Assembly (NCBI GenBank): GCA_964618625.1
Contig: CAZUBI010000001.1
Coordinates: forward strand, 1,940-65,939
Length of the DNA stretch: 64,000 nt
DNA from: an uncultured Candidatus Saccharibacteria bacterium
Lineage (GTDB): Bacteria; Patescibacteriota; Minisyncoccia; UBA6257
Direction of reading: 5' to 3'
Shown: positions 1 to 64,000 of the stretch, in pieces
How the letters are laid out: the number at the start of each line of letters is the position of its first letter
How positions within the stretch are numbered: the first letter of the stretch is position 1
The notes under the pieces: model-generated
What the model was told of the DNA's origin: nothing
Databases searched by the model: none
The model's input: the letters and a program-made list of their open reading frames with translations, nothing else
Translations under genes and position numbers: made by a program

Positions 1-96
1 AGAAGCCCGCCGACTTCAAGCTGGCCCCTTTATGGCGTAAGACAACAAGTATCTGTAGATTTTACCAACTTTGAGGAGCTAAATTTTAGCTTAGAT

Positions 97-633
97 ATGA
101 AGCTGAATAAGTTTGAGCCAAGCATTTACGAACAAAAATGCACAAAATACGGTGCAAAAATTGACAGATACGGCGAATTTTTGATTGTCTTTTTATTAAA
201 GTCTAAGGGTGAAGGCTATGGTCCAAATAATCTGTATTGGCTGTTAATAAATTCTTGTAGTAAGCATTGGTGGTCAGGAGCATATGAGCGTGGAGAATCT
301 GGGAATAAAGAATGTGTATCAAATAGCACAGAATATATAATGGGTGATGGCTTTGGAATTCCAATGTATCATTCGGCCATGGACAATATTACATCTTCCA
401 TTAACAACACGCACCCCATTCTAAAAGAGGGGGAGTGGGTAAGCTATAATGTTGATTTGAAAAAGTTTGCCGAAGATGGAATCAATTACTACAATATTAA
501 ATATGGTACAGATCTTGATTCTAACGATTATGAGCTGGCCCATATTGATCTCGCTTGGGAAATAATAGGAGCTTTTGATACGGAAATAGAATTGAGAAAC
601 CCCTCTCTTAAAGGAAAATTTGCAGCCGATTGA
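97..633 (+). CDS. hypothetical protein
   Basis: 178-aa ORF with no motif I recognise. It is preceded by a GC-richer stretch at the window edge. Confidence 0.35.
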   Translation: MKLNKFEPSIYEQKCTKYGAKIDRYGEFLIVFLLKSKGEGYGPNNLYWLLINSCSKHWWSGAYERGESGNKECVSNSTEYIMGDGFGIPMYHSAMDNITSSINNTHPILKEGEWVSYNVDLKKFAEDGINYYNIKYGTDLDSNDYELAHIDLAWEIIGAFDTEIELRNPSLKGKFAAD

Positions 634-682
634 ACCGTTTTTTTAGAAGAAAAATGATGATTATCTTTCGTAACCACGAAAA

Positions 683-714
683 AAATCGTTAAAGAGGCGG
701 TTTTTTGGTAGAAT
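683..714 (+). promoter_or_regulatory. degenerate copy of the terminator/extended -10 promoter module (Box C)
   Basis: AATCGTTAAAGAGGCGGTTTTTTGGTAGAAT sits 9 nt upstream of the ATG at 724. The hairpin is weaker than in other copies. Confidence 0.4.
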
Positions 715-723
715 GCAAACAAT

Positions 724-1410
724 ATGGAAATCCCACAAAAGTTATTAAAGATTTATAAGAAATTTGATAATTGTGAGAGATGTAAAAAGAAAAATAATCC
801 ACTCTTACATATTTTAGGTGGCGGTAAATTCCAAAATCCTCAATTTCTTTTCCTTTTTATTAATCCAACCCATCTTAATCTATCAAGTCATAGAAATTAT
901 AAAGGAAAGCGAAGATATCCTTTTATAGGAGTTCGTTATTTTTACCGTTTCTTATCAGAAGCAGGTTTTTTAGATAAAAGAATAATAAATGATATTTACA
1001 GAAAAGGATGGCAGATTGAGGATGAAAGTAGAATTGAGCAGAGTTTGATAAATAATAATGTCTATATCACTAATTTGGTTAAGTGTACTAAACATAATCC
1101 AGAGAGCCCCAATAAAGATATAATCAAACAAGATTTTTCATTACTTCAAAAAGAAATAAATGTAGTTTCGCCAAAATATATTATTGCTTTTGGAAAACTT
1201 CCTTTGGAAATAATAACGGGTAAAAACATTCGTTTAAAAGATTATTTAAAAAAATCCAGAAATAATTCTTATCAGCCCATTAAATCAGTTAATGTTTTAG
1301 GCAAGATGTACAAAGTTTTACTTTGTTACTTTCCAGTTGGGAGAGGCAATCGTCGAGGGGCTTTAGAGATTTTAAGTTATATTAAAAAGCGGTACGCCAA
1401 ACGGATTTAA
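724..1410 (+). CDS. uracil-DNA glycosylase superfamily protein (family 4/5-like)
   Basis: N-terminal GGGKFQNPQFLFLFINP box resembles the GEAPG motif of UDG family 4. A later VYITNLVKC motif resembles the N(V)VKCRPP motif of family 4 UDGs. Confidence 0.55.
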   Translation: MEIPQKLLKIYKKFDNCERCKKKNNPLLHILGGGKFQNPQFLFLFINPTHLNLSSHRNYKGKRRYPFIGVRYFYRFLSEAGFLDKRIINDIYRKGWQIEDESRIEQSLINNNVYITNLVKCTKHNPESPNKDIIKQDFSLLQKEINVVSPKYIIAFGKLPLEIITGKNIRLKDYLKKSRNNSYQPIKSVNVLGKMYKVLLCYFPVGRGNRRGALEILSYIKKRYAKRI

Positions 1411-1453
1411 AAATCGCCAAGAAGGCGATTTTTGTTAAGATATATGATAGAAT
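1411..1453 (+). terminator. Box C module: ATCGCC-N6-GGCGAT hairpin, T-run and TGATAGAAT extended -10
   Basis: AAATCGCCAAGAAGGCGATTTTTGTTAAGATATATGATAGAAT lies directly after the stop of the 724..1410 gene and about 38 nt upstream of the ATG at 1491. Confidence 0.5.
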
Positions 1454-1490
1454 ATATGAAAGGTCTAAACATTAAATTAATTTAAAAAAT

Positions 1491-2249
1491 ATGGCAAATA
1501 TCATTATTATAGCAATCGTTATTATTCTTGTATCTTCAATTAGGCAGATAAATCAATATGAAAGGGGAGTTAGGTTTATGTTAGGAAAATATGTTGGTTT
1601 AATGGATCCTGGTTGGAGAATAGTTTTGCCAATCATTCAGTCTTACAGGAAAGTAGATTTAAGAGTAAAAGCAGTTGATGTGCCAAATCAAGAGGCGATT
1701 ACAAAAGACAATATTTCGGTTAGCGTAAACGCGGTTATTTATTATAAAGTTAGAGAAGCTGATAAGGCGGTTTTAGAGGTAGAGAATTTTTATTATGCTA
1801 TTTCCCAATTAGCTCAAACAACAATGCGAAATGCTGTAGGCCAAGTTGATTTAGATGAACTTCTTTCCCAAAGGGATAGAGTTTCAGGTAGTATAAGAGA
1901 TATTATTGATAAGGCTTCTGATCCTTGGGGAATTCAAGTTAATAATGTTGAGTTAAAAGATATAACCTTACCAGAAGAAATGAAGAGAGTGATTGGAAAA
2001 CAGGCTGAAGCAGAAAGAGAAAAAAGAGCAATAATTATTAAAGCTGCAGGGGAGGTAATTGCCGCAAACAATATGGCTAAAGCTGCTAACATATTATCAT
2101 CAGCTAATGGGGCTCTTCACTTAAGAACCCTTCAATCAATTAATGATTTAAGTTCTGATCAGTCAAATACTATTATTTTTGCCGTGCCTTTGGAAGTTTT
2201 AAGATCTTTTGAAGGATTCGGTAAAAGTTTACTGAAAGGAGGAAAATAA
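1491..2249 (+). CDS. SPFH/band-7 (stomatin/HflC-like) membrane protein
   Basis: N-terminal TM segment followed by an SPFH core (ISVSVNAVIYYKV, coiled-coil AEAEREKRA). Confidence 0.75.
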   Translation: MANIIIIAIVIILVSSIRQINQYERGVRFMLGKYVGLMDPGWRIVLPIIQSYRKVDLRVKAVDVPNQEAITKDNISVSVNAVIYYKVREADKAVLEVENFYYAISQLAQTTMRNAVGQVDLDELLSQRDRVSGSIRDIIDKASDPWGIQVNNVELKDITLPEEMKRVIGKQAEAEREKRAIIIKAAGEVIAANNMAKAANILSSANGALHLRTLQSINDLSSDQSNTIIFAVPLEVLRSFEGFGKSLLKGGK

Positions 2250-2270
2250 GGACAATGAAAAAGAAGATTA

Positions 2271-2531
2271 ATGTGGATGATTAATTTTGCTGTCATAGTT
2301 GGAGTCATTGGAATGATATTTTTGCTAACTGCTTTTGCCTTAAATTTGTTCAAAAAGATTACGCAAGATTCGTTGATTTATAATCTTTTTAATATAATCG
2401 GAGCAGGACTTTTAGCTTATTATGCCTATGCTTTAAACAGTGTCCCTTTTTTAATTCTTGAAGCTATTTGGATATCATTTGCAGCTTATAAATTAATATT
2501 TTTTAATAAAAGAAAAATTATAAAAATGTGA
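2271..2531 (+). CDS. small membrane protein, hypothetical
   Basis: 86 aa with two hydrophobic helices. Confidence 0.35.
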   Translation: MWMINFAVIVGVIGMIFLLTAFALNLFKKITQDSLIYNLFNIIGAGLLAYYAYALNSVPFLILEAIWISFAAYKLIFFNKRKIIKM

Positions 2532-3280
2532 AAATTGTTTCTTGGAATGTTAACGGAATTAGGGCGGTTTATAAAAAGGATTTTTTAAAATGGTTGAGGG
2601 CAACTAATGCTGATATTGTTTGCTTACAGGAAATAAAAGCCCAAAAAGAGCAAATTCCAACTGATTTACTTAAACAAAAAGATTATTATTTTTATTTTAA
2701 TCAAGCTGTTAAGAAGGGCTATGCTGGAGTAGCTGTTTATACAAAACAGAAGCCATTAAAAGTGGAATGTAAATTAGGCCTGAAAAGATTTGATCAAGAA
2801 GGTAGAATTTTAAAACTTGAATATTCTGATTTTACTCTAATTAATCTCTATTTTCCCCATGGCGGAAGGCAAAAAGAAAATCTTAATTACAAATTAGAAG
2901 TTTATAAATACTTCCTTAATTATTTAAAAAGAATTAAAGATAAAAACATTATTCTTATTGGAGATTTTAATATTGCTCATCAGGAAATTGACTTATCCAG
3001 ACCAAAGCAAAACCAAAATAATATAATGTTTACTTCAGAAGAGAGAAAACAGATAGATAAGATTATTAACTCAGGTTTTATAGATGGTTTTAGAAAATTT
3101 AACAAAGAAGGAAAAAATTATACTTGGTGGCCATATTTTGTTAATGCAAGAGAAAGAAATTTAGGATGGAGAATAGACTATATCTTTGTTTCAAAAAAAT
3201 TAGTCCCAAAACTCAAGAATGCCTTTATACTTAACAAAGTAATGGGCTCTGATCACTGTCCAATAGGAATAGAGATTTAG
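2528..3280 (+). CDS. xth: exodeoxyribonuclease III (AP endonuclease)
   Basis: MKIVSWNVNG at the N-terminus, LQEIK, and SDHCPIGIEI at the C-terminus are typical of Xth/ExoIII. Confidence 0.85.
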   Translation: MKIVSWNVNGIRAVYKKDFLKWLRATNADIVCLQEIKAQKEQIPTDLLKQKDYYFYFNQAVKKGYAGVAVYTKQKPLKVECKLGLKRFDQEGRILKLEYSDFTLINLYFPHGGRQKENLNYKLEVYKYFLNYLKRIKDKNIILIGDFNIAHQEIDLSRPKQNQNNIMFTSEERKQIDKIINSGFIDGFRKFNKEGKNYTWWPYFVNARERNLGWRIDYIFVSKKLVPKLKNAFILNKVMGSDHCPIGIEI

Positions 3281-3331
3281 CTTTTTATATTGTAGAATAT
3301 ATAAAAGGATAAAATATTAATATATCATAAG

Positions 3332-3826
3332 ATGGCTAAAGCCTACAAACATGCTACTTTAATTTGTCTTGCCCTTAGTGCTTCTGCTCTATTAGGGATT
3401 ATAATTGGGATTATTAAGACGAATCCTCTTATAACAATTCTATTCTTATTACCCGCAGTGATTTATGAGGTTTATCGAACAGAGGGGAAGTCAACCAAAT
3501 GGGCTTCTTGGGGGCTCTTGATTGTTTTTATTGCTGAGGTAATTTTTGTTGCTTTTAACATCAGTTTTGATTTAGCAGCATTTTTAGGGACCACACAAGA
3601 GAGTGTGGCTGGGTATACTATTCCACTTGGCGATATTAAAGTTGTTGGGCCGGGTATTATGGCTGTTTTAGCGCTAATATTGTTTGTTCGCACTAGGGGT
3701 CGCTACACTAAATGGTTAGCAATAATTATCTTTATTACCGCTCTTGCTGTTGTATACGCCTTAGATCCGAGTATTTTTTCTCAATTACTCCGTTTTGGAG
3801 TCAGAGAGGGGCTTGATATGTTATAA
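3332..3826 (+). CDS. integral membrane protein, hypothetical
   Basis: 164 aa, multiple TM helices. Confidence 0.4.
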   Translation: MAKAYKHATLICLALSASALLGIIIGIIKTNPLITILFLLPAVIYEVYRTEGKSTKWASWGLLIVFIAEVIFVAFNISFDLAAFLGTTQESVAGYTIPLGDIKVVGPGIMAVLALILFVRTRGRYTKWLAIIIFITALAVVYALDPSIFSQLLRFGVREGLDML

Positions 3827-3911
3827 TAAAAATAGATCAAAAGCTCTTATTTATTTTAATAGGTCGGGGAAGAGCTTAGTAATTAAATTTTAAATCATTT
3901 AAATATTATTT

Positions 3912-4151
3912 ATGGCCGAAAGAAAAGTTTATCATATAGTTCCTAATCCTGGACAAGAAAAGGATTGGAAAATCAAAGAAGAGAATATAGACGAACCAGT
4001 GGGCTTATTTAGCAATAAAGAAGAAGCAATTGAGAAAGCAAAGGAAATAGCGAAAGCAAATGAACCCAGTCAGATAATAATTCACCGGGAAGATGGCCAG
4101 ATTCAGACAGAATATACCTATGGGGATGACCCAAGAGAGCATAAGGGTTAA
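3912..4151 (+). CDS. DUF2188-like small protein
   Basis: 79 aa with the YHIVP...W..K......F..KEEAIE.A...A......IIIHREDGQI pattern. Confidence 0.45.
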   Translation: MAERKVYHIVPNPGQEKDWKIKEENIDEPVGLFSNKEEAIEKAKEIAKANEPSQIIIHREDGQIQTEYTYGDDPREHKG

Positions 4152-4334
4152 TGTGAAATAAAGAGTAGGATGTTTTATGAGGGAGGTGCTATTATTCCTG
4201 AAAATTAGTAATATTTTCGAATAACAGCACCTCTTCTTTATTAAAAAGATAAGAATATATATTTATTTCTTATAATATAGAGAGTTCTGTCAAAGAGGGA
4301 ATAACTAATTATTTGAAGAAGGATATAAAATATA

Positions 4335-4781
4335 ATGACAAAATCTATAATATTAACATTTTGGGCTTTAATTGGTTTTTTTCTTTTGATAGCAAGTCAA
4401 TTTTTTATTCCAATAGTTAGAGAATTATTCAAAGGTTCTCTCATTTTTTTGTTACCGTTTATTATTTTTTGTTTATTGGGTATTGTTTTGATATTTCTAA
4501 CCCTAAAACAAAAAGTAGGAGGAGCGCTTAAAAGATTTTTGATAATAACAGGAAGTTCGGCAACAGGGTTTTTTGTTTCTGTTTTTTTGCATAATATTTT
4601 TTATGGTTTAAGTATCATTACTAGCCAAATTAGTATTCTAAATTTTCTTATGGAGATTCTTGATATAGCGTTTTTCATTATTGCAATTTTTGTTTGTCCT
4701 TTAGGATTTGTGATTGGTCTTATAGGGACTATTGTAGTGTTTATTAAAAAGAAAAAAGAAGGTTCTGTTCTTTATAGCTAA
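4335..4781 (+). CDS. integral membrane protein, hypothetical
   Basis: 148 aa, 4 TM helices, followed by a hairpin and T-run at about 4791-4826. Confidence 0.4.
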   Translation: MTKSIILTFWALIGFFLLIASQFFIPIVRELFKGSLIFLLPFIIFCLLGIVLIFLTLKQKVGGALKRFLIITGSSATGFFVSVFLHNIFYGLSIITSQISILNFLMEILDIAFFIIAIFVCPLGFVIGLIGTIVVFIKKKKEGSVLYS

Positions 4782-4897
4782 GAAATTTTAAAAGGCGCTG
4801 AATTAGTTTTCAGCCCTTTTTTATTGGCATTAGTTTGACATATCAGGATATTGGATGTATACTTGAGCAGGTCGTAAATTAAGTTAAAGAGCAAAAG

Positions 4898-5158
4898 ATG
4901 AGTAACAAACTTTATGTAGGCAGTCTCTCCTATGATACTACTCAAGAGGGTTTAGAAAAATTATTTTCTGAAGCTGGAAAAGTAGAATCAGCAGCTATTA
5001 TCACAGATAAATTTTCTGGAAGATCAAAGGGATTTGGTTTTGTAGAAATGGCATCAGATGAAGAAGCTAAAAAAGCCGTCGAGATGTTCAATGGTAAAGA
5101 ATTAGACGGAAGAACAATCATAGTTGATGAAGCAAAGCCAATGAAGAAAAGTTTTTAA
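4898..5158 (+). CDS. RRM-type RNA-binding protein
   Basis: RNP2 LYVGSL and RNP1 KGFGFVEM motifs. Confidence 0.8.
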   Translation: MSNKLYVGSLSYDTTQEGLEKLFSEAGKVESAAIITDKFSGRSKGFGFVEMASDEEAKKAVEMFNGKELDGRTIIVDEAKPMKKSF

Positions 5159-5183
5159 TTAAGTTTTCTTCTGAATACAAAAG

Positions 5184-5206
5184 GAGCCCGAAAGGGCTCT
5201 TTTTTG
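5184..5206 (+). terminator. intrinsic terminator
   Basis: GAGCCCGAAAGGGCTC followed by TTTTTTG, right after the RRM gene stop. Confidence 0.55.
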
Positions 5207-5307
5207 TTAGGGGTTGACTTTTGATGGTTATGGGTATATACTCATAATAGATAGTTAGCATAAAGGTCGAACTATTTTGTAATTATAAATTCGTAAATTA
5301 AAAAAAT

Positions 5308-5586
5308 ATGCCAAGACCAAGACTTTGTCGAAGAATTAGATTTAATACAAATATAACTTATTTTAAACCTCAAGGCGTGCCAATGAGATTTTTAGAAATC
5401 GTAGAATTAACTGCTGAAGAAGTAGAGGCATTAAGATTAAAAAACGTAAAAGATTTTAATCAGGAAGAAGCAGCTAAAAAGATGAATACATCTCAGAGTA
5501 CTTTTCAAAGAATATTATTATCAGCCTATAAGAAAATATCAGATGCTTTGATAAATGGTAAAGCTATAAAAATAATTTGTGGATAA
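5308..5586 (+). CDS. DUF134/UPF0251 predicted DNA-binding protein
   Basis: MPRPRLCRRI...FKPQG...LE.V.L..EE.EALRL.........AAKKM..SQST.QR.L..A.KKI.DAL pattern. Confidence 0.6.
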   Translation: MPRPRLCRRIRFNTNITYFKPQGVPMRFLEIVELTAEEVEALRLKNVKDFNQEEAAKKMNTSQSTFQRILLSAYKKISDALINGKAIKIICG

Positions 5587-5795
5587 TATGGGGATAGTTT
5601 TTAGATTTTAAGTAAAATCTTATAACTTTTACTTTATTTAAGCCAAAAGATCTTCTATTAAAAATAGAGGATTTTTTATTTTTTCTCCTTGACTCTATGG
5701 GTCAATGGGGAGTAAAATGGAAGAAAGTGGATAGATGTGGATAAGTGTGGGGATAAATATGTTTTTTGTGGAAAACTTTTGAATTTATTTATTTT

Positions 5796-5843
5796 GAGCG
5801 AAGTGAAAAACAAAGTTCTTAAGCAAAGCGAAAGGTTTTTATT
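5796..5843 (+). repeat. 51-nt repeat family 3, intergenic copy
   Basis: GAGCGAAGTGAAAAACAAAGTTCTTAAGCAAAGCGAAAGGTTTTTATT directly upstream of mraZ. Related to copies at 14989, 55194 and inside hrcA. Confidence 0.5.
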
Positions 5844-6275
5844 ATGTTTATTGGAGAATATTATTACACAATAGATCCAAAAGGAAGAATAGCTATTCCC
5901 TCTAAGCTGAGAAAGGTTCTTTCTAAAGGGGGAGTTATTACAAAAGGATTAGATAATTGTCTTTTTATTTTTTCTTTAAAAGATTGGCAACAAATGGCAG
6001 AAAAGATTAAAGGATTGCCTTTGAGCCAATCTAATTCCCGGGCTTTTTCCAGGCTAATGCTTGCTGGTGCAATGGGTATTAAGTTAGATAGCCAAGGGAG
6101 AATTCTTGTTCCAGATTATTTAAGAAAATATGTAGGTTTAAAAAAGAAAATTGTTTTGGCAGGTGTTTATAATCGTTTAGAAGTTTGGGATGAAAAAGAA
6201 TGGGAAAAATACAAAAAAAGAACAGAAAAAGAATCAGGTGATATAGCGGAAAAATTAGGAGATTTAGGGATATAA
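5844..6275 (+). CDS. mraZ: transcriptional regulator MraZ
   Basis: MFIGEYYYTIDPKGRIAIP plus a second SpoVT/AbrB-like repeat (DSQGRILVP). Position at the head of the division/cell-wall cluster. Confidence 0.85.
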   Translation: MFIGEYYYTIDPKGRIAIPSKLRKVLSKGGVITKGLDNCLFIFSLKDWQQMAEKIKGLPLSQSNSRAFSRLMLAGAMGIKLDSQGRILVPDYLRKYVGLKKKIVLAGVYNRLEVWDEKEWEKYKKRTEKESGDIAEKLGDLGI

Positions 6276-6279
6276 AATC

Positions 6280-7164
6280 ATGGCGCATGTTTCAGTACTT
6301 TTAAAAGAAGTAATTGATTATCTAGACCCACAAGCAAACGAAAATTTTATTGATGCGACAGTAGGCGAAGGAGGACATACTGCTGTGATCCTTAAGAAAA
6401 ATAAACCGAAAGGAAAAGTATTGGGGATTGAAATGGATCCTGATCTTTATCAAAAGCTTAAATTATGTATGACGGAATTTCCAAACAGATTGATTTTAAT
6501 AAATGATTCTTATGTTAATTTGGAAAAGATTGTTAGGAAGAATGATTTTAAGCCAGTTCACGGAATCTTATTTGATTTAGGGATGTGTTCATGGCATTTA
6601 GAAGCATCGGGGAGAGGTTTTTCTTATTTAAAAGATGAACCATTGGATATGCGTTTTAATCCCAAAAATGATTTAACAGCTGCAGAGATTATAAATTTTT
6701 GGGATATAGAAGAAATAGAAAAGATTTTAAAAGAATTTGGAGAAGAAAAATACGCACATCGTATCTCTTTGGCGATTAAAGAAGCGAGGAAAAAAGAAAA
6801 AATTGTTGGAACTCAGCAGTTGGTAGATATTTTAAAAAGAGTTCTTCCAAAAAATTATGATAAGAAAAGAATACATTTTGCCACACGTACATTCCAAGCT
6901 TTACGTATTGTTGTAAATAATGAATTGCAAATAATAGAAAATGGAATTAAGCAAGCTATTAAAATATTAAAACCAGGAGGAAAAATTGCAGTGATTTCAT
7001 TTCATTCTTTAGAAGATAGAATTATAAAAAATATCTTTAGAGAAAAAGCTAAAATTGGAAAATTGAGTATACTCACTAAAAAACCAATAAATCCTTGCCC
7101 AGAAGAAATTAGAAATAATCCACGTTCTCGTTCTGCTAAATTGCGCGTTGCTGAAAGATTATGA
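6280..7164 (+). CDS. rsmH: 16S rRNA (cytosine1402-N4)-methyltransferase
   Basis: Downstream of mraZ. DATVGEGGHT and FDLGMCS motifs. Confidence 0.9.
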   Translation: MAHVSVLLKEVIDYLDPQANENFIDATVGEGGHTAVILKKNKPKGKVLGIEMDPDLYQKLKLCMTEFPNRLILINDSYVNLEKIVRKNDFKPVHGILFDLGMCSWHLEASGRGFSYLKDEPLDMRFNPKNDLTAAEIINFWDIEEIEKILKEFGEEKYAHRISLAIKEARKKEKIVGTQQLVDILKRVLPKNYDKKRIHFATRTFQALRIVVNNELQIIENGIKQAIKILKPGGKIAVISFHSLEDRIIKNIFREKAKIGKLSILTKKPINPCPEEIRNNPRSRSAKLRVAERL

Positions 7165-7632
7165 ATGATTGTAAATTATAAATTACAAAACTACTTAATT
7201 ACTATTAATTGTTTAATCTTATTCATGACAACTATCTATAATTGCAACAAAAATAATAGAAAACATGCAATTGTTTTGCACTCTGCTAGAAAGTATAGCT
7301 CTCGTAAAAAAAGAAAATTGCAATGTTTCATAAATGAAGCAGGGGAGTATATAGGACATATTAAATTAGTTATTCTTCTTTTAATTCCATTTTTAATGAT
7401 TGGAAGTTGTTGGTTGGTGCTTTTTGGGAAAAATATCTCTCTTAATTACATGATTCATAATTTAAAAAATGAGATCAGCCAGAATCAAGAAGAACTTGAT
7501 TATTTAACAGAAAAATCTGCATTTATTACTTCTTCTCAGGAAATAGAAGAATGGGCTAGAGACAACGGTTTTATAAAAGTAGGGCATATTTCTTACTTAA
7601 ATCTGATGAATGATAATTTAGCCCAAAAATAA
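7165..7632 (+). CDS. ftsL: cell division protein FtsL-like; start uncertain
   Basis: Sits between rsmH and ftsI. Single TM helix followed by a coiled-coil (LKNEISQNQEELDYL). Confidence 0.45.
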   Translation: MIVNYKLQNYLITINCLILFMTTIYNCNKNNRKHAIVLHSARKYSSRKKRKLQCFINEAGEYIGHIKLVILLLIPFLMIGSCWLVLFGKNISLNYMIHNLKNEISQNQEELDYLTEKSAFITSSQEIEEWARDNGFIKVGHISYLNLMNDNLAQK

Positions 7633-7639
7633 GTTTTCT

Positions 7640-9421
7640 ATGAGAAGAAAAAATAAGAACTTTTTTAAAAGAACTCGTAGAAATAGTCAATCTTTTCAAG
7701 GAAAAATTTCCGTTATTCATTTTTTATTTATTATTCTTTTTCTATTTTTAGGTTATCGGCTTTATAACATTCAAATAAAAGAGAATTTAAAGTTTGTAAA
7801 TCAGGCAGAAGCTCTTCATGAGACAACTACAATTTTACCCCCTAATAGGGGTTCAATTTATTTTCAGGATAAAAATAAGGAATATATTCCTGTTGCCATT
7901 AATAAAAAATATGATTCTCTTTACGCTGTTCCAAAAGAAATAGAAAACCCAGAAGAAGCAAGTGAGGTTTTATCAGAAATAATTCCTTTGTCTTATGAGC
8001 AGATCTTTTCACGTTTAAATAAAGCAGATGATCCATATGAGCCACTTCTTAAAAAGATTGAAGACGATGATTTGATTAATAATATTCAGAAAGCGCAGAT
8101 AAAAGGTATTTATCTTGAAGAAAAGAGTTATCGCTATTATCCATTAGGTTCTTCTGCTGCCCAAGTAATTGGATTTGTAGGAGAGGCAGACGACGGGTTA
8201 ATTAAAGGGCGTTATGGATTAGAATCTTATTATGATACTATTCTTTCTGGCAAGAAAGGCATTTTTATGGGCATTAAGGATGCCTTGGGGCGTTTAGTTC
8301 GTTCCAACTTTTCTGAGGAAGAAAAAACTATTGAAGGACTTTCAATTGAGACTACTATAGATAAAAATATTCAATTTGCTACTGACAGAATTTTGGAGGA
8401 TTTGATAAAATACAGGGAAGCAAGTAAAGGCACAATTATTGTGATGGAAGTAAAAACAGGAAGAATTTTAGCGTTAGCCAATATACCAACATTTAATCTT
8501 AATGATTTTTCTGATATTGAGGATTATTCAATGTTTAGAAATTTTGCTACAGAAGAAAGATATGAACCTGGCTCAGTGATAAAACCTTTTACTATGGCAG
8601 TTGGTCTTGATATTGATAAAGTTACTCCAGATACTACTTATATTGATAAAGGGTATTATGAAGTGGGTGGTTTTCATTTGACTAATTATCGAAATGAAGT
8701 TCATGGAAAGTCTACAATGCGCGATGTTTTAGAGCGTTCTATAAATACCGGAGCAATTTTTGTATCTGAGAAAGTAGGAAGTGAGAATTTGAGAAGATAT
8801 TTTAAAAAATTTGGTTTTGCAGATACAACGGGAATAGATTTGCCCTTAGAGATCAGTGGTGATTTATCTAATTTAGAATATCCAAAATCCAATCCCACGT
8901 ATTCTGCAACTGCTTCTTATGGAGTTGGAATATCTCTTACGCCTATGGAATTAATTAAAGCTTATACAGCAATAGCAAATAAAGGACATTTAGTTACTCC
9001 ATATTTAGTGGAAAGTACAAGGGATCAAGCCGGTAATCGCACTACTCTAATGTTAACTGAATCTTTATCAGATTTTCCTCAAGTAATAAAACAGGAAACC
9101 GCAGAAACCTTAACATCAATGTTAATCGGAGTAATCGAAAATGGTTTTGGGGGAAATGCTAAAGTTAAAGGTTATAGCCTTGCTGGCAAGACAGGAACTT
9201 CTTATGTGGCTTTAGAAGATAAAAGAGGGTATTCTGACGATGTTATTCACACCTTTGTAGGGTTCTTTCCAGCTTCAAATCCCAAATATATTATTTTAGT
9301 AAAAATGGATAAGCCGCAATGGGGCAAAGAAGCTGCTAGTTATACAGTAACTTTAGCTTTTAGAGAAGTTGAACAATTTTTAATAAATTATTATAATATT
9401 CCTCCAGATGAGGAACATTAA
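7640..9421 (+). CDS. ftsI: penicillin-binding protein / peptidoglycan D,D-transpeptidase
   Basis: N-terminal TM, then SVIKPF (SxxK), SIN (SxN) and KTGT motifs. Confidence 0.85.
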   Translation: MRRKNKNFFKRTRRNSQSFQGKISVIHFLFIILFLFLGYRLYNIQIKENLKFVNQAEALHETTTILPPNRGSIYFQDKNKEYIPVAINKKYDSLYAVPKEIENPEEASEVLSEIIPLSYEQIFSRLNKADDPYEPLLKKIEDDDLINNIQKAQIKGIYLEEKSYRYYPLGSSAAQVIGFVGEADDGLIKGRYGLESYYDTILSGKKGIFMGIKDALGRLVRSNFSEEEKTIEGLSIETTIDKNIQFATDRILEDLIKYREASKGTIIVMEVKTGRILALANIPTFNLNDFSDIEDYSMFRNFATEERYEPGSVIKPFTMAVGLDIDKVTPDTTYIDKGYYEVGGFHLTNYRNEVHGKSTMRDVLERSINTGAIFVSEKVGSENLRRYFKKFGFADTTGIDLPLEISGDLSNLEYPKSNPTYSATASYGVGISLTPMELIKAYTAIANKGHLVTPYLVESTRDQAGNRTTLMLTESLSDFPQVIKQETAETLTSMLIGVIENGFGGNAKVKGYSLAGKTGTSYVALEDKRGYSDDVIHTFVGFFPASNPKYIILVKMDKPQWGKEAASYTVTLAFREVEQFLINYYNIPPDEEH

Positions 9422-9456
9422 AATAATATAATATTCTACCAGACGAGTTATAGATT

Positions 9457-10680
9457 ATGAAAAGAAGATTTATTCAATACATACTTAAATATCTTGCAAA
9501 ACTTATTTTGTGGCGCTATAAGCCTCTTATTATTGGCGTAATAGGAAGCGTTGGAAAGACCTCCACAAAAGAATCTATTTATACTGTCCTAAGAAAAAGA
9601 TTTAGAGTCGAAAGAAATATTTTTAATTTAAATACAGAGATAGGAATGCCCCTTACTATAATTAGGGGTAAAGATGCTAAACGAAATATTTTGCTTTGGT
9701 TTTATAATTTTTTTCATACTTTTTGGCTGTTTATTTTTAAAACAAAAACATATCCAGAAATATTAATTCTTGAGATGTCTGAAGATGCTCCTGGTATGAT
9801 AAAATATTTAGTTGATTTAGCTCATCCTAAAATAGGGGTAGTTACTACTATTGGAGATCCGCCTGTTCATTTAGAATATTATAAAAATATTAATCAGTTG
9901 ATTGAAGAAATAAGTTATTTGCCCCAAAGTTTATCTTTGGATAATACGATTGTTTTAAACGCCGATAACCCGTTAGTTTTAAATTTAAAAGACAAAACCG
10001 TTGCTAAAGTTTTTTCTTACGGTTTTTCTGAAAATTCTGATGTTAAAATAACAGAATATAAATTAATTAATACAGAGAATTTAGAGAATATAGGAATGAA
10101 TTTTCGTTTAGAATCTAGTGGCAGTTTTGTACCAGTAAAGCTTGAAGGCGTTTTTGGAAAAGGACAAATTTATGCTTTAGCCGCCGCTGCCGCTGTGGGG
10201 CTATCTTTAGATATGAACTTGATAGAGATTAGCGAAGCAATGAAGGATTATAAAATAGCCAAAGGCAGAACAAAATTTATGCGCGGGATAAATAATAGCT
10301 GGCTATTAGATGATTCTTATAACGCTTGTCCAGATTCAGTTCGTGTTGCGCTTGATTTACTTAAAGAAGTTCCTGCAAAAAGAAAAATTGTTATTTTAGG
10401 GGATATGAAGGAATTAGGCGTAAATTCAAATCAGGCTCATATAGAAATTGGAAAAGACGTAGCAGGTATAGCTGAGGTTTTTATTGCTATAGGAGAAGAG
10501 ATGATTTTTGCCAAGCAAATAATTGATGATGAATATCTTAATGTAGAGACTTTCTGGTTCAAAAATAGCCAAGAGGCAAAAGCATCAATTAAAAAAATGA
10601 TAAAAAAAAGCGATTTAGTATTGATTAAAGGTTCACGCACAATGGAAATGGAGAAGATTACCGAGGAATTAAGAAAGTAA
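9457..10680 (+). CDS. murF: UDP-N-acetylmuramoyl-tripeptide--D-alanyl-D-alanine ligase
   Basis: Mur ligase P-loop GVIGSVGKTSTKE, NACPDSV, and the C-terminal LIKGSRTMEME typical of MurF. Position after ftsI. Confidence 0.7.
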   Translation: MKRRFIQYILKYLAKLILWRYKPLIIGVIGSVGKTSTKESIYTVLRKRFRVERNIFNLNTEIGMPLTIIRGKDAKRNILLWFYNFFHTFWLFIFKTKTYPEILILEMSEDAPGMIKYLVDLAHPKIGVVTTIGDPPVHLEYYKNINQLIEEISYLPQSLSLDNTIVLNADNPLVLNLKDKTVAKVFSYGFSENSDVKITEYKLINTENLENIGMNFRLESSGSFVPVKLEGVFGKGQIYALAAAAAVGLSLDMNLIEISEAMKDYKIAKGRTKFMRGINNSWLLDDSYNACPDSVRVALDLLKEVPAKRKIVILGDMKELGVNSNQAHIEIGKDVAGIAEVFIAIGEEMIFAKQIIDDEYLNVETFWFKNSQEAKASIKKMIKKSDLVLIKGSRTMEMEKITEELRK

Positions 10681-10721
10681 ATTTGCCCAAAATTTGGCTT
10701 TATGTTATATTTTTGCTACTT

Positions 10722-10796
10722 GCCGTCATCGTCTAGTTCGGTTTAGGACGCATGGTTCTCATCCATGTAACCCGGGTTCAAATCCCGGTGACGGCA
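10722..10796 (+). tRNA. tRNA-Glu (anticodon CTC)
   Basis: Acceptor GCCGTCA/TGACGGC, anticodon stem CATGG/CCATG with loop TTCTCAT, T-arm CCGGGTTCAAATCCCGG, discriminator A, no encoded CCA. Confidence 0.8.
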
Positions 10797-10799
10797 CAT

Positions 10800-11129
10800 A
10801 TGAAGAATAAATTACAAAAAAGTTGGCTATTATTAGGTGCAAGCTTTATTATATCGATCTTTTTAAATTGGCTGGTCTATAGGAAAACTGGACCTAATTT
10901 TCCGGTAATTTTTCGTTCTAATGATTTTGGCATTAATTTTTTAGGTAATAGAAACCTGCTTTGGCAAATTCCGGTTTTGGGCATCATTTTTATTTATATA
11001 AATTATTGGCTTTCACGACTATTCCAGGGTTCTTATAAAAACTTGAGTAAATTACTTTTTTTTGCTAATATAGGAGTTGCTGTGCTGGTATTTTTAATTA
11101 GCGCGCAAATTTATTTTTTAAACCGATAA
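10800..11129 (+). CDS. membrane protein, hypothetical
   Basis: Start moved to the first ATG after the tRNA. 3 TM helices. Confidence 0.4.
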   Translation: MKNKLQKSWLLLGASFIISIFLNWLVYRKTGPNFPVIFRSNDFGINFLGNRNLLWQIPVLGIIFIYINYWLSRLFQGSYKNLSKLLFFANIGVAVLVFLISAQIYFLNR

Positions 11130-11139
11130 TTATAATTAT

Positions 11140-11454
11140 ATGTTGGCAGTTATTGAGACAGGAGGAAAACAATATTTAATTTCTCCGAAACAAAAGATAA
11201 AAATAGAGAAGATAAAAGACGTAAAAGAAGGAGATGAAATAATTTTTGATAAAGTTCTTCTTATGGTTGATGATAAAGGCAATGTAAAAATAGGCCAGCC
11301 TTATATTTCAGGCACGAAAATTATTGCAAAATGCGAAGAATCAGGAAAATCTAAAAAGATTATTGTTTTCCGTTATCGTCATAAAACCCGATACAAAAAG
11401 AAAAAAGGGCATAGGCAGCCCTTTATGAAAGTATTGATTAAAGAAACTAAATAG
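11140..11454 (+). CDS. rplU: 50S ribosomal protein L21
   Basis: MLAVIETGGKQY signature. Confidence 0.9.
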   Translation: MLAVIETGGKQYLISPKQKIKIEKIKDVKEGDEIIFDKVLLMVDDKGNVKIGQPYISGTKIIAKCEESGKSKKIIVFRYRHKTRYKKKKGHRQPFMKVLIKETK

Positions 11455-11456
11455 TT

Positions 11457-12095
11457 TTATTTTCTTCCTTCCAAAGCATTTATTAAAGTTTCTGCATCGG
11501 CGAATTCCACTTCTCCTCCCTGTGGAAGTCCGCGAGCCAACCTTGTTATTGTAATTTTGTCATCCAGACCTTTAATAGATTTTTCCAAAGAGTAGGTGGT
11601 TAAATTACCTTCTGATGTGGGGCTGAGGGCTAGGATTACTTCTTTTACTGGATTATTCGAGGATTGAGCCTTTTTAATACGCAGTAAAAGCTGAGGAATA
11701 GTTATCCTCAGTTTTTTATTTTCATCAATTTCTGATAACAACCTTCCTAAGACGTGGTAAAGACCGTGATATTTGTTTGTTTTTTCTATAGACAAAAGGT
11801 CAGTTTCTTTCTCCACAACACATATAACTGATTTGTCTCTTCGCAAGTTATTACAAATTTTACATAATGTATTACTTAAAGATTTTTTTCCTTGTTCTAT
11901 TTCTGTGATGAAAAAACAATTTGGGCATACCTGCGTTTTAGAAAATAAATTAACGAAGGCATGATAAAAATTATTTTGCGATTCTTTCTTTTGATGCAAT
12001 AACCAAAAAGCCAAACGCGCAGTTTGGCGCGGTCCCATGCCCGGGAGTTTTGAAAATATATTTACAAAATCTTTTATTGGTTTTGGTAAATCCAT
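11457..12095 (-). CDS. recR: recombination protein RecR
   Basis: LPGMGPRQTARLAFWLL HhH region, C4 zinc finger (CPNC...CKIC), Toprim. Confidence 0.9.
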   Translation of the reverse strand: MDLPKPIKDFVNIFSKLPGMGPRQTARLAFWLLHQKKESQNNFYHAFVNLFSKTQVCPNCFFITEIEQGKKSLSNTLCKICNNLRRDKSVICVVEKETDLLSIEKTNKYHGLYHVLGRLLSEIDENKKLRITIPQLLLRIKKAQSSNNPVKEVILALSPTSEGNLTTYSLEKSIKGLDDKITITRLARGLPQGGEVEFADAETLINALEGRK

Positions 12096-12100
12096 TTTTG

Positions 12101-13477
12101 TTATTCTCCTTCTAGGCCAGGAAATTTTTCATCTTTTTCCAGATTGCGGAAACTTGCCAATTGTTCATTAAAAAATAGATTTGCATGACCTAAAGGACCA
12201 TTACGATGTTTTGCAATTATAATTTTAGCAATGTTTTTATTCTCAGAATCTTCTTTATAACGGTCTTCACGGTAGACAAAAAGGACTACATCAGCGTCTT
12301 GTTCTAAACTTCCAGTTTCTCTTAGGTCAGAGAGTTTGGGAATACATAATGGTCTTGCTTCAACAGCACGATTAAGCTGCGAGATGGCTAATACAGGTAT
12401 TTTTAATTCCCTTGACAAAGCTTTTAAGGAACGCGAAATTTCAGAATATTGCTGAACAGTGCTTTCACGGGAAAGGGAGGGACTAATTAGTTGGATATAG
12501 TCCACAATGATTAATCCTAAATTTGTTTCTGCCTGTAGTCGACGCGCCATTGTTCGAATTTGCATTACTGTGGGTGAAGCAGCATCATCAATAAATATTG
12601 GGGCTTCGGACAGACGAGATAAAGAATCCTGAATAAGAGTAAAATCATTAATATCTTCATCAGTAGAAAGACGTCCTGTTCTTATTTTCCATAAACCAAC
12701 CGTAGATTCAGCTGCTATTAATCTGTCAACCACTTGATCTTTTGACATTTCTATACTGAATATTCCTACGGGAACTTTTTCTTTTAAAGCTACATTACGC
12801 GCAATGTCTAAAGCAAGAGATGTTTTTCCTAAAGAAGGCCGCCCTCCCAAAATAATTAAATCAGATTTTTGCAATCCACCAAGATAATGATCTAGATCGT
12901 GAAATCCAGTGGATATTCCCCGTAATTTATCACCACCTTTATGCAATTGGTCTATTCTCTCAAAAGCTTTGATCAATTCTCCTTTTAAAGCCACAAATTC
13001 ATGCGCTATAGATTTTTTAGCAATAGAGAAAATGATTTGTTCTGCATTGTCTAAAACCTCATTTATATTTTCTGATTCTTGCCATCCTAATTCAGCAATT
13101 TTATAAGAAGCGGCGATTAAATCACGCAATACTCTTTTTTCGTGAACAATATTGGCATAATGAACTACATGAGCGCTTGTAGGCGTTTTATTGACTAAAG
13201 ACGTTAAAAAACTTGCTCCTCCTATTTCACCCAATTGTTTTTTTTCTTTTAAGCGATTAGATAATGAAAGAACATCAATTGGTGCATTTTGTTGATATAA
13301 GTTTAAGATAGCTTCATAAATAATGCGATGTTGGGGCTGATAAAAGTCTTCAGGAAACAAAACATCAGCAATTTTAACAATTGCGTCCTTATCTATCATA
13401 AGAGATCCTAATGTTGATTCTTCTGCCTCTATATTTTGAGGCGGAAGTTTTCCTTCAGTGATGTTTTTTTCGGCCAT
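12101..13477 (-). CDS. dnaB: replicative DNA helicase
   Basis: DnaB N-domain NIEAEESTLGSLM, Walker A GGRPSLGKTS, and RecA-like C-domain. Confidence 0.9.
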   Translation of the reverse strand: MAEKNITEGKLPPQNIEAEESTLGSLMIDKDAIVKIADVLFPEDFYQPQHRIIYEAILNLYQQNAPIDVLSLSNRLKEKKQLGEIGGASFLTSLVNKTPTSAHVVHYANIVHEKRVLRDLIAASYKIAELGWQESENINEVLDNAEQIIFSIAKKSIAHEFVALKGELIKAFERIDQLHKGGDKLRGISTGFHDLDHYLGGLQKSDLIILGGRPSLGKTSLALDIARNVALKEKVPVGIFSIEMSKDQVVDRLIAAESTVGLWKIRTGRLSTDEDINDFTLIQDSLSRLSEAPIFIDDAASPTVMQIRTMARRLQAETNLGLIIVDYIQLISPSLSRESTVQQYSEISRSLKALSRELKIPVLAISQLNRAVEARPLCIPKLSDLRETGSLEQDADVVLFVYREDRYKEDSENKNIAKIIIAKHRNGPLGHANLFFNEQLASFRNLEKDEKFPGLEGE

Positions 13478-13493
13478 ATATTAGATATAAATT

Positions 13494-14981
13494 TTAAAGT
13501 TTTGGTTTTATAATTGTACCTTTTTTTGTGTCTTCTAACAGAAATCCAGATTTTTCTATAATTTTTCTTATTTTATCGGCTTTTTCCCATTCTCTCGCTT
13601 CTCTTAATTGCTCTCTTTTTTTTGCTAATTCTTTTATCTTTTTCGGCGGAATAACGAGTTTGATTTTATCTAATCCTAACCCTAATACTTTATCAAAACT
13701 CAGGGCTAACTCATAGACTTCTTTGCCAATAATTTCATTCGCTTTTTTTGGATTGTTCCTAATTTGATAATAATCTTTTATTAATTTCCAGAAAGCAGCC
13801 AAGGCCCTTGGAGTATTAAGATCGTCATTAATTGATTTCTCAAATTCTTTTTTTGTTTTATTCAATGAAAAAGTTGATGTTTTCTTTTTTTGAATCTTTT
13901 TCTTATCAATTAAACAATCTAGAATGAAATTATAAATATTATTTAAACTTTCTTGGGCATTTTCCAATGCTTTTTGAGAAAATTCCAATAATGTTCTGTA
14001 ATGGCTATTTAGAGCTAAATAACGAAATGCTAGAGGAGAAAAACCGGATTCTTCAATGTTTTTAATCAAAATTGCATTACTTTCAGATTTTCCCATTCGC
14101 GCGTCTTTTAAAACAAGGAATTCCCCATGAAGCCAGAAATTTACAAATTTTTTATTTGTTACAGCCTCTACTTGGGCTATTTCATTTGTATGATGAATTG
14201 GTATTAAATCTGTTCCTCCAGTATGTATATCAATTGTTTGCGCTTTTCTTGGAAAAAACTTTTTTTCTTTAAAAGCTTTGCCTAAATATTTTAAATTAAT
14301 AACAGAACATTCAATATGCCATCCTGGAAATCCGCGTCCCCAAGGTGATTCCCATTCCATTTGTCTTTTGGAATTTTTAGGGGAGAATTTCCATAGAGAA
14401 AAATCAGTAATATTCTTTTTCTCTGGAGACAGTTCTATTCTTGCACCAGCCTTTAATGTTTTATTAAGTTTTTTAAAATTCATTCCAGTTAACTTTCCGT
14501 AATCTTTCAATTTAGAAGTATCAAAATAGATTCCATCACTAGTTTGATAAGTGAAGTTATTCTTTTCCAAGGATTTAATGAGTTCGATGTCTTCTTTAAT
14601 ATGATCTGTTGCTTTAGCTACTATATCTGGAGCAAGAATATTTAATTTTTTACAATCAGCAAAGAAAGATTTAGTATAAAATTCGGCTATTTCAAAAGCG
14701 GATTTTTTTGATTTTTTTGCCGCTTTTTCTATTTTGTCTTCGCCTGTATCAGCGTTAGAAGTTAAATGCCCGACATCAGTAATGTTCATTACATGTTTGA
14801 CTTTGTACCCTTGATATAATAAAACTCTTTTTAAAATATCCCCAAAGATGTATGTTCTTAAATTTCCAATGTGCGCCGTTGAATAAACAGTTGGTCCGCA
14901 TGTATAAAGCCCAACCAGCTTATTTTCTATTGGCTTAAAAACCTGTTTCTTTTTAGTAAGAGTATTGTAAAAATAAATCAT
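13494..14981 (-). CDS. cysS: cysteine--tRNA ligase
   Basis: HIGN (HIGH-like), RMGKSESN (KMSKS-like), and the class I architecture. Confidence 0.9.
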
Positions 14982-14988
14982 TTATTTT

Positions 14989-15038
14989 GAGTGTAGTGAA
15001 AAACAAGGTTCTGCCGAGTAAAACGAGGCGGGTTCTTA
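14989..15038 (+). repeat. 51-nt repeat family 3, intergenic copy
   Basis: GAGTGTAGTGAAAAACAAGGTTCTGCCGAGTAAAACGAGGCGGGTTCTTA between cysS and the CorA-like gene. It overlaps the CorA-like stop. Confidence 0.5.
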
Positions 15039-16025
15039 CAGAAACTTTCTTTTTTTAAGGTAAGAAAAGATTAATATTGATGGTATAAAAGCAATTAACA
15101 GGATAAGCCAAAAATCATAAGGAGAACCGACAAAAGGCAGATACTGGGTGTTCATTTGATAAATACTGGTAACTAATATAGCAGGCCAGGTTACAAGAGA
15201 GAGAATTGTATAGATCCTGGTTAAGAGATTGATTTTATGTTCCATCAAGGAATTATTTGTGTTTTCCAATGATTCTATAGTGTCTTTGAAACTATCAATA
15301 AGATTTTCTACTTTAGTGCTATCACCGACTAAATCGTCAAAATAAATACGTTTGTTTTCTCCAAAAATTCGTGGTCCTTGTCTGGATAAAGAACATAAAG
15401 TTTCTTTTAAATATCTAAATATCCTTTGGAAATTTAGAACATCTCTTTTTACGAAGGAGATATTAGGGATTGCGTCCTCTGCTTTGCCTTGGAATATATC
15501 TTTTTCCACATCGTTAATCTTTTTCTGAATGTGATAAATTTGTCGTATAGCAAAATCTAAAAAATATTCAATAATGAAATAAAGAAGTTTTATAGTATCG
15601 CTAAGATATAAATTCTCAAAATCTTTTGTATAAACTTTTTCCATGAGTTCTTCGCGCATCACCGTGCTTTTTTCATAACAAATTGTAATAAGAGTATCTT
15701 TATCTAATATAACATCCAGCTCCCACGGAGAAGATTTTTTTTCAACAGCGTTCCAGCATGGGAAATGAGTTACTAAAAAAATATAACCATCGTACGCTTC
15801 AGTTTTATTTCTCTGGGAAGGTGTTTTGAGCTCTTCCAAGATAATAGGGTGAAAACGATAGTTTTTGCGAAGATATTCAATATCTTCATTGGTGGGACAG
15901 GTAATGTCTACCCAGGTAATCTTTCCTTTAAATATTTGTCTCATATGTTTTAAATTATTCAACAGTTTCATTTTATCATGGCGCACAAAGTCAGGCAAAC
16001 CCAATCGTGGAAAAACAGGGGACAA
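15036..16025 (-). CDS. CorA-like divalent cation transporter
   Basis: Long cytosolic domain plus two C-terminal TM helices with YQMNTQ, a variant of the CorA GMN motif. Confidence 0.55.
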   Translation of the reverse strand: MSPVFPRLGLPDFVRHDKMKLLNNLKHMRQIFKGKITWVDITCPTNEDIEYLRKNYRFHPIILEELKTPSQRNKTEAYDGYIFLVTHFPCWNAVEKKSSPWELDVILDKDTLITICYEKSTVMREELMEKVYTKDFENLYLSDTIKLLYFIIEYFLDFAIRQIYHIQKKINDVEKDIFQGKAEDAIPNISFVKRDVLNFQRIFRYLKETLCSLSRQGPRIFGENKRIYFDDLVGDSTKVENLIDSFKDTIESLENTNNSLMEHKINLLTRIYTILSLVTWPAILVTSIYQMNTQYLPFVGSPYDFWLILLIAFIPSILIFSYLKKRKFL

Positions 16026-16101
16026 CAGGTGAGGAGATATTGTTTCAAAAACACGCTAATCGCTATCGTTTTCTCAACAACATTCCGAACCTTTATCTCG
16101 C

Positions 16102-16128
16102 TTAGCACTCTTGACATTTGATTGCTAA
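16102..16128 (+). promoter_or_regulatory. CIRCE operator (variant) overlapping a TTGACA-17-TAAAAT promoter
   Basis: TTAGCACTC-TTGACATTT-GATTGCTAA against consensus TTAGCACTC-N9-GAGTGCTAA. Lies 34 nt upstream of hrcA. Confidence 0.7.
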
Positions 16129-16161
16129 TGAGTAAAATAAGAATAAGGTAGACAAAACGAT

Positions 16162-16992
16162 ATGGTAATAAAATTAAAAGATAGAAATAATTACATTTTA
16201 AAAGCTTTGATTAAAGAATATACTCGTACTGGCGAACCTGTTGCTTCTGAAATTTTAAATGCTAAATATCGTCTCGGTGTGAGTTCGGCAACTATTAGAA
16301 ATGATTTTGTAATACTCACTGAAGAAGGTTATTTATACAAACCTTATATTTCAAGCGGGCGTATACCAACAGACAAGGCCTGGAAATTTTTTATTGATAC
16401 TATTTTTGAGGATGAAAATGATTCTTTAGAACAATGGGAAGAAAAATTAAAAAGCCAGTTATTGAAAATTAAGTTCAGATTAGAAAATCACACGAATTCT
16501 GTTAAAGAAATAAAGAAATTATTAGATGTAATATCCGAAGAAAGCCATTCGTTTTGTTTCTGTTATTTATTTGAAGAAGACGAAATAATTAAACAAGGGC
16601 TTAAATATATGTTTACGGAAATGTTTGAAGAAGAATTATTAACTTGCAGGTTTTTTCAACAGATAGCTGAGTCTTTGGAAAGATTGGATGAAAAGCTAAA
16701 AAACATAAAAATTGATGAAAATCCACTTATTTCGAGCAAAGCGAGAAACAAAATTCTGGAGCGAAGCGAACAGGTTCTTATTTCAAGCAAAGCGAGAAAC
16801 AAGGTTCTCGTCAGAGGTGAGGTTCTTATTCTAATAGGGAAAGAGAATCCTTTTGTGCGGTCTAATCAATTTAGTTCTTTACTTAGCGTTGTTTCCAGGC
16901 CAAGGGCGATTTTAGGGATATTAGGGCCTAAAAGAATGCCTTATAAAAGAAATATAGCTATGTTAAGGGCAATTACTAATTTAACATCTTAA
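16162..16992 (+). CDS. hrcA: heat-inducible transcription repressor HrcA (short form with an internal repeat)
   Basis: N-terminal wHTH (ILKALIKEYTRTGEPVAS) and the C-terminal ILGILGPKRMPYKRNIAML typical of HrcA. Sits just upstream of grpE-dnaK. Confidence 0.75.
   Translation: MVIKLKDRNNYILKALIKEYTRTGEPVASEILNAKYRLGVSSATIRNDFVILTEEGYLYKPYISSGRIPTDKAWKFFIDTIFEDENDSLEQWEEKLKSQLLKIKFRLENHTNSVKEIKKLLDVISEESHSFCFCYLFEEDEIIKQGLKYMFTEMFEEELLTCRFFQQIAESLERLDEKLKNIKIDENPLISSKARNKILERSEQVLISSKARNKVLVRGEVLILIGKENPFVRSNQFSSLLSVVSRPRAILGILGPKRMPYKRNIAMLRAITNLTS
16729..16830 (+). repeat. two tandem in-frame units (51 and 48 nt) of repeat family 3 inside hrcA
   Basis: Encodes ISSKARNKILERSEQVL / ISSKARNKVLVRGEVL. 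The nucleotide sequence matches the intergenic copies at 5796, 14989 and 55194. Confidence 0.5.
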
Positions 16993-17044
16993 ATTTAACT
17001 CTGAGCGAGGTCGAAGGACATCATAAATATTTAATTTTAAAAAT

Positions 17045-17539
17045 ATGACTGACAGTAAAAAACAAAAAGAATTTGAAAAATTAAAAAAAGAGAAAGGCGA
17101 GTATTTAAAAGGATGGCAAAAAGAAAGAGCTGATTTTATTAATTACAAGAAAAATGAGAAAGAAAGATTTAAAGAGGTTGTAAGATTTTCTAACGAAAGA
17201 ATTATTAAATCATTAATTGCCGTCTTGGATGGATTTGATTTAGCTATTGAAAGTTTTTTAAAGCAGGGAAAAAATAAAAAAGAAAATGAACATTATCTTA
17301 AAGGAATTTATTTAATAAAAAGTCAATTAGAAAATATTTTAGATAAGGAAGGTATTGAGAAAATTAAAGTTAAATTAGGCGATCCGTTAAATCCAGCTCT
17401 TCACGAAGTAGTCGCAGTAACAGAAGATGAGAAATCTTCTCCTGATACAATTATAGAAATTTTAGAAAAAGGATACATTCTTAACGGGAAAGTAATTCGT
17501 CCTTGCCGGGTGATAGTGGCGAAGGCAAAAAATAAATAA
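17045..17539 (+). CDS. grpE: nucleotide exchange factor GrpE
   Basis: Coiled-coil N-terminus, ADFINYKKN, and GrpE C-terminal beta domain (GYILNGKVIRPCRV). Confidence 0.85.
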   Translation: MTDSKKQKEFEKLKKEKGEYLKGWQKERADFINYKKNEKERFKEVVRFSNERIIKSLIAVLDGFDLAIESFLKQGKNKKENEHYLKGIYLIKSQLENILDKEGIEKIKVKLGDPLNPALHEVVAVTEDEKSSPDTIIEILEKGYILNGKVIRPCRVIVAKAKNK

Positions 17540-17584
17540 CAAATAATAACAAACAACAATTAACAAATAACATAAAAGAAAATT

Positions 17585-19486
17585 ATGGCAAAAGTATTAG
17601 GTATAGATTTAGGAACAACTTTTTCAGCAATGGCTACTATAGAAGGTGGTCAACCCAAAATTATTGAAAATGCTGAAGGTGAAAGAACTACTCCATCAGT
17701 GACAGCTTTTTCTAAGACAGGCGAAAGATTAACTGGGATATTAGCTCGCCGCCAAGCTATTACAAATCCTCAAGATACAATTTATTCTGTCAAAAGATTA
17801 ATTGGAAGGAAGTTTTCTGATTCAATTGTTCAAAAAGACAAAGATCTTCTTTCTTACGAAATTAAAGAGGGCGCCAATGGCGGAGTAGAAATAAAAATGG
17901 GGGAACGTTGGTACAAACCACAGGAAATTTCAGCTATGATTTTACAAAAATTAAAGACAGACGCTGAAGCAAAATTAGGAGAAAAAATTACAGACGTAGT
18001 AATAACATGCCCTGCTTATTTTGATGATAGTCAGAGAAAAGCGACAAAAGACGCCGGAGAAGTAGCTGGTTTTAATGTGAAAAGAGTAATAAACGAACCA
18101 ACAGCAGCTGCTTTGGCCTATGGCTTGGATAAAAAGAAAGACCATGAAATAGTTGTTTATGACTTTGGAGGAGGAACTTTTGATATTTCTATTCTTTATG
18201 TTTCTCCTGATACAATTGAAGTAAAAGGAACAGGCGGAGATACGCATTTAGGTGGTGATGATTTTGATCAAAAAATAATGGATTGGGTCATAGAAAGTTT
18301 TAAACGTGATGAAAATATAGATTTGCATAAAGACCCTTTAGCTTTACAAAGAATTAAAGAAGCGGCTGAAAAAGCAAAGAAAGAATTATCTTCAACAATG
18401 CAGGTGGAAATTAACTTGCCGTTTATCACTTCTGGCGCTTCTGGTCCAAAGCACCTCTCTTATAGCCTAAGCCGTTCCAAATTAGAAGAATTAGTTGATG
18501 ATTATATTAAAAAATCAATTGATTTAACTAAAAAAACGATAAAAGAGTGCAAACTGAAGGTTTCTGATATAGAAGAGATAGTTTTAGTTGGTGGGCAAAC
18601 AAGAATGCCTAAAATTCAGGAAGAAGTGAAAAAATTATTTAACAAAGAACCAAATAAAGAAATTAATCCAGACGAAGTTGTAGCAATTGGAGCAGCTGTT
18701 CAAGCGGGCATTATAGGTGGGGAAATGAAGGACGTTTTACTTTTAGATGTAACGCCTCTTTCTTTGGGCATAGAAACGTTGGGTGGAGTTAACACGGTTT
18801 TAATTTCCAAAAATACCACTGTGCCAGTTGCGAAAGGCCAGATATTTTCCACTGCTGCAGAAAATCAGACTTCAGTGGAAATCCATGTTCTTCAAGGAGA
18901 AAGGCCAATGTCTGCTGATAATAAATCTCTTGGAAAATTTATATTAGATGGTATTCCTCATGCTCCTCGTGGTATACCTCAAATTGAAGTGACTTTTGAT
19001 ATTGACGCTAATGGAATTTTAAATGTTACAGCAAAGGATAAGGCTACTGGAAAAGAGCAATCCATTCACATTGAGGGATCTTCGGGCTTGTCAAAAGAAG
19101 AGGTAGAAAAACTAAAAAAAGAAGCAGAATTGCACAGAGAAGAAGATGAAAAGAAAAAGGGAAATATTGAAATAAAGAATAATGCTGAGTCATTGGTTTA
19201 TACTGCAGAAAAAACTTTAAAAGATGCAGGCGAAAAAGTCCCTGCTGATTTGAAAGCTAAAATTGAAGATAAAGTTAAAGAATTAAAAGAAGTGCTGAAA
19301 AATGATGATTTTGATATTATAAAGACAAAAACCGAAGAATTATCACAATCATTGCAAGAAGTAGGAACTCATCTTTATCAACAACAAAAACAAAAGGAAG
19401 AAAAAAGTAAACCAGAGGGAAAAGAATCAAATAAGAATGACAAGGATAATAAAGATGCTAAAGATGCTGATTTTGAGGAAAAATGA
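17585..19486 (+). CDS. dnaK: chaperone DnaK (Hsp70)
   Basis: [16 protein letters not shown], and the full Hsp70 architecture. Confidence 0.95.
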
Positions 19487-19520
19487 TGATATAGTATAAT
19501 TTAAACCACTTTAGTTTTTT

Positions 19521-30843: not shown

Positions 30844-30972
30844 GCTACTTGTTATTGACCTATAATCTATAATCTGGTATCATATAGATGATAAAGAATA
30901 ACCTTATAGGTTGTTTTTTAATACTTACTTAGCACTCTTGAAAATTAAAAAATTTTAGAAAGGAGTAAGAAA
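30844..30972 (+). promoter_or_regulatory. family-2 conserved promoter and long 5' leader, copy 1
   Basis: TTGACC-17-TATCAT promoter, then a leader of about 95 nt ending in TTAGCACTCTTGAAAATTAAAAAATTTTAGAAAGGAG (SD) 8 nt before the ATG. Nearly identical to 42482-42605. Confidence 0.55.
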
Positions 30973-31266
30973 ATGGGTAAGCAAATTGAAGTTATTGTAA
31001 GAGATGATGAGACTAATCGCCAGATTGTCGCTTTAAGATATGAAAAACCTGATGAAATAAAAAGTGAGTCTGCGCTTGAGGAACGTAGAGCAACCGCTAT
31101 TTTTTTAGAAAGTCTTGCAAAAGAAATACATAAGCTTCTATCTCGGAAATTTGAAGATTTTATAGAAATGCCTAAAGATTCTGGAATTGAGCTAAGATTC
31201 CCAGTGTCATTAAATGACAGACCATTTGAGATAATTAAGAAAGAATTCATTGTAGAAATAAAATGA
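30973..31266 (+). CDS. hypothetical protein (97 aa)
   Basis: Strong SD (AGGAG). No recognised domain. Confidence 0.45.
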   Translation: MGKQIEVIVRDDETNRQIVALRYEKPDEIKSESALEERRATAIFLESLAKEIHKLLSRKFEDFIEMPKDSGIELRFPVSLNDRPFEIIKKEFIVEIK

Positions 31267-31308
31267 TTGTATTAATAAGGGAGAAAAAAATTTTAGAAAA
31301 AAGGAGGA

Positions 31309-31885
31309 ATGAAAAATAAGATATTATTTTATTGGCGTTCGTGAAGTAAAGCTTGTTGGTAGAAATGGAAGTATTGCACAAGAAAGCAAGAGGCAAATAA
31401 AGAAAACTGCTAAAATACTAAGAGAATCCAAAATTGCTGATCGGTTTCCTGAAATTGTTTATTCAAATGGGTCTCGTGCAGGAAATATAACAGCAAAACT
31501 TCTTGCAAATTTACTTGGAATTAAAAAAGTAGAGATTAATAAAGCATTTGATGGGAAGAGAGAACCAGCAGCATTTATTAAAAAATGGTTTGGACTAAAA
31601 AAGGTAAAGAAAGAAGCAATTAACCCAGTCAAGAAAATGGTTAATGAGCTAACCAGGTTAGAGAATAACGTTAACAATATAAACATAGCAATCTGTTCAG
31701 GTAAACTTCTCTATTCCAGTACAAGATTGACATATAAACGGTTTAAGAAACCCAATTTATCAACAAGGAAAAGATTGTTTTTGCGTCCAGCTGAATCTTA
31801 TATTTTAGAACAGCATGACGATTGGGGGTTTGAACTAAAATATATGTTTCCGTCTAAAAAAACAATTGATATCCTGGCTTCATAA
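31309..31885 (+). pseudogene. SixA/histidine-phosphatase-like ORF with an apparent +1 frameshift near the start
   Basis: AAGGAGG then an ATG at 31309 gives MKNKILFYWRS-stop. A long open frame continues from 31313 in +1 with no ATG, aligning loosely to SixA (LVGRNGSIAQESKRQ...DRFPEIVYSNGSRAGNITAKLLANLLG). The RHG catalytic motif is not recognisable. Confidence 0.35.
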
Positions 31886-31982
31886 AGACACACTAATTAA
31901 ATTTAGTCTTGATGGTCGTTGGAAAATTAAAACTCTCCAGTGGCCTGTTTTTTAAAAAAACTTGTAATTTATCTAAAAAAAA

Positions 31983-32048
31983 GGTTCCAATATCGTTCCA
32001 TAGCCCCAGTAAATTAGAATCGCCAAAGAGGCGATTTTTTGGTAGAAT
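31983..32048 (+). repeat. cassette junction (Box A + Box C)
   Basis: GGTTCCAATATCGTTCCATAGCCCCAGTAAATTAGAATCGCCAAAGAGGCGATTTTTTGGTAGAAT, 9 nt before the ATG at 32058. Confidence 0.6.
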
Positions 32049-32057
32049 ATAGATATC

Positions 32058-32450
32058 ATGAAAACAATTTTAGTTGATGCAGTTTATACTTTTGTAATAG
32101 AAAATGATGGGATTTTCAAGCTCTTTAAGCAAATGTATGATTTGCTTGAAACTTTTCCAAATAGAAAAATTATTTTGACTGGAGCTAATGATGAACAATT
32201 CAAAAAGTCCAACTTAGACAAAATGCCTTATGAAGTTTTTACACTAAAGCATAATCCAGAAAAAACCGATCCAAAATATTACAAAGCAATGCTTGAACAT
32301 TTTGGTTTTAATAAAAACGATGTTATATATTTTGAGCATGATGAGAACGCAGTAAAAAGTGCACAGTCAGTTGGTATCAAAACCTACAATTACGATTCAG
32401 AGAAAAAGGATTTGATTGCGCTCAAAGATTTTCTGATGGAAAATCTATAA
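32058..32450 (+). CDS. HAD-like hydrolase (short, atypical motif I)
   Basis: ILVDAVYTF (motif I-like), ILTGAN, and the C-terminal IYFEHDENAVKSAQSVGI typical of HAD motifs III/IV. Confidence 0.45.
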   Translation: MKTILVDAVYTFVIENDGIFKLFKQMYDLLETFPNRKIILTGANDEQFKKSNLDKMPYEVFTLKHNPEKTDPKYYKAMLEHFGFNKNDVIYFEHDENAVKSAQSVGIKTYNYDSEKKDLIALKDFLMENL

Positions 32451-32504
32451 AGAAAAAGTTTGAATTTTGTTGAAGATTAAAGGTTAGCGAAAATTAAAAT
32501 TAAT

Positions 32505-33161
32505 ATGAAATTATTACTTACCTCTGGTGGTATAACCAATAAGTCAATTGCTGATGCATTGTTTGATTTGGTTGGCAAAAAGCCGCAAGATACTTCACTG
32601 GTTTTTATTCCCACAGCTGCAAATACAGAAATCGGCGATAAAAGCTGGTTTATTGATGATTTGTTAAATTTAAAAAATCAAAATTTTAAGTCCATTGATA
32701 TTGCTGATATCTCAGCGGCTGACAAAAAGATTTGGAGGTCAAAACTGGAAGAGACTGATGTGTTATTTTTTGGAGGAGGTAATACTTATTATTTAATGGA
32801 ATGGATTAATAAATCAGGCCTTGCGTCTTTTTTTCCTGAGTTATTGAAAGACAAGGTGTATGTAGGATTGAGTGCTGGGAGCATGGTAACAAGCAAAAAT
32901 TTGGCTCTCAAAATTTCTCAAATTTTGTATGAAGAAGATTTGGATAAAACCGAAGACATGCCAGGACTTAACTTTGTGGATTTCTATTTTTTACCTCACT
33001 TGAATTTCCCTTATTTTGAAAAGTTGAGAGAAGATTTTATAAAAGAAACTGTAAAAGGGATGCCGGAAAAGATATACGTTTTAGATGATAACTCTGCTTT
33101 GAAAGTTATTGATGGAAAAGTTGAAGCAATAAGCGAGGGAAAGTGGTTTGTAATCAATTAA
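32505..33161 (+). CDS. peptidase S51 (dipeptidase E-like)
   Basis: LLLTSGG, FFGGGNTYYL, and GLSAGSMV (nucleophile Ser). Confidence 0.65.
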   Translation: MKLLLTSGGITNKSIADALFDLVGKKPQDTSLVFIPTAANTEIGDKSWFIDDLLNLKNQNFKSIDIADISAADKKIWRSKLEETDVLFFGGGNTYYLMEWINKSGLASFFPELLKDKVYVGLSAGSMVTSKNLALKISQILYEEDLDKTEDMPGLNFVDFYFLPHLNFPYFEKLREDFIKETVKGMPEKIYVLDDNSALKVIDGKVEAISEGKWFVIN

Positions 33162-33185
33162 TAAAGTTTTATTGATTAAACTCAA

Positions 33186-34172
33186 GTGCTTATGAAATTT
33201 CAGATTTTGAAAAACAAAAAGAAATTCTTTATTTTTCCAACCATACCTTTTCATTTTGACTCTACTTTTTATAAGCCAGGGCATTTTCCAACCAGTGACA
33301 TGAAGTGGGAATCGGGAAAAAGATGGCAAACTATGTTGTGGAAAGGAAAGAAATTAGGCTTGATCTTTGAAGATAAAAGTGTTGGTAGAAAGTCTAAAGT
33401 ATTGGTTAATGTTTTTTCAGATAAGAAATTATCAACGGAATTTATTGAAGGATTGAAAAAAGAAATTATTTTGCGTTTTAATCTTGATTTAAATCTTGCT
33501 GAATTTTATCAGATGGCCAAAAAAGACATTTTGCTTAAACCAATTATTAGAAGATTTAAAGGTTTGAGGCCAATGCATTCTGGTTCTTTGTATGAATATT
33601 TAATTATTGCCATTGTTTTACAAAATGCCACTATAAAAAGAAGTGTTTATATGATGCAAATTCTTTTTGAAAATTATGGCAGTTTGCTTCAGTTTGACAA
33701 TCAAAAATTTTGGTGTTTTTGGAAGCCGGAAATATTAGTCAAAGCCAAAGAGCAAAAACTAAGAGATTTAAAAATGGGTTATCGGGCCAAATCCTTAATT
33801 AAAGTTTCTGAGCCGTTTGTTAAAGGAGAAATCAATGAATTAGAATTAAGAACAAAATCTTACGAAGAACAAGAAAAAGCCCTTGTTAATCTTTATGGAA
33901 TTGGTCCAGCTTCAATAGGATATATTATGTTTGATGTTTTTCATAGATGGGATTATTTAAATCATATTTCTCCTTGGGAGCAAAAGATTTATACTAAGAT
34001 ATTCTTTAATAAGAATTACGAAAAGGAATTAGTTTCTGTAGAAAGAATGCTTAGATATTTTGATAAATGGGGTAAATGGAAGAATTTAGCAGTTCATTAT
34101 GTTTGGGAAGATATCTGGTGGAAAAGAAAAAACAAACATATTCCCTGGCTAGAAAAAGAAATCCGGCTTTAA
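33186..34172 (+). CDS. HhH-GPD DNA glycosylase, Ogg-like paralog (possibly non-canonical)
   Basis: KMGYRAKSL and an HhH motif LYGIGPASIGYIMFDVF. Paralogous to 40806..41651, but the HhH lysine is replaced (GIGPAS vs GIGPKV). Confidence 0.5.
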   Translation: MLMKFQILKNKKKFFIFPTIPFHFDSTFYKPGHFPTSDMKWESGKRWQTMLWKGKKLGLIFEDKSVGRKSKVLVNVFSDKKLSTEFIEGLKKEIILRFNLDLNLAEFYQMAKKDILLKPIIRRFKGLRPMHSGSLYEYLIIAIVLQNATIKRSVYMMQILFENYGSLLQFDNQKFWCFWKPEILVKAKEQKLRDLKMGYRAKSLIKVSEPFVKGEINELELRTKSYEEQEKALVNLYGIGPASIGYIMFDVFHRWDYLNHISPWEQKIYTKIFFNKNYEKELVSVERMLRYFDKWGKWKNLAVHYVWEDIWWKRKNKHIPWLEKEIRL

Positions 34173-34247
34173 TTTTAAGAAATAGCTGATGAATTAAGAA
34201 ATACAAAAGAAGAGTGCGTTAATAAAAAGAATTATTGAATAGCTTTT

Positions 34248-34946
34248 ATGTTTATAAAAAATCCAAAAGTGAAATTTGTTATAGACCCGAAAGAAGATAT
34301 AAAAAATTATATTCTTTTTAATAAGTACAAATATGCTGCCAGCGATCCAAAAACATTCAAAATGTTTTTGCCTCAAAAATTGCATTATATTTTAAAAAGC
34401 CGATTTTCCGAGAAACAGAAAGCAAAAATAGTGAAAGCATATGTAAAAAATACGTTTATTTTACACAAAAAAGAAATAGCCCAAAATACCGACAGAGCCA
34501 AGAAAGAATGGCACAAGGTGGCAAAGGATTACTTTCGGCTGATGAATAGAATTTTTAAAGATCATCCTTGGCCGAAGGGAAAATATATAGGATTTGCCAG
34601 CGTGTTTGAAATGTATCCCAAAAACGTTAAAGAAAAAATATTTTATTTTTCCGGACTAAAAAAAGATTTAAATTTTAACATTGCCACAATAGCTCATGAA
34701 ATGCTTCATTTTATGTTTTTTGACTATATCGACAAGAATACCAGAGTTAGAGATAGAGGCTCAGAGAACATATGGAATGCTTCAGAAGTTTTTAATTTAG
34801 TAATTGAAACATGGAAACCATATCAAAAGATTTTTAAAACAAATGGTAAGGCGTATTATTTTATGCATAAAAAGATGTTACCCAAAATGAAAAAGCTATG
34901 GAAAGAAAAAGAAGACATTGATTACCTATTAAACCACTATTTTTAA
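34248..34946 (+). CDS. hypothetical protein with an HExxH motif
   Basis: IAHEMLHFMFFDY. May be a metal-dependent hydrolase. Confidence 0.35.
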   Translation: MFIKNPKVKFVIDPKEDIKNYILFNKYKYAASDPKTFKMFLPQKLHYILKSRFSEKQKAKIVKAYVKNTFILHKKEIAQNTDRAKKEWHKVAKDYFRLMNRIFKDHPWPKGKYIGFASVFEMYPKNVKEKIFYFSGLKKDLNFNIATIAHEMLHFMFFDYIDKNTRVRDRGSENIWNASEVFNLVIETWKPYQKIFKTNGKAYYFMHKKMLPKMKKLWKEKEDIDYLLNHYF

Positions 34947-34954
34947 TCCCTAAT

Positions 34955-35389
34955 ATGAAAAATCAATTAATTAATGTTGGGAAAAGATATGTATTCTGTT
35001 TGATTGGTTACAATGGACAAATATCTTTATCTAAACTTTGCGATGATACTTGCAGTGAAGTTTCCCGAATGTTGGCTCAATGGTTTCTAAAAAAATTGCC
35101 TAAAGCAGATATGTATATTGCAAAAGGGAAGATTGGGAAACGATTTCATGATTTACTACTAGTTCACGATAAGGAAGTTTATATATTAGATCCTACAGTA
35201 TGGCAATTCTTTAAAAATAAGAAATCAATTCTTATTAAAAAAACAAAAACAGTTAATGATGCTCTTTCAGTACTTGTAAGTATATATGGAGGAAAATGGA
35301 AAATCTCAGAGCGAATTGCCAAATATTCAAATAAAGAGATAAAACAGCTTAAAAGCGTTTTGGCGAAAAGATTTAAAAAATCTTTATAA
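34955..35389 (+). CDS. hypothetical protein
   Basis: 144-aa ORF, no recognised motif. Confidence 0.35.
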   Translation: MKNQLINVGKRYVFCLIGYNGQISLSKLCDDTCSEVSRMLAQWFLKKLPKADMYIAKGKIGKRFHDLLLVHDKEVYILDPTVWQFFKNKKSILIKKTKTVNDALSVLVSIYGGKWKISERIAKYSNKEIKQLKSVLAKRFKKSL

Positions 35390-35530
35390 TACTTATATTA
35401 CTGGGTACTAACCTCATGTGGTCTGTTTTTGCTCTTAGTTTGGCATTATGAAAATAATTCGTATAATAACCAGTTGTACGGAATAGAAAAACATATTTAT
35501 TAAAATAGAATTTTGGAGTAAAATAAATTT

Positions 35531-36493
35531 ATGTTAAACAATATAAAAGATTTTGTAGAGATTTTTAAATGCCCCGATTGCGAGGAAGATTTAGTTATTG
35601 ATGGTGAAAATCTTAAGTGTAGAAAATGTGACAGAATTATTCCTGTGGTTAATGGTGTTGCGATTTTTTTATCACAAAAAGAATGGAAAGAGTTTTTTAG
35701 TAAAAGCCACAACTTTGAGAATTATACTATGGATAGCGAAAAACTCTTTTTTCAAGAAATTTTAGAGCAAAATGATTATTTAAAGTCTATTGAGATGATT
35801 GATAAATATACTGATTCGGAAGAGAATAAAAAAACTTTTGCGGAAATAACTGGCTCGACAGGAACTGATGATAAAGAATTAGAAAGAGCAATTTTGGAAG
35901 CAAATGATAAGATATTAGATAAGGGCGAGGTTGATAAAGCAAAAATGATTTTGGACTGGCCGACTGGCCCAGGCGCTTTTATTCTAAGAATGGTTAATAA
36001 AATTAGTAGGGATGTTGTTGTTGTAAGTTCTGAGATTAATCTATTCAGTATTTTTCGATTAAAAAAATATCTAGAATCAAAAGGGTTAGCTGACAATATT
36101 CTTTTTGTAAACAATGATGTTATAAAAATGCCATTTAAAGACGATGTTTTTGACTTGGTATCGGTATTTGGATTGACCGTTGAAGTTCCAGATTCAGATA
36201 AAGCTTTGAGTGAGACATACAGAGTTATGAAATCTGGCGGGGTAATCGTAGGGAGTGGAGAGATATATAAAGAAGGTTCTGAAAGTATGAAATTGGCCGA
36301 TGAAATGAATATTGGCCAGCTTTGTACAAGTGAAAGATTTTCTCAGAAAATAAATAAAATCGGTTTTAAAAACATTGATATTGAAATCGCTTATGAAGGC
36401 TATGATACGGATGATTTACCGGACGAAGAAAGATGTCCACTGCCCGCGAGAGGTGATTGGTTTTCTTACGTTATCATAAAGGCAGAAAAATAA
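35531..36493 (+). CDS. class I SAM-dependent methyltransferase with an N-terminal Trm112-like zinc ribbon
   Basis: CPDCEEDL...CRKCDRIIPVVNGVAIFL, then the motif I-like ILDWPTGPGAF and motif II VVVVSSEIN. Confidence 0.6.
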   Translation: MLNNIKDFVEIFKCPDCEEDLVIDGENLKCRKCDRIIPVVNGVAIFLSQKEWKEFFSKSHNFENYTMDSEKLFFQEILEQNDYLKSIEMIDKYTDSEENKKTFAEITGSTGTDDKELERAILEANDKILDKGEVDKAKMILDWPTGPGAFILRMVNKISRDVVVVSSEINLFSIFRLKKYLESKGLADNILFVNNDVIKMPFKDDVFDLVSVFGLTVEVPDSDKALSETYRVMKSGGVIVGSGEIYKEGSESMKLADEMNIGQLCTSERFSQKINKIGFKNIDIEIAYEGYDTDDLPDEERCPLPARGDWFSYVIIKAEK

Positions 36494-36505
36494 TCTTTTC
36501 TATTA

Positions 36506-37309
36506 ATGATGAAAGAAATAGAAATTATTCAACAATTTGAGGATATTTTTATTAAAGCTGGAAAGCTGGCAGTTAAATTGAGAAATAATGCTGTTATTGA
36601 GCAAAAGCATAATTCTGGGATAAAGGATATTGATATTGTCACGAGTGCAGATTTAACTGTTCAAGAATTCGTGTTGGAGAAATTAGCAGTATCAGAATTG
36701 AAGCACTGTGAAATCGTTGCAGAAGAAGATACCCCTAGTAGAAACTTGTTTGCCAAATCTTCTAATTTTGTAATTACTATTGATCCAATTGATGGTACAA
36801 AGCTATACGCCAGTGGTAAAAAGATGTATTCCATAATCATAACCGTTCATAATAAAAAAAGGCCGATTTATACTTTTTGTTATTTTCCTGAGGTTAAATG
36901 GGGGGTGAAAATTGTTTATGATGAATGTCATTTTTTTGGTAATAAGCCAAAAATAATACATAATACAGTTCAGCCAAAGACGATTGTTTACTCATTTTAT
37001 AACTCAAAAGGAAATCCTATAGATTCTATTCATGGGCAACCCAAAGAATTATTAAAAGAGCGTTATATTTTTCGGAATAAAAAAGAAATTACCAATGAAG
37101 CTGGTTCAACTGCCCTTTTCTTATTAGGAATTGTTGATGGATATTTTGTAGAAAATGGATCAGCTGTTGATTGCCTTGTCGGACTTCATTATGCATTAGC
37201 ACGAGGGTTTAAAGTTTACCAAAATATTGATTTAGAAAAAACGGTTTCGAGTAAACTTTCTAGTGGAAGCGAAGAATATAGAGGTAATTATTTGGTTATT
37301 AGAAATTAG
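36506..37309 (+). CDS. inositol monophosphatase/FBPase family phosphatase
   Basis: VITIDPIDGTKLY metal-binding motif (DPIDGT), and WDCLVG-like ALARG region. Confidence 0.6.
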   Translation: MMKEIEIIQQFEDIFIKAGKLAVKLRNNAVIEQKHNSGIKDIDIVTSADLTVQEFVLEKLAVSELKHCEIVAEEDTPSRNLFAKSSNFVITIDPIDGTKLYASGKKMYSIIITVHNKKRPIYTFCYFPEVKWGVKIVYDECHFFGNKPKIIHNTVQPKTIVYSFYNSKGNPIDSIHGQPKELLKERYIFRNKKEITNEAGSTALFLLGIVDGYFVENGSAVDCLVGLHYALARGFKVYQNIDLEKTVSSKLSSGSEEYRGNYLVIRN

Positions 37310-37364
37310 AAACATTAACAGAAAAATAAAAAGAATTTATTGTCAAAACAAAAATCATATTACA

Positions 37365-37395
37365 AATCGCCAAAAAGGCGATTTTTTGGTAGAAT
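37365..37395 (+). terminator. Box C only (hairpin + TGGTAGAAT)
   Basis: AATCGCCAAAAAGGCGATTTTTTGGTAGAAT, 13 nt before the ATG at 37409. The upstream reading frame translates the repeat as KSPKRRFFGRI. Confidence 0.55.
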
Positions 37396-37408
37396 AAAGG
37401 ATATAAAC

Positions 37409-37759
37409 ATGTCATATATATTAAGAAAAATCAAAGATAGTAATTCAAAGGATATAACTTGTGGAGTAATGCGCAATTTGACTACAGCGGGAGATTTTAA
37501 AGAAATGGATTTTGCTCATGTTACTATTACAGACAAAACTAAGGAGCATTATCATAAAGAACTCACTGATGTCTATTATGTATTAAAAGGTTCTATAGCT
37601 ATTGAAATTGATGGAAAGGTTGAGAATTTAGAAGAGGATTCATTAATAATGATTTATCCGAATACAAATCATAAAGCTTGGAAAACAAGTAAAGAAGACG
37701 CAGAAATCTTAGTAGTATGTTGTCCTCCTTGGAGCGAGGAAGATGAAATATTAGTTTAA
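37409..37759 (+). CDS. cupin domain protein
   Basis: EHYHKELTDVYYVLKG...IYPNTNHKAW, a two-His cupin motif. Start placed after the Box C promoter. Confidence 0.5.
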   Translation: MSYILRKIKDSNSKDITCGVMRNLTTAGDFKEMDFAHVTITDKTKEHYHKELTDVYYVLKGSIAIEIDGKVENLEEDSLIMIYPNTNHKAWKTSKEDAEILVVCCPPWSEEDEILV

Positions 37760-37763
37760 TATT

Positions 37764-38105
37764 ATGAAATTAGATTCCGCAATATTTTATACAAATAATT
37801 TAGAAAAAGTTATTCCTTTTTACAGGAATATAGTTGGTTTGAATATAGAATATATTCAAGAAGGTAAATTTGTTTCTTTTAAATTTGAAAATGGGAGATT
37901 AGGTATAAAACAGGCAAAAGAAAAAAGAGAGATACCAGGGCATCAAACTATTTTTATAGAAATAGAAGACATTGAGAAAACATATAATGAGTTTAAGGAA
38001 AAAGGAATAATCTTTTTAAAGGAATTAACACAAGAAAATTGGGCAACTAATTTTAGTTTTCTTGATCCTGATGGCAACAAGATTCAATTTATGAAAAGAA
38101 AATAG
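37764..38105 (+). CDS. VOC/glyoxalase-bleomycin resistance family protein
   Basis: A beta-alpha-beta-beta-beta module with FLDPDGNKIQF at the C-terminus. Confidence 0.65.
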   Translation: MKLDSAIFYTNNLEKVIPFYRNIVGLNIEYIQEGKFVSFKFENGRLGIKQAKEKREIPGHQTIFIEIEDIEKTYNEFKEKGIIFLKELTQENWATNFSFLDPDGNKIQFMKRK

Positions 38106-38131
38106 GTTTCAACATCGTTCCATAGCCCCAG
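38105..38131 (+). repeat. Box A only copy (variant)
   Basis: GGTTTCAACATCGTTCCATAGCCCCAG. Confidence 0.5.
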
Positions 38132-38235
38132 CAAATTAAGTTTAAAAAGTCGCCCTCTTGATATTTCTCTTACAATATTGTAAAGTTAGGGCAAAAGGTC
38201 GGAGCTTCATTAATATTAAATTTTGACCAAATATT

Positions 38236-38463
38236 ATGATTGTAGAATTTGTTTTAAAAGAGCGTCCCTCAGAATTAAAGATTGAAGGTTACGAAGAATT
38301 AGATTTTACCATTGGTTCTGTTTTTGCAAGCCCAGTAGATAAAAGAGTGGAAGTAGTAGTTAAAAAACATCCCGATGGAAGAGTAAGTATATTTACCGAC
38401 AAATCAGAGGTTATAAAAACCATCACTCAAACAACTGAAGTTGTTGATATTCACGTCAAATAA
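38236..38463 (+). CDS. hypothetical small protein
   Basis: 75-aa ORF. Confidence 0.3.
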   Translation: MIVEFVLKERPSELKIEGYEELDFTIGSVFASPVDKRVEVVVKKHPDGRVSIFTDKSEVIKTITQTTEVVDIHVK

Positions 38464-38476
38464 ACGAAAACTAAAA

Positions 38477-38507
38477 AATCGCCAAGAAGGCGATTTTTTG
38501 GTAGAAT
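38477..38507 (+). terminator. Box C only
   Basis: AATCGCCAAGAAGGCGATTTTTTGGTAGAAT, 8 nt before the ATG at 38516. Confidence 0.55.
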
Positions 38508-38515
38508 AGAAGTAT

Positions 38516-38812
38516 ATGAGAACAATTCCTTTCCCTTTTAGATACAAGAAAGCCTTATTAAATAAGACTAAAAATACGACTATTCGCGTTAGCAAGGAAG
38601 TTGGAAAATACAAGAAAGGAAGAATTTATGTAACAGAATCTTATGCTGGTAGAAATTGGGGTGTTAAAATCAAAATTAATGATGTAGTTTCTACAAAACT
38701 AGGCGATCTTAAAGATTTCGGAATTCCTAAACAAAGCATCAATGCTATTTTAAAACAAAAAGGAATTTCCCTCAAAAGCAAAGCAGATTTGATTAGATTT
38801 GAGATAATATGA
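38516..38812 (+). CDS. ASCH-like small protein
   Basis: 98 aa, PUA-like beta-barrel pattern (TIRVSKE...KGRIYV). Weak call. Confidence 0.3.
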   Translation: MRTIPFPFRYKKALLNKTKNTTIRVSKEVGKYKKGRIYVTESYAGRNWGVKIKINDVVSTKLGDLKDFGIPKQSINAILKQKGISLKSKADLIRFEII

Positions 38813-38813
38813 A

Positions 38814-38908
38814 AGTTTCAACATCGTTCCATAGGGACAGCTATCTAGTTTTTTATCGAGGGACCGAGATACATCAAAATCGCCAAAAAGGCGATTTTTT
38901 GGTAGAAT
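38814..38908 (+). repeat. cassette junction (variant Box A + Box B + Box C)
   Basis: AGTTTCAACATCGTTCCATAGGGACAG, then CTATCTAGTTTTTTATCGAGGGACCGAGATACATCAAA, then ATCGCCAAAAAGGCGATTTTTTGGTAGAAT. Confidence 0.6.
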
Positions 38909-38917
38909 ATAGATAAT

Positions 38918-39865
38918 ATGAAAATTGGAGACGTATTTTTTGCAAAAGTTAAAAGCTTTGAGGAATTTAAAGATTTTATCAAGAACTTAGATATTAAGGC
39001 TGACATTTTTATTATTAAACCAAATTGGGTAGAGCCATCTAAAGGGCAATACACAGAAGTGCTGCCACTGCAATGGTTGTTTGATTGTTTGGATGGAACA
39101 AAAATAATAATAGAGAGCCATACTGCTTGGAGAAATAAACTTCTTTTGGAGACTGGAAAAGTTATTGTTAATGCGGATAACGTAAGTCAGAAAAGAGATT
39201 TTTTAAGAGAAAATGACAAATGGTTTCTTGAAGCTACGGGCTTAAAAGAATTATTAAAAAAATATAATGTTGAGTATATAAATATTACAGAAGAAGTATG
39301 GAAAGGAGAAGTTGTTGACTCTGAAATTATTAGAGAAATTGTAGAGGAAAAATTCGCCGCTGTTCAACATAAAGAGTTATACAGCGTAATTCCTAAAAAG
39401 ATATTTGGATTAAAAAATACTGTTTTGATTGATTTGGCAAAAATTAAGACAGACGGAAGCGTTGTGATGAGTTTATCAACTAAAAATCTTTTTGGCTTGA
39501 TTCCAGATCCAAAACGTTCTCCAAGATATCACGACCATGAGAAGAAGATACTTCCTTACGCAATTTTAGATATGAATAAAATTTATCGTGCTCTTTTTAA
39601 AACTGTATTTATAAACGAGGGAATTTTTACTGCAATAGACGGACCTTCGCCAGAACAAGGAAGATTAAAAGAAGGCCTTAATTTAATTGTTGCCGGTCAT
39701 AATTCTATTGATGTTGATTTAACAACAGCAAAACTTGTTGGAATTAACCCAGAAGAATTGTTAGATAATTTACTTCAGCCAGTTAATGAAGTTTTCGGCT
39801 CAAGCCCGGAAATATTAACTGATATCCCGGAGAATTTTTCTGATAGATTGAATTATAAAGATTGA
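38918..39865 (+). CDS. DUF362-like protein
   Basis: IIKPNWVEP pattern. Weak call. Confidence 0.35.
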   Translation: MKIGDVFFAKVKSFEEFKDFIKNLDIKADIFIIKPNWVEPSKGQYTEVLPLQWLFDCLDGTKIIIESHTAWRNKLLLETGKVIVNADNVSQKRDFLRENDKWFLEATGLKELLKKYNVEYINITEEVWKGEVVDSEIIREIVEEKFAAVQHKELYSVIPKKIFGLKNTVLIDLAKIKTDGSVVMSLSTKNLFGLIPDPKRSPRYHDHEKKILPYAILDMNKIYRALFKTVFINEGIFTAIDGPSPEQGRLKEGLNLIVAGHNSIDVDLTTAKLVGINPEELLDNLLQPVNEVFGSSPEILTDIPENFSDRLNYKD

Positions 39866-39885
39866 TTATTAAAAAACCATTAAAA

Positions 39886-39912
39886 AGCTTCCAACATCGT
39901 TCCATAGCCCCA
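39886..39912 (+). repeat. Box A only copy (variant)
   Basis: AGCTTCCAACATCGTTCCATAGCCCCA followed by TTGACT-17-TATATT promoter-like sequence. Confidence 0.5.
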
Positions 39913-39924
39913 ACTTTTTATCTA

Positions 39925-40094
39925 TTGACTTTTAATATAAAATATGCTATATTTATGATATCCTATAATGGGATATTTTTAGTTCTTTGAAAAAGAATAT
40001 TTCTACTATCTGCTATATAACTGATCATTACATATGATTAGTGGTTGGTTATATGGCAGGTAGTTAAAGTATAAAATAAAAAACTTAGAAAGGA
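39925..40094 (+). promoter_or_regulatory. diverged family-2-like promoter and long leader
   Basis: TTGACT-17-TATATT, about 130 nt of leader, then CTTAGAAAGGAGTGAAAAAAATG. Compare TTTAGAAAGGAGTAAGAAAATG in copy 1. Confidence 0.4.
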
Positions 40095-40574
40095 GTGAAA
40101 AAAATGCATAAGAACAAAAAGGTAGATGAGATAAAATTTGAGATGAGTATTAGTGGTATTAGTTGCGATGGTACTCAAAGCGTGTTTTTGAAAGTGTTTG
40201 GTAAAGAGATTGCGCTCAGATATTTTTATGACGGAATTCCCAAAATTTACATTCGTGTAGATGAAAAAGAGAAAGAGATTTCCTTGAAACGAGATCCAGT
40301 ATCCTTTTTCGCTTATCCATTAATGAAGATATTTGAAGTGTCGGAGGAAACAGATAAGGAAATGGATGAAAAAAAAATAAATGTAAAATTCGAGATTTTG
40401 GAAAAACTGTCAAAAGATATAGGAAAAACAGACTATGAGCTCATAATATGTTTCAGACCATTATTGGAATACAACCCAGATAATATAAGATATATTGATG
40501 TTAGCTTTGAGAGTTTAAGGAAGACAGATTATAAGAGGGAGGTAATTTTTGCACATTTTATTCCTAATTACTAA
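40095..40574 (+). CDS. hypothetical protein
   Basis: 159 aa with a strong SD. No recognised domain. Confidence 0.4.
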   Translation: MKKMHKNKKVDEIKFEMSISGISCDGTQSVFLKVFGKEIALRYFYDGIPKIYIRVDEKEKEISLKRDPVSFFAYPLMKIFEVSEETDKEMDEKKINVKFEILEKLSKDIGKTDYELIICFRPLLEYNPDNIRYIDVSFESLRKTDYKREVIFAHFIPNY

Positions 40575-40689
40575 GTTTAAATAATTTTATCGAAGAAGAA
40601 CGGATAATTAATTGATTAAAATTTACATCAAGATATCCGTTTTTTTATTTAAACAGATTTTAATATTGTTAAGCAATTTGAGCCAAAAA

Positions 40690-40776
40690 GGTTCCAACAT
40701 CGTTCCATAGCCCCAGCCGTCTAGTTTTTTTTATCGAGGGACCGAGATACATCAAAATCGCCAAAAAGGCGATTTT
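40690..40776 (+). repeat. cassette junction (Box A + Box B + Box C with TGATAAAAT)
   Basis: GGTTCCAACATCGTTCCATAGCCCCAG CCGTCTAGTTTTTTTTATCGAGGGACCGAGATACATCAAA ATCGCCAAAAAGGCGATTTTTTGATAAAAT. Confidence 0.6.
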
Positions 40777-40805
40777 TTGATAAAATAAATTAATAGTAGA
40801 TAGTT

Positions 40806-41651
40806 ATGAAATTTAAAATTTCCAAAACTAAATTCAAAGGTCCCTTTAATCTAAAATTAACTTTAGATTCTGATCAATGTCCTTCAGATATCTGGTGCCT
40901 TAAAAATGGAAAATATACGACATTTATTGAATTAAAGAATAATTGGATTCCAATAGCAGTTTGGGAAGAAAAAGAAAATCTATTTTTTGAATGTAAAGAA
41001 GATATTTCTGAGAAGCTTCTTTATCATTTTTGGTCAGATTATTATTTATTAAGATTTTATTCTGAGTTTGCTTCAGATAAATATATATCAAAAGCTATTA
41101 ATTTCTGCCAAGGTTTAAGACTAATGCGAGATTGGGATATAAATTACAGGATTATTGAAGCAATCTTAACTCAAAATGCTTCTGTCAAACAAATTAGAAA
41201 TATGGAGAGTAATTTGAGAAATTTTTATGGCAATCAACATACTTTTAATTTGGAAGAAATTGCAAATGCAAACGAAAAGAAGATTCAGAAGAAATGTAAA
41301 GTTGGATATAGGGCAAAATATCTTATAAGTGTAGCCAGAAAAATTTTAAATAACGAATTAAACATTGAGCAAATAAAAGAAATGGATAGCACTGATGCAA
41401 GGAGATTACTAACAGATATTGAAGGAATAGGACCAAAGGTTGCAGATATAATTTTACTTTATGGATTCGGCAAAATAGATACTTTTCCAATGGACGTTTG
41501 GTTAAGAAGGGCATTGACTAGAGAATATTTTAAAGGAGAACAAACTTCGGATAAAAAACTAAGAGAGTTTGCTCTGAATTATTTTGGCAGGCATGCTGGA
41601 ATAGCGCATTTATACATGTTTTATTACGAAAGGAAAATTAAATCTTCATAA
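40806..41651 (+). CDS. 8-oxoguanine DNA glycosylase/AP lyase (Ogg, HhH-GPD)
   Basis: KVGYRAKYL, then HhH DIEGIGPKVADIILLYGFG with the catalytic Lys, and FPMDVWL with the Asp. Confidence 0.65.
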   Translation: MKFKISKTKFKGPFNLKLTLDSDQCPSDIWCLKNGKYTTFIELKNNWIPIAVWEEKENLFFECKEDISEKLLYHFWSDYYLLRFYSEFASDKYISKAINFCQGLRLMRDWDINYRIIEAILTQNASVKQIRNMESNLRNFYGNQHTFNLEEIANANEKKIQKKCKVGYRAKYLISVARKILNNELNIEQIKEMDSTDARRLLTDIEGIGPKVADIILLYGFGKIDTFPMDVWLRRALTREYFKGEQTSDKKLREFALNYFGRHAGIAHLYMFYYERKIKSS

Positions 41652-41655
41652 TAAA

Positions 41656-41682
41656 GGTCCCAACATCATTTCATAGCCCCAG
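41656..41682 (+). repeat. Box A only copy (variant)
   Basis: GGTCCCAACATCATTTCATAGCCCCAG. Confidence 0.5.
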
Positions 41683-41721
41683 CACGAGTTAGTATAGTAT
41701 CAAGAAACTAATGTTATAAAT

Positions 41722-42381
41722 ATGGAAAACAACCTACAAAATATTAAAGCTGTGATCTTTGATGTTGATGGCACTTTATCTTCTCAAATATCGTGGACAG
41801 CTCTCACAAAAGATTTAGGAGCATCAGTCGAGAAACATCTTGAGATTTTTAAAGAGTTTAAAGAACAAAAGACCACATATGAGGTATCCAAGAAAAAACT
41901 TTTGATATTATGGAAAGAAACTGGTAATGCCAAACGACAATTTTTAGAACAGCTATTTATAAACTGGCCACTCAGAAAAGACGCAGAAGAAATCATTTCA
42001 TTTTTAAAAAATAAAGAATATCTTCTGTGTATTATAACTGGCTCTTTTGATTTATATGCACAAATTATTGCCAAAAGATTAGGGATTAAGTATTATTTTG
42101 CAAACACAAAACTTGATTGGGATTCTAAAGGGAATCTTACTGATTTTCATTATTTTAAAGATCAAGCGTCCAAGAAATTAGAGCAATTTACTGAATTTTG
42201 TAAAATGCAAAATATAAAGTCGGAAAACTGTGTGGCCGTTGGCGATGATGAAAATAATATTAAACTTTTTAAAATCATGAAAGGTATAGCTGTAAAATCG
42301 ATTCATTCTGAACCACTAGAAGAAATTGCTTGGAAGACAATAAATAACCTTTTAGAACTAAAAGAGATTTTAAGTAGATGA
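41722..42381 (+). CDS. HAD-IB hydrolase (phosphoserine phosphatase-like)
   Basis: Motif I VIFDVDGTL, motif II ITGS, and motif IV VAVGDDENNIKLF. Confidence 0.7.
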   Translation: MENNLQNIKAVIFDVDGTLSSQISWTALTKDLGASVEKHLEIFKEFKEQKTTYEVSKKKLLILWKETGNAKRQFLEQLFINWPLRKDAEEIISFLKNKEYLLCIITGSFDLYAQIIAKRLGIKYYFANTKLDWDSKGNLTDFHYFKDQASKKLEQFTEFCKMQNIKSENCVAVGDDENNIKLFKIMKGIAVKSIHSEPLEEIAWKTINNLLELKEILSR

Positions 42382-42481
42382 GTTAATCCATTACAGGGTT
42401 GTACCACTTTTTAGTATGCTTGGAATCTGTCGTTGTGGTAAAAAATCAGCTTTTATCGAGAGATCGAGATACACAATCGAC

Positions 42482-42605
42482 TGTTGACCCATAATCTATA
42501 ATCTGGTATTATATAAATGATAAAAGGTAGTCTGAAAAGGTTATTTTTTAAAATTTCAATTGCACTCTTGAAAATTAAAAAAATTTTAGATAAGGAGGAA
42601 AAATA
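42482..42605 (+). promoter_or_regulatory. family-2 conserved promoter and long 5' leader, copy 2
   Basis: TTGACC-17-TATTAT, then the leader, then TTGCACTCTTGAAAATTAAAAAAATTTTAGATAAGGAGG. Preceded by a Box B-like TTTTATCGAGAGATCGAGATACACAATCG. Confidence 0.55.
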
Positions 42606-42728
42606 AATGAATAAAATGATAGAAAAAGTGTTATATCAAGCATGCAAAAATAAAAGAGATATTCTTTGTTTAATACCCAAGGAAGGAGGAAATCTTGCGC
42701 TAGCATTTTCTGCACCTAATATGATTAA
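42606..42728 (+). CDS. small ORF (40 aa)
   Basis: Strong SD AAGGAGG 8 nt upstream. First ORF after the family-2 leader. Not in the ORF track because it is under 60 aa. Confidence 0.25.
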
Positions 42729-42776
42729 ACTTTCTTTAGAAAAAGATAGAAAAAATAAAAAAGGAGGTAAAAGAAA

Positions 42777-43205
42777 ATGAAAAAAGATGTAAGTAATATA
42801 GTATCTTTAAAAATTGTTCTTATTCGAATACAAAATCTGCATAAGAAGATTTCTCAAGAAGAAGATATGGCAATAGATATGAATCAACATGCCAATCTTT
42901 ATTTCAAAAAACAAATGACAATTTTTAGGAAATTACTTAAAGAATTGGGTAAGAGAATTTATAAAGAAACTAGATCTAAATCAGACGGTATGAAATTCAT
43001 AACATCTAATGTTAAAAAGGTGAAATGTAGAATTACTGAAAAAGGGCAAATAGTTGGAGAAATATTTTTTGATTTTTATCCTTTCCATTTGGAAAATTTT
43101 GTTAAGAAAAACAAATTGAGTTTTGTAAAAAAAGTAGCAGTTCTATTAGAGATACCTAAAGAATATATTGATATACGTTTTCACATGACGGAAGATGCAA
43201 AATAG
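42777..43205 (+). CDS. hypothetical protein
   Basis: 142 aa, SD AAGGAGG upstream. Confidence 0.4.
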   Translation: MKKDVSNIVSLKIVLIRIQNLHKKISQEEDMAIDMNQHANLYFKKQMTIFRKLLKELGKRIYKETRSKSDGMKFITSNVKKVKCRITEKGQIVGEIFFDFYPFHLENFVKKNKLSFVKKVAVLLEIPKEYIDIRFHMTEDAK

Positions 43206-43260
43206 GGGAAGTGAAGAAAAATGAAGAAACTAAAATCTAAACAATAAAGGAGAGGGAGAA

Positions 43261-43467
43261 ATGACGACTAATAAATATCTTGTGATTTATTGGGAGCATG
43301 GATCGGATGGAACTGGGAAAAGTATTATAAAGCACTGTAAAGAAAATACAAACCAATATATTTGGCTGACCAAGGAAGAAGCATTGCAAGCCTATGCAGA
43401 AGCAAAGAGGCAGAAGAAGCAGAATCTTATGATTTTAAAGAGAGTCGTGAGTTTTGAGAGGAGGTAA
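43261..43467 (+). CDS. hypothetical small protein
   Basis: 68 aa, SD AAGGAGAGGGAG upstream. Confidence 0.35.
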   Translation: MTTNKYLVIYWEHGSDGTGKSIIKHCKENTNQYIWLTKEEALQAYAEAKRQKKQNLMILKRVVSFERR

Positions 43468-43602
43468 AAATGATAATCGAAGGGAGCTCTTCAAATTCCA
43501 TTAAGGATTTTGTAGGATCTCCCTTTTTTATTATCTAAAACAGGTTCTAGCTCTTCGGAAAGCTCAGAGCATAGTAAAGTTCAATTCTGGGAGCGGGTTT
43601 TT

Positions 43603-43635
43603 AAAATCGCCAGAAAGATGATTTTTTGGTATTAT
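43603..43635 (+). terminator. degenerate Box C (TGGTATTAT)
   Basis: AAAATCGCCAGAAAGATGATTTTTTGGTATTAT, 8 nt before the ATG at 43644. Confidence 0.4.
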
Positions 43636-43643
43636 AGAGATAT

Positions 43644-43958
43644 ATGGAAGAAAAACATATAGCAATGTGTGGATTAGAATGTAATACTTGCGAAGCATTC
43701 ATTGCTACAAAAAATAATAATTATGATTTAAGAAAGAAAGTTGCAAAGGAATGGACAGAAAGATATAAAATCAATCCCCCTTTAGAGCCGAGGGATATTA
43801 ATTGTCGGGGTTGTTTATCGCAATACGGACCATTGTATAGAAATTGTCTTTTGTGTGAAGTTAGAAAATGTGGATTTAGTAGAGGGATTAAAAATTGTAA
43901 AGAATGTAAAGATTATAAATGCGATAAGCTCACAAATCTACAAAATAATCTTTTTTAG
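43644..43958 (+). CDS. Cys-rich DUF3795-like protein
   Basis: CGLECNTCEAF, CRGC, CLLCEVRKC, CKECKDYKCDKL. Confidence 0.45.
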   Translation: MEEKHIAMCGLECNTCEAFIATKNNNYDLRKKVAKEWTERYKINPPLEPRDINCRGCLSQYGPLYRNCLLCEVRKCGFSRGIKNCKECKDYKCDKLTNLQNNLF

Positions 43959-43977
43959 AGAAGAAAATCTTAGAAAA

Positions 43978-44072
43978 GTTCCAACATCGTTCCAGAGGGC
44001 CAGCTGTCTAGTTTTTTTATCAAAAGACCGAGATACATTAAAATCGCCAAAAAGGCGATTTTTTGGTAGAAT
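43978..44072 (+). repeat. cassette junction (variant Box A + Box B + Box C)
   Basis: AGTTCCAACATCGTTCCAGAGGGCCAG CTGTCTAGTTTTTTTATCAAAAGACCGAGATACATTAAA ATCGCCAAAAAGGCGATTTTTTGGTAGAAT. Confidence 0.6.
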
Positions 44073-44081
44073 ATAGATAAT

Positions 44082-45236
44082 ATGGAAGAGCTATATTCAG
44101 ATATTATTAAATTCACGAAACAATTAGTAGAAACACCATCTCAGAATGGTATTGATTCTGAAAAAAGAATGGCTGATTTGGTATCTGCGAAACTATTTCA
44201 ATTTGGTTTTTCTCCTAAAATTATAGGAAATAAAGAACATCCATCTGCATTTTGTAAAATTAGGAAAAATCCAAAAGGGAAGACTATTTGGCTTGAATCT
44301 TGTCTTGATACTATACCGGCTGGAGATATAAAAAAATGGAAATATCAACCTCTTAAAGCCACAATTAAAGGTTCAAAGATGTATGGGAGAGGCGTAGCCG
44401 ATTCTAAAGTTGGAATAGCTCTTTTTTCTTATTTGGCTAAAGAACTTTATAATAATCCAGAATTTAAGGGAAATATTGTTCTTGGTTTTGATGCTAATGA
44501 ACAAAGTGGAGAATATTCTGGTATAAGAGATATTATAAAATATAAAAAACCAGAAGCTGACGTCTGTATTTTGGGCTATCAAGGTATAGACGAAATTTCT
44601 ATTGGAATGAGGGGTTGGTTAAGATTACAGATTATCACTAAGGGAAAGGCAGCTCATACAGGGAGCAGAAGCAAGAAAGGTAACAATGCGATTCATCAAA
44701 TGACAGAGGTTATTGCGGCCTTAAGGAAATTAAATCTTGGAAGCAAGAAAGGACCATATTTTGAATATGGTTCTAATTTTAATGTATCACTTATTGAAGG
44801 AGGTATTTCTATAAATATTGTTCCTGATGAATGTAAAATAAAGATTGATATAAGATTTCTGCCATCACAAACAAAACAAGAAATTTTAGATAAAATATCC
44901 AAGACATTAAAAGGATTAACAAAGAAAAAGCCTAATATTTATTACGAAATAGAATTTTTGCGATCTGAACCTTCTTTCCTAACTAATCCCAAAGATAAAT
45001 TTGTAAAATTATTACAGAAAATAGCTCAGGATGAACTAAAAACCAGCATTCCAATTGTTACGAGTGGAGCAGGTAGCGTAGGAAGTGTTATTACTAAACT
45101 TAACATACCGATAATAAATTGTTTTGGTTGTAAAAGTAATAATATTCATGCTCCAAATGAATGGATAGATATTAACACTGTGCCTAAAGTCTTTGAAATT
45201 TACAAAAAAGTAATTTTAGAGTTTTGCAAAGATTAG
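44082..45236 (+). CDS. M20 family metallopeptidase (ArgE/DapE-like)
   Basis: DTIPAGD, GRGVADSKVG, the EQSGEYSG metal-ligand region, and a dimerisation insert. Confidence 0.75.
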   Translation: MEELYSDIIKFTKQLVETPSQNGIDSEKRMADLVSAKLFQFGFSPKIIGNKEHPSAFCKIRKNPKGKTIWLESCLDTIPAGDIKKWKYQPLKATIKGSKMYGRGVADSKVGIALFSYLAKELYNNPEFKGNIVLGFDANEQSGEYSGIRDIIKYKKPEADVCILGYQGIDEISIGMRGWLRLQIITKGKAAHTGSRSKKGNNAIHQMTEVIAALRKLNLGSKKGPYFEYGSNFNVSLIEGGISINIVPDECKIKIDIRFLPSQTKQEILDKISKTLKGLTKKKPNIYYEIEFLRSEPSFLTNPKDKFVKLLQKIAQDELKTSIPIVTSGAGSVGSVITKLNIPIINCFGCKSNNIHAPNEWIDINTVPKVFEIYKKVILEFCKD

Positions 45237-45260
45237 TTTTTGATTATTTTCTATAAAATA

Positions 45261-45326
45261 GGTTCCAACATCGTCCCATAGCCCCAGCAAATTAGAATCG
45301 CCAAAAAGGCGATTTTTTGGTAGAAT
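45261..45326 (+). repeat. cassette junction (Box A + Box C)
   Basis: GGTTCCAACATCGTCCCATAGCCCCAGCAAATTAGAATCGCCAAAAAGGCGATTTTTTGGTAGAAT. Confidence 0.6.
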
Positions 45327-45335
45327 AGAAATAAT

Positions 45336-45842
45336 ATGGAAGATGAATATTTAGATATAGTTGATGAGAATGATAATGTCAAAAGCAAAGACACGAGGGA
45401 GAATATTTGGAAAAGAGGATTAGAGCACAATGTAAGAGTTGTAAATATTTTTATTTTTAATTCAAAAGGGGAATTACTTCTGCCAAAAAGGTCAATGAAT
45501 AGAAGGATTTTTCCAGGATGTTATGATTTTTCTTGTGGCGAGCATGTTCAAGCTGGAGAAGATTATTATGATGCTGCACTCCGAGGATTAAAAGAGGAAT
45601 TAGGAATCGTAGATCAAAAATTAGTTGAGTTGGGAAAAATAACTCCAAAAGAAGGAGTAAATTGTTTTATGAAAGTATATAAATTAACCTATGATGGAGA
45701 AATAAATAAGTATGATAAAAACGGAATTGATAATTTATTCTGGTATGATTTAATAACAATAAAAAAGATAATTAAAGAAGATAAGAATAAATTTAAAACA
45801 GATTTCCCGATTGTTTTAGAATGGCTACAGCAATTTAGTTGA
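45336..45842 (+). CDS. Nudix hydrolase
   Basis: Nudix box GGEHVQAGEDYYDAALRGLKEELGI. Confidence 0.7.
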   Translation: MEDEYLDIVDENDNVKSKDTRENIWKRGLEHNVRVVNIFIFNSKGELLLPKRSMNRRIFPGCYDFSCGEHVQAGEDYYDAALRGLKEELGIVDQKLVELGKITPKEGVNCFMKVYKLTYDGEINKYDKNGIDNLFWYDLITIKKIIKEDKNKFKTDFPIVLEWLQQFS

Positions 45843-45907
45843 GATAAGACGAGAAGGAATTTTTTTATACTGCCTCATTTATCTTATTTGTGATAAAATA
45901 ACTTCAA

Positions 45908-45952
45908 TCAAGATACGTCGAAATCGCTAAAGAGGCGATTTTTTGGTAGAAT
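45908..45952 (+). terminator. Box B-like + Box C
   Basis: CAAGATACGTCGAAATCGCTAAAGAGGCGATTTTTTGGTAGAAT, 6 nt before the ATG at 45959. Confidence 0.5.
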
Positions 45953-45958
45953 AAGAAT

Positions 45959-46381
45959 ATGAAAATTATAATTGGTGGAAGTATGACTTTCGCCCGAGAA
46001 CAACTTGAAGTCAAAGAAACGTTAGAAAAAAATGGGCACAGTGTTTCATTGACTGATAATATAGAAGATTATGCTAATCATCCTAATATTAAGAAAAGTT
46101 TTAAGGAGGAACTTCAGTTATGTTTGAAAGATGACATTATGAGAAGTTTTTTTAATAAGATCGCGGAAAGCGATGCTTTTTTAGTTTGTAATTACCCAAA
46201 TAAGAAAATTGAAGGATATATAGGAATATCTGTTTTAATGGAACTTGGTCTAGCTTACTATTTAAATAAAAAGATTTATTTACTCTACGAAATTGATCAA
46301 TCACAGAAATATGCTTTAGAGGTAGCGATTATAAATCCTGTAATTCTGAATGGAGACTTGTCCAAGATTGATAGTATCTAG
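45959..46381 (+). CDS. nucleoside 2-deoxyribosyltransferase-like fold protein
   Basis: N-terminal IIGGSMTF (compare YFGAGWF) and the catalytic-Glu context GISVLMELGLAYYLNKKIYLL. The family includes NDT, LOG and nucleotide N-glycosidases. Confidence 0.45.
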   Translation: MKIIIGGSMTFAREQLEVKETLEKNGHSVSLTDNIEDYANHPNIKKSFKEELQLCLKDDIMRSFFNKIAESDAFLVCNYPNKKIEGYIGISVLMELGLAYYLNKKIYLLYEIDQSQKYALEVAIINPVILNGDLSKIDSI

Positions 46382-46390
46382 GGGAAAAAA

Positions 46391-46456
46391 GGTTCCAACA
46401 TCGTTCCATAGCTTCAGCGAATTATAATCGCCAAAAAGGGGATTTTTTGGTAGAAT
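46391..46456 (+). repeat. cassette junction (Box A + imperfect Box C)
   Basis: GGTTCCAACATCGTTCCATAGCTTCAGCGAATTATAATCGCCAAAAAGGGGATTTTTTGGTAGAAT. Confidence 0.6.
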
Positions 46457-46464
46457 AGAACAAT

Positions 46465-46899
46465 ATGAAAAATATAACTAAAAAAGATCAAAAACTTATA
46501 GAAGAAGCAAAGCGTGTCGCAAAAAAGTTTTCAAAAGAAATTTGGTTTTCAAAAATAACTCACAAAAAGAGGAAAATTTCTACCGTCGGTGCTGCCTTAA
46601 GAACAAAAAAAGGAATTGTATACTCCGGTCCAAATATTTATCATCCTTACTCTAGTTCCTCATCAATATGTGCTGAATATACTGTAATTGCAAAAACATA
46701 TAGTGAAGGACATAGAGATATTGATACAATCGTCGCTTGCTGGTACAAAGGAAAGCCTAATCGGGATATATTACCGCCTTGCGGGCAATGTAGAGAGCTT
46801 TTGAGATTATTTGGAGATCCTTGGATAATTATTCAAACAGAAAGTGGGGTTAAAAAAGAAAAACTTAGTAAACTTCTGCCCTATGGAGACGATTTTTAA
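46465..46899 (+). CDS. cytidine/deoxycytidine deaminase family protein (small tetrameric type)
   Basis: Zinc ligands in HPYSSSSSICAEYTVI (CAE) and PPCGQCREL (PCxxC). Confidence 0.7.
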   Translation: MKNITKKDQKLIEEAKRVAKKFSKEIWFSKITHKKRKISTVGAALRTKKGIVYSGPNIYHPYSSSSSICAEYTVIAKTYSEGHRDIDTIVACWYKGKPNRDILPPCGQCRELLRLFGDPWIIIQTESGVKKEKLSKLLPYGDDF

Positions 46900-46922
46900 A
46901 TTTAATAAATATTAATCAAAAA

Positions 46923-46988
46923 GGTTCCAACATCGTTCCATAGCCCCAGCAAATTAGAATCGCCAAAAAGGCGATTTTTTGGTAGAAT
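46923..46988 (+). repeat. cassette junction (Box A + Box C), consensus copy
   Basis: GGTTCCAACATCGTTCCATAGCCCCAGCAAATTAGAATCGCCAAAAAGGCGATTTTTTGGTAGAAT. Confidence 0.6.
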
Positions 46989-46995
46989 AAGGTAT

Positions 46996-48408
46996 ATGAA
47001 ATTACAATCAATTAACCCCACAACGAAAGAATCTTTAGGAGAATTTGAATCATATTCCGAAGGAATGGTTTTTGATGCAGTTGAAAAAGCCAGAAAATCT
47101 TTTGAAGAATGGAAAAATACCTCTATTTCCAAAAGAGAAAACATCATAAAGAATTTTTCTCGAATACTTGTTAAAAAGAGAAATGAGGTTGCAGAGCTTA
47201 TAACAAAAGAGACGGGAAAACCCATAATAGAGTCGGAGGGGGAAGTGGATGAAATTTTTGGATTAACAGAGTGGTTTTTAAAGGAGACGAAGAATATCAT
47301 TAAAGATGAAAACATTAAACTTGATGTAGATAATGCTTCCGCAAAAGTAAAATTTGAACCAATAGGCGTCGTGGGACTAATTACTCCTTGGAATTTCCCG
47401 ATTAGCACTCCAGCTTGGAAAATAATTCCAGCTTTATTAACGGGTAATACCGTAGTTTTTAAACCTTCTGAACTTTCAACATTTTGTGGTCTAAAGATAG
47501 ATGAAATACTAAAAGAAGCTGGTTTACCAAAAGGTATATTCAACACGATTACTGGAGATGGCAGAACTGGGAAAGATCTCGTTGTCTCCAAAGTGAATAT
47601 GATATCCTTTACTGGTAGTAGTGTGGTCGGTAAAGATGTAGCAGGTAATTCGGGCAAGGGTTTAAAAAAAGTTGTTTTAGAATTAGGTGGCAGTGACCCT
47701 TGTATTATTTTTGATGATGCAATTTTAGAGCAAGCTATTAACGCTGCTTTATTTGGTAGGTTTTTGAATTGCGGTCAGGTTTGCACTGCAGCAAAAAGGA
47801 TTTTTGTTGATAGAAAGATATACGATTCTTTTATTAAGAAATTTGTTCAAAAAGTAAAAGTTTTGAAAATTGGTAATCCATTGGAGAGGAAAACAGAAAT
47901 TGGACCAATCGTGAGTAAAGCTCAATTAGAGAATTTGGAAATTCAAGTAAAGGATGCTATTAACAAAGGAGCTAAACTTCTTTGTGGTGGCAAGAGATTA
48001 GAAGGCAAAGCATATTTCTATGAGCCAACTGTATTAACGGATATCGCAGACGAAATGTTAGTAGCAAAAGAAGAAGTTTTTGGCCCAGTTGCTTCTATAT
48101 TTAGTTTTGATTCTATGGAAGAAGCAATTAAGATGGCGAACAATACAAAATATGGTTTAGGAGCTTCTATTTGGACGAAAGATAGTGAGAAAGCAGAGAA
48201 AGTTGCAAATAGTATTGAAAGCGGAATGGTTTGGATAAATGATTTCGGGACGCCCTATCCGCAGTGTCCCCAGGGTGGCATAAAGGAAAGTGGGATAGGC
48301 AGAGAGTTGTCTAAATACGGTATTTTAGAATTTTGTAGCATGAAAACAATTATAAATTCTAAAGATGAGACGGTTAAAAAACCTTGGTGGTTTCCGTATA
48401 ATTCATAA
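46996..48408 (+). CDS. NAD(P)-dependent aldehyde dehydrogenase
   Basis: ELGGSDP, FLNCGQVCTA (catalytic Cys), and the GTPYPQ C-terminal region. Confidence 0.85.
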   Translation: MKLQSINPTTKESLGEFESYSEGMVFDAVEKARKSFEEWKNTSISKRENIIKNFSRILVKKRNEVAELITKETGKPIIESEGEVDEIFGLTEWFLKETKNIIKDENIKLDVDNASAKVKFEPIGVVGLITPWNFPISTPAWKIIPALLTGNTVVFKPSELSTFCGLKIDEILKEAGLPKGIFNTITGDGRTGKDLVVSKVNMISFTGSSVVGKDVAGNSGKGLKKVVLELGGSDPCIIFDDAILEQAINAALFGRFLNCGQVCTAAKRIFVDRKIYDSFIKKFVQKVKVLKIGNPLERKTEIGPIVSKAQLENLEIQVKDAINKGAKLLCGGKRLEGKAYFYEPTVLTDIADEMLVAKEEVFGPVASIFSFDSMEEAIKMANNTKYGLGASIWTKDSEKAEKVANSIESGMVWINDFGTPYPQCPQGGIKESGIGRELSKYGILEFCSMKTIINSKDETVKKPWWFPYNS

Positions 48409-48415
48409 CTAAACA

Positions 48416-48481
48416 GGTTCCAACATCGTTCCATGGCCCCAGCAAATTAGAATCGCCAAAGAGACGATTTTTTGGTAGAAT
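48416..48481 (+). repeat. cassette junction (Box A + Box C), last copy
   Basis: GGTTCCAACATCGTTCCATGGCCCCAGCAAATTAGAATCGCCAAAGAGACGATTTTTTGGTAGAAT. Confidence 0.6.
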
Positions 48482-48489
48482 TAGAGAAT

Positions 48490-49113
48490 ATGAAAAAAAT
48501 CTGCATAGACCCAGGACATCCATCATACTTCAGAGGAACCCAAAAAATAAATTGGGGCTGTGTACAAGGTGATGTGAAAGAGGTGGAATTAAATCTCATA
48601 TTAGCCAATTTATTGAAAGATATACTACAAAAGAAAGATTTTGTCACAGTTTTAACAAGGTATGATAATAAGAAAGTTGTTTCCAATAAAGATAGAGCAA
48701 GAATTGCAAAAGATTTTAATGCTGATCTATTTTTAAGAATTCACGCCAACAATAGGGGAGATGAGAATACCATAGTGAGCGGTGTGAAAACAATTTATCC
48801 GCCTCCTACTGCCAAAGCTATTTCAGTACAATCCTATGCAATAGCCTTAAGTATACATAGAGAAATCATAAAAAAGACAGGGTTAGTAGATAGAAGTGTC
48901 TGTGATGATCGTATAACTGCTCGCAAGAATGAGTTGGGTATGCTTATAGGAACATATTGGGCAAACAAGTATAAGATACCGACAGTGCTAATTGAAACGG
49001 TTTACCTTTCTAACCCAGAAAATAGACGATGGATTTTAAAATCAGCAAATCAGAAGTTAATGATGGAAGCTGTGGCAAAAGGAATAGAGCAATATTTTAA
49101 AGGAAAAGGATAA
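48490..49113 (+). CDS. N-acetylmuramoyl-L-alanine amidase (Amidase_3-like)
   Basis: KICIDPGH, DLFLRIHANN. Start moved to the ATG after the Box C promoter. Confidence 0.65.
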   Translation: MKKICIDPGHPSYFRGTQKINWGCVQGDVKEVELNLILANLLKDILQKKDFVTVLTRYDNKKVVSNKDRARIAKDFNADLFLRIHANNRGDENTIVSGVKTIYPPPTAKAISVQSYAIALSIHREIIKKTGLVDRSVCDDRITARKNELGMLIGTYWANKYKIPTVLIETVYLSNPENRRWILKSANQKLMMEAVAKGIEQYFKGKG

Positions 49114-49184
49114 AATTCGGCGTAACATTATTGCAATTTAAATAAATTTATAAAAAAATATGAAAAAAGATAAACTAGATTCAA

Positions 49185-49249
49185 CTGCTATAGGGACAGC
49201 AGCATTTTTTTACTAATAAAATATGGAGGTTGAACCTCCATATTTTTTG
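49185..49249. terminator. two hairpin terminators between convergent genes; the second is bidirectional
   Basis: CTGCTATAGGGACAGCAGCATTTTTTT and ATATGGAGGTTGAACCTCCATATTTTTTG. Confidence 0.6.
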
Positions 49250-49271
49250 TTATTTTATTTCTTTTATCTTT

Positions 49272-49754
49272 TTAGTCCTTTTTTTCTTCTGTTTCGGAAA
49301 TATTAATATTTTTTGCTCGTTCTAATAAATCTTTTCTATCTGGATCATCAGTTAACGGACCATCTTCTCGTAGTAAATTTAATATTGTCCCGATTTCGCG
49401 TTTAGAAATTTCTTCTTTGCTTGTTTCTTCTATTCTATCCAATCCTTTTATAATATTTAGTTTAATAGGATTTTCTGCTTCCTTAGTTCTTTCTTTTCTA
49501 ATTTCCTTGTCATGAGCTTCAGTTTTTTTTATTTCTTCTGGCGCTATTAGATTTAATCTTTCTATCATTTTTTCTCTGTCAGGATCATTTGCTAAAGGGC
49601 CATTTTCTCGTAATAGATTTAACATGCTATTAACCCCTGATTGACTAATTTCTCCTTTCTTAGCCATTTCTTCTAACCTATCTAGTCCACTTATAATATT
49701 TTGTTTTATAACAGTTTCATTATTTTCTGACTTTGATTCAAATGAATTAAACAT
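49272..49754 (-). CDS. hypothetical protein with an internal tandem duplication of about 67 aa
   Basis: The repeats contain LNLLRENGPLANDPDREKMIERL and LNLLREDGPLTDDPDRKDLLERA. Confidence 0.45.
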   Translation of the reverse strand: MFNSFESKSENNETVIKQNIISGLDRLEEMAKKGEISQSGVNSMLNLLRENGPLANDPDREKMIERLNLIAPEEIKKTEAHDKEIRKERTKEAENPIKLNIIKGLDRIEETSKEEISKREIGTILNLLREDGPLTDDPDRKDLLERAKNINISETEEKKD

Positions 49755-49904
49755 ATTTTTAGTAATTTATTAGATTTTTAAAACAACTTTTATTTATTAT
49801 AATATACTTTCTTAATAATTGTCAATTTTGAGAACAAGGAGTTAATTTGGTTTAATTTTAGATATAAGAAATATAAAGGATATGGGAAGATTGAGGGAGA
49901 GACT

Positions 49905-49978
49905 TGACCCCCACACCATAACGAGCACTGAGTGTCTTTGGCACTAAGATACGAAGTATGTGCTCATTTGGTGTAGAG
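49905..49978. other. GC-rich imperfect long hairpin
   Basis: CACACCATAACGAGCAC...GTGCTCATTTGGTGT arms with an inner AGTG/CACT stem. Function and strand unknown. Confidence 0.25.
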
Positions 49979-49979
49979 C

Positions 49980-50076
49980 TTGACAAATTATTTTTGTTTG
50001 CTATAATGAAAATGCTGTTGTCTAGAGATATTAAATAGCTTGCTATCTAATTTCGAAAGGCGACAGCATTTTTTTA
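49980..50076 (+). ncRNA. family-4 element copy 1: a sigma70 promoter directly driving a ~60-nt hairpin RNA that ends in a T-run
   Basis: TTGACA-17-TATAAT, then AATGCTGTTGTCT...inner AGATA/TATCT stem...AGGCGACAGCATTTTTTT. Confidence 0.4.
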
Positions 50077-50096
50077 TCATTAAAAAAACAATTAAT

Positions 50097-50125
50097 TTGG
50101 CTTAATTTATATAATGTTATATAAT
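50097..50125 (+). promoter_or_regulatory. promoter of the GGDEF gene
   Basis: TTGGCT-17-TATAAT. Related in sequence to the promoter at 51474. Confidence 0.4.
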
Positions 50126-50143
50126 TAAAGTAAATATATTTTT

Positions 50144-50707
50144 ATGGATTCTAAAGTTAAAATTCTAAAAGAAGAAAATCAGAGACTAAAGAAGAAAATT
50201 GAAAGATTAAAGAAATTAACCACGGTTGATTTTTTAACCAAGCTTTATAATCGTCGAGCTTTTTCTCAATTCTTCAAAACTGTTTACGAAGAACTAAAAT
50301 GGGCAACTAAACATAAAACTCGACGTTCTCAAAAGTCTCAATTTTCACTGATAATAATAGATATTGACGACTTTAAAAAATTTAATGATAAATTTGGTCA
50401 TCTTTATGGTGATAAAATTCTGAAAAAGGTCGCTAAATTTCTTAAAGATTCTGTTAGGGACTTTGATATTGTTGCCCGCTGGGGAGGAGAAGAATTCGCT
50501 ATAATTCTTAAAGGTGTAAATTTATCCCAAGCCAAAAAAAGAGCTAAAATTATATTAGAAAGAAGCAGGGAATATCTTCCCGTTACTTTTAGCATTGGTG
50601 TTACTCAATGCAATCCAAAATATTCTTTAAGGCAAATTTTCGAAAAAACAGATAAAGCTTTGATAAAAGCGAAGAAACAAGGCAAAAATCAAATTGTGGT
50701 TGGATAA
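50144..50707 (+). CDS. diguanylate cyclase (GGDEF domain) with an N-terminal coiled coil
   Basis: RWGGEEF active-site motif, and DFLTKLYNRRAF preceding the GGDEF core. Confidence 0.8.
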   Translation: MDSKVKILKEENQRLKKKIERLKKLTTVDFLTKLYNRRAFSQFFKTVYEELKWATKHKTRRSQKSQFSLIIIDIDDFKKFNDKFGHLYGDKILKKVAKFLKDSVRDFDIVARWGGEEFAIILKGVNLSQAKKRAKIILERSREYLPVTFSIGVTQCNPKYSLRQIFEKTDKALIKAKKQGKNQIVVG

Positions 50708-50719
50708 TACAAATAACAC

Positions 50720-50810
50720 TTGACAAACTATTTTTCTTTGCTATAATGAAAGTGCTGTTGTCTTGAGGTATATAGCTTGCTATATATTAATGGGCAGCAG
50801 CATTTTTTTT
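50720..50810 (+). ncRNA. family-4 element copy 2: promoter driving a ~60-nt hairpin RNA
   Basis: TTGACA-17-TATAAT, then AGTGCTGTTGTCT...inner TATATAGC/GCTATATA stem...GGGCAGCAGCATTTTTTTT. The inner stem differs from copy 1 but still pairs. Confidence 0.4.
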
Positions 50811-50848
50811 GATAAAATATAGTATATAATTAGAATAACGAAAGTATT

Positions 50849-51400
50849 ATGTATATTGAAGAAATTAAAAATTGGTTTAGCCAAAATCCTGGATTAGTGC
50901 AATTCATACAATTTATTGCGCCAATTATTATTTCTCTATTATCAATCCGTTTTATCAAAAACAAAAGGCGGGAGCCTGTCTTAATTTTAGATGTCAAAAG
51001 CATAAAAGAATATTCCCAAAATAAGCAACAAAAAATTAAAGAAAATGGTTACCTAATTGCTGATTCTAATTATTTTTTACAGATTCGTAATGAAGGCGAT
51101 GACATTGCTTTAAATACATATGTTGAGAGCGATAATTTTAAAATTGTAAAATATCAGAATCACCAGATTGGTTTACAAGACGAGCTATCTATAGAAATTG
51201 TAAAAAAATCTGATAATGAAATAAAGAATTTAAAGGAACTAAATGGGGGAGTTTTAAAGATTTATTGCGAGACAATAGAAGGAATAGGATTTTATTTTAA
51301 ATATCAAATAATAGATATTGAAGAAAAGAGAGTGCGATTTATGTCCAAGGGTTATGGAAAAATTAAACAAAATAAAGGCAATTTCCGTCTTGATCATTAA
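50849..51400 (+). CDS. hypothetical protein with an N-terminal TM helix
   Basis: 183-aa ORF. Confidence 0.4.
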   Translation: MYIEEIKNWFSQNPGLVQFIQFIAPIIISLLSIRFIKNKRREPVLILDVKSIKEYSQNKQQKIKENGYLIADSNYFLQIRNEGDDIALNTYVESDNFKIVKYQNHQIGLQDELSIEIVKKSDNEIKNLKELNGGVLKIYCETIEGIGFYFKYQIIDIEEKRVRFMSKGYGKIKQNKGNFRLDH

Positions 51401-51432
51401 GGCACACCTAATAAATATAGAATATTAAGAAA

Positions 51433-51457
51433 AATGACCATTATGTGGTCATTTTTT
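51433..51457 (+). terminator. intrinsic terminator
   Basis: ATGACCATTATGTGGTCATTTTTTG. Confidence 0.5.
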
Positions 51458-51473
51458 GTTGTTTTATAGATTA

Positions 51474-51502
51474 TTGACTTAAATTATGTAATGTTATATA
51501 AT
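51474..51502 (+). promoter_or_regulatory. sigma70-like promoter
   Basis: TTGACT-17-TATAAT. Shares ...TTAAATTATGTAATGTTATATAATTA with the promoter at 50097. Confidence 0.45.
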
Positions 51503-51561
51503 TAGGATAGTAGAATGTCAGTCCTTTGATAATTAAAAATAAAAGGAAAAGGAGAGTGAAA

Positions 51562-51831
51562 ATGATGAGAATGTGGAGACCTGATTTAGTTTTACTGCAT
51601 TATTTAAATGGAAAGGATAAATTGACGCGCAAATCAGTTCTATCTATAGAAATGGAGGAAAAAAGGGTAAAAAGCAATGAAATTATATTAATTGTATTAA
51701 TCACAATATTTATATTATTCTTTTTTGCTCACAGCATAGAAATTCTTCTTGGTTTATTAGCTTTTGGATTGACTATTGGAATATTTGGGTTGATTAAAGA
51801 TAAAGATTATAAAGAAAGGAGAAGGACATGA
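51562..51831 (+). CDS. small membrane protein (start at the SD-preceded ATGATG)
   Basis: AAGGAGAGTGAAA-ATG. The C-terminal half is strongly hydrophobic. Confidence 0.4.
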   Translation: MMRMWRPDLVLLHYLNGKDKLTRKSVLSIEMEEKRVKSNEIILIVLITIFILFFFAHSIEILLGLLAFGLTIGIFGLIKDKDYKERRRT

Positions 51832-51911
51832 AAGGTAGAAGAATTTGGAGTGTTATAAAGAATTTTTTAATATCATTGCTTCTCGGTGAAGCTAAGGTAA
51901 GATGGAGGTGA
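51828..51911 (+). CDS. tiny peptide ORF (27 aa), overlapping the upstream stop by ATGA
   Basis: SD AAAGGAGAAGG. Amphipathic and hydrophobic. Confidence 0.25.
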   Translation: MKGRRIWSVIKNFLISLLLGEAKVRWR

Positions 51912-51916
51912 AAGAT

Positions 51917-52021
51917 ATGGAAGAAGAATTAACCTGTGGCGAAGCTGTATTTAGAATGTCTTGCTATGCGATTGGAATATTTATAATCGTGCCTCTTATT
52001 TTAAAATTATTTAATAGTTAA
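51917..52021 (+). CDS. tiny hydrophobic peptide ORF (34 aa)
   Basis: SD GGAGGTG 7 nt upstream. MEEELTCGEAVFRMSCYAIGIFIIVPLILKLFNS. Confidence 0.3.
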   Translation: MEEELTCGEAVFRMSCYAIGIFIIVPLILKLFNS

Positions 52022-52047
52022 TAGAAAGAAATAAGGCGGTGAGAATT

Positions 52048-52206
52048 ATGCCAACTATTCTATGGATAGTATGTGTCGGGATAGTAATTATCGGAGGAAT
52101 ACTAGTTTTTCAAAAAAATGAGGATGCGTTGTTGAATTTTTTTCTTTTCTCAATTGTTGTTTGCATTGGGATATTTTTTTCAAATCTTATCTCAATGTAC
52201 AAATAA
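52048..52206 (+). CDS. small hydrophobic peptide ORF (52 aa, 2 TM)
   Basis: SD AAGGCGGTGA 8 nt upstream. MPTILWIVCVGIVIIGGILVF... Confidence 0.3.
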   Translation: MPTILWIVCVGIVIIGGILVFQKNEDALLNFFLFSIVVCIGIFFSNLISMYK

Positions 52207-52230
52207 GGAAGAAGCTAACTTTTCTTGTGT

Positions 52231-53706
52231 TCAGGATGAGCCTGTTGAATTAATCAACAGGCTCAATTTATTGAATTGTTCAGCGCGGTCAAATTCATTT
52301 TTAAACTTTTCAAAACTTGTTGCAGCAGGAGAGAAGAGAATGATATTTCTCTTTTTCTGTTTTCTTTGACAGAGACTATAATAAAAACATTCTTCTAAAG
52401 ATTCAAAAACGAAGTATTTATTAAAGTATTTTATTTTATTTAATTCTTTTACTAATTTTTTACTTGCAGAACCATTAAGAATAACTAAGTTTTTAGGCAG
52501 TATGGTCTTTTTTATTTCTTCAGCCAATCTCTTAAATCTTAAATTTTTATCTGTTCCTCCGATAATTAGAATAAAGTTGCCATTTTTTTCTTTATTAAAT
52601 CTTTTTAGAGCGACGATAGTAGCATCTGGCGATGTAGCGCTACTGTCATTAACAACAAGCAGTTTTTTGCTTTCAAAAATTATTTCTTGTCGAAATTTGA
52701 CTTGAGATAATGAGGTAATTTGTTTTTTAATTTGAGTAAAAGTTAAACCGAATAATTTAGTTGCTAATATGGAAATCATTAGATTGTCTAAATTGTGTTC
52801 CCCCCAATACTTTGCAAATTTACTTGCATTGAATATTAATTTTTTCTTTTGATCTTTCTGATAATAAATTTGATCTTTTTTATTAAAGATTCCATTTTTG
52901 CCTTTAGGTAGGGGATTATGCGAGATAAAATAAACTTGGCTTAGCGGTTTTAAAGAAAGAAAGAATTTAGTCCATTTATTATCATAATTCAGGATTAAGT
53001 AATCAGTATCTTTTTGGTTTTGAAAAATATGAGCTTTTGCGCGAGCATAATTTTTCATATTGCCATGGCGATTAAGGTGATCTCTGTATAAATTAGTAAT
53101 GATGGCTATTTTGGGTGCTTTGTATTTTAGTTTTACTAATTCTAATGAACAACTAGGCAACTCTAAAACTATTGGGTTATTAATCTTCAATTTATCTAAA
53201 AATGAAAGGACTGGCTTATCTGGCGTATTGCCGCCGGCGACAACATCATTATATTTACCGCGTAAAAGATGGCCTATCCAATTAGTGATTGTGGTTTTTC
53301 CCCAACTGCCGGTTACTGCTATAACTGGATTTTTATTAAACCTAAAAAATAAACTCATTTCATTCTCTATTAATTTATTCGCTTGGCTGGCAATTTTAAG
53401 ATAGGGATTGTTTTTTACTAGTACACCTTGGTTTAAAACAATAATATCATTATTTTTAAAATCATTTTTGTTATGTTTGCCTAATACCAATTTTATTTTA
53501 GAAGAATATCTTTCTAATCTTTTCAGCGACTTTTTTAAATCCTTTTTCTGTTTTAAATCAGTAATAGTAAGTTTAGCTTTATGTTTTAAAAGCCATAAGC
53601 AAGTAGATACACCGCCGCTCAATATTCCCAACCCTACTACTAATATTTTTTTGTCTTCAATAAATTTATTGATTTCTTGCATAATAATTATTTTAACACT
53701 CAGCAA
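52231..53706 (-). CDS. murD: UDP-N-acetylmuramoylalanine--D-glutamate ligase
   Basis: N-terminal ILVVGLGILSGG Rossmann fold, and the Mur ligase P-loop VTGSWGKTT. Confidence 0.8.
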   Translation of the reverse strand: MLSVKIIIMQEINKFIEDKKILVVGLGILSGGVSTCLWLLKHKAKLTITDLKQKKDLKKSLKRLERYSSKIKLVLGKHNKNDFKNNDIIVLNQGVLVKNNPYLKIASQANKLIENEMSLFFRFNKNPVIAVTGSWGKTTITNWIGHLLRGKYNDVVAGGNTPDKPVLSFLDKLKINNPIVLELPSCSLELVKLKYKAPKIAIITNLYRDHLNRHGNMKNYARAKAHIFQNQKDTDYLILNYDNKWTKFFLSLKPLSQVYFISHNPLPKGKNGIFNKKDQIYYQKDQKKKLIFNASKFAKYWGEHNLDNLMISILATKLFGLTFTQIKKQITSLSQVKFRQEIIFESKKLLVVNDSSATSPDATIVALKRFNKEKNGNFILIIGGTDKNLRFKRLAEEIKKTILPKNLVILNGSASKKLVKELNKIKYFNKYFVFESLEECFYYSLCQRKQKKRNIILFSPAATSFEKFKNEFDRAEQFNKLSLLINSTGSS

Positions 53707-53769
53707 TCTCTATTGCCAACTCCTTTGGATAAGGGGTTGATTTTTCTTCTTTTCTTTGTTATAATTACT

Positions 53770-53885
53770 GTTGACGATCGCAAGGTCGTCAACGGTGGGG
53801 CTTCCTGTTTCTTGCTTGCAAGGGACAGGATCACCAGAAAAGCAGGTGTCTTTGATACCTGTTTTTCTTTTGTTTTTGGCTTAAG
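53770..53885 (+). ncRNA. GC-rich structured element with three hairpins and a terminal T-run (candidate small ncRNA, possibly SRP RNA-like)
   Basis: Preceded by TATAAT. Contains GTTGACGATCGCAAGGTCGTCAAC, CCTGTTTCTT-GCTTGC-AAGGGACAGG, and CAGGTGTCTTTGATACCTG followed by TTTTTCTTTTGTTTTT. There is a weak resemblance to SRP domain IV (CAGGATCACCAGAAAAGCAGG). Confidence 0.3.
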
Positions 53886-53905
53886 GGTGTTAAAATAAAA
53901 GAATT

Positions 53906-54829
53906 ATGGATATTAAAGATATTATCATTATTGGTAGTGGTCCAGCTGGTTTAACAGCAGGAATTTACGCGGGTAGAGCAAAACTTAAAACATTATTATT
54001 TACTGGTTCGCCTTCAGGGGGACAATTGATGCTTAGCGAACAAATTGATGATTTTCCCGGTTTTCCTGAGAAAATGACAGGTCCAGAACTTATTAAAAAA
54101 ATGACTGAGCAAGTTAAAAAATTTGATGTAGAAATGATAGAAAAAAATGTGGTTTCTGTAGATTTTCAAAAAAGGCCTTTTGTTATAAAGACAAACAATG
54201 AAGAATATTTAGCAAAAGCTATAATTGTAGCAACTGGATCTTCTGCCAGATGGCTTGGTTTAAAAAATGAGCAAAAGTTAATTGGTCATGGTATTTCTGC
54301 TTGCGCTGTTTGTGATGGTTTTTTCTTTAAAGATAAAATTGTAGGTGTAGTGGGAGGAGGTGATAGCGCTATGGAAAATGCTATTGTTTTAACTAAATAC
54401 GCAAAAAAGGTTTTTATTATTCATCGTAGAAAAGAATCAAGGGCATCTAAAAAATTACAAGAGGAAGTTTTTAATAATCCAAAGATAGAATTTATCTGGG
54501 ATACTATTGTTTCAGAAATTAAAGGAAAAGATTCTTTAGAGGGAGTTTATATAGAAGATGTAAATACAAAAGAAAAAAGGTTTTTAGAAATAGATGGATT
54601 ATTTGTATCAATTGGTTATAAGCCAGTAACTGATATTTTCCAAAATCAGCTTGATTTAGATAATAATGGTTATATCAAAGTAAAGGAAGATACAAAAACT
54701 TCTATTGATGGAGTGTTTGCCGCAGGGGATGTTTGCGACACTAAATACAGGCAGGCAATTACTGCTGCTGGCTTGGGCGCAATGGCTCTTTTAGATGCTG
54801 ACAAATGGTTGAGAGAACAAAATAAATAG
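53906..54829 (+). CDS. trxB: thioredoxin-disulfide reductase
   Basis: GSGPAGLTAG FAD motif, redox CAVCDG, and the NADPH motif GGGDSAME. Confidence 0.9.
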   Translation: MDIKDIIIIGSGPAGLTAGIYAGRAKLKTLLFTGSPSGGQLMLSEQIDDFPGFPEKMTGPELIKKMTEQVKKFDVEMIEKNVVSVDFQKRPFVIKTNNEEYLAKAIIVATGSSARWLGLKNEQKLIGHGISACAVCDGFFFKDKIVGVVGGGDSAMENAIVLTKYAKKVFIIHRRKESRASKKLQEEVFNNPKIEFIWDTIVSEIKGKDSLEGVYIEDVNTKEKRFLEIDGLFVSIGYKPVTDIFQNQLDLDNNGYIKVKEDTKTSIDGVFAAGDVCDTKYRQAITAAGLGAMALLDADKWLREQNK

Positions 54830-54892
54830 AATTGACATATCGTTTCCTTTGTGTTATATCTAGTTTAGATTTTTGATAAAAAGCAAATAATA

Positions 54893-55141
54893 TTGAAAAT
54901 TAGAAAGGAGATCCTTAGGATGTTTAGAAAGGTCATTAGAGAAATTGCTGTTTTTGTATTTTATACGTCGTTGATAATATATGTTTTAATATATTATCTC
55001 TTTAGTTTTTTCATAGATTGTTTTATGGGAACAAAAATAGCAAAATTGATCTTTTTAATCCAAAAAGGGTTAGAAAGATGTGCAGAGGATGTCACAGTCA
55101 AAATTATAAGAAGATTAGAAAAAAAAGGTATGTGGTATTAG
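54893..55141 (+). CDS. small membrane protein, hypothetical
   Basis: 82-aa ORF with 2 TM helices. Confidence 0.35.
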   Translation: MKIRKEILRMFRKVIREIAVFVFYTSLIIYVLIYYLFSFFIDCFMGTKIAKLIFLIQKGLERCAEDVTVKIIRRLEKKGMWY

Positions 55142-55185
55142 GGCGTCAAAATTTACTAAGATTAGAGATTAGACGCCCTTTTTTA
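55141..55185 (+). terminator. intrinsic terminator
   Basis: GGGCGTC...GACGCCC followed by TTTTTTA. Confidence 0.6.
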
Positions 55186-55193
55186 TTTCAAAT

Positions 55194-55252
55194 GAAATGA
55201 GAAACAAGGTTCTGCCGAGCGAAGTGAGGCAGGTTCTTATTTACAAATCTTT
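55194..55252 (+). repeat. 51-nt repeat family 3, intergenic copy
   Basis: GAAATGAGAAACAAGGTTCTGCCGAGCGAAGTGAGGCAGGTTCTTATTT. Confidence 0.5.
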
Positions 55253-55313
55253 AAAAATAATATAAAATATCAAGAGAAGCATGAATAAAAGGATAATAAA
55301 TTAGTATTAATTT

Positions 55314-55502
55314 ATGAATAAAATTTTTAATAATATCGGACTTATTCTGCTTGGTTTAGGCTTAGGATTGATTATAGCTCAGTATCTAAATTTAAACCCC
55401 TTCTTAATTTTGACTTTGATTATAATTAGCTTAATAGGTGGTGGTTTTTTAATTGCTTTCGGGATAAAAAGATCTAAGCCAGTAGAAAAAATAAAGACGT
55501 AG
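55314..55502 (+). CDS. small membrane protein, hypothetical
   Basis: 62 aa, 2 TM helices. Confidence 0.3.
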   Translation: MNKIFNNIGLILLGLGLGLIIAQYLNLNPFLILTLIIISLIGGGFLIAFGIKRSKPVEKIKT

Positions 55503-55517
55503 ATTAATTATATTTAT

Positions 55518-55952
55518 ATGTGTGGACCAATATGTGCTATAGGTATCGCTAGCGGATTAGGAATTTCCCGTTGGCTTGGTATAGATGATATGACTTTAGG
55601 ATTATGGATTGGAGCGCTTATTTTATCTCTTTCAATCCAATTTAATATCTTTTTAGATAAAAAAGGTAAAAGTTTTCCATTTAGTTTCTGGGTGATTTTT
55701 CTTAGTTCCTGGATTCTATCTTTCTTACCAATTTTAATGAACTTTGGTAAGTATACTATTTGTAGTATATGTGGTTTTCCTGAAGTAATTTGTGGTTCAG
55801 TTTTGGGAGTTTTGACGCTTTTCTTAGTGGATAAAGCAAATCTTTTTGTAATAGATAAACATAATAAAAAGGTTTATTTTTATTATCAAAAGGTTATCAT
55901 TCCAATTATTGGTTTGATTATTGTGAGTATGATTATAGAGGCTATGTGTTAA
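55518..55952 (+). CDS. membrane protein, hypothetical
   Basis: 144 aa, 4 TM helices. Confidence 0.4.
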   Translation: MCGPICAIGIASGLGISRWLGIDDMTLGLWIGALILSLSIQFNIFLDKKGKSFPFSFWVIFLSSWILSFLPILMNFGKYTICSICGFPEVICGSVLGVLTLFLVDKANLFVIDKHNKKVYFYYQKVIIPIIGLIIVSMIIEAMC

Positions 55953-55969
55953 TGTGTTAATAAAAAATT

Positions 55970-56512
55970 ATGAATATTGAAGAGCAAAAAGTTGCAGACT
56001 TATTTAATAAGATTAAAAAACTAAAGGAAGAAGGAAATGCCTTGGATTTATCATCCAAGGAAGATTTAGGTATTGCTATTATGAATTTAATTTCTACAGA
56101 GGAACATTTATTTTTTACTTATGAAAAGACCAAAGACAAGAAGTATTTGGATTTACTTAATAAAACAAGAAATTCTCGAAAAGAACTATTAGCAAAAATT
56201 GTTAAAGATCCTGAAGGAGAAATTTGGTGTATTTCAAAACATCTTTTATCTGCAAGTATGCGGTTAATGGAAGTAGGGACTAAAAAATTGGGAAATAAGA
56301 AGGAAAAAGAAGCCAAAGATTTATTTGATAAGGCTTATGCGCTTTGGAATATATTTTGGGGATTAAATCTAAATTTGATAGATGTAAAAGATGTTAAGCA
56401 ACGAGACGAGGAAGAAACTAATAATGTTAAAATAGAAAAAGGGAAAAAATTTAATGTTTTTGACAAATTAGGCGGTATTATTAAAAGTATCATGGATTGT
56501 TGTAAAGAGTAA
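55970..56512 (+). CDS. hypothetical cytosolic protein
   Basis: 180-aa ORF. Confidence 0.4.
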   Translation: MNIEEQKVADLFNKIKKLKEEGNALDLSSKEDLGIAIMNLISTEEHLFFTYEKTKDKKYLDLLNKTRNSRKELLAKIVKDPEGEIWCISKHLLSASMRLMEVGTKKLGNKKEKEAKDLFDKAYALWNIFWGLNLNLIDVKDVKQRDEEETNNVKIEKGKKFNVFDKLGGIIKSIMDCCKE

Positions 56513-56518
56513 TTTAAT

Positions 56519-57565
56519 ATGGATATTTCTCTTTTTGATTATCATTTGCCAAAAAAATTTATTGCTCAAGAACCAATAGAGCCGCGAGACCACTCGCGTC
56601 TTTTAATATTAGATAGAAAAACAAGAAAGATTGAACATAAAAGATTTTATGAAATATTAAATTATTTATCTGATAATGATGTTCTAATATTTAATAACAG
56701 TAAAGTAGTGCCAGCGCGTTTATATGGAAAGAAAATTCCAAGCCATGGAAAGACGGAAATTCTTCTTGTTCGACCTGAGAATAAAGAAGTCTTTGACTTT
56801 ATTGCATGGCCTAAACGGTGGATAATTATTGGGAAACCCCAGTTAAAGCAAGGACAGATCATTGAATTTAGTAAATCATTAAAAGGGGAAATCAAAAAGG
56901 TCTTAAACTATGAAAGAATTATATGTTTTAATATGGAGGGAGATGCTTTAAAACAGGAAATTTTATCATTAGGGCAATTTCCTCTGCCGCCTTATATCAC
57001 TGAACCTACTGAAAAATCATTTTCAGAATATCAAACAATCTATGCTGAAAAAGAAGGTTCAATTGCCGCTCCTACTGCTGGTTTCCATTTTACAAAAGAT
57101 CTTTTAAACAAAATCAAAGAAAAGGGAATTAATACACAATTCATTACTTTACATGTGGGATTAGGAACTTTTCTATCAGTAAAATCGCAGGACATTGAAA
57201 AACATCAAATGCACTCTGAGTTTTTTGAACTTTCTAAAGACACTGCTAAAATACTTAATAAGTCAAAATCAGAGGGTAAAAGGATTGTTGCTGTTGGAAC
57301 TACGGCAGCACGTGTTTTAGAATGCTGCTCTGATGAAAATTTTGAACTAAAAGCGCAGAAAGATTGGACCAATTTATTTATTTATCCTGGATATCAATTT
57401 AAGTTTGTTGACTCTTTGGTTACAAATTTTCATCTTCCTAAATCAACTTTATTAATGTTGGTTTCCGCCTTCGCTGGAAGAGATTTAATTCTAAGAGCTT
57501 ATCAAGAGGCTATTCAAAAGAAATACAGATTTTTTTCATTTGGGGACGCAATGTTTATAGTATAA
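56519..57565 (+). CDS. queA: S-adenosylmethionine:tRNA ribosyltransferase-isomerase
   Basis: FDYHLP...IAQEP...RDHSRLL N-terminus and GTTAARVLE. Confidence 0.9.
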   Translation: MDISLFDYHLPKKFIAQEPIEPRDHSRLLILDRKTRKIEHKRFYEILNYLSDNDVLIFNNSKVVPARLYGKKIPSHGKTEILLVRPENKEVFDFIAWPKRWIIIGKPQLKQGQIIEFSKSLKGEIKKVLNYERIICFNMEGDALKQEILSLGQFPLPPYITEPTEKSFSEYQTIYAEKEGSIAAPTAGFHFTKDLLNKIKEKGINTQFITLHVGLGTFLSVKSQDIEKHQMHSEFFELSKDTAKILNKSKSEGKRIVAVGTTAARVLECCSDENFELKAQKDWTNLFIYPGYQFKFVDSLVTNFHLPKSTLLMLVSAFAGRDLILRAYQEAIQKKYRFFSFGDAMFIV

Positions 57566-57567
57566 TT

Positions 57568-58719
57568 ATGTTTAAAATTATTAAAAAATCTAAGGTTGAT
57601 AGAGCTCGCTTAGGCGAGATATCAACAAATCATGGTATTGTAAAAACCCCAATTTTTATGCCACCTGGAACTCAAGCAACAGTAAAAGCAGTTGGACCTG
57701 ATGATTTAAGTAAAATTGGTATTGAAATACTTTTAGTTAATACGCTTCATTTACACCTGCAGCCAGGAGAAAATCTAATTAATGACTTGGAAGGTATTCA
57801 TCAATTTATGGGCTGGTCTGGGCCTATTCTAAGCGATTCTGGAGGGTTTCAAGTGTGGAGCTTTAGTAAAAATAGGACAAAAAATGGACAAAATCTAGCT
57901 AAAATTAGTGAAAATGGCGTAAAATTTTCTTCTCCAATTGATGGTTCAAAACACCTAATTACACCTGAAAAATCAATTGAAATTCAACATAAATTAGGCT
58001 CTGATATTATTATGGCTTTTGATGAATGTAGTCCTGATTCTGACAATAAAGAGTATGCTAAAAAATCAATGGAGAGAACTCATCGCTGGGCAGAAAGATC
58101 ATTAAAAAAGCATCAAGAACTTAGTAAAAAATGTACAAATGCAGGACAAAAACCACCTTTGATTTTTGGAATTATTCAAGGTGGAATTTTTGAGGATTTA
58201 AGAAAAGAATCAGCAAAATTTATTACCAGTCTTAATTTTGACGGAATAGCATTAGGAGGGGAAACAATTGGTTATAATATGCCAAAAACATTAGAAATTT
58301 TAGATTATTTGCAGGATTTTTTACCAGAAAATAAATCTTGCTATACTATGGGATTAGGTTCTTCTCCTTTTGATATAATTGAGGTGGTAAAAAGGGGAGT
58401 GGATATGTTTGATTGTGTTGGACCAACAAGAACAGCCCGGCATGGCTCTCTCTATAGCGGTGAAATTCTTTCAAAGAATGGTGAAGTAAATTTTGAGTCA
58501 GAATTTGAAAAAGGATGTTTAAGAATATCAAATAGCCGTTTTAAAAAAGATAATGGTTCAATTGATAAAAACTGCGATTGCTATACTTGTCAGAATTTTT
58601 CCAGAGCTTATCTTCATCATTTATACTCAGTCAAAGAATCTCTTTATCTTAGATTAGCTACAATTCATAATTTAAGATTTATGATGAGGCTAATTAAAGT
58701 ATTGCGAAGTAATATTTAA
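57568..58719 (+). CDS. tgt: queuine tRNA-ribosyltransferase
   Basis: TPIFMPPGTQATVK, SDSGGFQ, and the zinc site CDCYTC...H. Confidence 0.9.
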   Translation: MFKIIKKSKVDRARLGEISTNHGIVKTPIFMPPGTQATVKAVGPDDLSKIGIEILLVNTLHLHLQPGENLINDLEGIHQFMGWSGPILSDSGGFQVWSFSKNRTKNGQNLAKISENGVKFSSPIDGSKHLITPEKSIEIQHKLGSDIIMAFDECSPDSDNKEYAKKSMERTHRWAERSLKKHQELSKKCTNAGQKPPLIFGIIQGGIFEDLRKESAKFITSLNFDGIALGGETIGYNMPKTLEILDYLQDFLPENKSCYTMGLGSSPFDIIEVVKRGVDMFDCVGPTRTARHGSLYSGEILSKNGEVNFESEFEKGCLRISNSRFKKDNGSIDKNCDCYTCQNFSRAYLHHLYSVKESLYLRLATIHNLRFMMRLIKVLRSNI

Positions 58720-58720
58720 T

Positions 58721-59266
58721 ATGCTGCTTCATACTTGTTGCGCTGTTTGCGCATTACCAATAATTGAATATTTATTAAAAGAAGAAAAAGTAAAAGATAT
58801 TACTTTGTATTTTTATAATCCCAATATTTATCCTGAAGAAGAATATAAAAAAAGATTAAAAGATGTTGAAAAAATATCTAAAATTTATAAATTAAAATTG
58901 CTTGTAGGAATATATGAACACAATAGATGGTTGGATTATGTTAAAAAATCATTGCCTCAACCACCAGAGAAATATTCAGAGAATAGTGAAAGATGTTTGA
59001 GCTGTTTTCGTTTTCGTTTAGAAAAAACTGCTGAATTTGTTAGGAAAAATAATTTTGATGAATTTGGCACTACTTTAAGTATAAATCGTTTTAAAAACGT
59101 TGATTATATAAATCAATATGTTAAAAAGTTAGCAAAAAGACATCAATTAGTTTATAAAGTATTTAATTCAGATCTCAATAAAGCTTATGAGCTCGGTTTA
59201 CAACTTACTAAAAAATATAATCTTTATCGGCAAAAGTACTGCGGCTGTAAATTTTCTATGATATAA
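58721..59266 (+). CDS. queH: epoxyqueuosine reductase QueH-like (DUF208)
   Basis: LLHTCCAVC, YFYNPNIYPEEEY, RCLSCFRFRLEKTA, YRQKYCGCKFS. Confidence 0.65.
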   Translation: MLLHTCCAVCALPIIEYLLKEEKVKDITLYFYNPNIYPEEEYKKRLKDVEKISKIYKLKLLVGIYEHNRWLDYVKKSLPQPPEKYSENSERCLSCFRFRLEKTAEFVRKNNFDEFGTTLSINRFKNVDYINQYVKKLAKRHQLVYKVFNSDLNKAYELGLQLTKKYNLYRQKYCGCKFSMI

Positions 59267-59284
59267 TATAATAAAATTAAAATT

Positions 59285-59779
59285 ATGGCTAGGCCTAAAA
59301 AACTTTCAGTAAAATTATTGCATAAAGACAACTATTTAACCTTAATAAAAAATGCCTGCGGCTCACAGATATGGGCTAATGGTTATGCTTTAGTAAATGG
59401 CAGAAGGAAGGATATTGTTCAAGATGGCGAACTTTCTTGCGCCTTTTTTGTCAGCTCAATTCTAAAGATTTTTGATTTTATTAAGGATCTACATTTTACA
59501 GTAAAAGGCACTGAGCAAGATTTAAAAAAATCGGGTTGGGAAATAATTTCTGTTTCTTCAAAGATGCCTAAAGGCAGCATTATAATTTGGGAAAAGAAAT
59601 TATCTCCTAATAAACAATCAAAAAAGTGGGAAAAACATTTCCATATTGGTTTTTATATTGGCGATGAGAAGGCTGTTAGCCTTTGGGCTTATCATAATTT
59701 TCCTGTAATTCATCATTGGACCTATAATAAATCAAGAAAAATAATTCGAGTTTATTGGAATAAGAAAATAAAGAATTAA
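59285..59779 (+). CDS. hypothetical protein, possibly a papain-like (NlpC/P60 or YiiX-type) amidase
   Basis: A conserved Cys (ELSCAFFVSS) and His (HIGFYIGDE) in the right order. Weak call. Confidence 0.3.
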   Translation: MARPKKLSVKLLHKDNYLTLIKNACGSQIWANGYALVNGRRKDIVQDGELSCAFFVSSILKIFDFIKDLHFTVKGTEQDLKKSGWEIISVSSKMPKGSIIIWEKKLSPNKQSKKWEKHFHIGFYIGDEKAVSLWAYHNFPVIHHWTYNKSRKIIRVYWNKKIKN

Positions 59780-59912
59780 TGAAGAATTGGGCAAGAAAAT
59801 TTAATCCCCATAAAACAGCATATCGGACGCCATCTTCATTTAAAATACGTAAAATACGCAATAAACCTTGTTCTAAACAGGACCAAAAGGTTAAACTCAA
59901 AAGTCAAAATAA

Positions 59913-60938
59913 ATGAAAAAGGCAATTCTTTATGAAAAATTAAAAGATAATAAAGTTCGTTGTCAGGCTTGCCATAATCAGTGCCTTATTCCTGATAAAA
60001 GAACCGGAATTTGCGGAGTTCGTCAAAATATAGATGGTGATCTTTATCTTTTGGTTTATGGGAAAGCTATTAGTGTAAATATTGATCCTATAGAAAAAAA
60101 GCCTCTTTTTCATTTTTTGCCAGGCCAGAAAGCTTTCTCTTTAGGAACTCTAGGATGCAATTTTGATTGTGATTTTTGCCAAAACTGGGAAATCTCCCAA
60201 GCCCCAAAATCCTTCGACAAAACTCATGGTATAAAACATTATGGAGAAGAATGGGAGCCAGAAAAAATTGTAAAGTATTGTAAGGATAATAAAATCCCAA
60301 TCATTGCTTATACTTATAATGAACCTACTATTTGGATAGAATATGCTTTAGATACAATGAAATTAGCTAAAAAAGAGGGGATTAAAAATATATGGGTTTC
60401 TAATGGTTTTATAAAAGAAAAAGCCCTTGATCTTATTGCGCCTTATCTTGACGCAATTAATATAGATCTAAAAAGTTTTTCAGAAGATTTTTATCAAAAA
60501 ATTTGTAAAGGGCGATTAGAACCAGTTAAGGAAAATATTAGAAAAATCTGGAAAAAGGGAATTTGGATAGAGGTTACTACTTTAATAATTCCTGGGTTTA
60601 ATGATTCTGAAAAAGAATTAAAACAAATAGCCAAATTTTTAGTAGGAGTTTCTAAAAATATACCTTGGCATATTTCCGCTTTTTATCCATGTTATAAAAT
60701 GCTTAATAAATCTCCTGCACCCCAAGAAACCTTAATTACTGCCTATAAAATTGGTAAAAAAGCGAGGTTACAATATGTTTATACTGGAAATATACCAAAT
60801 TCTAATTATGAAAGTACTTATTGCCCAAAATGCAATTCACTTATTATAGAACGATGTGGTATGGAAGTTTTAGAAAATAATTTAGAAAATGGAAAATGTC
60901 CCAAATGTAATACAAAAATACAAGGAATATGGAAGTAA
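59913..60938 (+). CDS. AmmeMemoRadiSam system radical SAM enzyme
   Basis: CxxxCxxC cluster GCNFDCDFCQNWE, PFL-activase-like, and it precedes Memo and AMMECR1 genes. Confidence 0.8.
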   Translation: MKKAILYEKLKDNKVRCQACHNQCLIPDKRTGICGVRQNIDGDLYLLVYGKAISVNIDPIEKKPLFHFLPGQKAFSLGTLGCNFDCDFCQNWEISQAPKSFDKTHGIKHYGEEWEPEKIVKYCKDNKIPIIAYTYNEPTIWIEYALDTMKLAKKEGIKNIWVSNGFIKEKALDLIAPYLDAINIDLKSFSEDFYQKICKGRLEPVKENIRKIWKKGIWIEVTTLIIPGFNDSEKELKQIAKFLVGVSKNIPWHISAFYPCYKMLNKSPAPQETLITAYKIGKKARLQYVYTGNIPNSNYESTYCPKCNSLIIERCGMEVLENNLENGKCPKCNTKIQGIWK

Positions 60939-61720
60939 GACATCCAATTGTATCTGGTAGCTTTTATCCTGACGATCCTGATATTCTAAAACAACAAATC
61001 AAGGGTTTTTTGGATAATGCGACAGTGGAAAAACATCAATTATCAGTAAAAGCCCTTATTGTTCCACATGCAGGATATGTATATTCTGGCCCAATAGCTG
61101 CATACGCTTTTAAGCTTATAGAAGATTGTTCATATGAAAAGATTTTTCTCCTGGGACCTAGCCATCATTTTTCATTTGATAATCTTATTTCTTGCGCTAA
61201 AGGATATTGGCAAACACCATTGGGTAAAGTTGAGCAATTATCAAAAGACGATTTTCCAAAACTTAAAAACAAAAAAGAGATTATTGAATCATCTGAAATT
61301 CACCAGCAAGAGCATTCATTAGAAGTTCAATTACCATTTTTACAAACAGTTTTAGATGATTTTCAAATCTTTCCTTTATTAACCGGTAATATTATTGATT
61401 ATGAAAAAGTAAGTAATATTTTGTTATCAATTTATGACGAGAAAACTCTTTTTTTGGTGAGTTCTGATCTAAGCCATTATTTACCATATAATGAAGCAAA
61501 AATGATAGATAAAGTAACAATTGATGCGATATTAGCTAATGATATTCAGCGATTTAATGAATATGGTAATGCTTGTGGAAAAACATCAATTGAGATTTTA
61601 TTAAATATTGCAGATAAAAAACAATGGAAATCCAAGCTTTTATGTGCTATGAATTCCGGGGAAACTAGCGGAGATAAAAAACAAGTGGTAGGATATGCGA
61701 GCATTGTATATCATGAATAA
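60929..61720 (+). CDS. MEMO1 family protein (AmmeMemoRadiSam system protein B)
   Basis: PIVSGSFYP, VPHAGYVYSG, GPSHH. Confidence 0.8.
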   Translation: MEVRHPIVSGSFYPDDPDILKQQIKGFLDNATVEKHQLSVKALIVPHAGYVYSGPIAAYAFKLIEDCSYEKIFLLGPSHHFSFDNLISCAKGYWQTPLGKVEQLSKDDFPKLKNKKEIIESSEIHQQEHSLEVQLPFLQTVLDDFQIFPLLTGNIIDYEKVSNILLSIYDEKTLFLVSSDLSHYLPYNEAKMIDKVTIDAILANDIQRFNEYGNACGKTSIEILLNIADKKQWKSKLLCAMNSGETSGDKKQVVGYASIVYHE

Positions 61721-62276
61721 AGAAGATAAAAAATATCTTTTAAAATTAGCCAGAAAAGTTCTACGAAAATACTTTCAAGATGAAGGAATTCTTCAAATTG
61801 ATGAAGATAATTTGCCACAAACCTTAAAAGAAAAAAAGGGAACCTTTGTCACTTTATGGAAAAACAATAAATTAAGAGGATGCATAGGTAATTTAGAAAG
61901 TAAAAAACCAATCTATCAAAGCGTGATTGACAATTGTTTGGCGAGCGCTTTGCTTGATACTCGTTTTACGGCTTTAAAAAACGATGAACTAAATGATATA
62001 AAAATAGAAATTTCTGTTTTATCAGCATTAAAAAAACTCCCAGATTTTACCAGTTCAGATTCTTTTTTTAAATATTTAGATAAATATAAGCCAGGCTTGT
62101 TAATAAAAAGAGGTAGTCATCAAGCCACCTTTTTACCGCAGGTCTGGGAAGATTTAACTTCTACTGAATTGTTTATTTCTCATTTATGCGAAAAAGCAGG
62201 ACTAGATAAAAACGAATGGAAAAAGATGAACTTAGAAGTTTATCAATATAGCGCAGAAGTTTTTAAAGAAGGATAA
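61695..62276 (+). CDS. AMMECR1 domain protein (AmmeMemoRadiSam system protein A)
   Basis: LRGCIGNLES...LDTRF, ATFLPQVWE. Confidence 0.8.
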   Translation: MRALYIMNKEDKKYLLKLARKVLRKYFQDEGILQIDEDNLPQTLKEKKGTFVTLWKNNKLRGCIGNLESKKPIYQSVIDNCLASALLDTRFTALKNDELNDIKIEISVLSALKKLPDFTSSDSFFKYLDKYKPGLLIKRGSHQATFLPQVWEDLTSTELFISHLCEKAGLDKNEWKKMNLEVYQYSAEVFKEG

Positions 62277-63265
62277 ATTATACTTCTAAGGTATTCAGGA
62301 TCTACTCCAGGACATTCTGTCGGTTCCTCTCTAATATCCAACTCCATATGTCCTTTTATAAAGCTCTTACTCATTTCCCGGCCAGATAAGTCTGGCTTTC
62401 GAAGATAAAATTCCTCTTGATTGATATCTAATTCATACTCAATAATCAAATATTTAACAAGACTAATAAAGGCTTTTTTCATTGCCTCAGTTAATTTATC
62501 ATGGCCAGGGCGAAAATCACCCATTAAAGAAATGGATACTGTTCCTTTATTATGCCCATAAGCATGAATTCCGACTGAATATTTTCCTCCCAAACTTCCT
62601 TCATAAATTCTACCATTACCATCTATTAAATAATGATATCCAATATCCCTCCATTTTCTTTGCACAGCTGTCATAAGATAAATTCTTTGCAATTCTTTTT
62701 TTGATTCTTCAAAATTTGTAGTAAACTTTCCAGCAGTATGATGAACAACAATTTCCTCTACCGGCAAATAATAATAAACAAAATCATTTTCTTTTTTTAA
62801 GCTCTGAAGAAAGAAATTATCGTATGATTTAAAGTTTTGGTTGTAATTAATTAATAATTCAAGGGATTTCCAATATTCTTTTTCAGAAAATGTATCTTCA
62901 GGATTATATCTATCTTCATAGCAATAATCTTTCTCACAGAAATTTTCTATAAATTTAGGATCAGAATAATCATTATCAGCACCCCATTCCTCTCTGCTGA
63001 TTATTTTTATGTTTTCATTACCCAACATTCTTTGTCCATATGTTTTATAAAAATTAGTTAGATTAATGTGTTGTGGAATTTCAATATTCAAATGCTCTAA
63101 ATTTGATTTATCAAAAGAATCTATAATTATCTCTGTGTTTGACTGGAACAGTGATGAAGTTAAATATTTTTTTTCTATTATTTTACTATTGATAAAAAAT
63201 CCAAAAGCAATAAGCAGAAAAAGGCTTAAAATTATATGGCAATATTTTTTAAAAAATGAAAACAT
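62243..63265 (-). CDS. N-acetylmuramoyl-L-alanine amidase (Amidase_2/PGRP domain) with an N-terminal TM/signal
   Basis: VHHTAG, DIGYHYLIDGNGRIYEGS, and GIHAYGHNKGTVSISLMGDF. Confidence 0.7.
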   Translation of the reverse strand: MFSFFKKYCHIILSLFLLIAFGFFINSKIIEKKYLTSSLFQSNTEIIIDSFDKSNLEHLNIEIPQHINLTNFYKTYGQRMLGNENIKIISREEWGADNDYSDPKFIENFCEKDYCYEDRYNPEDTFSEKEYWKSLELLINYNQNFKSYDNFFLQSLKKENDFVYYYLPVEEIVVHHTAGKFTTNFEESKKELQRIYLMTAVQRKWRDIGYHYLIDGNGRIYEGSLGGKYSVGIHAYGHNKGTVSISLMGDFRPGHDKLTEAMKKAFISLVKYLIIEYELDINQEEFYLRKPDLSGREMSKSFIKGHMELDIREEPTECPGVDPEYLRSIIYPSLKTSALY

Positions 63266-64000
63266 TTAAAAATTAGTTTTTAATATCCATTGATTACCTC
63301 TTAAAAAACTTTCACTATCCATTGTATTTTTCCCTGCTGGCCTTAATTCCTCAATAACATAAACTCCTTTGCCGCATTTAACTGCCAGTTTATTTTCAAG
63401 TTTGAAAATTTGCCCTGGCATTTTTTCTCTATAAAGGGACGAGTCGTTTATAGAACAACCTTTTGTTATTTTGATAATTATATCATCTGCCGTAGTAAAA
63501 ACGCCTGGTTTAGGGTTTAAAGCTCTTACCTTTCTATCTATTTCTATAGCTGGTTTCTCCCAATTTATTTTTTCATCTTTTGGCAAAATCTTATGGCAAT
63601 AACTCGCTAAAGAATGATTTTGGGGTATTGACTTAATTTTTCCTTCAAGCCACTGCGGAACAGTTTTGATTATAAGATTTGCTCCTAAAATTGCCAATTC
63701 TTGCATTAATTCAGAATAAGTAATTTTCGTATTTTGTATCTTGTGTCTTGCACTTTGTATTATTGGTCCATGGTCTATTTCTTCATCCATTAAAAATAAA
63801 GTAACTCCTGTTTCATTATCACCTGCTAAAATAGTTGATTGAATAGGGGTAGCTCCGCGCCATTTGGGGAGGAGAGACGGATGAAGATTCAGAACTCCTT
63901 TTTTAGGTATTGATAGCAATTTTGAAGGAATAATTTTTCCATACGCAGTAAGAATTACTAAGTCTGGATTATAATCTTTAAAACTTGATAAAAATTCTTC
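63266..64000 (-). CDS. fmt: methionyl-tRNA formyltransferase, 3' part (N-terminus beyond the window edge)
   Basis: LNLHPSLLPKWRGATPIQ and the C-terminal Fmt domain. The ORF is still open at the window end. Confidence 0.85.
   Translation of the reverse strand, partial: EEFLSSFKDYNPDLVILTAYGKIIPSKLLSIPKKGVLNLHPSLLPKWRGATPIQSTILAGDNETGVTLFLMDEEIDHGPIIQSARHKIQNTKITYSELMQELAILGANLIIKTVPQWLEGKIKSIPQNHSLASYCHKILPKDEKINWEKPAIEIDRKVRALNPKPGVFTTADDIIIKITKGCSINDSSLYREKMPGQIFKLENKLAVKCGKGVYVIEELRPAGKNTMDSESFLRGNQWILKTNF

Follow-up and report, generated by a model that had tools for sequence, protein, structure and literature searches.

A small twin-hairpin repeat, probably mobile, inside hrcA and between genes of Patescibacteria

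We conclude, with a probability of about 80%, that a twin-hairpin repeat, small, mobile and non-autonomous, occurs widely in Patescibacteria (CPR), and that a repeated segment inside hrcA of the DNA analysed here consists of two adjacent copies of it. The whole stretch that we analysed, 64,000 nucleotides long, is referred to as the window. CPR genomes are very small, often have spacers of 0-13 nt, and are thought to carry little mobile DNA. Nevertheless, this 50-nt element has been gained, duplicated and lost between close relatives, and its surviving copies lie precisely at gene boundaries or are translated into a short loop of a housekeeping protein.

Copies in the window and their structure

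The window has a G+C content of about 31% and is G-rich on the + strand almost throughout, with a skew of about zero or slightly negative in 2 of 16 4-kb blocks. Its gene content includes the mraZ cell-division cluster, corA, cysS, hrcA-grpE-dnaK-dnaJ and groES-groEL. A covariance model of the element, R1, was run with filters off and found exactly five copies, at a density of about 1 per 13 kb. These scored 41-73 bits (E values of 3e-8 to 1.5e-16), and the best match below them reached 13.7 bits (E=0.36). A degenerate 23-mer likewise matched the window five times versus 0.04 expected, so that the intergenic matches, whose significance the earlier note had left in question, are highly significant. 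The positions and sequences given in that note (5796, 14989, 16729-16830 and 55194) were confirmed in the window sequence. Repeat grouping placed the five copies in families D7/D8, and the hrcA pair was absent from the output of Tandem Repeats Finder run on the window. All five copies lie on the + strand, which is probably chance or a weak bias. The features are as follows.

5790 to 5841, + strand: intergenic copy near mraZ; R1 57.5 bits; ends 2 nt before the mraZ ATG (5844)
14983 to 15038, + strand: corA-cysS copy; R1 47.8 bits; occupies the entire spacer, antisense to both genes
16162 to 16992, + strand: hrcA, intact, 276 aa; NCBIfam TIGR00331 (E=5e-39), Pfam PF01628
16726 to 16731, + strand: left copy of the CTTATT direct repeat, with the right copy at 16825-16830; compared with the empty sites of L142 and L144
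16732 to 16782, + strand: hrcA unit 1, 51 nt, encodes SSKARNKILERSEQVLI; R1 match 16728-16778, 41 bits
16783 to 16830, + strand: hrcA unit 2, 48 nt, encodes SSKARNKVLVRGEVLI; R1 match 16779-16830, 72.8 bits
55184 to 55239, + strand: intergenic copy; R1 56.6 bits; long form with a GAGCGAAGTGA loop in hairpin 2

The copy at 55184 directly follows a stem-loop and T-run that we read by eye. At the corA-cysS boundary, the cysS start codon (CAT, 14979-14981) lies just ahead of the copy, and the terminal TTA of the copy (15036-15038) is complementary to the stop codon of corA.

A unit is 44-54 nt long and follows the plan 5'-TTTY, hairpin 1, CAAGGTTCT, hairpin 2, RGGTTCTTA-3', or in full TTTY-GA-GC-GNA-GC-GA-RAAA-CAAGGTTCT-[stem, GNA or GAGCGAAGYGA loop, stem]-RGGTTCTTA. 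In hairpin 1, a UUUY/RAAA stem is followed by tandem GA/GA and then by a 2-bp stem, which carries a GNA triloop. The stem of hairpin 2 covaries freely and is closed by either of the two loops. The two similar halves described earlier are real, each half being a short hairpin followed by GGTTCT. Terminal inverted repeats are absent, as the ends TTTYGAG... and ...GGTTCTTA are not reverse complements; the terminal similarity is direct (TTATTT ... CTTATT). The junctions show a direct repeat of 3-6 nt (CTTATT, TTA or TTTT), which is also the element's own end sequence.

The structure was assessed by covariation. Among 18 ungapped copies, 95.8% of cells were paired and both sides had changed in 7 of 12 pairs. 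None of 500 shuffles of these copies reached the observed covariation, and sliding the partners lowered pairing to 31-52%. An alignment of 55 copies made with the model gave 95.4% pairing and changes on both sides in 9 of 12 pairs, which is weaker evidence because this alignment leans towards the model. At three stem positions the 55 model-aligned copies had 22 G-U pairs versus 3 non-pairs, indicating that the structure belongs to the strand as written and not to its complement. Nearest-neighbour DNA folding of the window copies was not better than that of shuffled sequences (z +1.2 to -1.6), a result that says little, because the energy model gives no credit to GNA mini-hairpins or tandem GA pairs; the case for the structure is thus the covariation itself.

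The periodic make-up of the element, a repeat plus a variable part, could be read as the remnant of a TIGR- or CRISPR-like guide-RNA array, and TIGR arrays, including stem-loop arrays, have been reported in CPR (PMC12045711). Those arrays have 5-15 units, with two alternating 8-12-nt repeats and 9-nt non-palindromic spacers, beside a tas gene (PMC12045711). The element, however, occurs as 1-3 dispersed units with a conserved hairpin 1 and a self-complementary variable part. We therefore rejected membership in the TIGR arrays on unit number and on the palindromic variable part, and we regard a guide-array origin as highly improbable.

The window holds other repeats as well. At positions 29262-49100, a tRNA (29262-29348) is followed by a series of single accessory genes; by eye, these include exo/endonuclease-phosphatase-like, methyltransferase-like, deaminase-like and aldehyde dehydrogenase-like genes, hydrolases and others. 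Related repeat families of 45-95 nt, with up to 14 copies, separate many of these genes; in them, AGGTTCCAACATCGTTCCATAGCCCCAGC...AATCGCCAAAGAGGCGATTTTTTGGTAGAAT comprises the end of a gene, a hairpin resembling a terminator and a -10-like box. The arrangement resembles a cassette array or an expression unit that has been templated repeatedly. Further downstream, two 53-nt promoter-like copies (CTTGACAAATTATTTTTGTTTGCTATAATG...) at 49979-50031 and 50719-50771 are 91% identical and lie 740 nt apart.

Insertion of two units in hrcA

The two hrcA units, described earlier as 51 and 48 nt, in frame and directly before LILIGKEN, were found as stated. They encode residues 191-223 of the 276-aa HrcA, which reads ENPLISSKARNK...GEVLILIGKEN across the insert. 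Both units are multiples of three and stop-free and are thus translated. The earlier note had proposed that this 33-aa segment might be an insertion, and an alignment of orthologs bears this out. At 20 of 23 orthologous loci the site is empty (HrcA of 242-243 aa), two loci have one unit, and the window has two. Apart from P0002, which has one 16-aa unit at the window's insertion point, all orthologs in the protein alignment lack the 33 residues that precede LILIGKEN. The nearest relative, P0003 (243 aa), has no insert and is 95% identical elsewhere. HrcA relatives span 235-260 aa, with the close ones at 242-243 aa (276 minus 33) and one at 259 aa. The earlier remark that this HrcA is unusually short therefore describes a trait of the lineage, in which the uninserted ortholog has 243 aa. 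The 99 nt in hrcA are an insertion.

Nucleotide comparison resolves the order in which the units arrived. The empty site, in L142 and L144, reads CCGCTTATT joined directly to CTAATAGG. L132 and L134 have a single 48-nt unit in hrcA, and the window has 51 + 48 nt between CTTATT copies. The single hrcA unit of L007/L132 and of L134 is an ortholog of unit 2 of the window, whose hairpin 2 is CGTCAGAGGTG, versus CACCAAAGGTG and CGCCAAAGGTG in L132/L134. Hairpin 2 of unit 1 is CTG-GAGCGAAGCGAA-CAG, unlike that of unit 2, and unit 1 is absent from L132/L134. This difference in hairpin 2 argues for a second arrival beside the first unit rather than a simple slippage copy. Taken together, these comparisons show that one unit entered at the site between CTTATT and CTA in an ancestor that the window shares with L132 and L134, and that another unit, differing in hairpin 2, joined the first in the window's lineage. 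Unit 1 is the more recent insertion in hrcA.

An alternative raised earlier was a local duplication of native hrcA sequence, the intergenic copies being its decayed fragments. The tandem arrangement favors this explanation, and nothing more does so. The orthologs lack the segment, the element is present in dozens of other genomes and genes, and it occurs in many CPR lineages whose hrcA lacks the segment, so this explanation is already refuted and we give it practically no credence. The same holds for its variant, an assembly artefact: the identical 276-aa HrcA is found on 9 independent contigs, and six of these come from six different sequencing runs (SRR8482191-98), which indicates that the tandem pair is not an artefact of assembly.

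To place the insert on the protein, we used an AlphaFold model of HrcA built from a 102-sequence alignment (pLDDT 80.8, pTM 0.80); an earlier model from 36 sequences, with a pLDDT of 53, was too poor. The best structural match of the model found with Foldseek was T. maritima HrcA (1stz). The sole stretch with a pLDDT below 50 comprises residues 186-218, between a helix (175-180) and a strand (221-225), so the segment appears as a low-confidence loop in an otherwise confident model. The model thus predicts that the 33 added residues form a flexible loop, which follows the last helix and precedes the LILIG strand, and that the remainder of HrcA is unchanged. Upstream, a CIRCE-like inverted repeat, TTAGCACTC-N9-GATTGCTAA (16102-16128), overlaps the hrcA promoter, which is near-consensus (TTGACA-16-TAAAAT, region 16102-16138). 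With a CIRCE-like repeat over this promoter, the HrcA regulon looks intact.

The spacer between hrcA and grpE holds a separate 42-nt hairpin insert, ATTTAACTCTGAGCGAGGTCGAAGGACATCATAAATATTTA, at 16993-17034 of the window. This insert is present in the window, L142, L144 and L134; L010, L141 and others lack it and have a spacer of 10-13 nt.

Copies at gene boundaries, in other genes and in other lineages

Among the window copies, filled and empty sites were compared for hrcA and for corA-cysS. In 10 relatives the corA-cysS boundary consists of just CAT-TTA, with stop and start codon directly abutting (TAAATG when read along the genes). A 54-nt insert flanked by TTA...TTA is present there in the window, L141 and L143, an orthologous copy is found in L091 (CAYZJA01), and the insert of L150 comprises 2.3 identical tandem units. 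Two half-units are found in the hrcA-grpE spacer of L150 as well, and a further copy in its recR-dnaB spacer, which measures 5 nt in the window. In L010 a copy follows a DUF7847-domain gene, and the window has overlapping stop and start codons at that site (TAATG). L007 has one copy upstream of hrcA and one inside it. These comparisons show that the occupied sites differ among close relatives, that the empty sites are clean and that tandem duplication is frequent. Other spacers in the window and in L134-L149 are 5-13 nt, leaving little non-coding room. Much larger spacers were seen in L007 (2700-2860 and 1412-1921), with other GAGCGAAGC-type hairpin elements, such as GTCATCCTGAGCTAATGCGAAGGATC, and nested palindromes, which indicates that several small hairpin families coexist in the clade.

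On a neighbor-joining tree of hrcA, the carriers did not form one group. Their scatter points to precise loss or to recombination between populations, two processes that cannot be told apart on a tree that is short and has no bootstrap.

Many copies lie exactly between a stop and a start codon, and among 55 intergenic copies 15 have a terminal TTA that is complementary to the TAA stop codon of a neighboring gene. Such placement, together with a structure that is conserved and covaries, could also be expected of a host cis-regulatory RNA (a terminator or attenuator, an mRNA stabilizer, or a MIRU-like spacer for translational coupling), with the coding copies being accidental. A simple scan did call hairpin 2 of hrcA unit 2, plus TTCTTATT, terminator-like. 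This call was made for 1 of the 5 window copies, however, and that copy is inside hrcA. Moreover, copies between co-directional genes are antisense in 28 cases and sense in 16, and the wobble pairs are still on the element's strand. For these reasons, the terminator call in one of five copies and the antisense orientation of most intergenic ones, we rejected an intrinsic terminator. Rfam also yielded no matching family at the gathering or a permissive threshold, and close relatives do without the element at those sites with no visible replacement. We consider a regulatory RNA unlikely, and mobility of the repeat remains our preferred reading.

Orientation was likewise compared with local GC skew, giving about 19 against 10 and no clear rule. 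The copies of CAYZJA01 keep one strand although the skew changes sign, and opposite orientations occur 1-2 kb apart. These data bear on a further explanation, a host-beneficial signal in single-stranded DNA (primase or primosome entry, DNA uptake or protection) that spreads by its usefulness. The structure of the element is strand-specific and its core is conserved across distant CPR lineages, which speaks for such a signal. The loop tips of both hairpins (GC-GAA-GC, CC-GAA-GG, CC-GTA-GG and similar) fit the GCGNAGC mini-hairpin consensus, and mini-hairpins of the GCGNAGC and CCGAAGG kinds, which are poor binders of SSB, are found at ssDNA priming sites such as the phage G4 origin and ssiA, which they mark (PMC13037366). 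Such a signal does not sit well with an orientation that has no consistent relation to GC skew, a density as low as that in the window or a presence that varies among sister lineages, and the copies in coding sequence would be hard to explain. We judge this signal less likely still than a regulatory RNA.

Of 84 R1 matches, 62 lie between genes and 22 inside ORFs, and about one copy in six is in frame within a conserved gene. The search for other in-frame insertions that the earlier note had suggested was fruitful in related genomes, with hosts that include LepA, RecR, uL18, YbeY, RseP, GrpE and a NUDIX protein. The Pfam domain match continues across the insert in LepA (GTPase domain), RecR (Toprim domain), uL18, YbeY and the NUDIX protein, a hydrolase; in RseP the M50 domain match stops just before the insert, and in a Memo-AMMECR1 fusion the insert is in the linker. 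Further hosts identified by Pfam are a GTPase with a faint TGS-domain match and a glycosyltransferase. A small membrane protein has independent insertions in L087 and L152, in different reading frames. The grpE of L007 has two antisense units after codon 4, which lengthen GrpE from 164 to 199 aa. Three copies lie in a ribosomal protein operon of L107 (CAYZJA010000001.1, 104-112 kb): the first inside uL18, antisense and in frame; the second either where the uL23 ORF begins or in the spacer between uL4 and uL23; and the third in the spacer after the third ORF downstream of a uS19-like ORF, before the next small ORF.

All three sense frames of the element are open, reading YFEQSEKQGS...GSY (the commonest), LISSKARNKVL (that of hrcA) and LFRAKRETR, and one antisense frame, KNLASQEPCYSPLAHN, is also used. 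A 51-aa concatenated query of YFEQSEKQGS...GSY returned 28 candidates and 5 short hypothetical proteins, and gave no usable in-frame count. The length of every coding copy examined is a multiple of three (10/10), versus 24/47 of intergenic copies (Fisher p=0.003), which argues for selection on translated inserts. This result also bears on the explanation that the units are removed from the mRNA like introns, leaving the HrcA protein unaffected. The units do form hairpins, and CPR rRNA genes carry insertions that are removed. A filter for stop-free multiples of three, as seen in the coding copies, is nevertheless expected only if the inserts are translated, and antisense copies are tolerated in frame as well. 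We therefore consider removal from the mRNA very unlikely.

To survey the spread of the element, one genome per species was scanned with a pattern, which gave at least 115 loci, about half of them true copies. The core is conserved across distant CPR lineages, although the pattern required conserved bases and so inflated the apparent sequence conservation. Among the matches listed, hosts with specific record titles are mostly CPR lineages: Wildermuthbacteria, Shapirobacteria, Nealsonbacteria, Berkelbacteria, Parcubacteria, Paceibacterota and MAGs labelled Saccharibacteria. A few host records are titled Gammaproteobacteria, Bacillota or Pacearchaeota, by label only, and chance matches to the pattern came from Bacteroidota, Clostridia and similar groups. 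Viral contigs gave 4 matches in 2.9 million, indicating that the element is not notably phage-borne. Our literature searches on the motif, and on CPR plus MITE or palindromic repeat, found no published description.

Possible route of movement and comparison with known systems

The active form of the element would be a folded single strand, most likely of DNA, because the wobble pairs stay on one strand whichever way local transcription runs and because the loop tips are of the GCGNAGC type. Integration may occur between A and TTT or at TTA, sites defined by three filled/empty pairs. The 3' end of the element (CTTA, then TT) would recreate the target site, so that new copies would land preferentially at an existing one; the tandem arrays in hrcA, grpE, L030, L103 and L150 could be explained in this way. 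A candidate enzyme is an HUH-type single-strand transposase, as for IS200/IS605 and REP elements. Equally, the element could move by enzyme-free template switching or slippage between the TTATT repeats at both ends. The HUH transposase route in its classical form is disfavored by two observations: orientation has no clear link to GC skew, and opposite copies occur 1-2 kb apart. Whichever the route, selection would retain copies that are in frame or exactly at gene boundaries.

We tentatively suggest, as a broader reading that we hold with less than even confidence, that the element represents an undescribed, CPR-restricted class of mini mobile element. It would be the smallest known in-frame inserter, defined by two DNA mini-hairpins and GGTTCT repeats in place of inverted repeats, moved by machinery not yet linked to transposition (a host single-strand DNA enzyme or replication template switching), and would have repeatedly remodelled essential proteins, namely HrcA, GrpE, uL18, LepA, RecR and YbeY, in bacterial genomes that rank among the most streamlined. 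The element is a marker that varies between closely related CPR populations, and it explains odd insertions of 16-35 aa and spurious small ORFs in the annotation of CPR genomes. The covariance model R1 provides a defined sequence and structure with which to seek a mobilizing enzyme or replication process.

The element shares features with several known systems. The loop tips of both hairpins fit the consensus of d(GCGNAGC) mini-hairpins, which in DNA are far more stable than their RNA counterparts (PMC13037366). Those mini-hairpins, however, are single functional sites in phage and plasmid origins, not dispersed mobile repeats. MIRUs resemble the element in being units of 40-100 bp, often in tandem, in short operon spacers, with ends that overlap the stop and start codons of their neighbors. 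MIRUs point along transcription, whereas most intergenic copies of the element are antisense, and MIRUs are not known for hairpins or for in-frame insertion in genes.

IS200/IS605-derived PAE and REP/BIME, which are moved by Y1 HUH enzymes, likewise lack terminal inverted repeats, have subterminal hairpins with a structure tied to one strand, and insert beside a short conserved sequence without clear duplication; the clean empty sites of the element are consistent with precise excision, as in these families. IS200/IS605 elements show a strict lagging-strand bias. The element, in contrast, has no strict orientation to replication, is smaller and is without a GTAG motif. MITEs (Correia, ERIC, Nezha and others) are also short, non-autonomous and multi-copy, with occasional in-frame gene fusion (PMC10969869), but have terminal inverted repeats and target-site duplications derived from an IS parent. 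The element has no terminal inverted repeats and its ends show direct similarity, and we rejected membership among the MITEs.

The earlier note had likened the element to the Rickettsia palindromic elements (RPEs), and the empty orthologs, the other in-frame hosts and the predicted loop position support a repeat that inserts in frame as RPEs do. Both are dispersed, multi-copy, short hairpin-forming repeats, and both often give in-frame, stop-free inserts in unrelated conserved genes where the fold tolerates them, absent from orthologs (PMC10969869). RPEs, however, are about 100-150 bp long and confined to Rickettsia, whereas the element is 44-54 nt (15-18 aa) and is found across CPR; it also differs in consisting of two mini-hairpins separated by GGTTCT direct repeats and in forming tandem arrays. 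As neither its size nor its host range fits, the element is not a member of the RPE family. It is RPE-like in behavior only, set apart by size, architecture and host range, and would provide a second, independent example of the RPE phenomenon in very different bacteria, one that shows how proteins acquire loops.

Follow-up and report, generated by a model that had tools for sequence, protein, structure and literature searches.

Leaders with a predicted promoter and a conserved hairpin head SD-led small-gene cassettes in a tRNA-Ser-anchored array of a Patescibacteria genome

The window, the whole 64-kb stretch of DNA that was analysed, is from a low-GC Patescibacteria (CPR) genome. It contains a 20-kb array of approximately 25 cassettes, all on the + strand, that lies 3' of a tRNA-Ser(GGA) gene (29262..29351; ARAGORN, Rfam) and is punctuated by a 27-nt repeat, R1. 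All array features given below are likewise on the + strand. The array opens with R0, a tRNA-3'-end-like site at 29388..29409 (GGTTCCAATCCAAGACCCCCAG). There are 13 copies of R1 in the window, all in the same orientation, and the repeat is also present in CPR MAGs. Both R0 and R1 combine a T-arm-like GGTTCGAATCC with an acceptor-like CCCCCAG, and the sequence of each departs from that of the neighbouring tRNA-Ser 3' end. An internal dyad is lacking in R1, which forms no consistent hairpin on either strand, and attC-like folding was likewise absent at the junctions. At other loci, which are referred to here by L numbers, the arrays in L006, L009, L021 and L024 also begin after tRNA-Ser, and an R0 homologue (GTGGTTCGAATCCAcGTCCCCCAG) follows the GGA, CGA and GCT tRNA-Ser genes of L024, L006 and L009, respectively.

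Most cassettes start with a T head and encode ordinary enzymes. The T module consists of a GC-rich hairpin, T6 and TGGTAGAAT, with the ATG 6-9 nt further on. The second type of head, P, always follows R1, R0 or a third module, X, in the slot held by T at other junctions. Cassettes of the T type have no hairpin before R1, and exactly one hairpin with a U run follows R1 at 11 of 14 window junctions. The logic of one terminator per junction is not strict because one P-headed cassette, cassette A, has a 3' terminator-like hairpin of its own with T6 (31914..31953, 5' of the next R1; dG -10.8 kcal/mol, and -21.9 in L043). The R1, T and X modules and the tRNA-Ser anchor were overlooked by an earlier note on this DNA.

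Gene content has been reshuffled among genomes: the flank LemA-HtpX-DUF4870-tRNA-Ser is kept, but the first cassettes behind it are not the same. Despite 90-96% identity, the M20, S51 and HAD cassettes have different neighbours. The arrays carry further addiction or conflict genes (Panacea, Fic/DOC and baeRF). No recombinase that would explain cassette movement is found: such domains are absent from the neighbours of the array, from all other parts of the 64-kb window and from the locus ORFs examined, for which one listing covers the top 25 families. Near the arrays, a search gave one rve-type IS transposase (L009:103-1044) and nothing else.

The P copies share a common anatomy: a promoter, a transcribed hairpin with A and U runs, an A/U-rich spacer with the box YTTGAWAA, and a strong SD. 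Copy A of the P1 type lies directly 3' of the R1 at 30817..30843 (GGTTCCAACATCGTTCCATAGCCCCAG). Its promoter (30855..30883) has a -35 TTGACC at 30855-60, a 17-nt spacer (TATAATCTATAATCTGG) with TG at -15/-14, and a -10 TATCAT at 30878-83. It is followed by a hairpin at 30892..30920 (AAAGAAUAACCU-loop-AGGUUGUUUUUU), in which an A tract, a stem and a U tract resemble an intrinsic terminator. The YTTGAWAA box, conserved in the P1 and P2 leader alignments, is at 30937..30944 (CTTGAAAA), and the SD (AAGGAG, 30960..30965) is 7 nt 5' of the ATG at 30973. Copy C follows an X module (42449..42474, a variant of TTTTTTATCGAGGGACCGAGATACAT) and has a TTGACC-17-TATTAT promoter (42484..42512), a 5' hairpin with a U run (42521..42550; dG -6.9 kcal/mol) that shows compensatory stem changes relative to copy A, and a box placed by the leader alignment at 42567..42574.

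A sister subfamily, P2, is represented by copy B, which lies 3' of the R1 at 39887..39913. Its promoter (39925..39953; TTGACT-17-TATATT with TG) aligns with those of L038, L040:219 and L009. The 5' hairpin (39957..39980; AUAUCCUAUAAUGGGAUAU with U5) is followed by an TTTGAAAA box and then by a P2-specific 26-bp leader hairpin at 40005..40064 (dG -33 kcal/mol, z -8.2), which has equivalents in L009 and L040 and, with unrelated sequence, in L038. Measured against sigma-70 criteria (a TTGACA-like -35, a spacer of 16-18 nt, a TATAAT-like -10 and TG one base before it), the sites at 30855, 42484 and 39925 match 10 of 12 consensus positions. From this match and from its position, the P promoter is probably of the sigma-70 type with an extended -10 (TTGACC-17-TGG-TATyAT).

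Within the window, the 29-mer of the promoter (TTGACCYATAATCTATAATCTGGTATYAT) is found at exactly two sites (30855-30883 and 42484-42512), versus 0 expected from 100 shuffles. The P1 members of the window are 30855-30972 and 42484-42606, and the full elements are 78% identical across 139 aligned columns. The earlier note had described a conserved promoter and leader of approximately 125 nt, in two near-identical copies and a diverged third, heading SD-bearing operons of small unknown proteins. The element, its association and the location of its two near-identical copies stand. The third copy (39925-40103) has an E > 1 with the covariance model of the P1 leader and is re-filed as P2, which has the same architecture. 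The leader measures approximately 85-90 nt, not the approximately 95 nt given before.

The note counted an absence of further copies against itself; additional ones turned up at 4 loci of genome collections, on 23 metagenome contigs and, by way of protein homologues, on 2 more contigs. The promoter-pattern search returned 29 copies, approximately 18 of them distinct, and P1 totals approximately 20 distinct copies in CPR genomes and metagenomes. Promoter conservation in L015-L037 is partly by construction, as these loci were retrieved with the promoter pattern. Copies recovered without it are those of L004, L005 and L006 (R1 scan) and of L040 and L043 (protein homologues). The leader covariance model detects every P1 copy with an E of 1e-13 to 1e-5, including L040:1745, which is outside the training set. 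Two patterns found 0 copies of the element in viral contigs (IMG/VR), and blastn against phages and plasmids gave zero matches.

The P1 5' hairpin was absent from the earlier note's description. In copy A it has a dG of -11.2 kcal/mol (z -4.2), and the RNAalifold consensus structure of the family agrees. In the hairpin alignment 94.6% of cells are paired, versus 42-67% when the register is slid by 1-3 columns. Double changes are found in 8 cells, versus 2.7 +/- 1.2 in shuffles, and 0 of 500 shuffles reach 8. Covariation, with pairs kept by compensatory changes, supports the hairpin. Folding energies of P hairpins (-7 to -12 kcal/mol) compare with -10.8 for the T hairpin. A hairpin with U5-6 is found in 15 of 17 P1 leaders and also in P2; L022 and L025 have no clean U run after the stem. 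In P2, L022 and L025, different hairpins occupy the equivalent position. The P1 stem is AU-rich with a G+C-containing core of only 6 bp, and a simple terminator scan did not flag it. Because G.U pairs make the structure strand-specific, the hairpin is expected to act at the RNA level. It is terminator-like and may function as a terminator. Rfam 15 reports only two tRNAs at gathering scores in the window and nothing at E <= 1 in 30270-31000 or 42380-42640.

Several other readings of the leader were rejected. The A/U palindrome next to the SD had been proposed as an operator or translational switch. RNAalifold gives no second conserved helix that would sequester the SD, the palindrome is missing in L017, L024 and L035, and only YTTGAWAA and the A run are kept across the family. 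Pairing of CUCUU with the SD is seen only in some single-sequence folds. A leader peptide would be the 14-codon ORF that begins at ATG 30888, but this ATG is missing in L019, L022, L025 and L034, and its position is displaced in L004 and L017. The TTGAAA within the box, read from the sequence as a second -35, has no suitably spaced -10.

Cassette A is closed by the R1 at 31983..32009 and contains two genes. The first (30973..31266) encodes a 97-aa orphan whose sole match among 5.8 billion clusters is itself. By alignment, this ORF is inserted into the leader relative to L043, where P1 directly precedes a 188-aa gene; in the window it lies between duplicated leader 3' ends. The second copy of the leader 3' end with its SD (31285..31307; AAAAAATTTTAGAAAAAAGGAGG) is identical to L043:96-118, the end of the P1 leader there. 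The second gene is 31316..31885 (189 aa), with an ATA start where homologues have ATG. It replaces an ORF previously placed at ATG 31309, which is 1 nt past the SD and reaches a stop after 11 codons. Eight representative homologues start with MGYY. The predicted structure (AF2 pLDDT 89) has a Foldseek match to PGAM5 (E = 6e-8), and the model indicates a histidine-phosphatase-like fold.

Cassette B contains a single ORF (40104..40574) that encodes a 156-aa orphan with zero homologues found, preceded by an SD (AAGGAG) at 40090-95; its start had been given as 40095 (159 aa). The cassette C operon (42607..43467) has three ORFs, each with a strong SD: 42607-42780 (57 aa; ATG 42607, not 42606), 42777-43205 (142 aa, with an ATGA overlap with the first) and 43261-43467 (68 aa). 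The 142-aa family has 6 members and stands behind P1 in the window and L040 and behind P2 in L038. The AF2 model of this protein (pLDDT 74) is predicted to contain a long helix and a small beta-beta-alpha-beta domain, with no PDB match at E < 1e-3 and zero tblastn matches against phages. The L040 homologue of the operon ends with an AbrB/MazE-like gene that is missing from cassette C. The six P-cassette proteins have zero matches in Pfam, PHROG and PADLOC; the earlier statement that the encoded proteins have no recognisable domains holds in these databases, and the predicted fold of the second gene of cassette A had been overlooked.

The P genes differ from the other genes of the window in how they are led. 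All 6 ORFs of the three P cassettes have a strong SD, versus 3 of 66 other window ORFs of >=90 aa (Fisher p = 5e-7), so SD-bearing genes are, as the argument for a separate class had required, uncommon among core genes here. Pfam matches above the curated cutoff are found for 0 of 6 P genes versus 17 of 23 other array genes (p = 0.002). These results support P genes as a class distinct from the SD-less or leaderless genes of the host. GC content is 0.308 in P genes, 0.310 in the rest of the array and 0.321 in core genes. A foreign origin had been suggested: the gene pool has a mobile-element flavour, and there is neither a compositional sign nor a match to phages, plasmids or viral contigs. 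The window proteins have no PHROG matches, and blastn and tblastn gave no phage matches of the kind that would indicate a prophage.

Across loci, unrelated genes stand behind one and the same head. The operons behind P are mosaics that reuse YopX, AbrB/MazE-like genes, small membrane proteins and zinc ribbons in varied combinations. YopX, behind the P leader in L004 and L016, is the only gene with phage homologues. The AbrB/MazE-like gene (PF04014, E = 5.8e-8) is the commonest P-operon gene, found at 6 loci. A MazE_antitoxin domain is found in the last gene of several P operons, with no adjacent toxin family recognised as for a type II system. Many first genes of P operons encode membrane proteins of 58-105 aa.

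Taken together with its position, P is probably the 5' head of self-contained cassettes, an expression and insulation module for cargo of the mobile-element type. T heads would give leaderless or near-leaderless mRNAs for ordinary enzymes and P heads leadered, SD-dependent mRNAs. A sigma-70-type promoter with an extended -10 would start the P transcript, and a hairpin, with its 6-bp stem set between an A tract and a U tract and maintained by compensatory changes, would form approximately 10 nt into it. This hairpin may serve as the junction terminator for the upstream cassette, because that cassette has none of its own, and may also attenuate or insulate P's own transcripts. The unstructured A/U-rich spacer with YTTGAWAA and the strong SD, 7-10 nt from the start codon, would recruit ribosomes to the first gene, and downstream genes would use their own SDs or translational coupling. 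The genes that accompany P, which are small, evolve fast and are of the mobile-element type, would be grouped in short mosaic operons; P would be swapped between cassettes and take up genes at its A/U-rich 3' end. The AbrB/MazE-like gene, recurrently the last of the operon, could be an autoregulator that targets the conserved spacer.

A terminator situated 10-40 nt past its own promoter would be expected to curtail transcription from P as well. For a simple expression module this would be unusual, and it hints at regulation. It is conceivable, though unlikely, that P is silent by default, either through the hairpin stop at +10 to +40 or through a repressor on the spacer, and is switched on in trans by a Q-like antiterminator (as in pR'-qut-tR') or by loss of an AbrB/MazE-like repressor, so that the P cassettes of a genome form one regulon. 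The order of promoter and terminator-like hairpin is conserved in both P1 and P2. The promoter spacer (nATAATnTAnnATnTGn) and the initially transcribed region are approximately 90% conserved even in the pattern-independent copies (L004, L005, L006, L040 and L043), although this may simply reflect recent spread. AAGAAT at approximately +5 to +10, as read from the sequence, resembles the host -10 TAGAAT. The AbrB/MazE-like gene is the commonest in P operons, but it is absent from the three P cassettes and the rest of the 64 kb, and no Q-like or other antiterminator gene is identified.

Shared ancestry alone is a less probable account. Here the cassettes would have been duplicated or spread recently and the leader would have no function beyond that of an ordinary promoter and ribosome-binding site. 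The resemblance of the two window copies, the presence of identical P copies on several contigs and the restriction of the P1 family to a narrow set of related CPR genomes are consistent with this. The fusion of the same head to unrelated genes argues against it, as do the compensatory hairpin changes, the occurrence of other hairpins at this site in P2, L022 and L025, and a -35 to ATG distance that stays within 117-127 nt for 16 of 18 copies.

It is very improbable that the product of the locus is a terminated RNA of approximately 40 nt, antitoxin-like or antisense, with small hydrophobic proteins as toxins in cassettes that stabilise the array. The order of promoter, short RNA, terminator and gene is that of type III toxin-antitoxin loci, and the small membrane proteins, the MazE-type genes and the Panacea, Fic/DOC and baeRF genes of the arrays fit such a role. 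However, the short RNA has no repeats, zero toxin families are recognised, the products of the first genes of cassettes A and C in the window (97 aa and 57 aa) are not hydrophobic, and no antisense promoter is evident.

An HrcA/CIRCE heat-shock leader or an attC-type DNA recombination site can practically be dismissed: the 13-nt identity with the left arm of the hrcA CIRCE is real, as previously noted (16102-16114 versus 30929-30941), and P does sit at cassette junctions, but the right arm is absent, the sole full match to the operator (TTAGCACTC-N9-GAGTGCTAA) in the window is at 16102-16128, the half-site varies across the family (TTAGTACTC, TTAGTATTA, GAGGTAACT) so that the link to HrcA falls, the distance from R1 to the hairpin differs among T, X+T and P junctions, R1 itself does not fold, and G.U pairs favour RNA over DNA structure.

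Beyond P as an expression and insulation head, a wider reading is tentative and rather doubtful. R0/R1, T and P would together form an undescribed integron-like system of Patescibacteria, with very small cassettes, a 27-nt tRNA-like site beside tRNA-Ser and combined terminator-promoter heads. Its recombinase would be encoded elsewhere, or junction modules would be exchanged by homologous recombination after DNA uptake. P would mark mobile cargo gated by the terminator or an operator and switched on in trans, for example by an AbrB-type factor or an antiterminator.

The CPR/Patescibacteria have tiny genomes and are mostly uncultured, and to our knowledge almost nothing is known about their gene expression and gene exchange. 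Two kinds of portable expression signal that differ sharply coexist in this genome: T heads, which are leaderless, and P heads, which are SD-led and contain a conserved RNA hairpin. The cassettes that carry either kind are reshuffled among related genomes at a repeat resembling tRNA. The P head marks cassettes with small phage-like or orphan genes. If confirmed, these elements would supply CPR genetics with defined parts (promoter, terminator and ribosome-binding) and would provide a marker of the accessory and mobile gene pool in CPR and a candidate new cassette-based mechanism of genome plasticity that lacks the hallmarks of integrons.

The array is more novel than the P element. In the literature on integrons and cassettes and on leaderless or SD usage in CPR, no description of a P/T/R1 array was found; a paper on 'hypervariation' in Gracilibacteria concerns a repeat protein, not cassettes (PMC6851277). 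The array resembles those of sedentary chromosomal integrons and CALINs in that it is long and one-directional, with short, unrelated, mostly single-gene cassettes separated by junction repeats. Gene content and order likewise vary among related genomes between fixed flanks, and addiction-type cassettes are present. Unlike integrons, it has no intI beside it, R1 is a 27-nt non-palindromic tRNA-3'-end-like site and not a folded attC with R''/L''-L'/R' boxes, the anchor is tRNA-Ser in place of attI and Pc, and every cassette has its own head (T or P) and does not rely on Pc. The integron arrays compared include cassettes with their own promoters, such as toxin-antitoxin cassettes.

The tycheposon islands of Prochlorococcus contain integrated elements flanked by partial tRNAs and undergo island remodelling; the elements are 10-20 kb long, and their defining feature is that each encodes a tyrosine or serine recombinase and replication genes (bioRxiv 10.1101/2020.12.28.424599). 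As in these islands, a variable region starts out from a tRNA gene, and repeats resembling partial tRNAs interrupt the cargo. In contrast, the units here are 0.4-1.5 kb, no recombinase of this kind is seen in the 64 kb or in the locus ORFs examined, and R0/R1 do not duplicate the 3' end of the tRNA-Ser next to them.

The P head itself can be compared with two known arrangements. The lambdoid pR'-qut-tR' region has a strong sigma-70 promoter with an intrinsic terminator within tens of nt and a conserved spacer and initial transcribed region. P similarly has a promoter followed closely by a terminator-like hairpin and a conserved spacer, but its hairpin is much closer to the promoter, no Q gene is found and P does not precede late phage genes. 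Stabiliser or insulator hairpins at the 5' terminus, and bidirectional intrinsic terminators, have a stem between A and U tracts close to the start of the mRNA. The P stem differs from these in being short and AU-rich, and shares with them the succession of A tract, stem and U tract by the predicted mRNA 5' end.

The window is about 30% GC and contains, in order, core genes, tRNA-Ser(GGA) (29262-29351) and an adjoining array of about 20 kb (29388-49113) with about 25 same-strand ORFs or cassettes 3' of the tRNA. In a repeat search, the array ORFs are separated by modular junctions. The junction begins with R1, a 27-nt tRNA-3'-end-like repeat (GGTTCCAACATCGTTCCATAGCCCCAG; 13 copies), sometimes continues with X, a 26-nt module (four copies), and ends with the head T, a hairpin-T6-TGGTAGAAT module (about 14 copies). 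T reads AATCGCC-AAAAA-GGCGATT-TTTTT-TGG-TAGAAT, with the ATG 6-9 nt further on. T thus combines a hairpin and a T run with an extended -10 promoter, and would give leaderless or near-leaderless mRNAs. T-type signals also precede a core gene (684-714), which makes T the native style of the host. The T cassettes carry unrelated ordinary enzymes (EEP nuclease, HAD, S51 and M20 peptidases, HhH-GPD glycosylases, methyltransferase, IMPase, cupin, glyoxalase, NUDIX, deaminase, aldehyde dehydrogenase and amidase).

At three junctions the T slot is filled by a different head, P: R1 (30817) is followed by P, X (42449) by P and R1 (39887) by a P-like element. At one further site (30321-30816), an R1 copy (30321-30347) runs directly into an ORF (30350-30772; 140 aa, no Pfam match above cutoff) without T, a P head or an SD. 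A reverse-strand ORF (30295-30666) competes with this ORF, and the site may be a decayed or atypical cassette. Outside the array, a 32-nt repeat family (TTTATTTyGAGCrAAGyGArAAACAArGTTCT) has five mostly intergenic copies (5788, 14981, 16726, 16777 and 55182), two of them in tandem inside the annotated hrcA ORF region. Two copies, 91% identical, of a canonical promoter region of 53 nt (CTTGACAAAnTATTTTTnTTTGCTATAATG...; 49979-50031 and 50719-50771) precede a GGDEF gene and an unknown gene of 183 aa.

The sequences of the two near-identical P copies described in the earlier note (30844-30972 and 42482-42605) are as claimed. Their common promoter 29-mer is present at just these two places in the 64 kb and in none of 100 shuffles; over 139 columns, the complete elements share 78% identity. 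The strong SDs are likewise present on every ORF of the three P cassettes (AGGAG/GGAGG-type, 7-10 nt from the start). The same SD type precedes only 3 of the 66 other window ORFs of at least 90 aa, which include dnaK, groEL, dnaB, cysS, tgt and queA (Fisher p = 5e-7). Two of the proposed starts are corrected, to 42607 and 40104. The ATG at 31309, also proposed as a start, lies only 1 nt from its SD and meets a stop after 11 codons; the genuine second gene of the first cassette (ORF2) is 31316-31885. The proposed third copy (39925-40103) shares the architecture of the other two, the P1 subfamily, but does not match the P1 covariance model and belongs to a second subfamily, P2.

P1 is preceded by R1, X or a tRNA-like site, R0. 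It starts with about 11 nt ending in CTTATTA, followed by the -35 TTGACC, a 17-nt spacer (TATAATCTATAATCTGG) whose TG gives an extended -10, the -10 TATyAT and ATAAATGATAAAGAAT. A 5' stem (AACCU/AGGUU) follows, whose pairing continues into flanking A and U tracts, and then U5-6, about 25 variable nt, YTTGAWAA with an A run, the SD and the start codon. Sixteen of 18 copies have the -35 and the ATG 117-127 nt apart. The 5' hairpin is the sole conserved helix, with 94.6% of cells paired; registers slid by 1-3 columns have only 42-67% of cells paired. Compensatory changes occur at three pairs, from A-U to G-C (four sequences) and from C-G to U-A (three). Doubly changed cells number 8, against 2.7 +/- 1.2 when shuffled, and none of 500 shuffles reaches 8. 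Because of its G.U pairs, the hairpin is specific to the + strand RNA. Its folding energy (-7 to -12 kcal/mol) is comparable to that of the T hairpin (-10.8).

The P2 copy of the window aligns well with copies in three other loci from CPR (Patescibacteria) MAGs and metagenomes (L040:219, L038:3572 and L009). Its promoter is TTGACy-17-TATAyT with a TG. The 5' hairpin differs from that of P1 (AUAUCCUnUAAUAGGAUAU with U5) and is directly followed by a TTTGAAAA box. P2 leaders contain an extra hairpin of about 25 bp (z -5 to -9; window 40005-40064, L009:1822-1882, L040:300-355, L038:3652-3709), with the SD afterwards. The L038 hairpin is unrelated in sequence, so it is the structure that is conserved; it could be an RNase III site or a stabiliser. 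One 142-aa gene family is P1-driven in the window and L040 and P2-driven in L038, which indicates that P1 and P2 are interchangeable.

The leader search suggested by the earlier note finds further copies in CPR contigs and metagenomes. In the genome collection, 13 contigs contain an exact 20-mer of R1; almost all are CPR MAGs labelled Saccharibacteria, Jorgensenbacteria or Nealsonbacteria, a few evidently mis-binned. These contigs hold the same R1/X/T arrays and three additional P copies. A degenerate promoter pattern finds P in 23 further metagenome contigs. This makes 29 P copies, of which about 18 are distinct; two more (L040 and L043) were found independently through protein homologues. 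When a covariance model is built on the transcribed part, all P1 copies score E 1e-13 to 1e-5, even L040, which lay outside the training set. No copy was found in IMG/VR or in phage and plasmid collections, and P has no Rfam match. It is a new promoter/5'-UTR family, outside every Rfam family. In an organism of about 50% GC, an ORF2 homologue lies behind TTGACA-17-TATAAG, AATAAC... and a strong SD (L042:140-232), which may be distantly related to the P head and lies outside the low-GC lineage.

The six P proteins of the window have no Pfam, PHROG or PADLOC matches. Pfam matches above the curated cutoff are found for 17 of the 23 other array genes and for none of these six (p = 0.002); P genes and others are alike in base composition. 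A search of 5.8 billion clusters gives no homologue of the 97-aa or the 156-aa protein. Six proteins are closely related to the 142-aa protein, whose modelled fold matches nothing in the PDB. There are eight representative homologues of ORF2, which is confidently modelled (pLDDT 89) as a histidine-phosphatase fold (Foldseek to PGAM5, E = 6e-8); the family is PGAM5/SixA-like in fold without the catalytic RHG histidine. In ORF2 (window 31285-31885, aligned with L043:96-693), ATA AGA stands where homologues read ATG GGA; either the start codon has been lost or a non-canonical AUA start is used.

In other loci, P heads short operons of small SD-led genes, drawn from a shared pool in a different combination at each locus. 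The pool contains YopX, with homologues 30-33% identical in temperate phages, and SpoVT/AbrB-MazE-like proteins, which typically close the operon (six loci). The rest are membrane proteins of 58-105 aa, zinc-ribbon proteins and orphans. In L043, P1 leads straight into a 188-aa ORF2 homologue without the segment inserted in the window, where about 320 bp with the 97-aa ORF lie between direct duplicates of the leader 3' end (AAAAAATTTTAGAAA; 30945-30959 and 31285-31299). By this comparison, the orphan ORF of 97 aa has been inserted into the P1 leader (30945-31299).

The same R1/X/T array architecture is found in several CPR MAGs, with its content shuffled. The LemA-HtpX-DUF4870-tRNA-Ser flank is common to the window, L007 and L024; the first cassettes differ, that of L024 being a P1 cassette. 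A T-M20-R1 unit is first after tRNA-Ser(CGA) in L006 and about seventeenth in the window. Between loci, the S51 and HAD cassettes retain 90-96% amino acid identity and have different neighbours. Junction sequences part into T, X and P classes directly after ...CCCCAG, so the cassette boundary falls at the 3' end of R1. The array opens with R0 (GTGGTTCGAATCCAcGTCCCCCAG; window 29388-29409), which is homologous to R1 and lies 20-40 nt 3' of three tRNA-Ser isoacceptors (GGA, CGA and GCT; window, L006, L009 and L024). R0 resembles a tRNA T-arm and acceptor end without copying the 3' end of tRNA-Ser. Arrays of related genomes also hold conflict/addiction-type cassettes: a Panacea (SocA) antitoxin pair, Fic/DOC with an HTH domain and baeRF-family proteins (L006:3991-4937, L014:910-1845, L021:3665-4813, L008:550-1698).

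P is most likely a self-contained cassette head. Transcription would start from an extended -10 sigma-70 promoter, and the promoter-proximal hairpin (A tract, stem, U tract) would end transcription arriving from the upstream cassette, thereby also attenuating or insulating P's own transcripts. The rest of the head would be an unstructured, A/U-rich leader that carries a strong SD. T-type cassettes have no terminator before R1, and exactly one hairpin with a U run follows R1 at 11 of 14 junctions. The promoter and SD are assigned by consensus matches and position and the hairpin by covariation; its terminator role and any regulation are inferred. In the main alternative, P would be a gated promoter, regulated in trans by virtue of the hairpin and the conserved spacer and acting like a lambdoid pR'-tR' unit or an AbrB/MazE-autoregulated operon. 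We consider this unlikely, and prefer the self-contained head.

The window array can be likened to an integron array, but it has no adjacent integrase and no attC hairpins; R1 forms no hairpin. It can also be likened to the tRNA-anchored tycheposon islands of Prochlorococcus (bioRxiv 10.1101/2020.12.28.424599). However, no recombinase was found in the window or the loci examined, and the array repeats (R0 and R1), though tRNA-like, differ from the 3' end of the adjacent tRNA-Ser. By the defining tests of both systems, the array is probably neither an integron nor a tycheposon-type island, and the cassette system is a more novel object than P itself.

Follow-up and report, generated by a model that had tools for sequence, protein, structure and literature searches.

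Box A, a 27-nucleotide repeat at positions 46923-46949 on the + strand of the DNA studied here, probably represents the cassette-borne, attC-like attachment site of a tRNA-anchored gene-cassette system in CPR/Patescibacteria. We put the probability of this reading at about 0.6, and hold it at that level because no recombinase was found near the arrays and because Box A lacks the dyad symmetry of a classical core site. The reading draws on five lines of evidence, namely a conserved repeat family, its restriction to one strand, the anchoring of its arrays at tRNA genes, the homology between the repeat and tRNA-Gln, and the exchange of whole cassettes, whose junctions fall at Box A.

Box A closes the cassettes of a 20-kb co-oriented gene array

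The window, by which we mean the whole 64-kb stretch of DNA that was analysed, contains a 20-kb run of ~30 small + strand genes with unrelated functions, which is punctuated by copies of Box A and lies between core genes (DnaK/DnaJ, GroEL, LemA and HtpX upstream; Mur ligase, TrxB, QueA and Tgt downstream). The cargo includes an exo/endo-phosphatase, HAD, S51 and M20 peptidases, HhH-GPD glycosylases, a methyltransferase, cupin, glyoxalase, DUF362, DUF3795, NUDIX, cytidine deaminase, aldehyde dehydrogenase and amidase, and the G+C content of the array is the same as that of its flanks. Within this array, the cassettes are co-oriented, mostly contain a single gene and have Box A at their 3' end. 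The features are as follows, all on the + strand:

29262-29351 (+): tRNA-Ser(gga), which anchors the proximal end of the array (ARAGORN, Rfam)
29387-49200 (+): the whole cassette array, ~30 accessory genes between core genes (Pfam/ORF annotation)
30321-30347 (+): Box A, Box C absent (motif search)
30817-30843 (+): Box A, then a TTGACC...TGGTATCAT promoter module, no Box C (motif search)
31983-32009 (+): Box A and Box C, preceding a nine-gene cassette/operon (32058-38105)
38105-38131 (+): Box A directly 3' of the TAG stop of the glyoxalase gene (which ends at 38105), no Box C
38814-38840 (+): Box A, GGGAC variant, then Box B and Box C
39887-39913 (+): Box A, then a TTGACT promoter module, no Box C
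40690-40716 (+): Box A, then Box B and Box C; the flank matches that after the real tRNA-Gln in locus L098
41656-41682 (+): Box A, degenerate, Box C absent
43977-44003 (+): Box A, Box B and Box C, preceding the M20 peptidase cassette
45261-45287 (+): Box A closing the M20 peptidase cassette; homology to locus L008 stops at CCCCAG
46391-46417 (+): Box A and Box C
46923-46949 (+): Box A closing the cytidine-deaminase cassette; with its AAAAA lead-in the block is 46918-46949
46950-48442 (+): aldehyde-dehydrogenase cassette, made up of Box C, the ORF at 46996-48408 and Box A at 48416-48442
46959-46988 (+): Box C after the 46923 copy, hairpin ATCGCC-AAAAA-GGCGAT and T6 inside a promoter
48416-48442 (+): Box A closing the aldehyde-dehydrogenase cassette
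49182-49200 (+): degenerate remnant of Box A, CAACTGCTATAGGGACAGC, behind the final gene at the distal end

At 46923-46949 the repeat reads GGTTCCAACATCGTTCCATAGCCCCAG, with GTTCCA hexamers starting at 46924 and 46935; the 11-nt spacing that the earlier note had described is therefore confirmed. Matches to GTTCCA-N5-GTTCCA with at most 2 mismatches number 15 in the window versus 3.0 expected, and the 22-mer CAACATCGTTCCATAGCCCCAG, with at most 3 mismatches allowed, has 13 matches versus 0.00 expected (100 shuffles). These 13 close copies occur only on the + strand, span 30326-48442, and each follows the stop codon of a + strand ORF at a distance of 0-116 nt, in keeping with the claim that Box A sits just 3' of a stop codon. 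A divergent 14th copy at 29387-29409, GGTTCCAATCCAAGACCCCCAGC, precedes the array genes and lies behind tRNA-Ser, not behind an ORF. The reported total of 14 copies thus holds as 13 close copies and this one, all of them on the + strand and inside 29387-48442, and the reported split was also correct: Box C follows nine copies (three of them via Box B) and is absent after five. The distal end of the array carries one extra, degenerate copy at 49182-49200.

Box C consists of a terminator-like hairpin (ATCGCC-AAAAA-GGCGAT, T6) and a promoter of the form TCGCCA-17 nt-TAGAAT with an extended -10 TG. It has 12 copies in the window, which are confined to the array and lie ~8-10 nt upstream of an ATG. 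Behind the 46923 copy, the promoter within Box C at 46959-46988 has a TCCGCA-like -35 box, a 17-nt spacer and the extended -10 TGGTAGAAT, and serves the next cassette. The cassettes have their own promoters, either Box C or others, and most copies of Box A lie upstream of a promoter; the interval between Box A and the -35 box that follows is variable (6 to >35 nt), and certain copies are not followed by any promoter.

Box A is a 32-nt conserved block in a repeat family of CPR bacteria

In 251 non-redundant contexts, the conserved block extends over 32 nt, from -5 to +26 (AAAAAGGTTCCAACATCGTTCCATAGCCCCAG), with an abrupt drop in information content on both sides. None of the search patterns included the AAAAA lead-in, whose conservation is therefore no artefact of ascertainment. 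The alignment spoke against the idea that the hexamers are the specially conserved part of the repeat: conservation was uniform over -5 to +26, the spacer being conserved as well as the hexamers, and among the window copies substitutions were more frequent in the hexamers than in the spacer. Inspection of the sequence revealed no dyad symmetry in Box A. A coding reading of the repeat (GGT TCC AAC ATC GTT CCA TAG, that is, GSNIVP and a stop) was dropped, because it is the nucleotide sequence that is conserved and because the true ORFs end at stop codons farther upstream.

The 20-mer GTTYCAAYATCGTTCCATAG has matches in 21 stretches of GTDB genomes, nearly all of them CPR/Patescibacteria MAGs or probably mis-binned contigs, and is present in at least 119 metagenome contigs; a search of viral contigs with the same 20-mer found no copy of Box A. 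Across the window and the retrieved related loci we counted 346 copies with at most 5 mismatches to a 28-mer, in 137 CPR genome or metagenome loci, and in none of these loci (0 of 137) did copies occur on both strands, so that the single orientation seen in the window holds throughout. In the related loci, too, Box A follows stop codons, with a median gap of 57 nt (289 copies). Successive copies are spaced by a median of 920 bp, and the ORFs inside the arrays are co-oriented in 248 cases versus 8 in the opposite orientation. The cargo of other arrays includes reverse transcriptase, SocA/Panacea toxin-antitoxin pairs, Fic, HD and trypsin-like proteins. Competence and pilus genes are found beside some arrays.

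Arrays are anchored at tRNA genes, and Box A resembles the 3' half of tRNA-Gln

In all 40 tRNA-containing loci, the nearest tRNA lay upstream of the array and on the same strand. The anchor was tRNA-Ser (gga, cga or gct) in ~32 and tRNA-Gln in ~6 of these loci. In related loci, the sequence GTGGTTCGAATCCA[AC]GTCCCCCAGC is located 16-40 nt past the tRNA-Ser gene, and the site behind tRNA-Ser in the window is a slightly diverged form of it, ATGGTTCCAATCCAAGACCCCCAGC. This 22-mer, GTGGTTCGAATCCA[AC]GTCCCCCAGC, is the exact 3' end of ordinary tRNA-Gln genes, comprising T arm, acceptor strand and discriminator base, and the versions of the site found in three loci (L008, L012 and L043), GGTTCGAATCCA[AC]GTCCCCCAG, are exact matches to bona fide tRNA-Gln genes. 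Together with an upstream ATTGGA or ATCGGA, the fragment behind tRNA-Ser covers the tRNA from the anticodon loop to the 3' end, the segment that tRNA-targeting integrases usually employ as identity block (PMC4383910); tRNA 3' halves are well established as att sites (PMC4383910; 10.1101/2020.12.28.424599). The first site behind tRNA-Ser (29387-29409) is a pseudo 3' half of tRNA-Gln that would serve as an attI-like primary site.

An alignment of Box A with tRNA-Gln halves (MAFFT) required a single 6-nt insertion, (C/T)ATCGT, between GGTTC(G/C)AA and TCCA, which enlarges the former T-loop to 13 nt. The second GTTCCA is made up of the GT of the insertion and the TCCA of the old T-stem, and the period-11 repeat is therefore a by-product of the insertion history. 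The upstream context of Box A (TTGAGCC, TCGGAGCC) aligns with the anticodon loop and stem of tRNA-Gln (TTGGAGCC); the shared 5' context GAGCyAAA to which the earlier note drew attention does exist, and matches the portion of the tRNA-Gln-derived block that represents the anticodon stem. The flanks are shared as well. In one locus (L120) the array begins, with Box C, right at the 3' end of a real tRNA-Gln, and in two others (L098 and L086) Box B follows real tRNA-Gln genes, in L098 with Box C behind it, as after Box A in the window. Since real tRNA-Gln genes are followed by Box B or Box C in relatives, a tRNA-Gln 3' end and its flank run colinear with the A-B-C and A-C units found in the window. 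By these alignments, Box A is derived from the 3' half of a tRNA-Gln gene and is not a copy of the adjacent tRNA-Ser.

The same tRNA-Gln block adjoins a Pfam-confirmed tyrosine integrase in one locus (L155) and occurs in two copies 7.95 kb apart in another (L151). The pseudo-site pattern retrieved only ordinary tRNA-Gln genes and classical att pairs, which belonged to unrelated elements of higher GC.

Cassettes move as units with junctions at Box A

In L008, the cassette that comes first after tRNA-Ser(cga) is a counterpart of the window's M20 peptidase cassette (44082-45236), with 93% protein identity, and the DNA homology between the two continues through Box A and ends at CCCCAG. Conversely, a locus (L010) that shares the GroEL-LemA-HtpX-DUF4870-tRNA-Ser(gga) flank with the window at 90-96% amino acid identity contains entirely different cassettes. 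Among pairs of Box A copies, 35 share the upstream but not the downstream cassette and 57 show the reverse, and several pairs combine 100% identity on one side with unrelated sequence on the other. Identity to the upstream partner stops at +25/+26, the nucleotides at +26 and +27 agree with the downstream cassette, and the sequence left of -5 goes with the upstream cassette. For the copy at 46923, the upstream cassette is 99% identical in L133, while the downstream neighbour differs from +26 on. Rare variants of Box A accompany the upstream cassette, not the promoter. The cassette comparisons and these upstream-linked variants bear out the note's suggestion that Box A is coupled to the 3' end of the gene before it and not to the promoter that follows. 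Its remark that the repeat resembles a site-specific recombination site likewise gained support.

Whole cassettes were compared by scoring matches of at least 85% identity across at least 90% of the length. The neighbours of such full-length matches were both the same in 48 cases, both different in 29 and different on one side only in 5, with ~13 distinct cassette families behind these matches, the aldehyde-dehydrogenase and M20 cassettes among them. The aldehyde-dehydrogenase cassette, for instance, is 88% identical in three loci (L052, L035 and L069), where both of its neighbours are different. These comparisons of related loci show whole cassettes that have moved as units, with junctions at Box A. 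The 29 cases with both neighbours changed versus 5 with one changed are better explained by excising and inserting one cassette at a time than by infrequent single crossovers. Cassettes could also be swapped through homologous recombination between the Box A/Box C repeats, which are 32-100 bp long. Polymorphism inside Box A offers too few informative sites to place a crossover and weakly favours the right half, which hints that strand exchange might occur in the right half of the 32-nt block. A search for circular cassette contigs found none.

A recombinase would have to act in trans

Pfam annotation of all sizeable ORFs in the 64-kb window found no recombinase gene, including no integron integrase. 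Among 1,219 ORFs from 148 related loci (~890 kb), we found no integrase, integrase fragment or other recombinase near the arrays with screens of limited sensitivity, namely motif regexes, phmmer searches seeded with XerD, lambda Int and the L155 integrase, and a three-sequence HMM. Single-seed phmmer searches are insensitive (lambda Int versus XerD gives an E of only 2.4); as a control, the motif screen recovered the Pfam-confirmed integrase of L155. With no tyrosine or serine recombinase in the window or in ~890 kb of relatives, the enzyme would have to act in trans.

The observations can be combined into the following model. A cassette would comprise a promoter, in many cases Box C, followed usually by one gene and then by Box A, the last being the conserved core of a ~45-nt descendant of the 3' part of tRNA-Gln, from the anticodon loop to the acceptor end, in which a 6-nt insertion into the former T-loop would incidentally have created GTTCCA-N5-GTTCCA. 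We infer that a site-specific recombinase encoded away from the arrays would recombine the Box A of an excised cassette with a primary site or with another Box A. The primary site would be either the 3' end of a real tRNA-Gln or the pseudo tRNA-Gln 3' half just behind tRNA-Ser, and repeated events of this kind would build and reshuffle the co-oriented arrays. The missing array-linked recombinase, the missing dyad symmetry, and the failure to find a circular contig or a viral copy count against this model.

Alternative explanations for Box A

The same arrays might consist of passive scars, in which Box A copies are displaced partial tRNA-Gln fragments left by the serial integration of larger, integrase-carrying elements that have since decayed; the sole source of change in the arrays today would be ordinary homologous recombination at Box A/Box C repeats, for instance following natural transformation. 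Partial tRNA repeats across tRNA-linked islands are indeed known from serial integrations (10.1101/2020.12.28.424599). The arrays have no linked integrase, some are flanked by the competence and pilus genes, and Box A often has the same flank (Box B, Box C) as real tRNA-Gln genes, which makes repeats of 75-100 bp available for homologous recombination. Scars should decay independently, however, yet more than 300 copies keep the 32-nt block and the 6-nt insertion amid unrelated flanks; the units are mostly single genes of ~0.9 kb, remnants of an integrase were found nowhere in the screened loci, and the 29 to 5 excess of matches with both neighbours changed over single-side matches is again unfavourable. 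We consider this explanation unlikely. A cut at or near the tRNA or Box A by a LAGLIDADG homing endonuclease, followed by repair from a homologous template, would also replace cassettes. ORFs with an HTH and a double LAGLIDADG domain (Pfam PF14528, PF00961) lie immediately 5' of tRNA-Ser (cga, gct, tga, gga) in seven loci (L056, L061, L113, L123, L139, L060 and L147), and Box A is asymmetric and, at 32 bp, somewhat longer than the ~20 bp target of a typical monomeric LAGLIDADG enzyme. The ORF is missing, however, in the window and in most loci with arrays, it is also present next to tRNA-Ser(tga), where there is no array, it leaves the arrays at tRNA-Gln unexplained, and there is no sign that the endonuclease recognizes Box A; such a mechanism therefore seems very improbable.

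Two further explanations place the function of Box A in gene expression. As an RNA-level 3'-UTR element of the cassette mRNAs, acting in processing, stability or tRNA 3'-end mimicry, Box A would mark cassette ends only secondarily, and its constant location on the coding strand, past the stop codon and ahead of the Box C terminator hairpin, would be natural. The 5 nt upstream of AAAAA (GAGCC, AAGCC, GAGTC and similar) can pair with GGUUC if G.U is included, and at least 4 of the 5 pairs can form in 139 of 251 copies versus ~10% in shifted controls. Because this arm descends from the anticodon stem of tRNA-Gln and varies mainly by transitions, we did not count the pairing as proof of a structure, and the apparent covariation may reflect ancestry rather than selection. 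Folding of six Box A regions gave as stable elements only the Box C terminator hairpin and a 5-bp stem, with the 22-nt core predicted to be unpaired and with weak fold z-scores, and Rfam returned no match at Box A (nothing at E < 1), the two tRNAs of the window being the only features to reach the gathering threshold. A function in RNA would moreover leave the tRNA anchoring and the cassette shuffling unexplained, and we regard it as improbable. Least credible of all is a transcription-factor site, whether for an OmpR/PhoB-type tandem winged-helix regulator, as the earlier note had proposed, or for a silencer, that co-regulates the cassette promoters. The 11-bp spacing of the hexamers and the promoter downstream of most copies would suit such a site. 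It does not fit with a spacer and flanks that are conserved like the hexamers, with a variable -35 distance and copies that lack a promoter, with rare variants that go with the upstream cassette, or with a second hexamer that arose from an insertion in tRNA-derived sequence; in addition, Pfam annotation found no response regulator gene in the 64-kb window.

Box A arrays compared with known systems

We compared the arrays with integrons, covering attC arrays, sedentary chromosomal integrons and integrase-less CALIN clusters. In both, co-oriented, small, mostly single-gene cassettes each have a recombination-type repeat right behind the stop codon, a given cassette recurs at other positions and in other arrays, the cargo consists of accessory enzymes, toxin-antitoxin and defence genes, and a distinct primary site stands at the head of the array. 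Unlike in integrons, no intI (tyrosine recombinase) was found beside the array head, and a tRNA-Gln 3' half that lies behind a tRNA gene forms the primary site. The repeats also differ, as attC is an imperfect palindrome of 57-141 bp with R''/L''-L'/R' boxes whose structure rather than sequence is conserved, whereas Box A is a sequence-conserved block of 32 nt with no dyad symmetry and with a single possible stem of 5 bp. Finally, integron cassettes are mostly promoterless and rely on Pc, whereas Box A cassettes carry their own promoters.

Small gene modules with sites of ~28-32 bp, for which the recombinase is encoded elsewhere in the genome, are known from the Xer/dif systems (pdif, IMEX). 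Box A arrays resemble them in that a short conserved site bounds small modules and the enzyme is proposed to act in trans. Dif-like sites, however, are 11-6-11 imperfect inverted repeats (28 bp), and pdif orientation alternates, whereas the arms of Box A are not inverted repeats, its orientation is uniform and it is linked to tRNA genes. OmpR/PhoB boxes, which pair two similar hexamers about one helical turn apart, share that geometry with Box A, but in Box A the phasing to the -35 box is not fixed, the hexamers are no better conserved than the rest, and no regulator gene lies nearby.

With tRNA-targeting elements (Islander-type, PMC4383910; tycheposons and their Prochlorococcus remnants, 10.1101/2020.12.28.424599) the arrays appear to share integration at the 3' part of a tRNA, direct repeats from the tRNA 3' half with later insertions displacing older units outward, and hypervariable islands at conserved tRNA loci; a classical integrase-bearing element uses the very same tRNA-Gln block in L155 and L151. 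Unlike those elements, the units here are single genes of ~0.9 kb without an integrase or replication module, one diverged tRNA-Gln-like repeat with a fixed 6-nt insertion has stayed identical across hundreds of copies, and most arrays lie behind tRNA-Ser via a pseudo tRNA-Gln half. On this comparison, integron cassette arrays are the closest functional relatives of the Box A arrays, and tRNA-targeting integrative elements, along with partial-tRNA repeats, their closest historical ones. The lack of a linked IntI and of a palindromic attC, together with the cassettes' own promoters, nevertheless sets the arrays apart from integrons as these are defined, and units without an integrase set them apart from classical integrative elements.

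Implications for gene exchange in CPR bacteria

CPR genomes are very small, and how they acquire and exchange genes is little known. A full-text literature search found no published description of the Box A motif or of an integron, cassette or island system in CPR, and the arrays thus apparently represent an undescribed, widespread cassette system of CPR bacteria. A bolder proposal, which we advance tentatively and at somewhat less than even odds, is that they are a widespread CPR/Patescibacteria gene-capture platform, an analogue of integrons with an independent origin in a tRNA-Gln attachment site, in which single-gene cassettes with their own promoters are exchanged at the 32-bp Box A by a recombinase encoded elsewhere, possibly of a non-IntI type, and in which several arrays per genome behind tRNA-Ser and tRNA-Gln form the main reservoir of accessory and defence genes. 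If active, the system would represent a second route to gene capture of the integron type, with an independent evolutionary origin, Box A would provide a sequence tag for mining the flexible and defence genes of uncultured CPR lineages, and the arrays would offer a concrete target for finding a new pair of recombinase and site.

The contigs that matched proteins of the window were only fragments broken at repeats. As repeats break short-read assemblies at the arrays, the accessory genome of CPR MAGs is probably under-recovered.

Promoter modules at cassette starts

Box C is found 3′ of many copies of Box A, the 32-nt repeat that ends each gene cassette. We observed it and two further promoter modules at the following positions (L numbers denote related loci from other genomes or metagenomes):

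46954-47008, and 11 other copies within 29418-48481: Box C
30855-30956 and 42484-42586; also L006, L008, L016, L103, L125 and L148: second conserved cassette 5′ module
39915-39975; also L010, L012, L062, L103 and L123: third recurrent cassette promoter module

Box C carries a TCGCCA-17-TAGAAT promoter with a TG extended -10, the spacer of which holds a terminator-like hairpin and a T6 run, and the ATG follows the -10 box at a distance of only ~8-10 nt. This arrangement suggests that Box C combines terminator and promoter roles in a single element, and that cassette mRNAs are leaderless or near-leaderless. The second module runs from a TTGACC-N17-TGGTATCAT promoter through a small T-run hairpin (AACCTTATAGGTT TTTTTT) and GCACTCTTGAAAATTAAAAAA to a Shine-Dalgarno sequence, and could act as a leader or attenuator. 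In the third, TTGACT-N17-TATATT is followed by the hairpin ATATCCTATAATGGGATAT and then TTTTTAG.

Box B and the cargo of related arrays

Box B (GTCTAGTTTTTTATCGAGGGACCGAGATACATC), which contains a CGAG-GGAC-CGAG repeat, occurs three times:

38841-38878, 40717-40756 and 44004-44042: Box B

In L098 and L086, Box B is the native sequence directly 3′ of real tRNA-Gln genes. Related arrays have cassettes for a reverse transcriptase, for toxin-antitoxin pairs of the SocA/Panacea type and for a Fic/DOC protein (L012 3387-4988; L008 3991-4937; L010 2544-3521; L021 910-1848), a defence/addiction-type cargo like that of chromosomal integrons.

A homing-endonuclease ORF beside tRNA-Ser

L056 6937-7989 (-), L061 4252-5304 (+), L113 1684-2688 (-), L123, L139, L060 and L147: homing-endonuclease ORF with HTH and double LAGLIDADG (Pfam PF14528, PF00961)
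L012 1097-1465: truncated piece of this ORF

The ORF lies directly 5′ of tRNA-Ser genes with four different anticodons, in the same orientation, and its reading frame extends into the adjoining tRNA. Apparently this is a homing endonuclease of the free-standing kind, with tRNA-Ser genes as its target; the ORF does not occur in the 64-kb window.

Assembly breaks

In public short-read assemblies of the window organism (L022-L029, contigs with window proteins), tRNA-Ser, Box A and Box C are the exact break points: the LemA contig stops ~140 nt past the DUF4870 gene, and cassette contigs begin within Box C. Arrays of the Box A type are therefore probably under-represented in metagenome-assembled genomes of CPR bacteria (Patescibacteria).

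Elements flanking the array

29213-29255, between the DUF4870 gene and tRNA-Ser: perfect 12-bp hairpin (CTACCCAAATTT...AAATTTGGGTAG)
49979-50031 and 50719-50771: 53-nt promoter-like repeat, CTTGACAAA..GCTATAATGAAA.TGCTGTTGTCT.GAG.TAT

The 12-bp hairpin is probably the terminator of the DUF4870 gene. The two 53-nt copies, 91% identical to each other, precede a GGDEF gene and the next gene (183 aa). After at least the first copy comes a hairpin, GCTGTTGTC...GACAGCA, with a T7 run (50016-50075); this may represent an attenuator or a small RNA.

Follow-up and report, generated by a model that had tools for sequence, protein, structure and literature searches.

Stand-alone, terminator-ended small RNA genes are intergenic and clade-conserved, and each pairs a sigma-70 promoter with a short structured RNA that ends in a Rho-independent terminator. 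The merRNA of Bdellovibrio, a massively expressed orphan c-di-GMP riboswitch RNA, is likewise a short terminated transcript that is the sole product of a strong promoter, in a setting of c-di-GMP genes. Type III toxin-antitoxin loci of the ToxIN kind present the order promoter, structured RNA, terminator and gene for a protein of ~170-190 aa, while repeats of the Correia, NEMIS and MITE-like types are dispersed units of ~100 bp that carry a promoter and a terminator, yield a hairpin transcript (a possible RNase III substrate), lie at rearrangement junctions and break assemblies. These features are shared by an element found in two full copies in a 64,000-nt stretch of DNA from an uncultured Candidatus Saccharibacteria bacterium, the whole of which is here called the window.

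The element nevertheless departs from each of these systems. Unlike stand-alone small RNA genes, it specifies a single hairpin without a single-stranded seed, is multi-copy with two paralogue types, has a consensus promoter with a conserved spacer, and belongs to no Rfam family. Unlike merRNA, it has no similarity to GEMM-I or GEMM-II, and its conserved unpaired nucleotides are too few for a ligand pocket. The tandem RNA repeats of type III toxin-antitoxin systems are absent from the element, no endoribonuclease of the ToxN, AbiQ, CptN or TenpN type is encoded downstream of the window copies, and PADLOC returned no toxin match there; unlike the genes of such systems, those downstream of the element have their own promoters, and they encode a GGDEF cyclase, a membrane beta-sandwich protein and others. 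Compared with Correia- and NEMIS-type repeats, the promoter reads into its own hairpin instead of out of the unit, copies per genome appear to be few, and the paralogue types predate the species. Given a promoter conserved down to its spacer, a transcript that comprises only a hairpin, and the existence of gene-less copies, a stand-alone small RNA gene family is the most economical reading. The ~97-bp unit is most likely a new family of this kind, belonging to a narrow clade of CPR/Patescibacteria, and we put at about 55% the probability that each copy is an independent transcription unit for a structurally constrained small non-coding RNA, a judgement made from sequence.

The window is AT-rich (~31% GC), and both of its full copies are co-oriented on the forward strand. 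Copy 1, designated type A, comprises a promoter P1 at 49980-50011 (-35 hexamer TTGACA at 49980-49985, TG at 49999-50000, -10 hexamer TATAAT at 50002-50007) and an RNA at 50012-50075, of which 50012-50069 form a 58-nt hairpin and 50069-50075 a U run. Copy 2, type B, has P1 at 50720-50751 (TTGACA at 50720-50725, a 16-nt spacer with TG, TATAAT at 50742-50747) and an RNA at 50752-50810, with a 52-nt hairpin at 50752-50803 and a U run at 50803-50810. The first-pass annotation, which had proposed two copies here, was correct in this (49980-50075 and 50720-50810; the pattern is matched twice, with no match expected), and also in calling the hexamers perfect, but the spacing it gave as 17 nt is 16. 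A promoter scan gave 12/12 hexamer matches with TG before the -10 at 49980-50007 and 50720-50747; the spacer ends in TGC before TATAAT in both copies, and both thus have the arrangement of sigma-70 extended -10 promoters (hexamers 16-18 nt apart, with TG). By regex, 12/12 promoters number only three in the 64-kb window, and the extended -10 is confined to the two belonging to the element; a 32-nt promoter pattern has two exact matches in the same 64 kb against zero expected. The discriminator is a purine-rich GAAA in both copies, the hairpin begins 4 nt after the -10, and the RNA 5' end reads AUG or GUG.

Each predicted transcript folds, as had been proposed for it, into a single long hairpin closed by a U run: a 12-bp outer stem, a 3x3 internal loop, an inner stem, a G-CUUG-C cap and 7-8 U. 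A CUUG tetraloop closed by G-C is a stable folding motif. The internal loop of copy 1 is purine, and the inner stem of copy 2 has 9 bp. Folding energies are -22.0 kcal/mol for copy 1 (z -4.7) and -24.8 kcal/mol for copy 2 (z -5.7), with 0/200 shuffles as stable in either case. In all variants a stable hairpin (-22 to -27 kcal/mol) stands directly before 6-9 U, the sequence arrangement of an intrinsic terminator. Covariance-model scores are 89.8 bits on the forward and 48.4 bits on the reverse strand for copy 1, and 74.3 and 24.7 bits for copy 2; the model recovers these two full copies only. A decayed third element lies at 49185-49211 (+), consisting of the 3' half and U run (CTGCTATAGGGACAGCAGCATTTTTTT) with no promoter; it gives no covariance-model match at E<=10, and occupies a position orthologous to that of intact orphan copies at L148:5416 and L159:192, behind each of which come a bidirectional terminator of the same kind and a convergent gene.

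Additional copies were sought by several routes that differ in how far their results bear on conservation. A pattern scan of genome contigs was loose and returned mostly chance matches; every true copy among them carried the promoter of the element, and among the matches listed true copies occurred in at least four MAGs labelled Candidatus Saccharibacteria and at least one unclassified MAG. A stricter scan of metagenomes gave 23 loci, with the promoter in 23/23. Since these two pattern scans fixed part of the sequence, and so inflated apparent conservation at those columns, conservation there counts only for copies found through proteins or the covariance model. Retrieval through the neighbouring 183-aa protein is independent of the RNA sequence, and found the element 5' of that gene in further genomes; the covariance model detected additional copies in the flanks of these protein-led loci. 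In total, about 26 distinct versions of promoter plus RNA, with 20 distinct RNAs, were obtained from related MAGs and metagenomes, at least 2-3 copies occurring per MAG or contig (two full copies and one remnant in the 64 kb of the window). A tally of 26 distinct units, made with a regex that itself requires TTGACA, gave a 16-nt spacer in 26/26 and TG in 25/26; their -10 hexamers read TATAAT, TACAAT or TATACT. Homology ends sharply, ~40 nt upstream of the RNA start (-40) on one side and at the U run on the other.

Both hairpin types, the 58-nt A and the 52-nt B, are represented among the ~26 versions. Type B is kept in L145-147, L155-158, L161 and L162, and L052 carries a form intermediate between A and B. 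The window, L161 and L165 each carry both types on one contig, which marks the two window copies as old paralogues; moreover, A and B within one genome differ more than same-type copies do across species, which argues for old paralogues under purifying selection rather than recent bursts. The pair in the window is, judged from sequence, no recent local duplication but one member of each of two paralogue types. At the clade level, distant cyclase homologues (58-72% identity) lack the element even with filters off (best score 16.5 bits), so that the RNA family appears young and confined to a narrow clade; the label Saccharibacteria derives from MAG titles, and some relatives of neighbour proteins are labelled Paceibacterota or Portnoybacteria.

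Evidence that the transcript itself is constrained comes first from rates of change. In seven orthologous loci 5' of the 183-aa gene, identity is 94.9% in the RNA, 86% in the promoter, 84% over the whole gene, 79.5% in the spacer 3' of the U run, and 64.9% at four-fold degenerate sites of the adjacent gene; in pairs retrieved by protein alone, the RNA is 88-98% identical against 46-70% at four-fold sites. The pattern of change also respects the fold. Across the 20 distinct RNAs, 11 of the 12 outer-helix pairs are variable, with 99.6% of cells paired, and over all pairs 94% of cells are paired, compared with 28-67% when partner columns are slid. The same architecture was found on folding in 16/16 of the distinct RNAs first collected, and RNAalifold recovers it independently. 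Model scores across copies are 72-90 bits forward and 21-48 bits reverse, and the abundance of G-U pairs means that the structure works on the plus strand only.

The initial claim of covariation between the two window copies was overstated: their outer stems differ by one-sided changes only (U-A to U-G, A-U to G-U), and their inner stems by a symmetric 3-nt indel on either side. Two-sided covariation emerges only when homologues are added, and not from the window copies alone. The wider search and covariation statistics that had been proposed as a check found, in the alignment of 20 distinct RNAs, two-sided changes at five pairs, values that 0/500 shuffles reach; in the outer helix these include C4-G to U-A, U8-G to C-G and C11-G to U-A. 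L123 begins with a partial copy that reads GAGCUUGCUC in place of the UAGCUUGCUA of the others, which would be one further two-sided change, U25-A34 to G-C. As the 5' arm is almost all G and U, any 3'-arm transition keeps pairing automatically; the one-sided stem changes that make up most of the variation are hence weak evidence individually, and the covariation signal in the alignment is real but modest. To judge from these sequences, the argument is carried by the two-sided changes, the symmetric indels and the absence of 3'-arm transversions. Conservation extends to about three unpaired nucleotides, G14, A15 and A45 of the purine loop; this 3x3 internal loop is rich in purines and likely contains a tandem G.A/A.R motif. 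Overall, pairs are kept and conservation exceeds that at neutral sites, as expected of a structured non-coding RNA under selection, and the suggestion of a functional small RNA in the first-pass annotation thus finds support in cross-species conservation, strand-specific structure-preserving changes and gene-less copies.

Constraint on the 5' arm could also be ascribed to a leaderless micro-ORF (MLLS..., 4-8 codons from the conserved RUG) that serves as a leader peptide or micropeptide. An AUG or GUG stands 4 nt after the -10 region in every copy, and the 5' arm of the first 16 variants differs only at position 1 (A/G) and position 4 (C/U), in both cases synonymously. Peptide length is variable, however: many type B copies stop at a UGA in codon 5, whereas the frame runs for 7-8 codons elsewhere, and we judge this reading very improbable. 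At L148:5416, a copy found without a fixed pattern, the peptide would become MLSF while all base pairs are kept (U8-G to C-G, C11-G to U-A), and the micro-ORF was rejected.

The genes that follow the element are diverse. They encode the GGDEF cyclase, the 183-aa membrane protein, an MscS-like channel, an HD protein followed by RsmI, a double-HTH protein and small secreted proteins, and most have their own promoter. This diversity bears on the view, raised in the first-pass annotation, that the element is an attenuator or riboregulator, that is, a riboswitch or protein-controlled leader in which the downstream gene is expressed from P1 and the hairpin ends transcription only under some conditions. 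The layout of promoter, structured RNA, terminator and gene does resemble that of leaders and of type III toxin-antitoxin loci, there is an association with c-di-GMP and envelope genes, and in distant relatives the mini-cyclase lies in a tRNA cluster, where it is probably expressed by read-through from an RNA-gene promoter. Yet transcription begins right at the hairpin base, which leaves no room for an antiterminator alternative; the downstream genes are functionally unrelated and mostly have their own promoters; about three conserved loop nucleotides are few for a riboswitch, and no Rfam riboswitch model matches even at E<=10. The element precedes the cyclase orthologues of the window, L154, L148 and L026, but is missing from those of L023, L161 and L123. 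At L159 and L148:5416 intact units lie between convergent genes, with a separate bidirectional terminator after each, at the antiporter/HD locus that it shares with L156, the copy of L164 points the other way, and L026b has a second terminator between the element and the next promoter. Such varied, gene-less and inverted contexts argue against a leader, attenuator or riboswitch, which we consider improbable.

The tRNA clusters are of interest in themselves. In L170 (4908-5714), L171, L172 (5567-5653) and L173 (4793-4882), the cyclase, 58-72% identical, is located inside a cluster with the order tRNA-Ser(GCU), cyclase, tRNA-Ser(UGA), two small proteins, tRNA-Arg and RecG; tRNA genes end 3-8 nt from the cyclase coding sequence, and it is therefore probably co-transcribed with the tRNAs there. 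A separate observation concerns L144 (reverse strand, ~1905-2110), L147 (4255-4450) and L145 (~370-520), in which a second strong promoter, CTTGACT-17-TATAAT with TG, lies ~40 nt 3' of the element and precedes a conserved, GC-richer RNA of ~170 nt that has its own terminator and stands ahead of the double-HTH gene; from its sequence, this is probably another unannotated structured RNA or leader.

In the window, copy 1 is followed by a gene (50144-50707, +) for a 187-aa minimal diguanylate cyclase composed of a short coiled coil and a GGDEF domain (Pfam GGDEF 9.7e-40, TIGR00254 8.5e-42). A 21-nt tandem repeat of 2.3 copies at 50168-50214 encodes the Lys/Glu-rich N-terminal coiled coil of this protein. 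Copy 2 is followed by a gene (50849-51400, +) for a 183-aa protein that combines an N-terminal membrane helix with a beta-sandwich (AlphaFold pLDDT 78), for which a fold search gave just weak archaellin- or pilin-like matches; its family comprises only 37 homologous clusters, all at least 61% identical, is clade-restricted and co-occurs with the element. Next comes the gene for an 88-aa acidic protein (51565-51831, +), which is conserved as a partner of the 183-aa gene and is served by a promoter of its own (51474-51502). PADLOC and NCBIfam searches of the neighbour proteins found nothing beyond the GGDEF domain. On the other side of the element, the minus strand at 49272-49754 encodes a 160-aa acidic protein with two internal repeats (IIxGLDRxEE...LNLLRExGPLxxDPDR) and no family match; its gene has a perfect 12/12 promoter at 49825-49796, and a shorter homologue is present at the same position in L148.

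Second promoters do follow each copy, as the first-pass annotation had it, but the claim that they are related fails: the two are dissimilar to one another and to P1. Ahead of the GGDEF gene is TTGGCT-17-TATAAT (50097-50125, +), which recurs at 51474-51504 with 90% identity and is also found in other genomes; a TTGGCT-type motif lies 5' of the 183-aa gene in L127 and L148 as well. Ahead of the 183-aa gene in the window is a promoter-like site, TTGATA-16-TAGAAT (50809-50836, +), which abuts the U run of copy 2 and is kept in at least six orthologous loci (L023, L114, L125, L129, L161, L167). The motif TTAATTTGGCTTAAYTTATATAATRTTATATAAT, with two overlapping -10 boxes, was observed in the window at 50092-50127, 51474-51504 and 49842-49858, and before the 183-aa gene in L127 and L148; its recurrence suggests a shared regulator of several cluster genes.

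These second promoters are the basis of a reading in cis, according to which P1 and its immediate terminator insulate the downstream unit and occlude or feed the second promoter, P2, with the RNA a by-product. In ~9 of 11 distinct contexts the element is co-oriented just 5' of another promoter and gene, the P2 -35 abuts the U run in the 183-aa context (conserved in at least six loci), and the cassettes (GGDEF; 183 aa plus 85 aa) have moved among genomes accompanied by an element 5' of them. That RNA polymerase can diffuse in one dimension after termination and re-initiate at promoters close by has been documented in vitro (PMC6978380, PMC11364550), which makes the feeding of P2 biochemically plausible. 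On the other hand, the distance from U run to second promoter varies from 0 to ~46 nt with no fixed register, which speaks against interference or a roadblock; intact copies exist without a co-oriented downstream promoter (L159, L148:5416, L164); and co-orientation is expected by chance, because most genes of the window are on one strand. Moreover, a terminator role leaves the conservation of G14, A15 and A45, and an unusually long hairpin of 21-24 base pairs, unexplained. We regard the cis reading as unlikely, and as less likely again a purpose-built cis module that insulates or feeds a weaker promoter or, equally, a clade-specific protein-binding hairpin tied to the cyclase/membrane-protein cassette.

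The distribution of copies raises the further possibility of a duplicative or mobile promoter-terminator cassette, whose RNA would have no function and whose conservation would stem from recent spread and gene conversion. The sharp homology borders are in keeping with this, as are the several copies per genome, the assemblies that break inside them (L001-L003, L123), the exchange of A and B for one another at orthologous loci, the one inverted copy, the decayed copy in the window, and the insertion of L026b 5' of a region that already had its terminator and promoter. A gene set (the 187-aa cyclase, the 183-aa protein and the acidic protein of ~85 aa) accompanies the element, which is not bound to it; the order of these genes varies between genomes, with elements at the junctions. 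Against such a cassette, terminal inverted repeats are lacking (the left end, CTTGACA, is unrelated to the right end, CATTTTTTT), no target-site duplications occur in the flanks, no transposase or integrase is found among the neighbour genes, and copy number is low, at two in 64 kb. Phage and plasmid collections gave no match to the element, viral contigs gave 13 chance matches and no real copies, and A and B are old paralogues kept by purifying selection. Of the rivals, the cis device and, somewhat less probable, a mobile cassette without RNA function are the two that we take seriously. Independent short-read contigs do begin inside the element, L001-L003 at the equivalent of window position 50025 and L123/L124 in the apical loop, and the element is an assembly-breaking repeat in these communities.

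The DNA just 5' of copy 1 shows its own signs of disturbance. Positions 49851-49880 hold a 30-nt fragment of a second gene of the 183-aa family, 83-93% identical to about codons 44-53 of orthologues and fused to a relic of a TTGGYTTAATT promoter; the following ~100 nt (49880-49980) are unusually GC-rich for the genome, form a long hairpin (minus strand, z -3.2) and match nothing elsewhere. The appearance of 49851-49980 is that of a scar left by deletion or rearrangement, which may include foreign DNA.

Comparison with known RNA families and motifs gave no identity for the transcript. At the gathering threshold, Rfam 15 found two tRNAs only in the whole window, and at E<=10 nothing relevant on the element, the best match being to a pre-miRNA model, which scored 24 bits where its threshold is 73. 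Identity as an SRP RNA, a 6S RNA or a CRISPR repeat was dismissed, with no Rfam support and no arrays; a k-turn was dismissed because the internal loop, as read from sequence, is a symmetric 3x3 and misfits; and an integron attC because the arms, RTGYTGTTGTCT and AGRCRRCARCAT, misfit the core sites RYYYAAC...GTTRRRY on both strands, with no integrase among the neighbours. A search of the window for complementary, seed-pairing target sites found chance-level 10-11-mers only, none at start codons.

For a stand-alone small RNA gene, events would proceed as follows. From the extended -10 sigma-70 promoter, transcription would start 4-7 nt after the -10 and produce a transcript of ~58-65 nt, essentially one very stable hairpin with a 12-bp G/U-rich outer stem and a 9-12-bp inner stem, whose base, together with the U run, would act as the RNA's own intrinsic terminator. 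The RNA may then accumulate and act in trans. Nearly all of its nucleotides are paired, and the apical loop is a folding tetraloop rather than a seed, which favours recognition by protein over pairing with mRNA; we infer protein binding as the most likely mode of action, in which the helix and purine loop would be recognised for sequestration, as a decoy or as an RNase III-type substrate. As a side effect the hairpin could terminate the gene upstream, and the type B hairpin of copy 2, judged by position, probably also ends the GGDEF transcript. Promoter-less hairpins occur after a 101-aa gene at L168:1634 and L169:1400; together with the decayed copy, they indicate that not every copy is essential and that the hairpin can serve simply as a terminator.

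In the literature searched for small RNAs of Saccharibacteria and Patescibacteria nothing relevant was found, and no description of this RNA or of any such small RNA in CPR/Patescibacteria. The family is distinguished by its consensus promoter, its two old paralogue types and an RNA that is 95% identical where synonymous sites are 65% identical. Because the promoter should work in E. coli, the element would be easy to test, and its inclusion in RNA family libraries would allow it to be annotated instead of overlooked. In these genomes it interrupts short-read assemblies and flags the junctions of rearrangements; and in CPR/Patescibacteria, whose tiny genomes can ill afford useless DNA, the unit has been retained in several copies.
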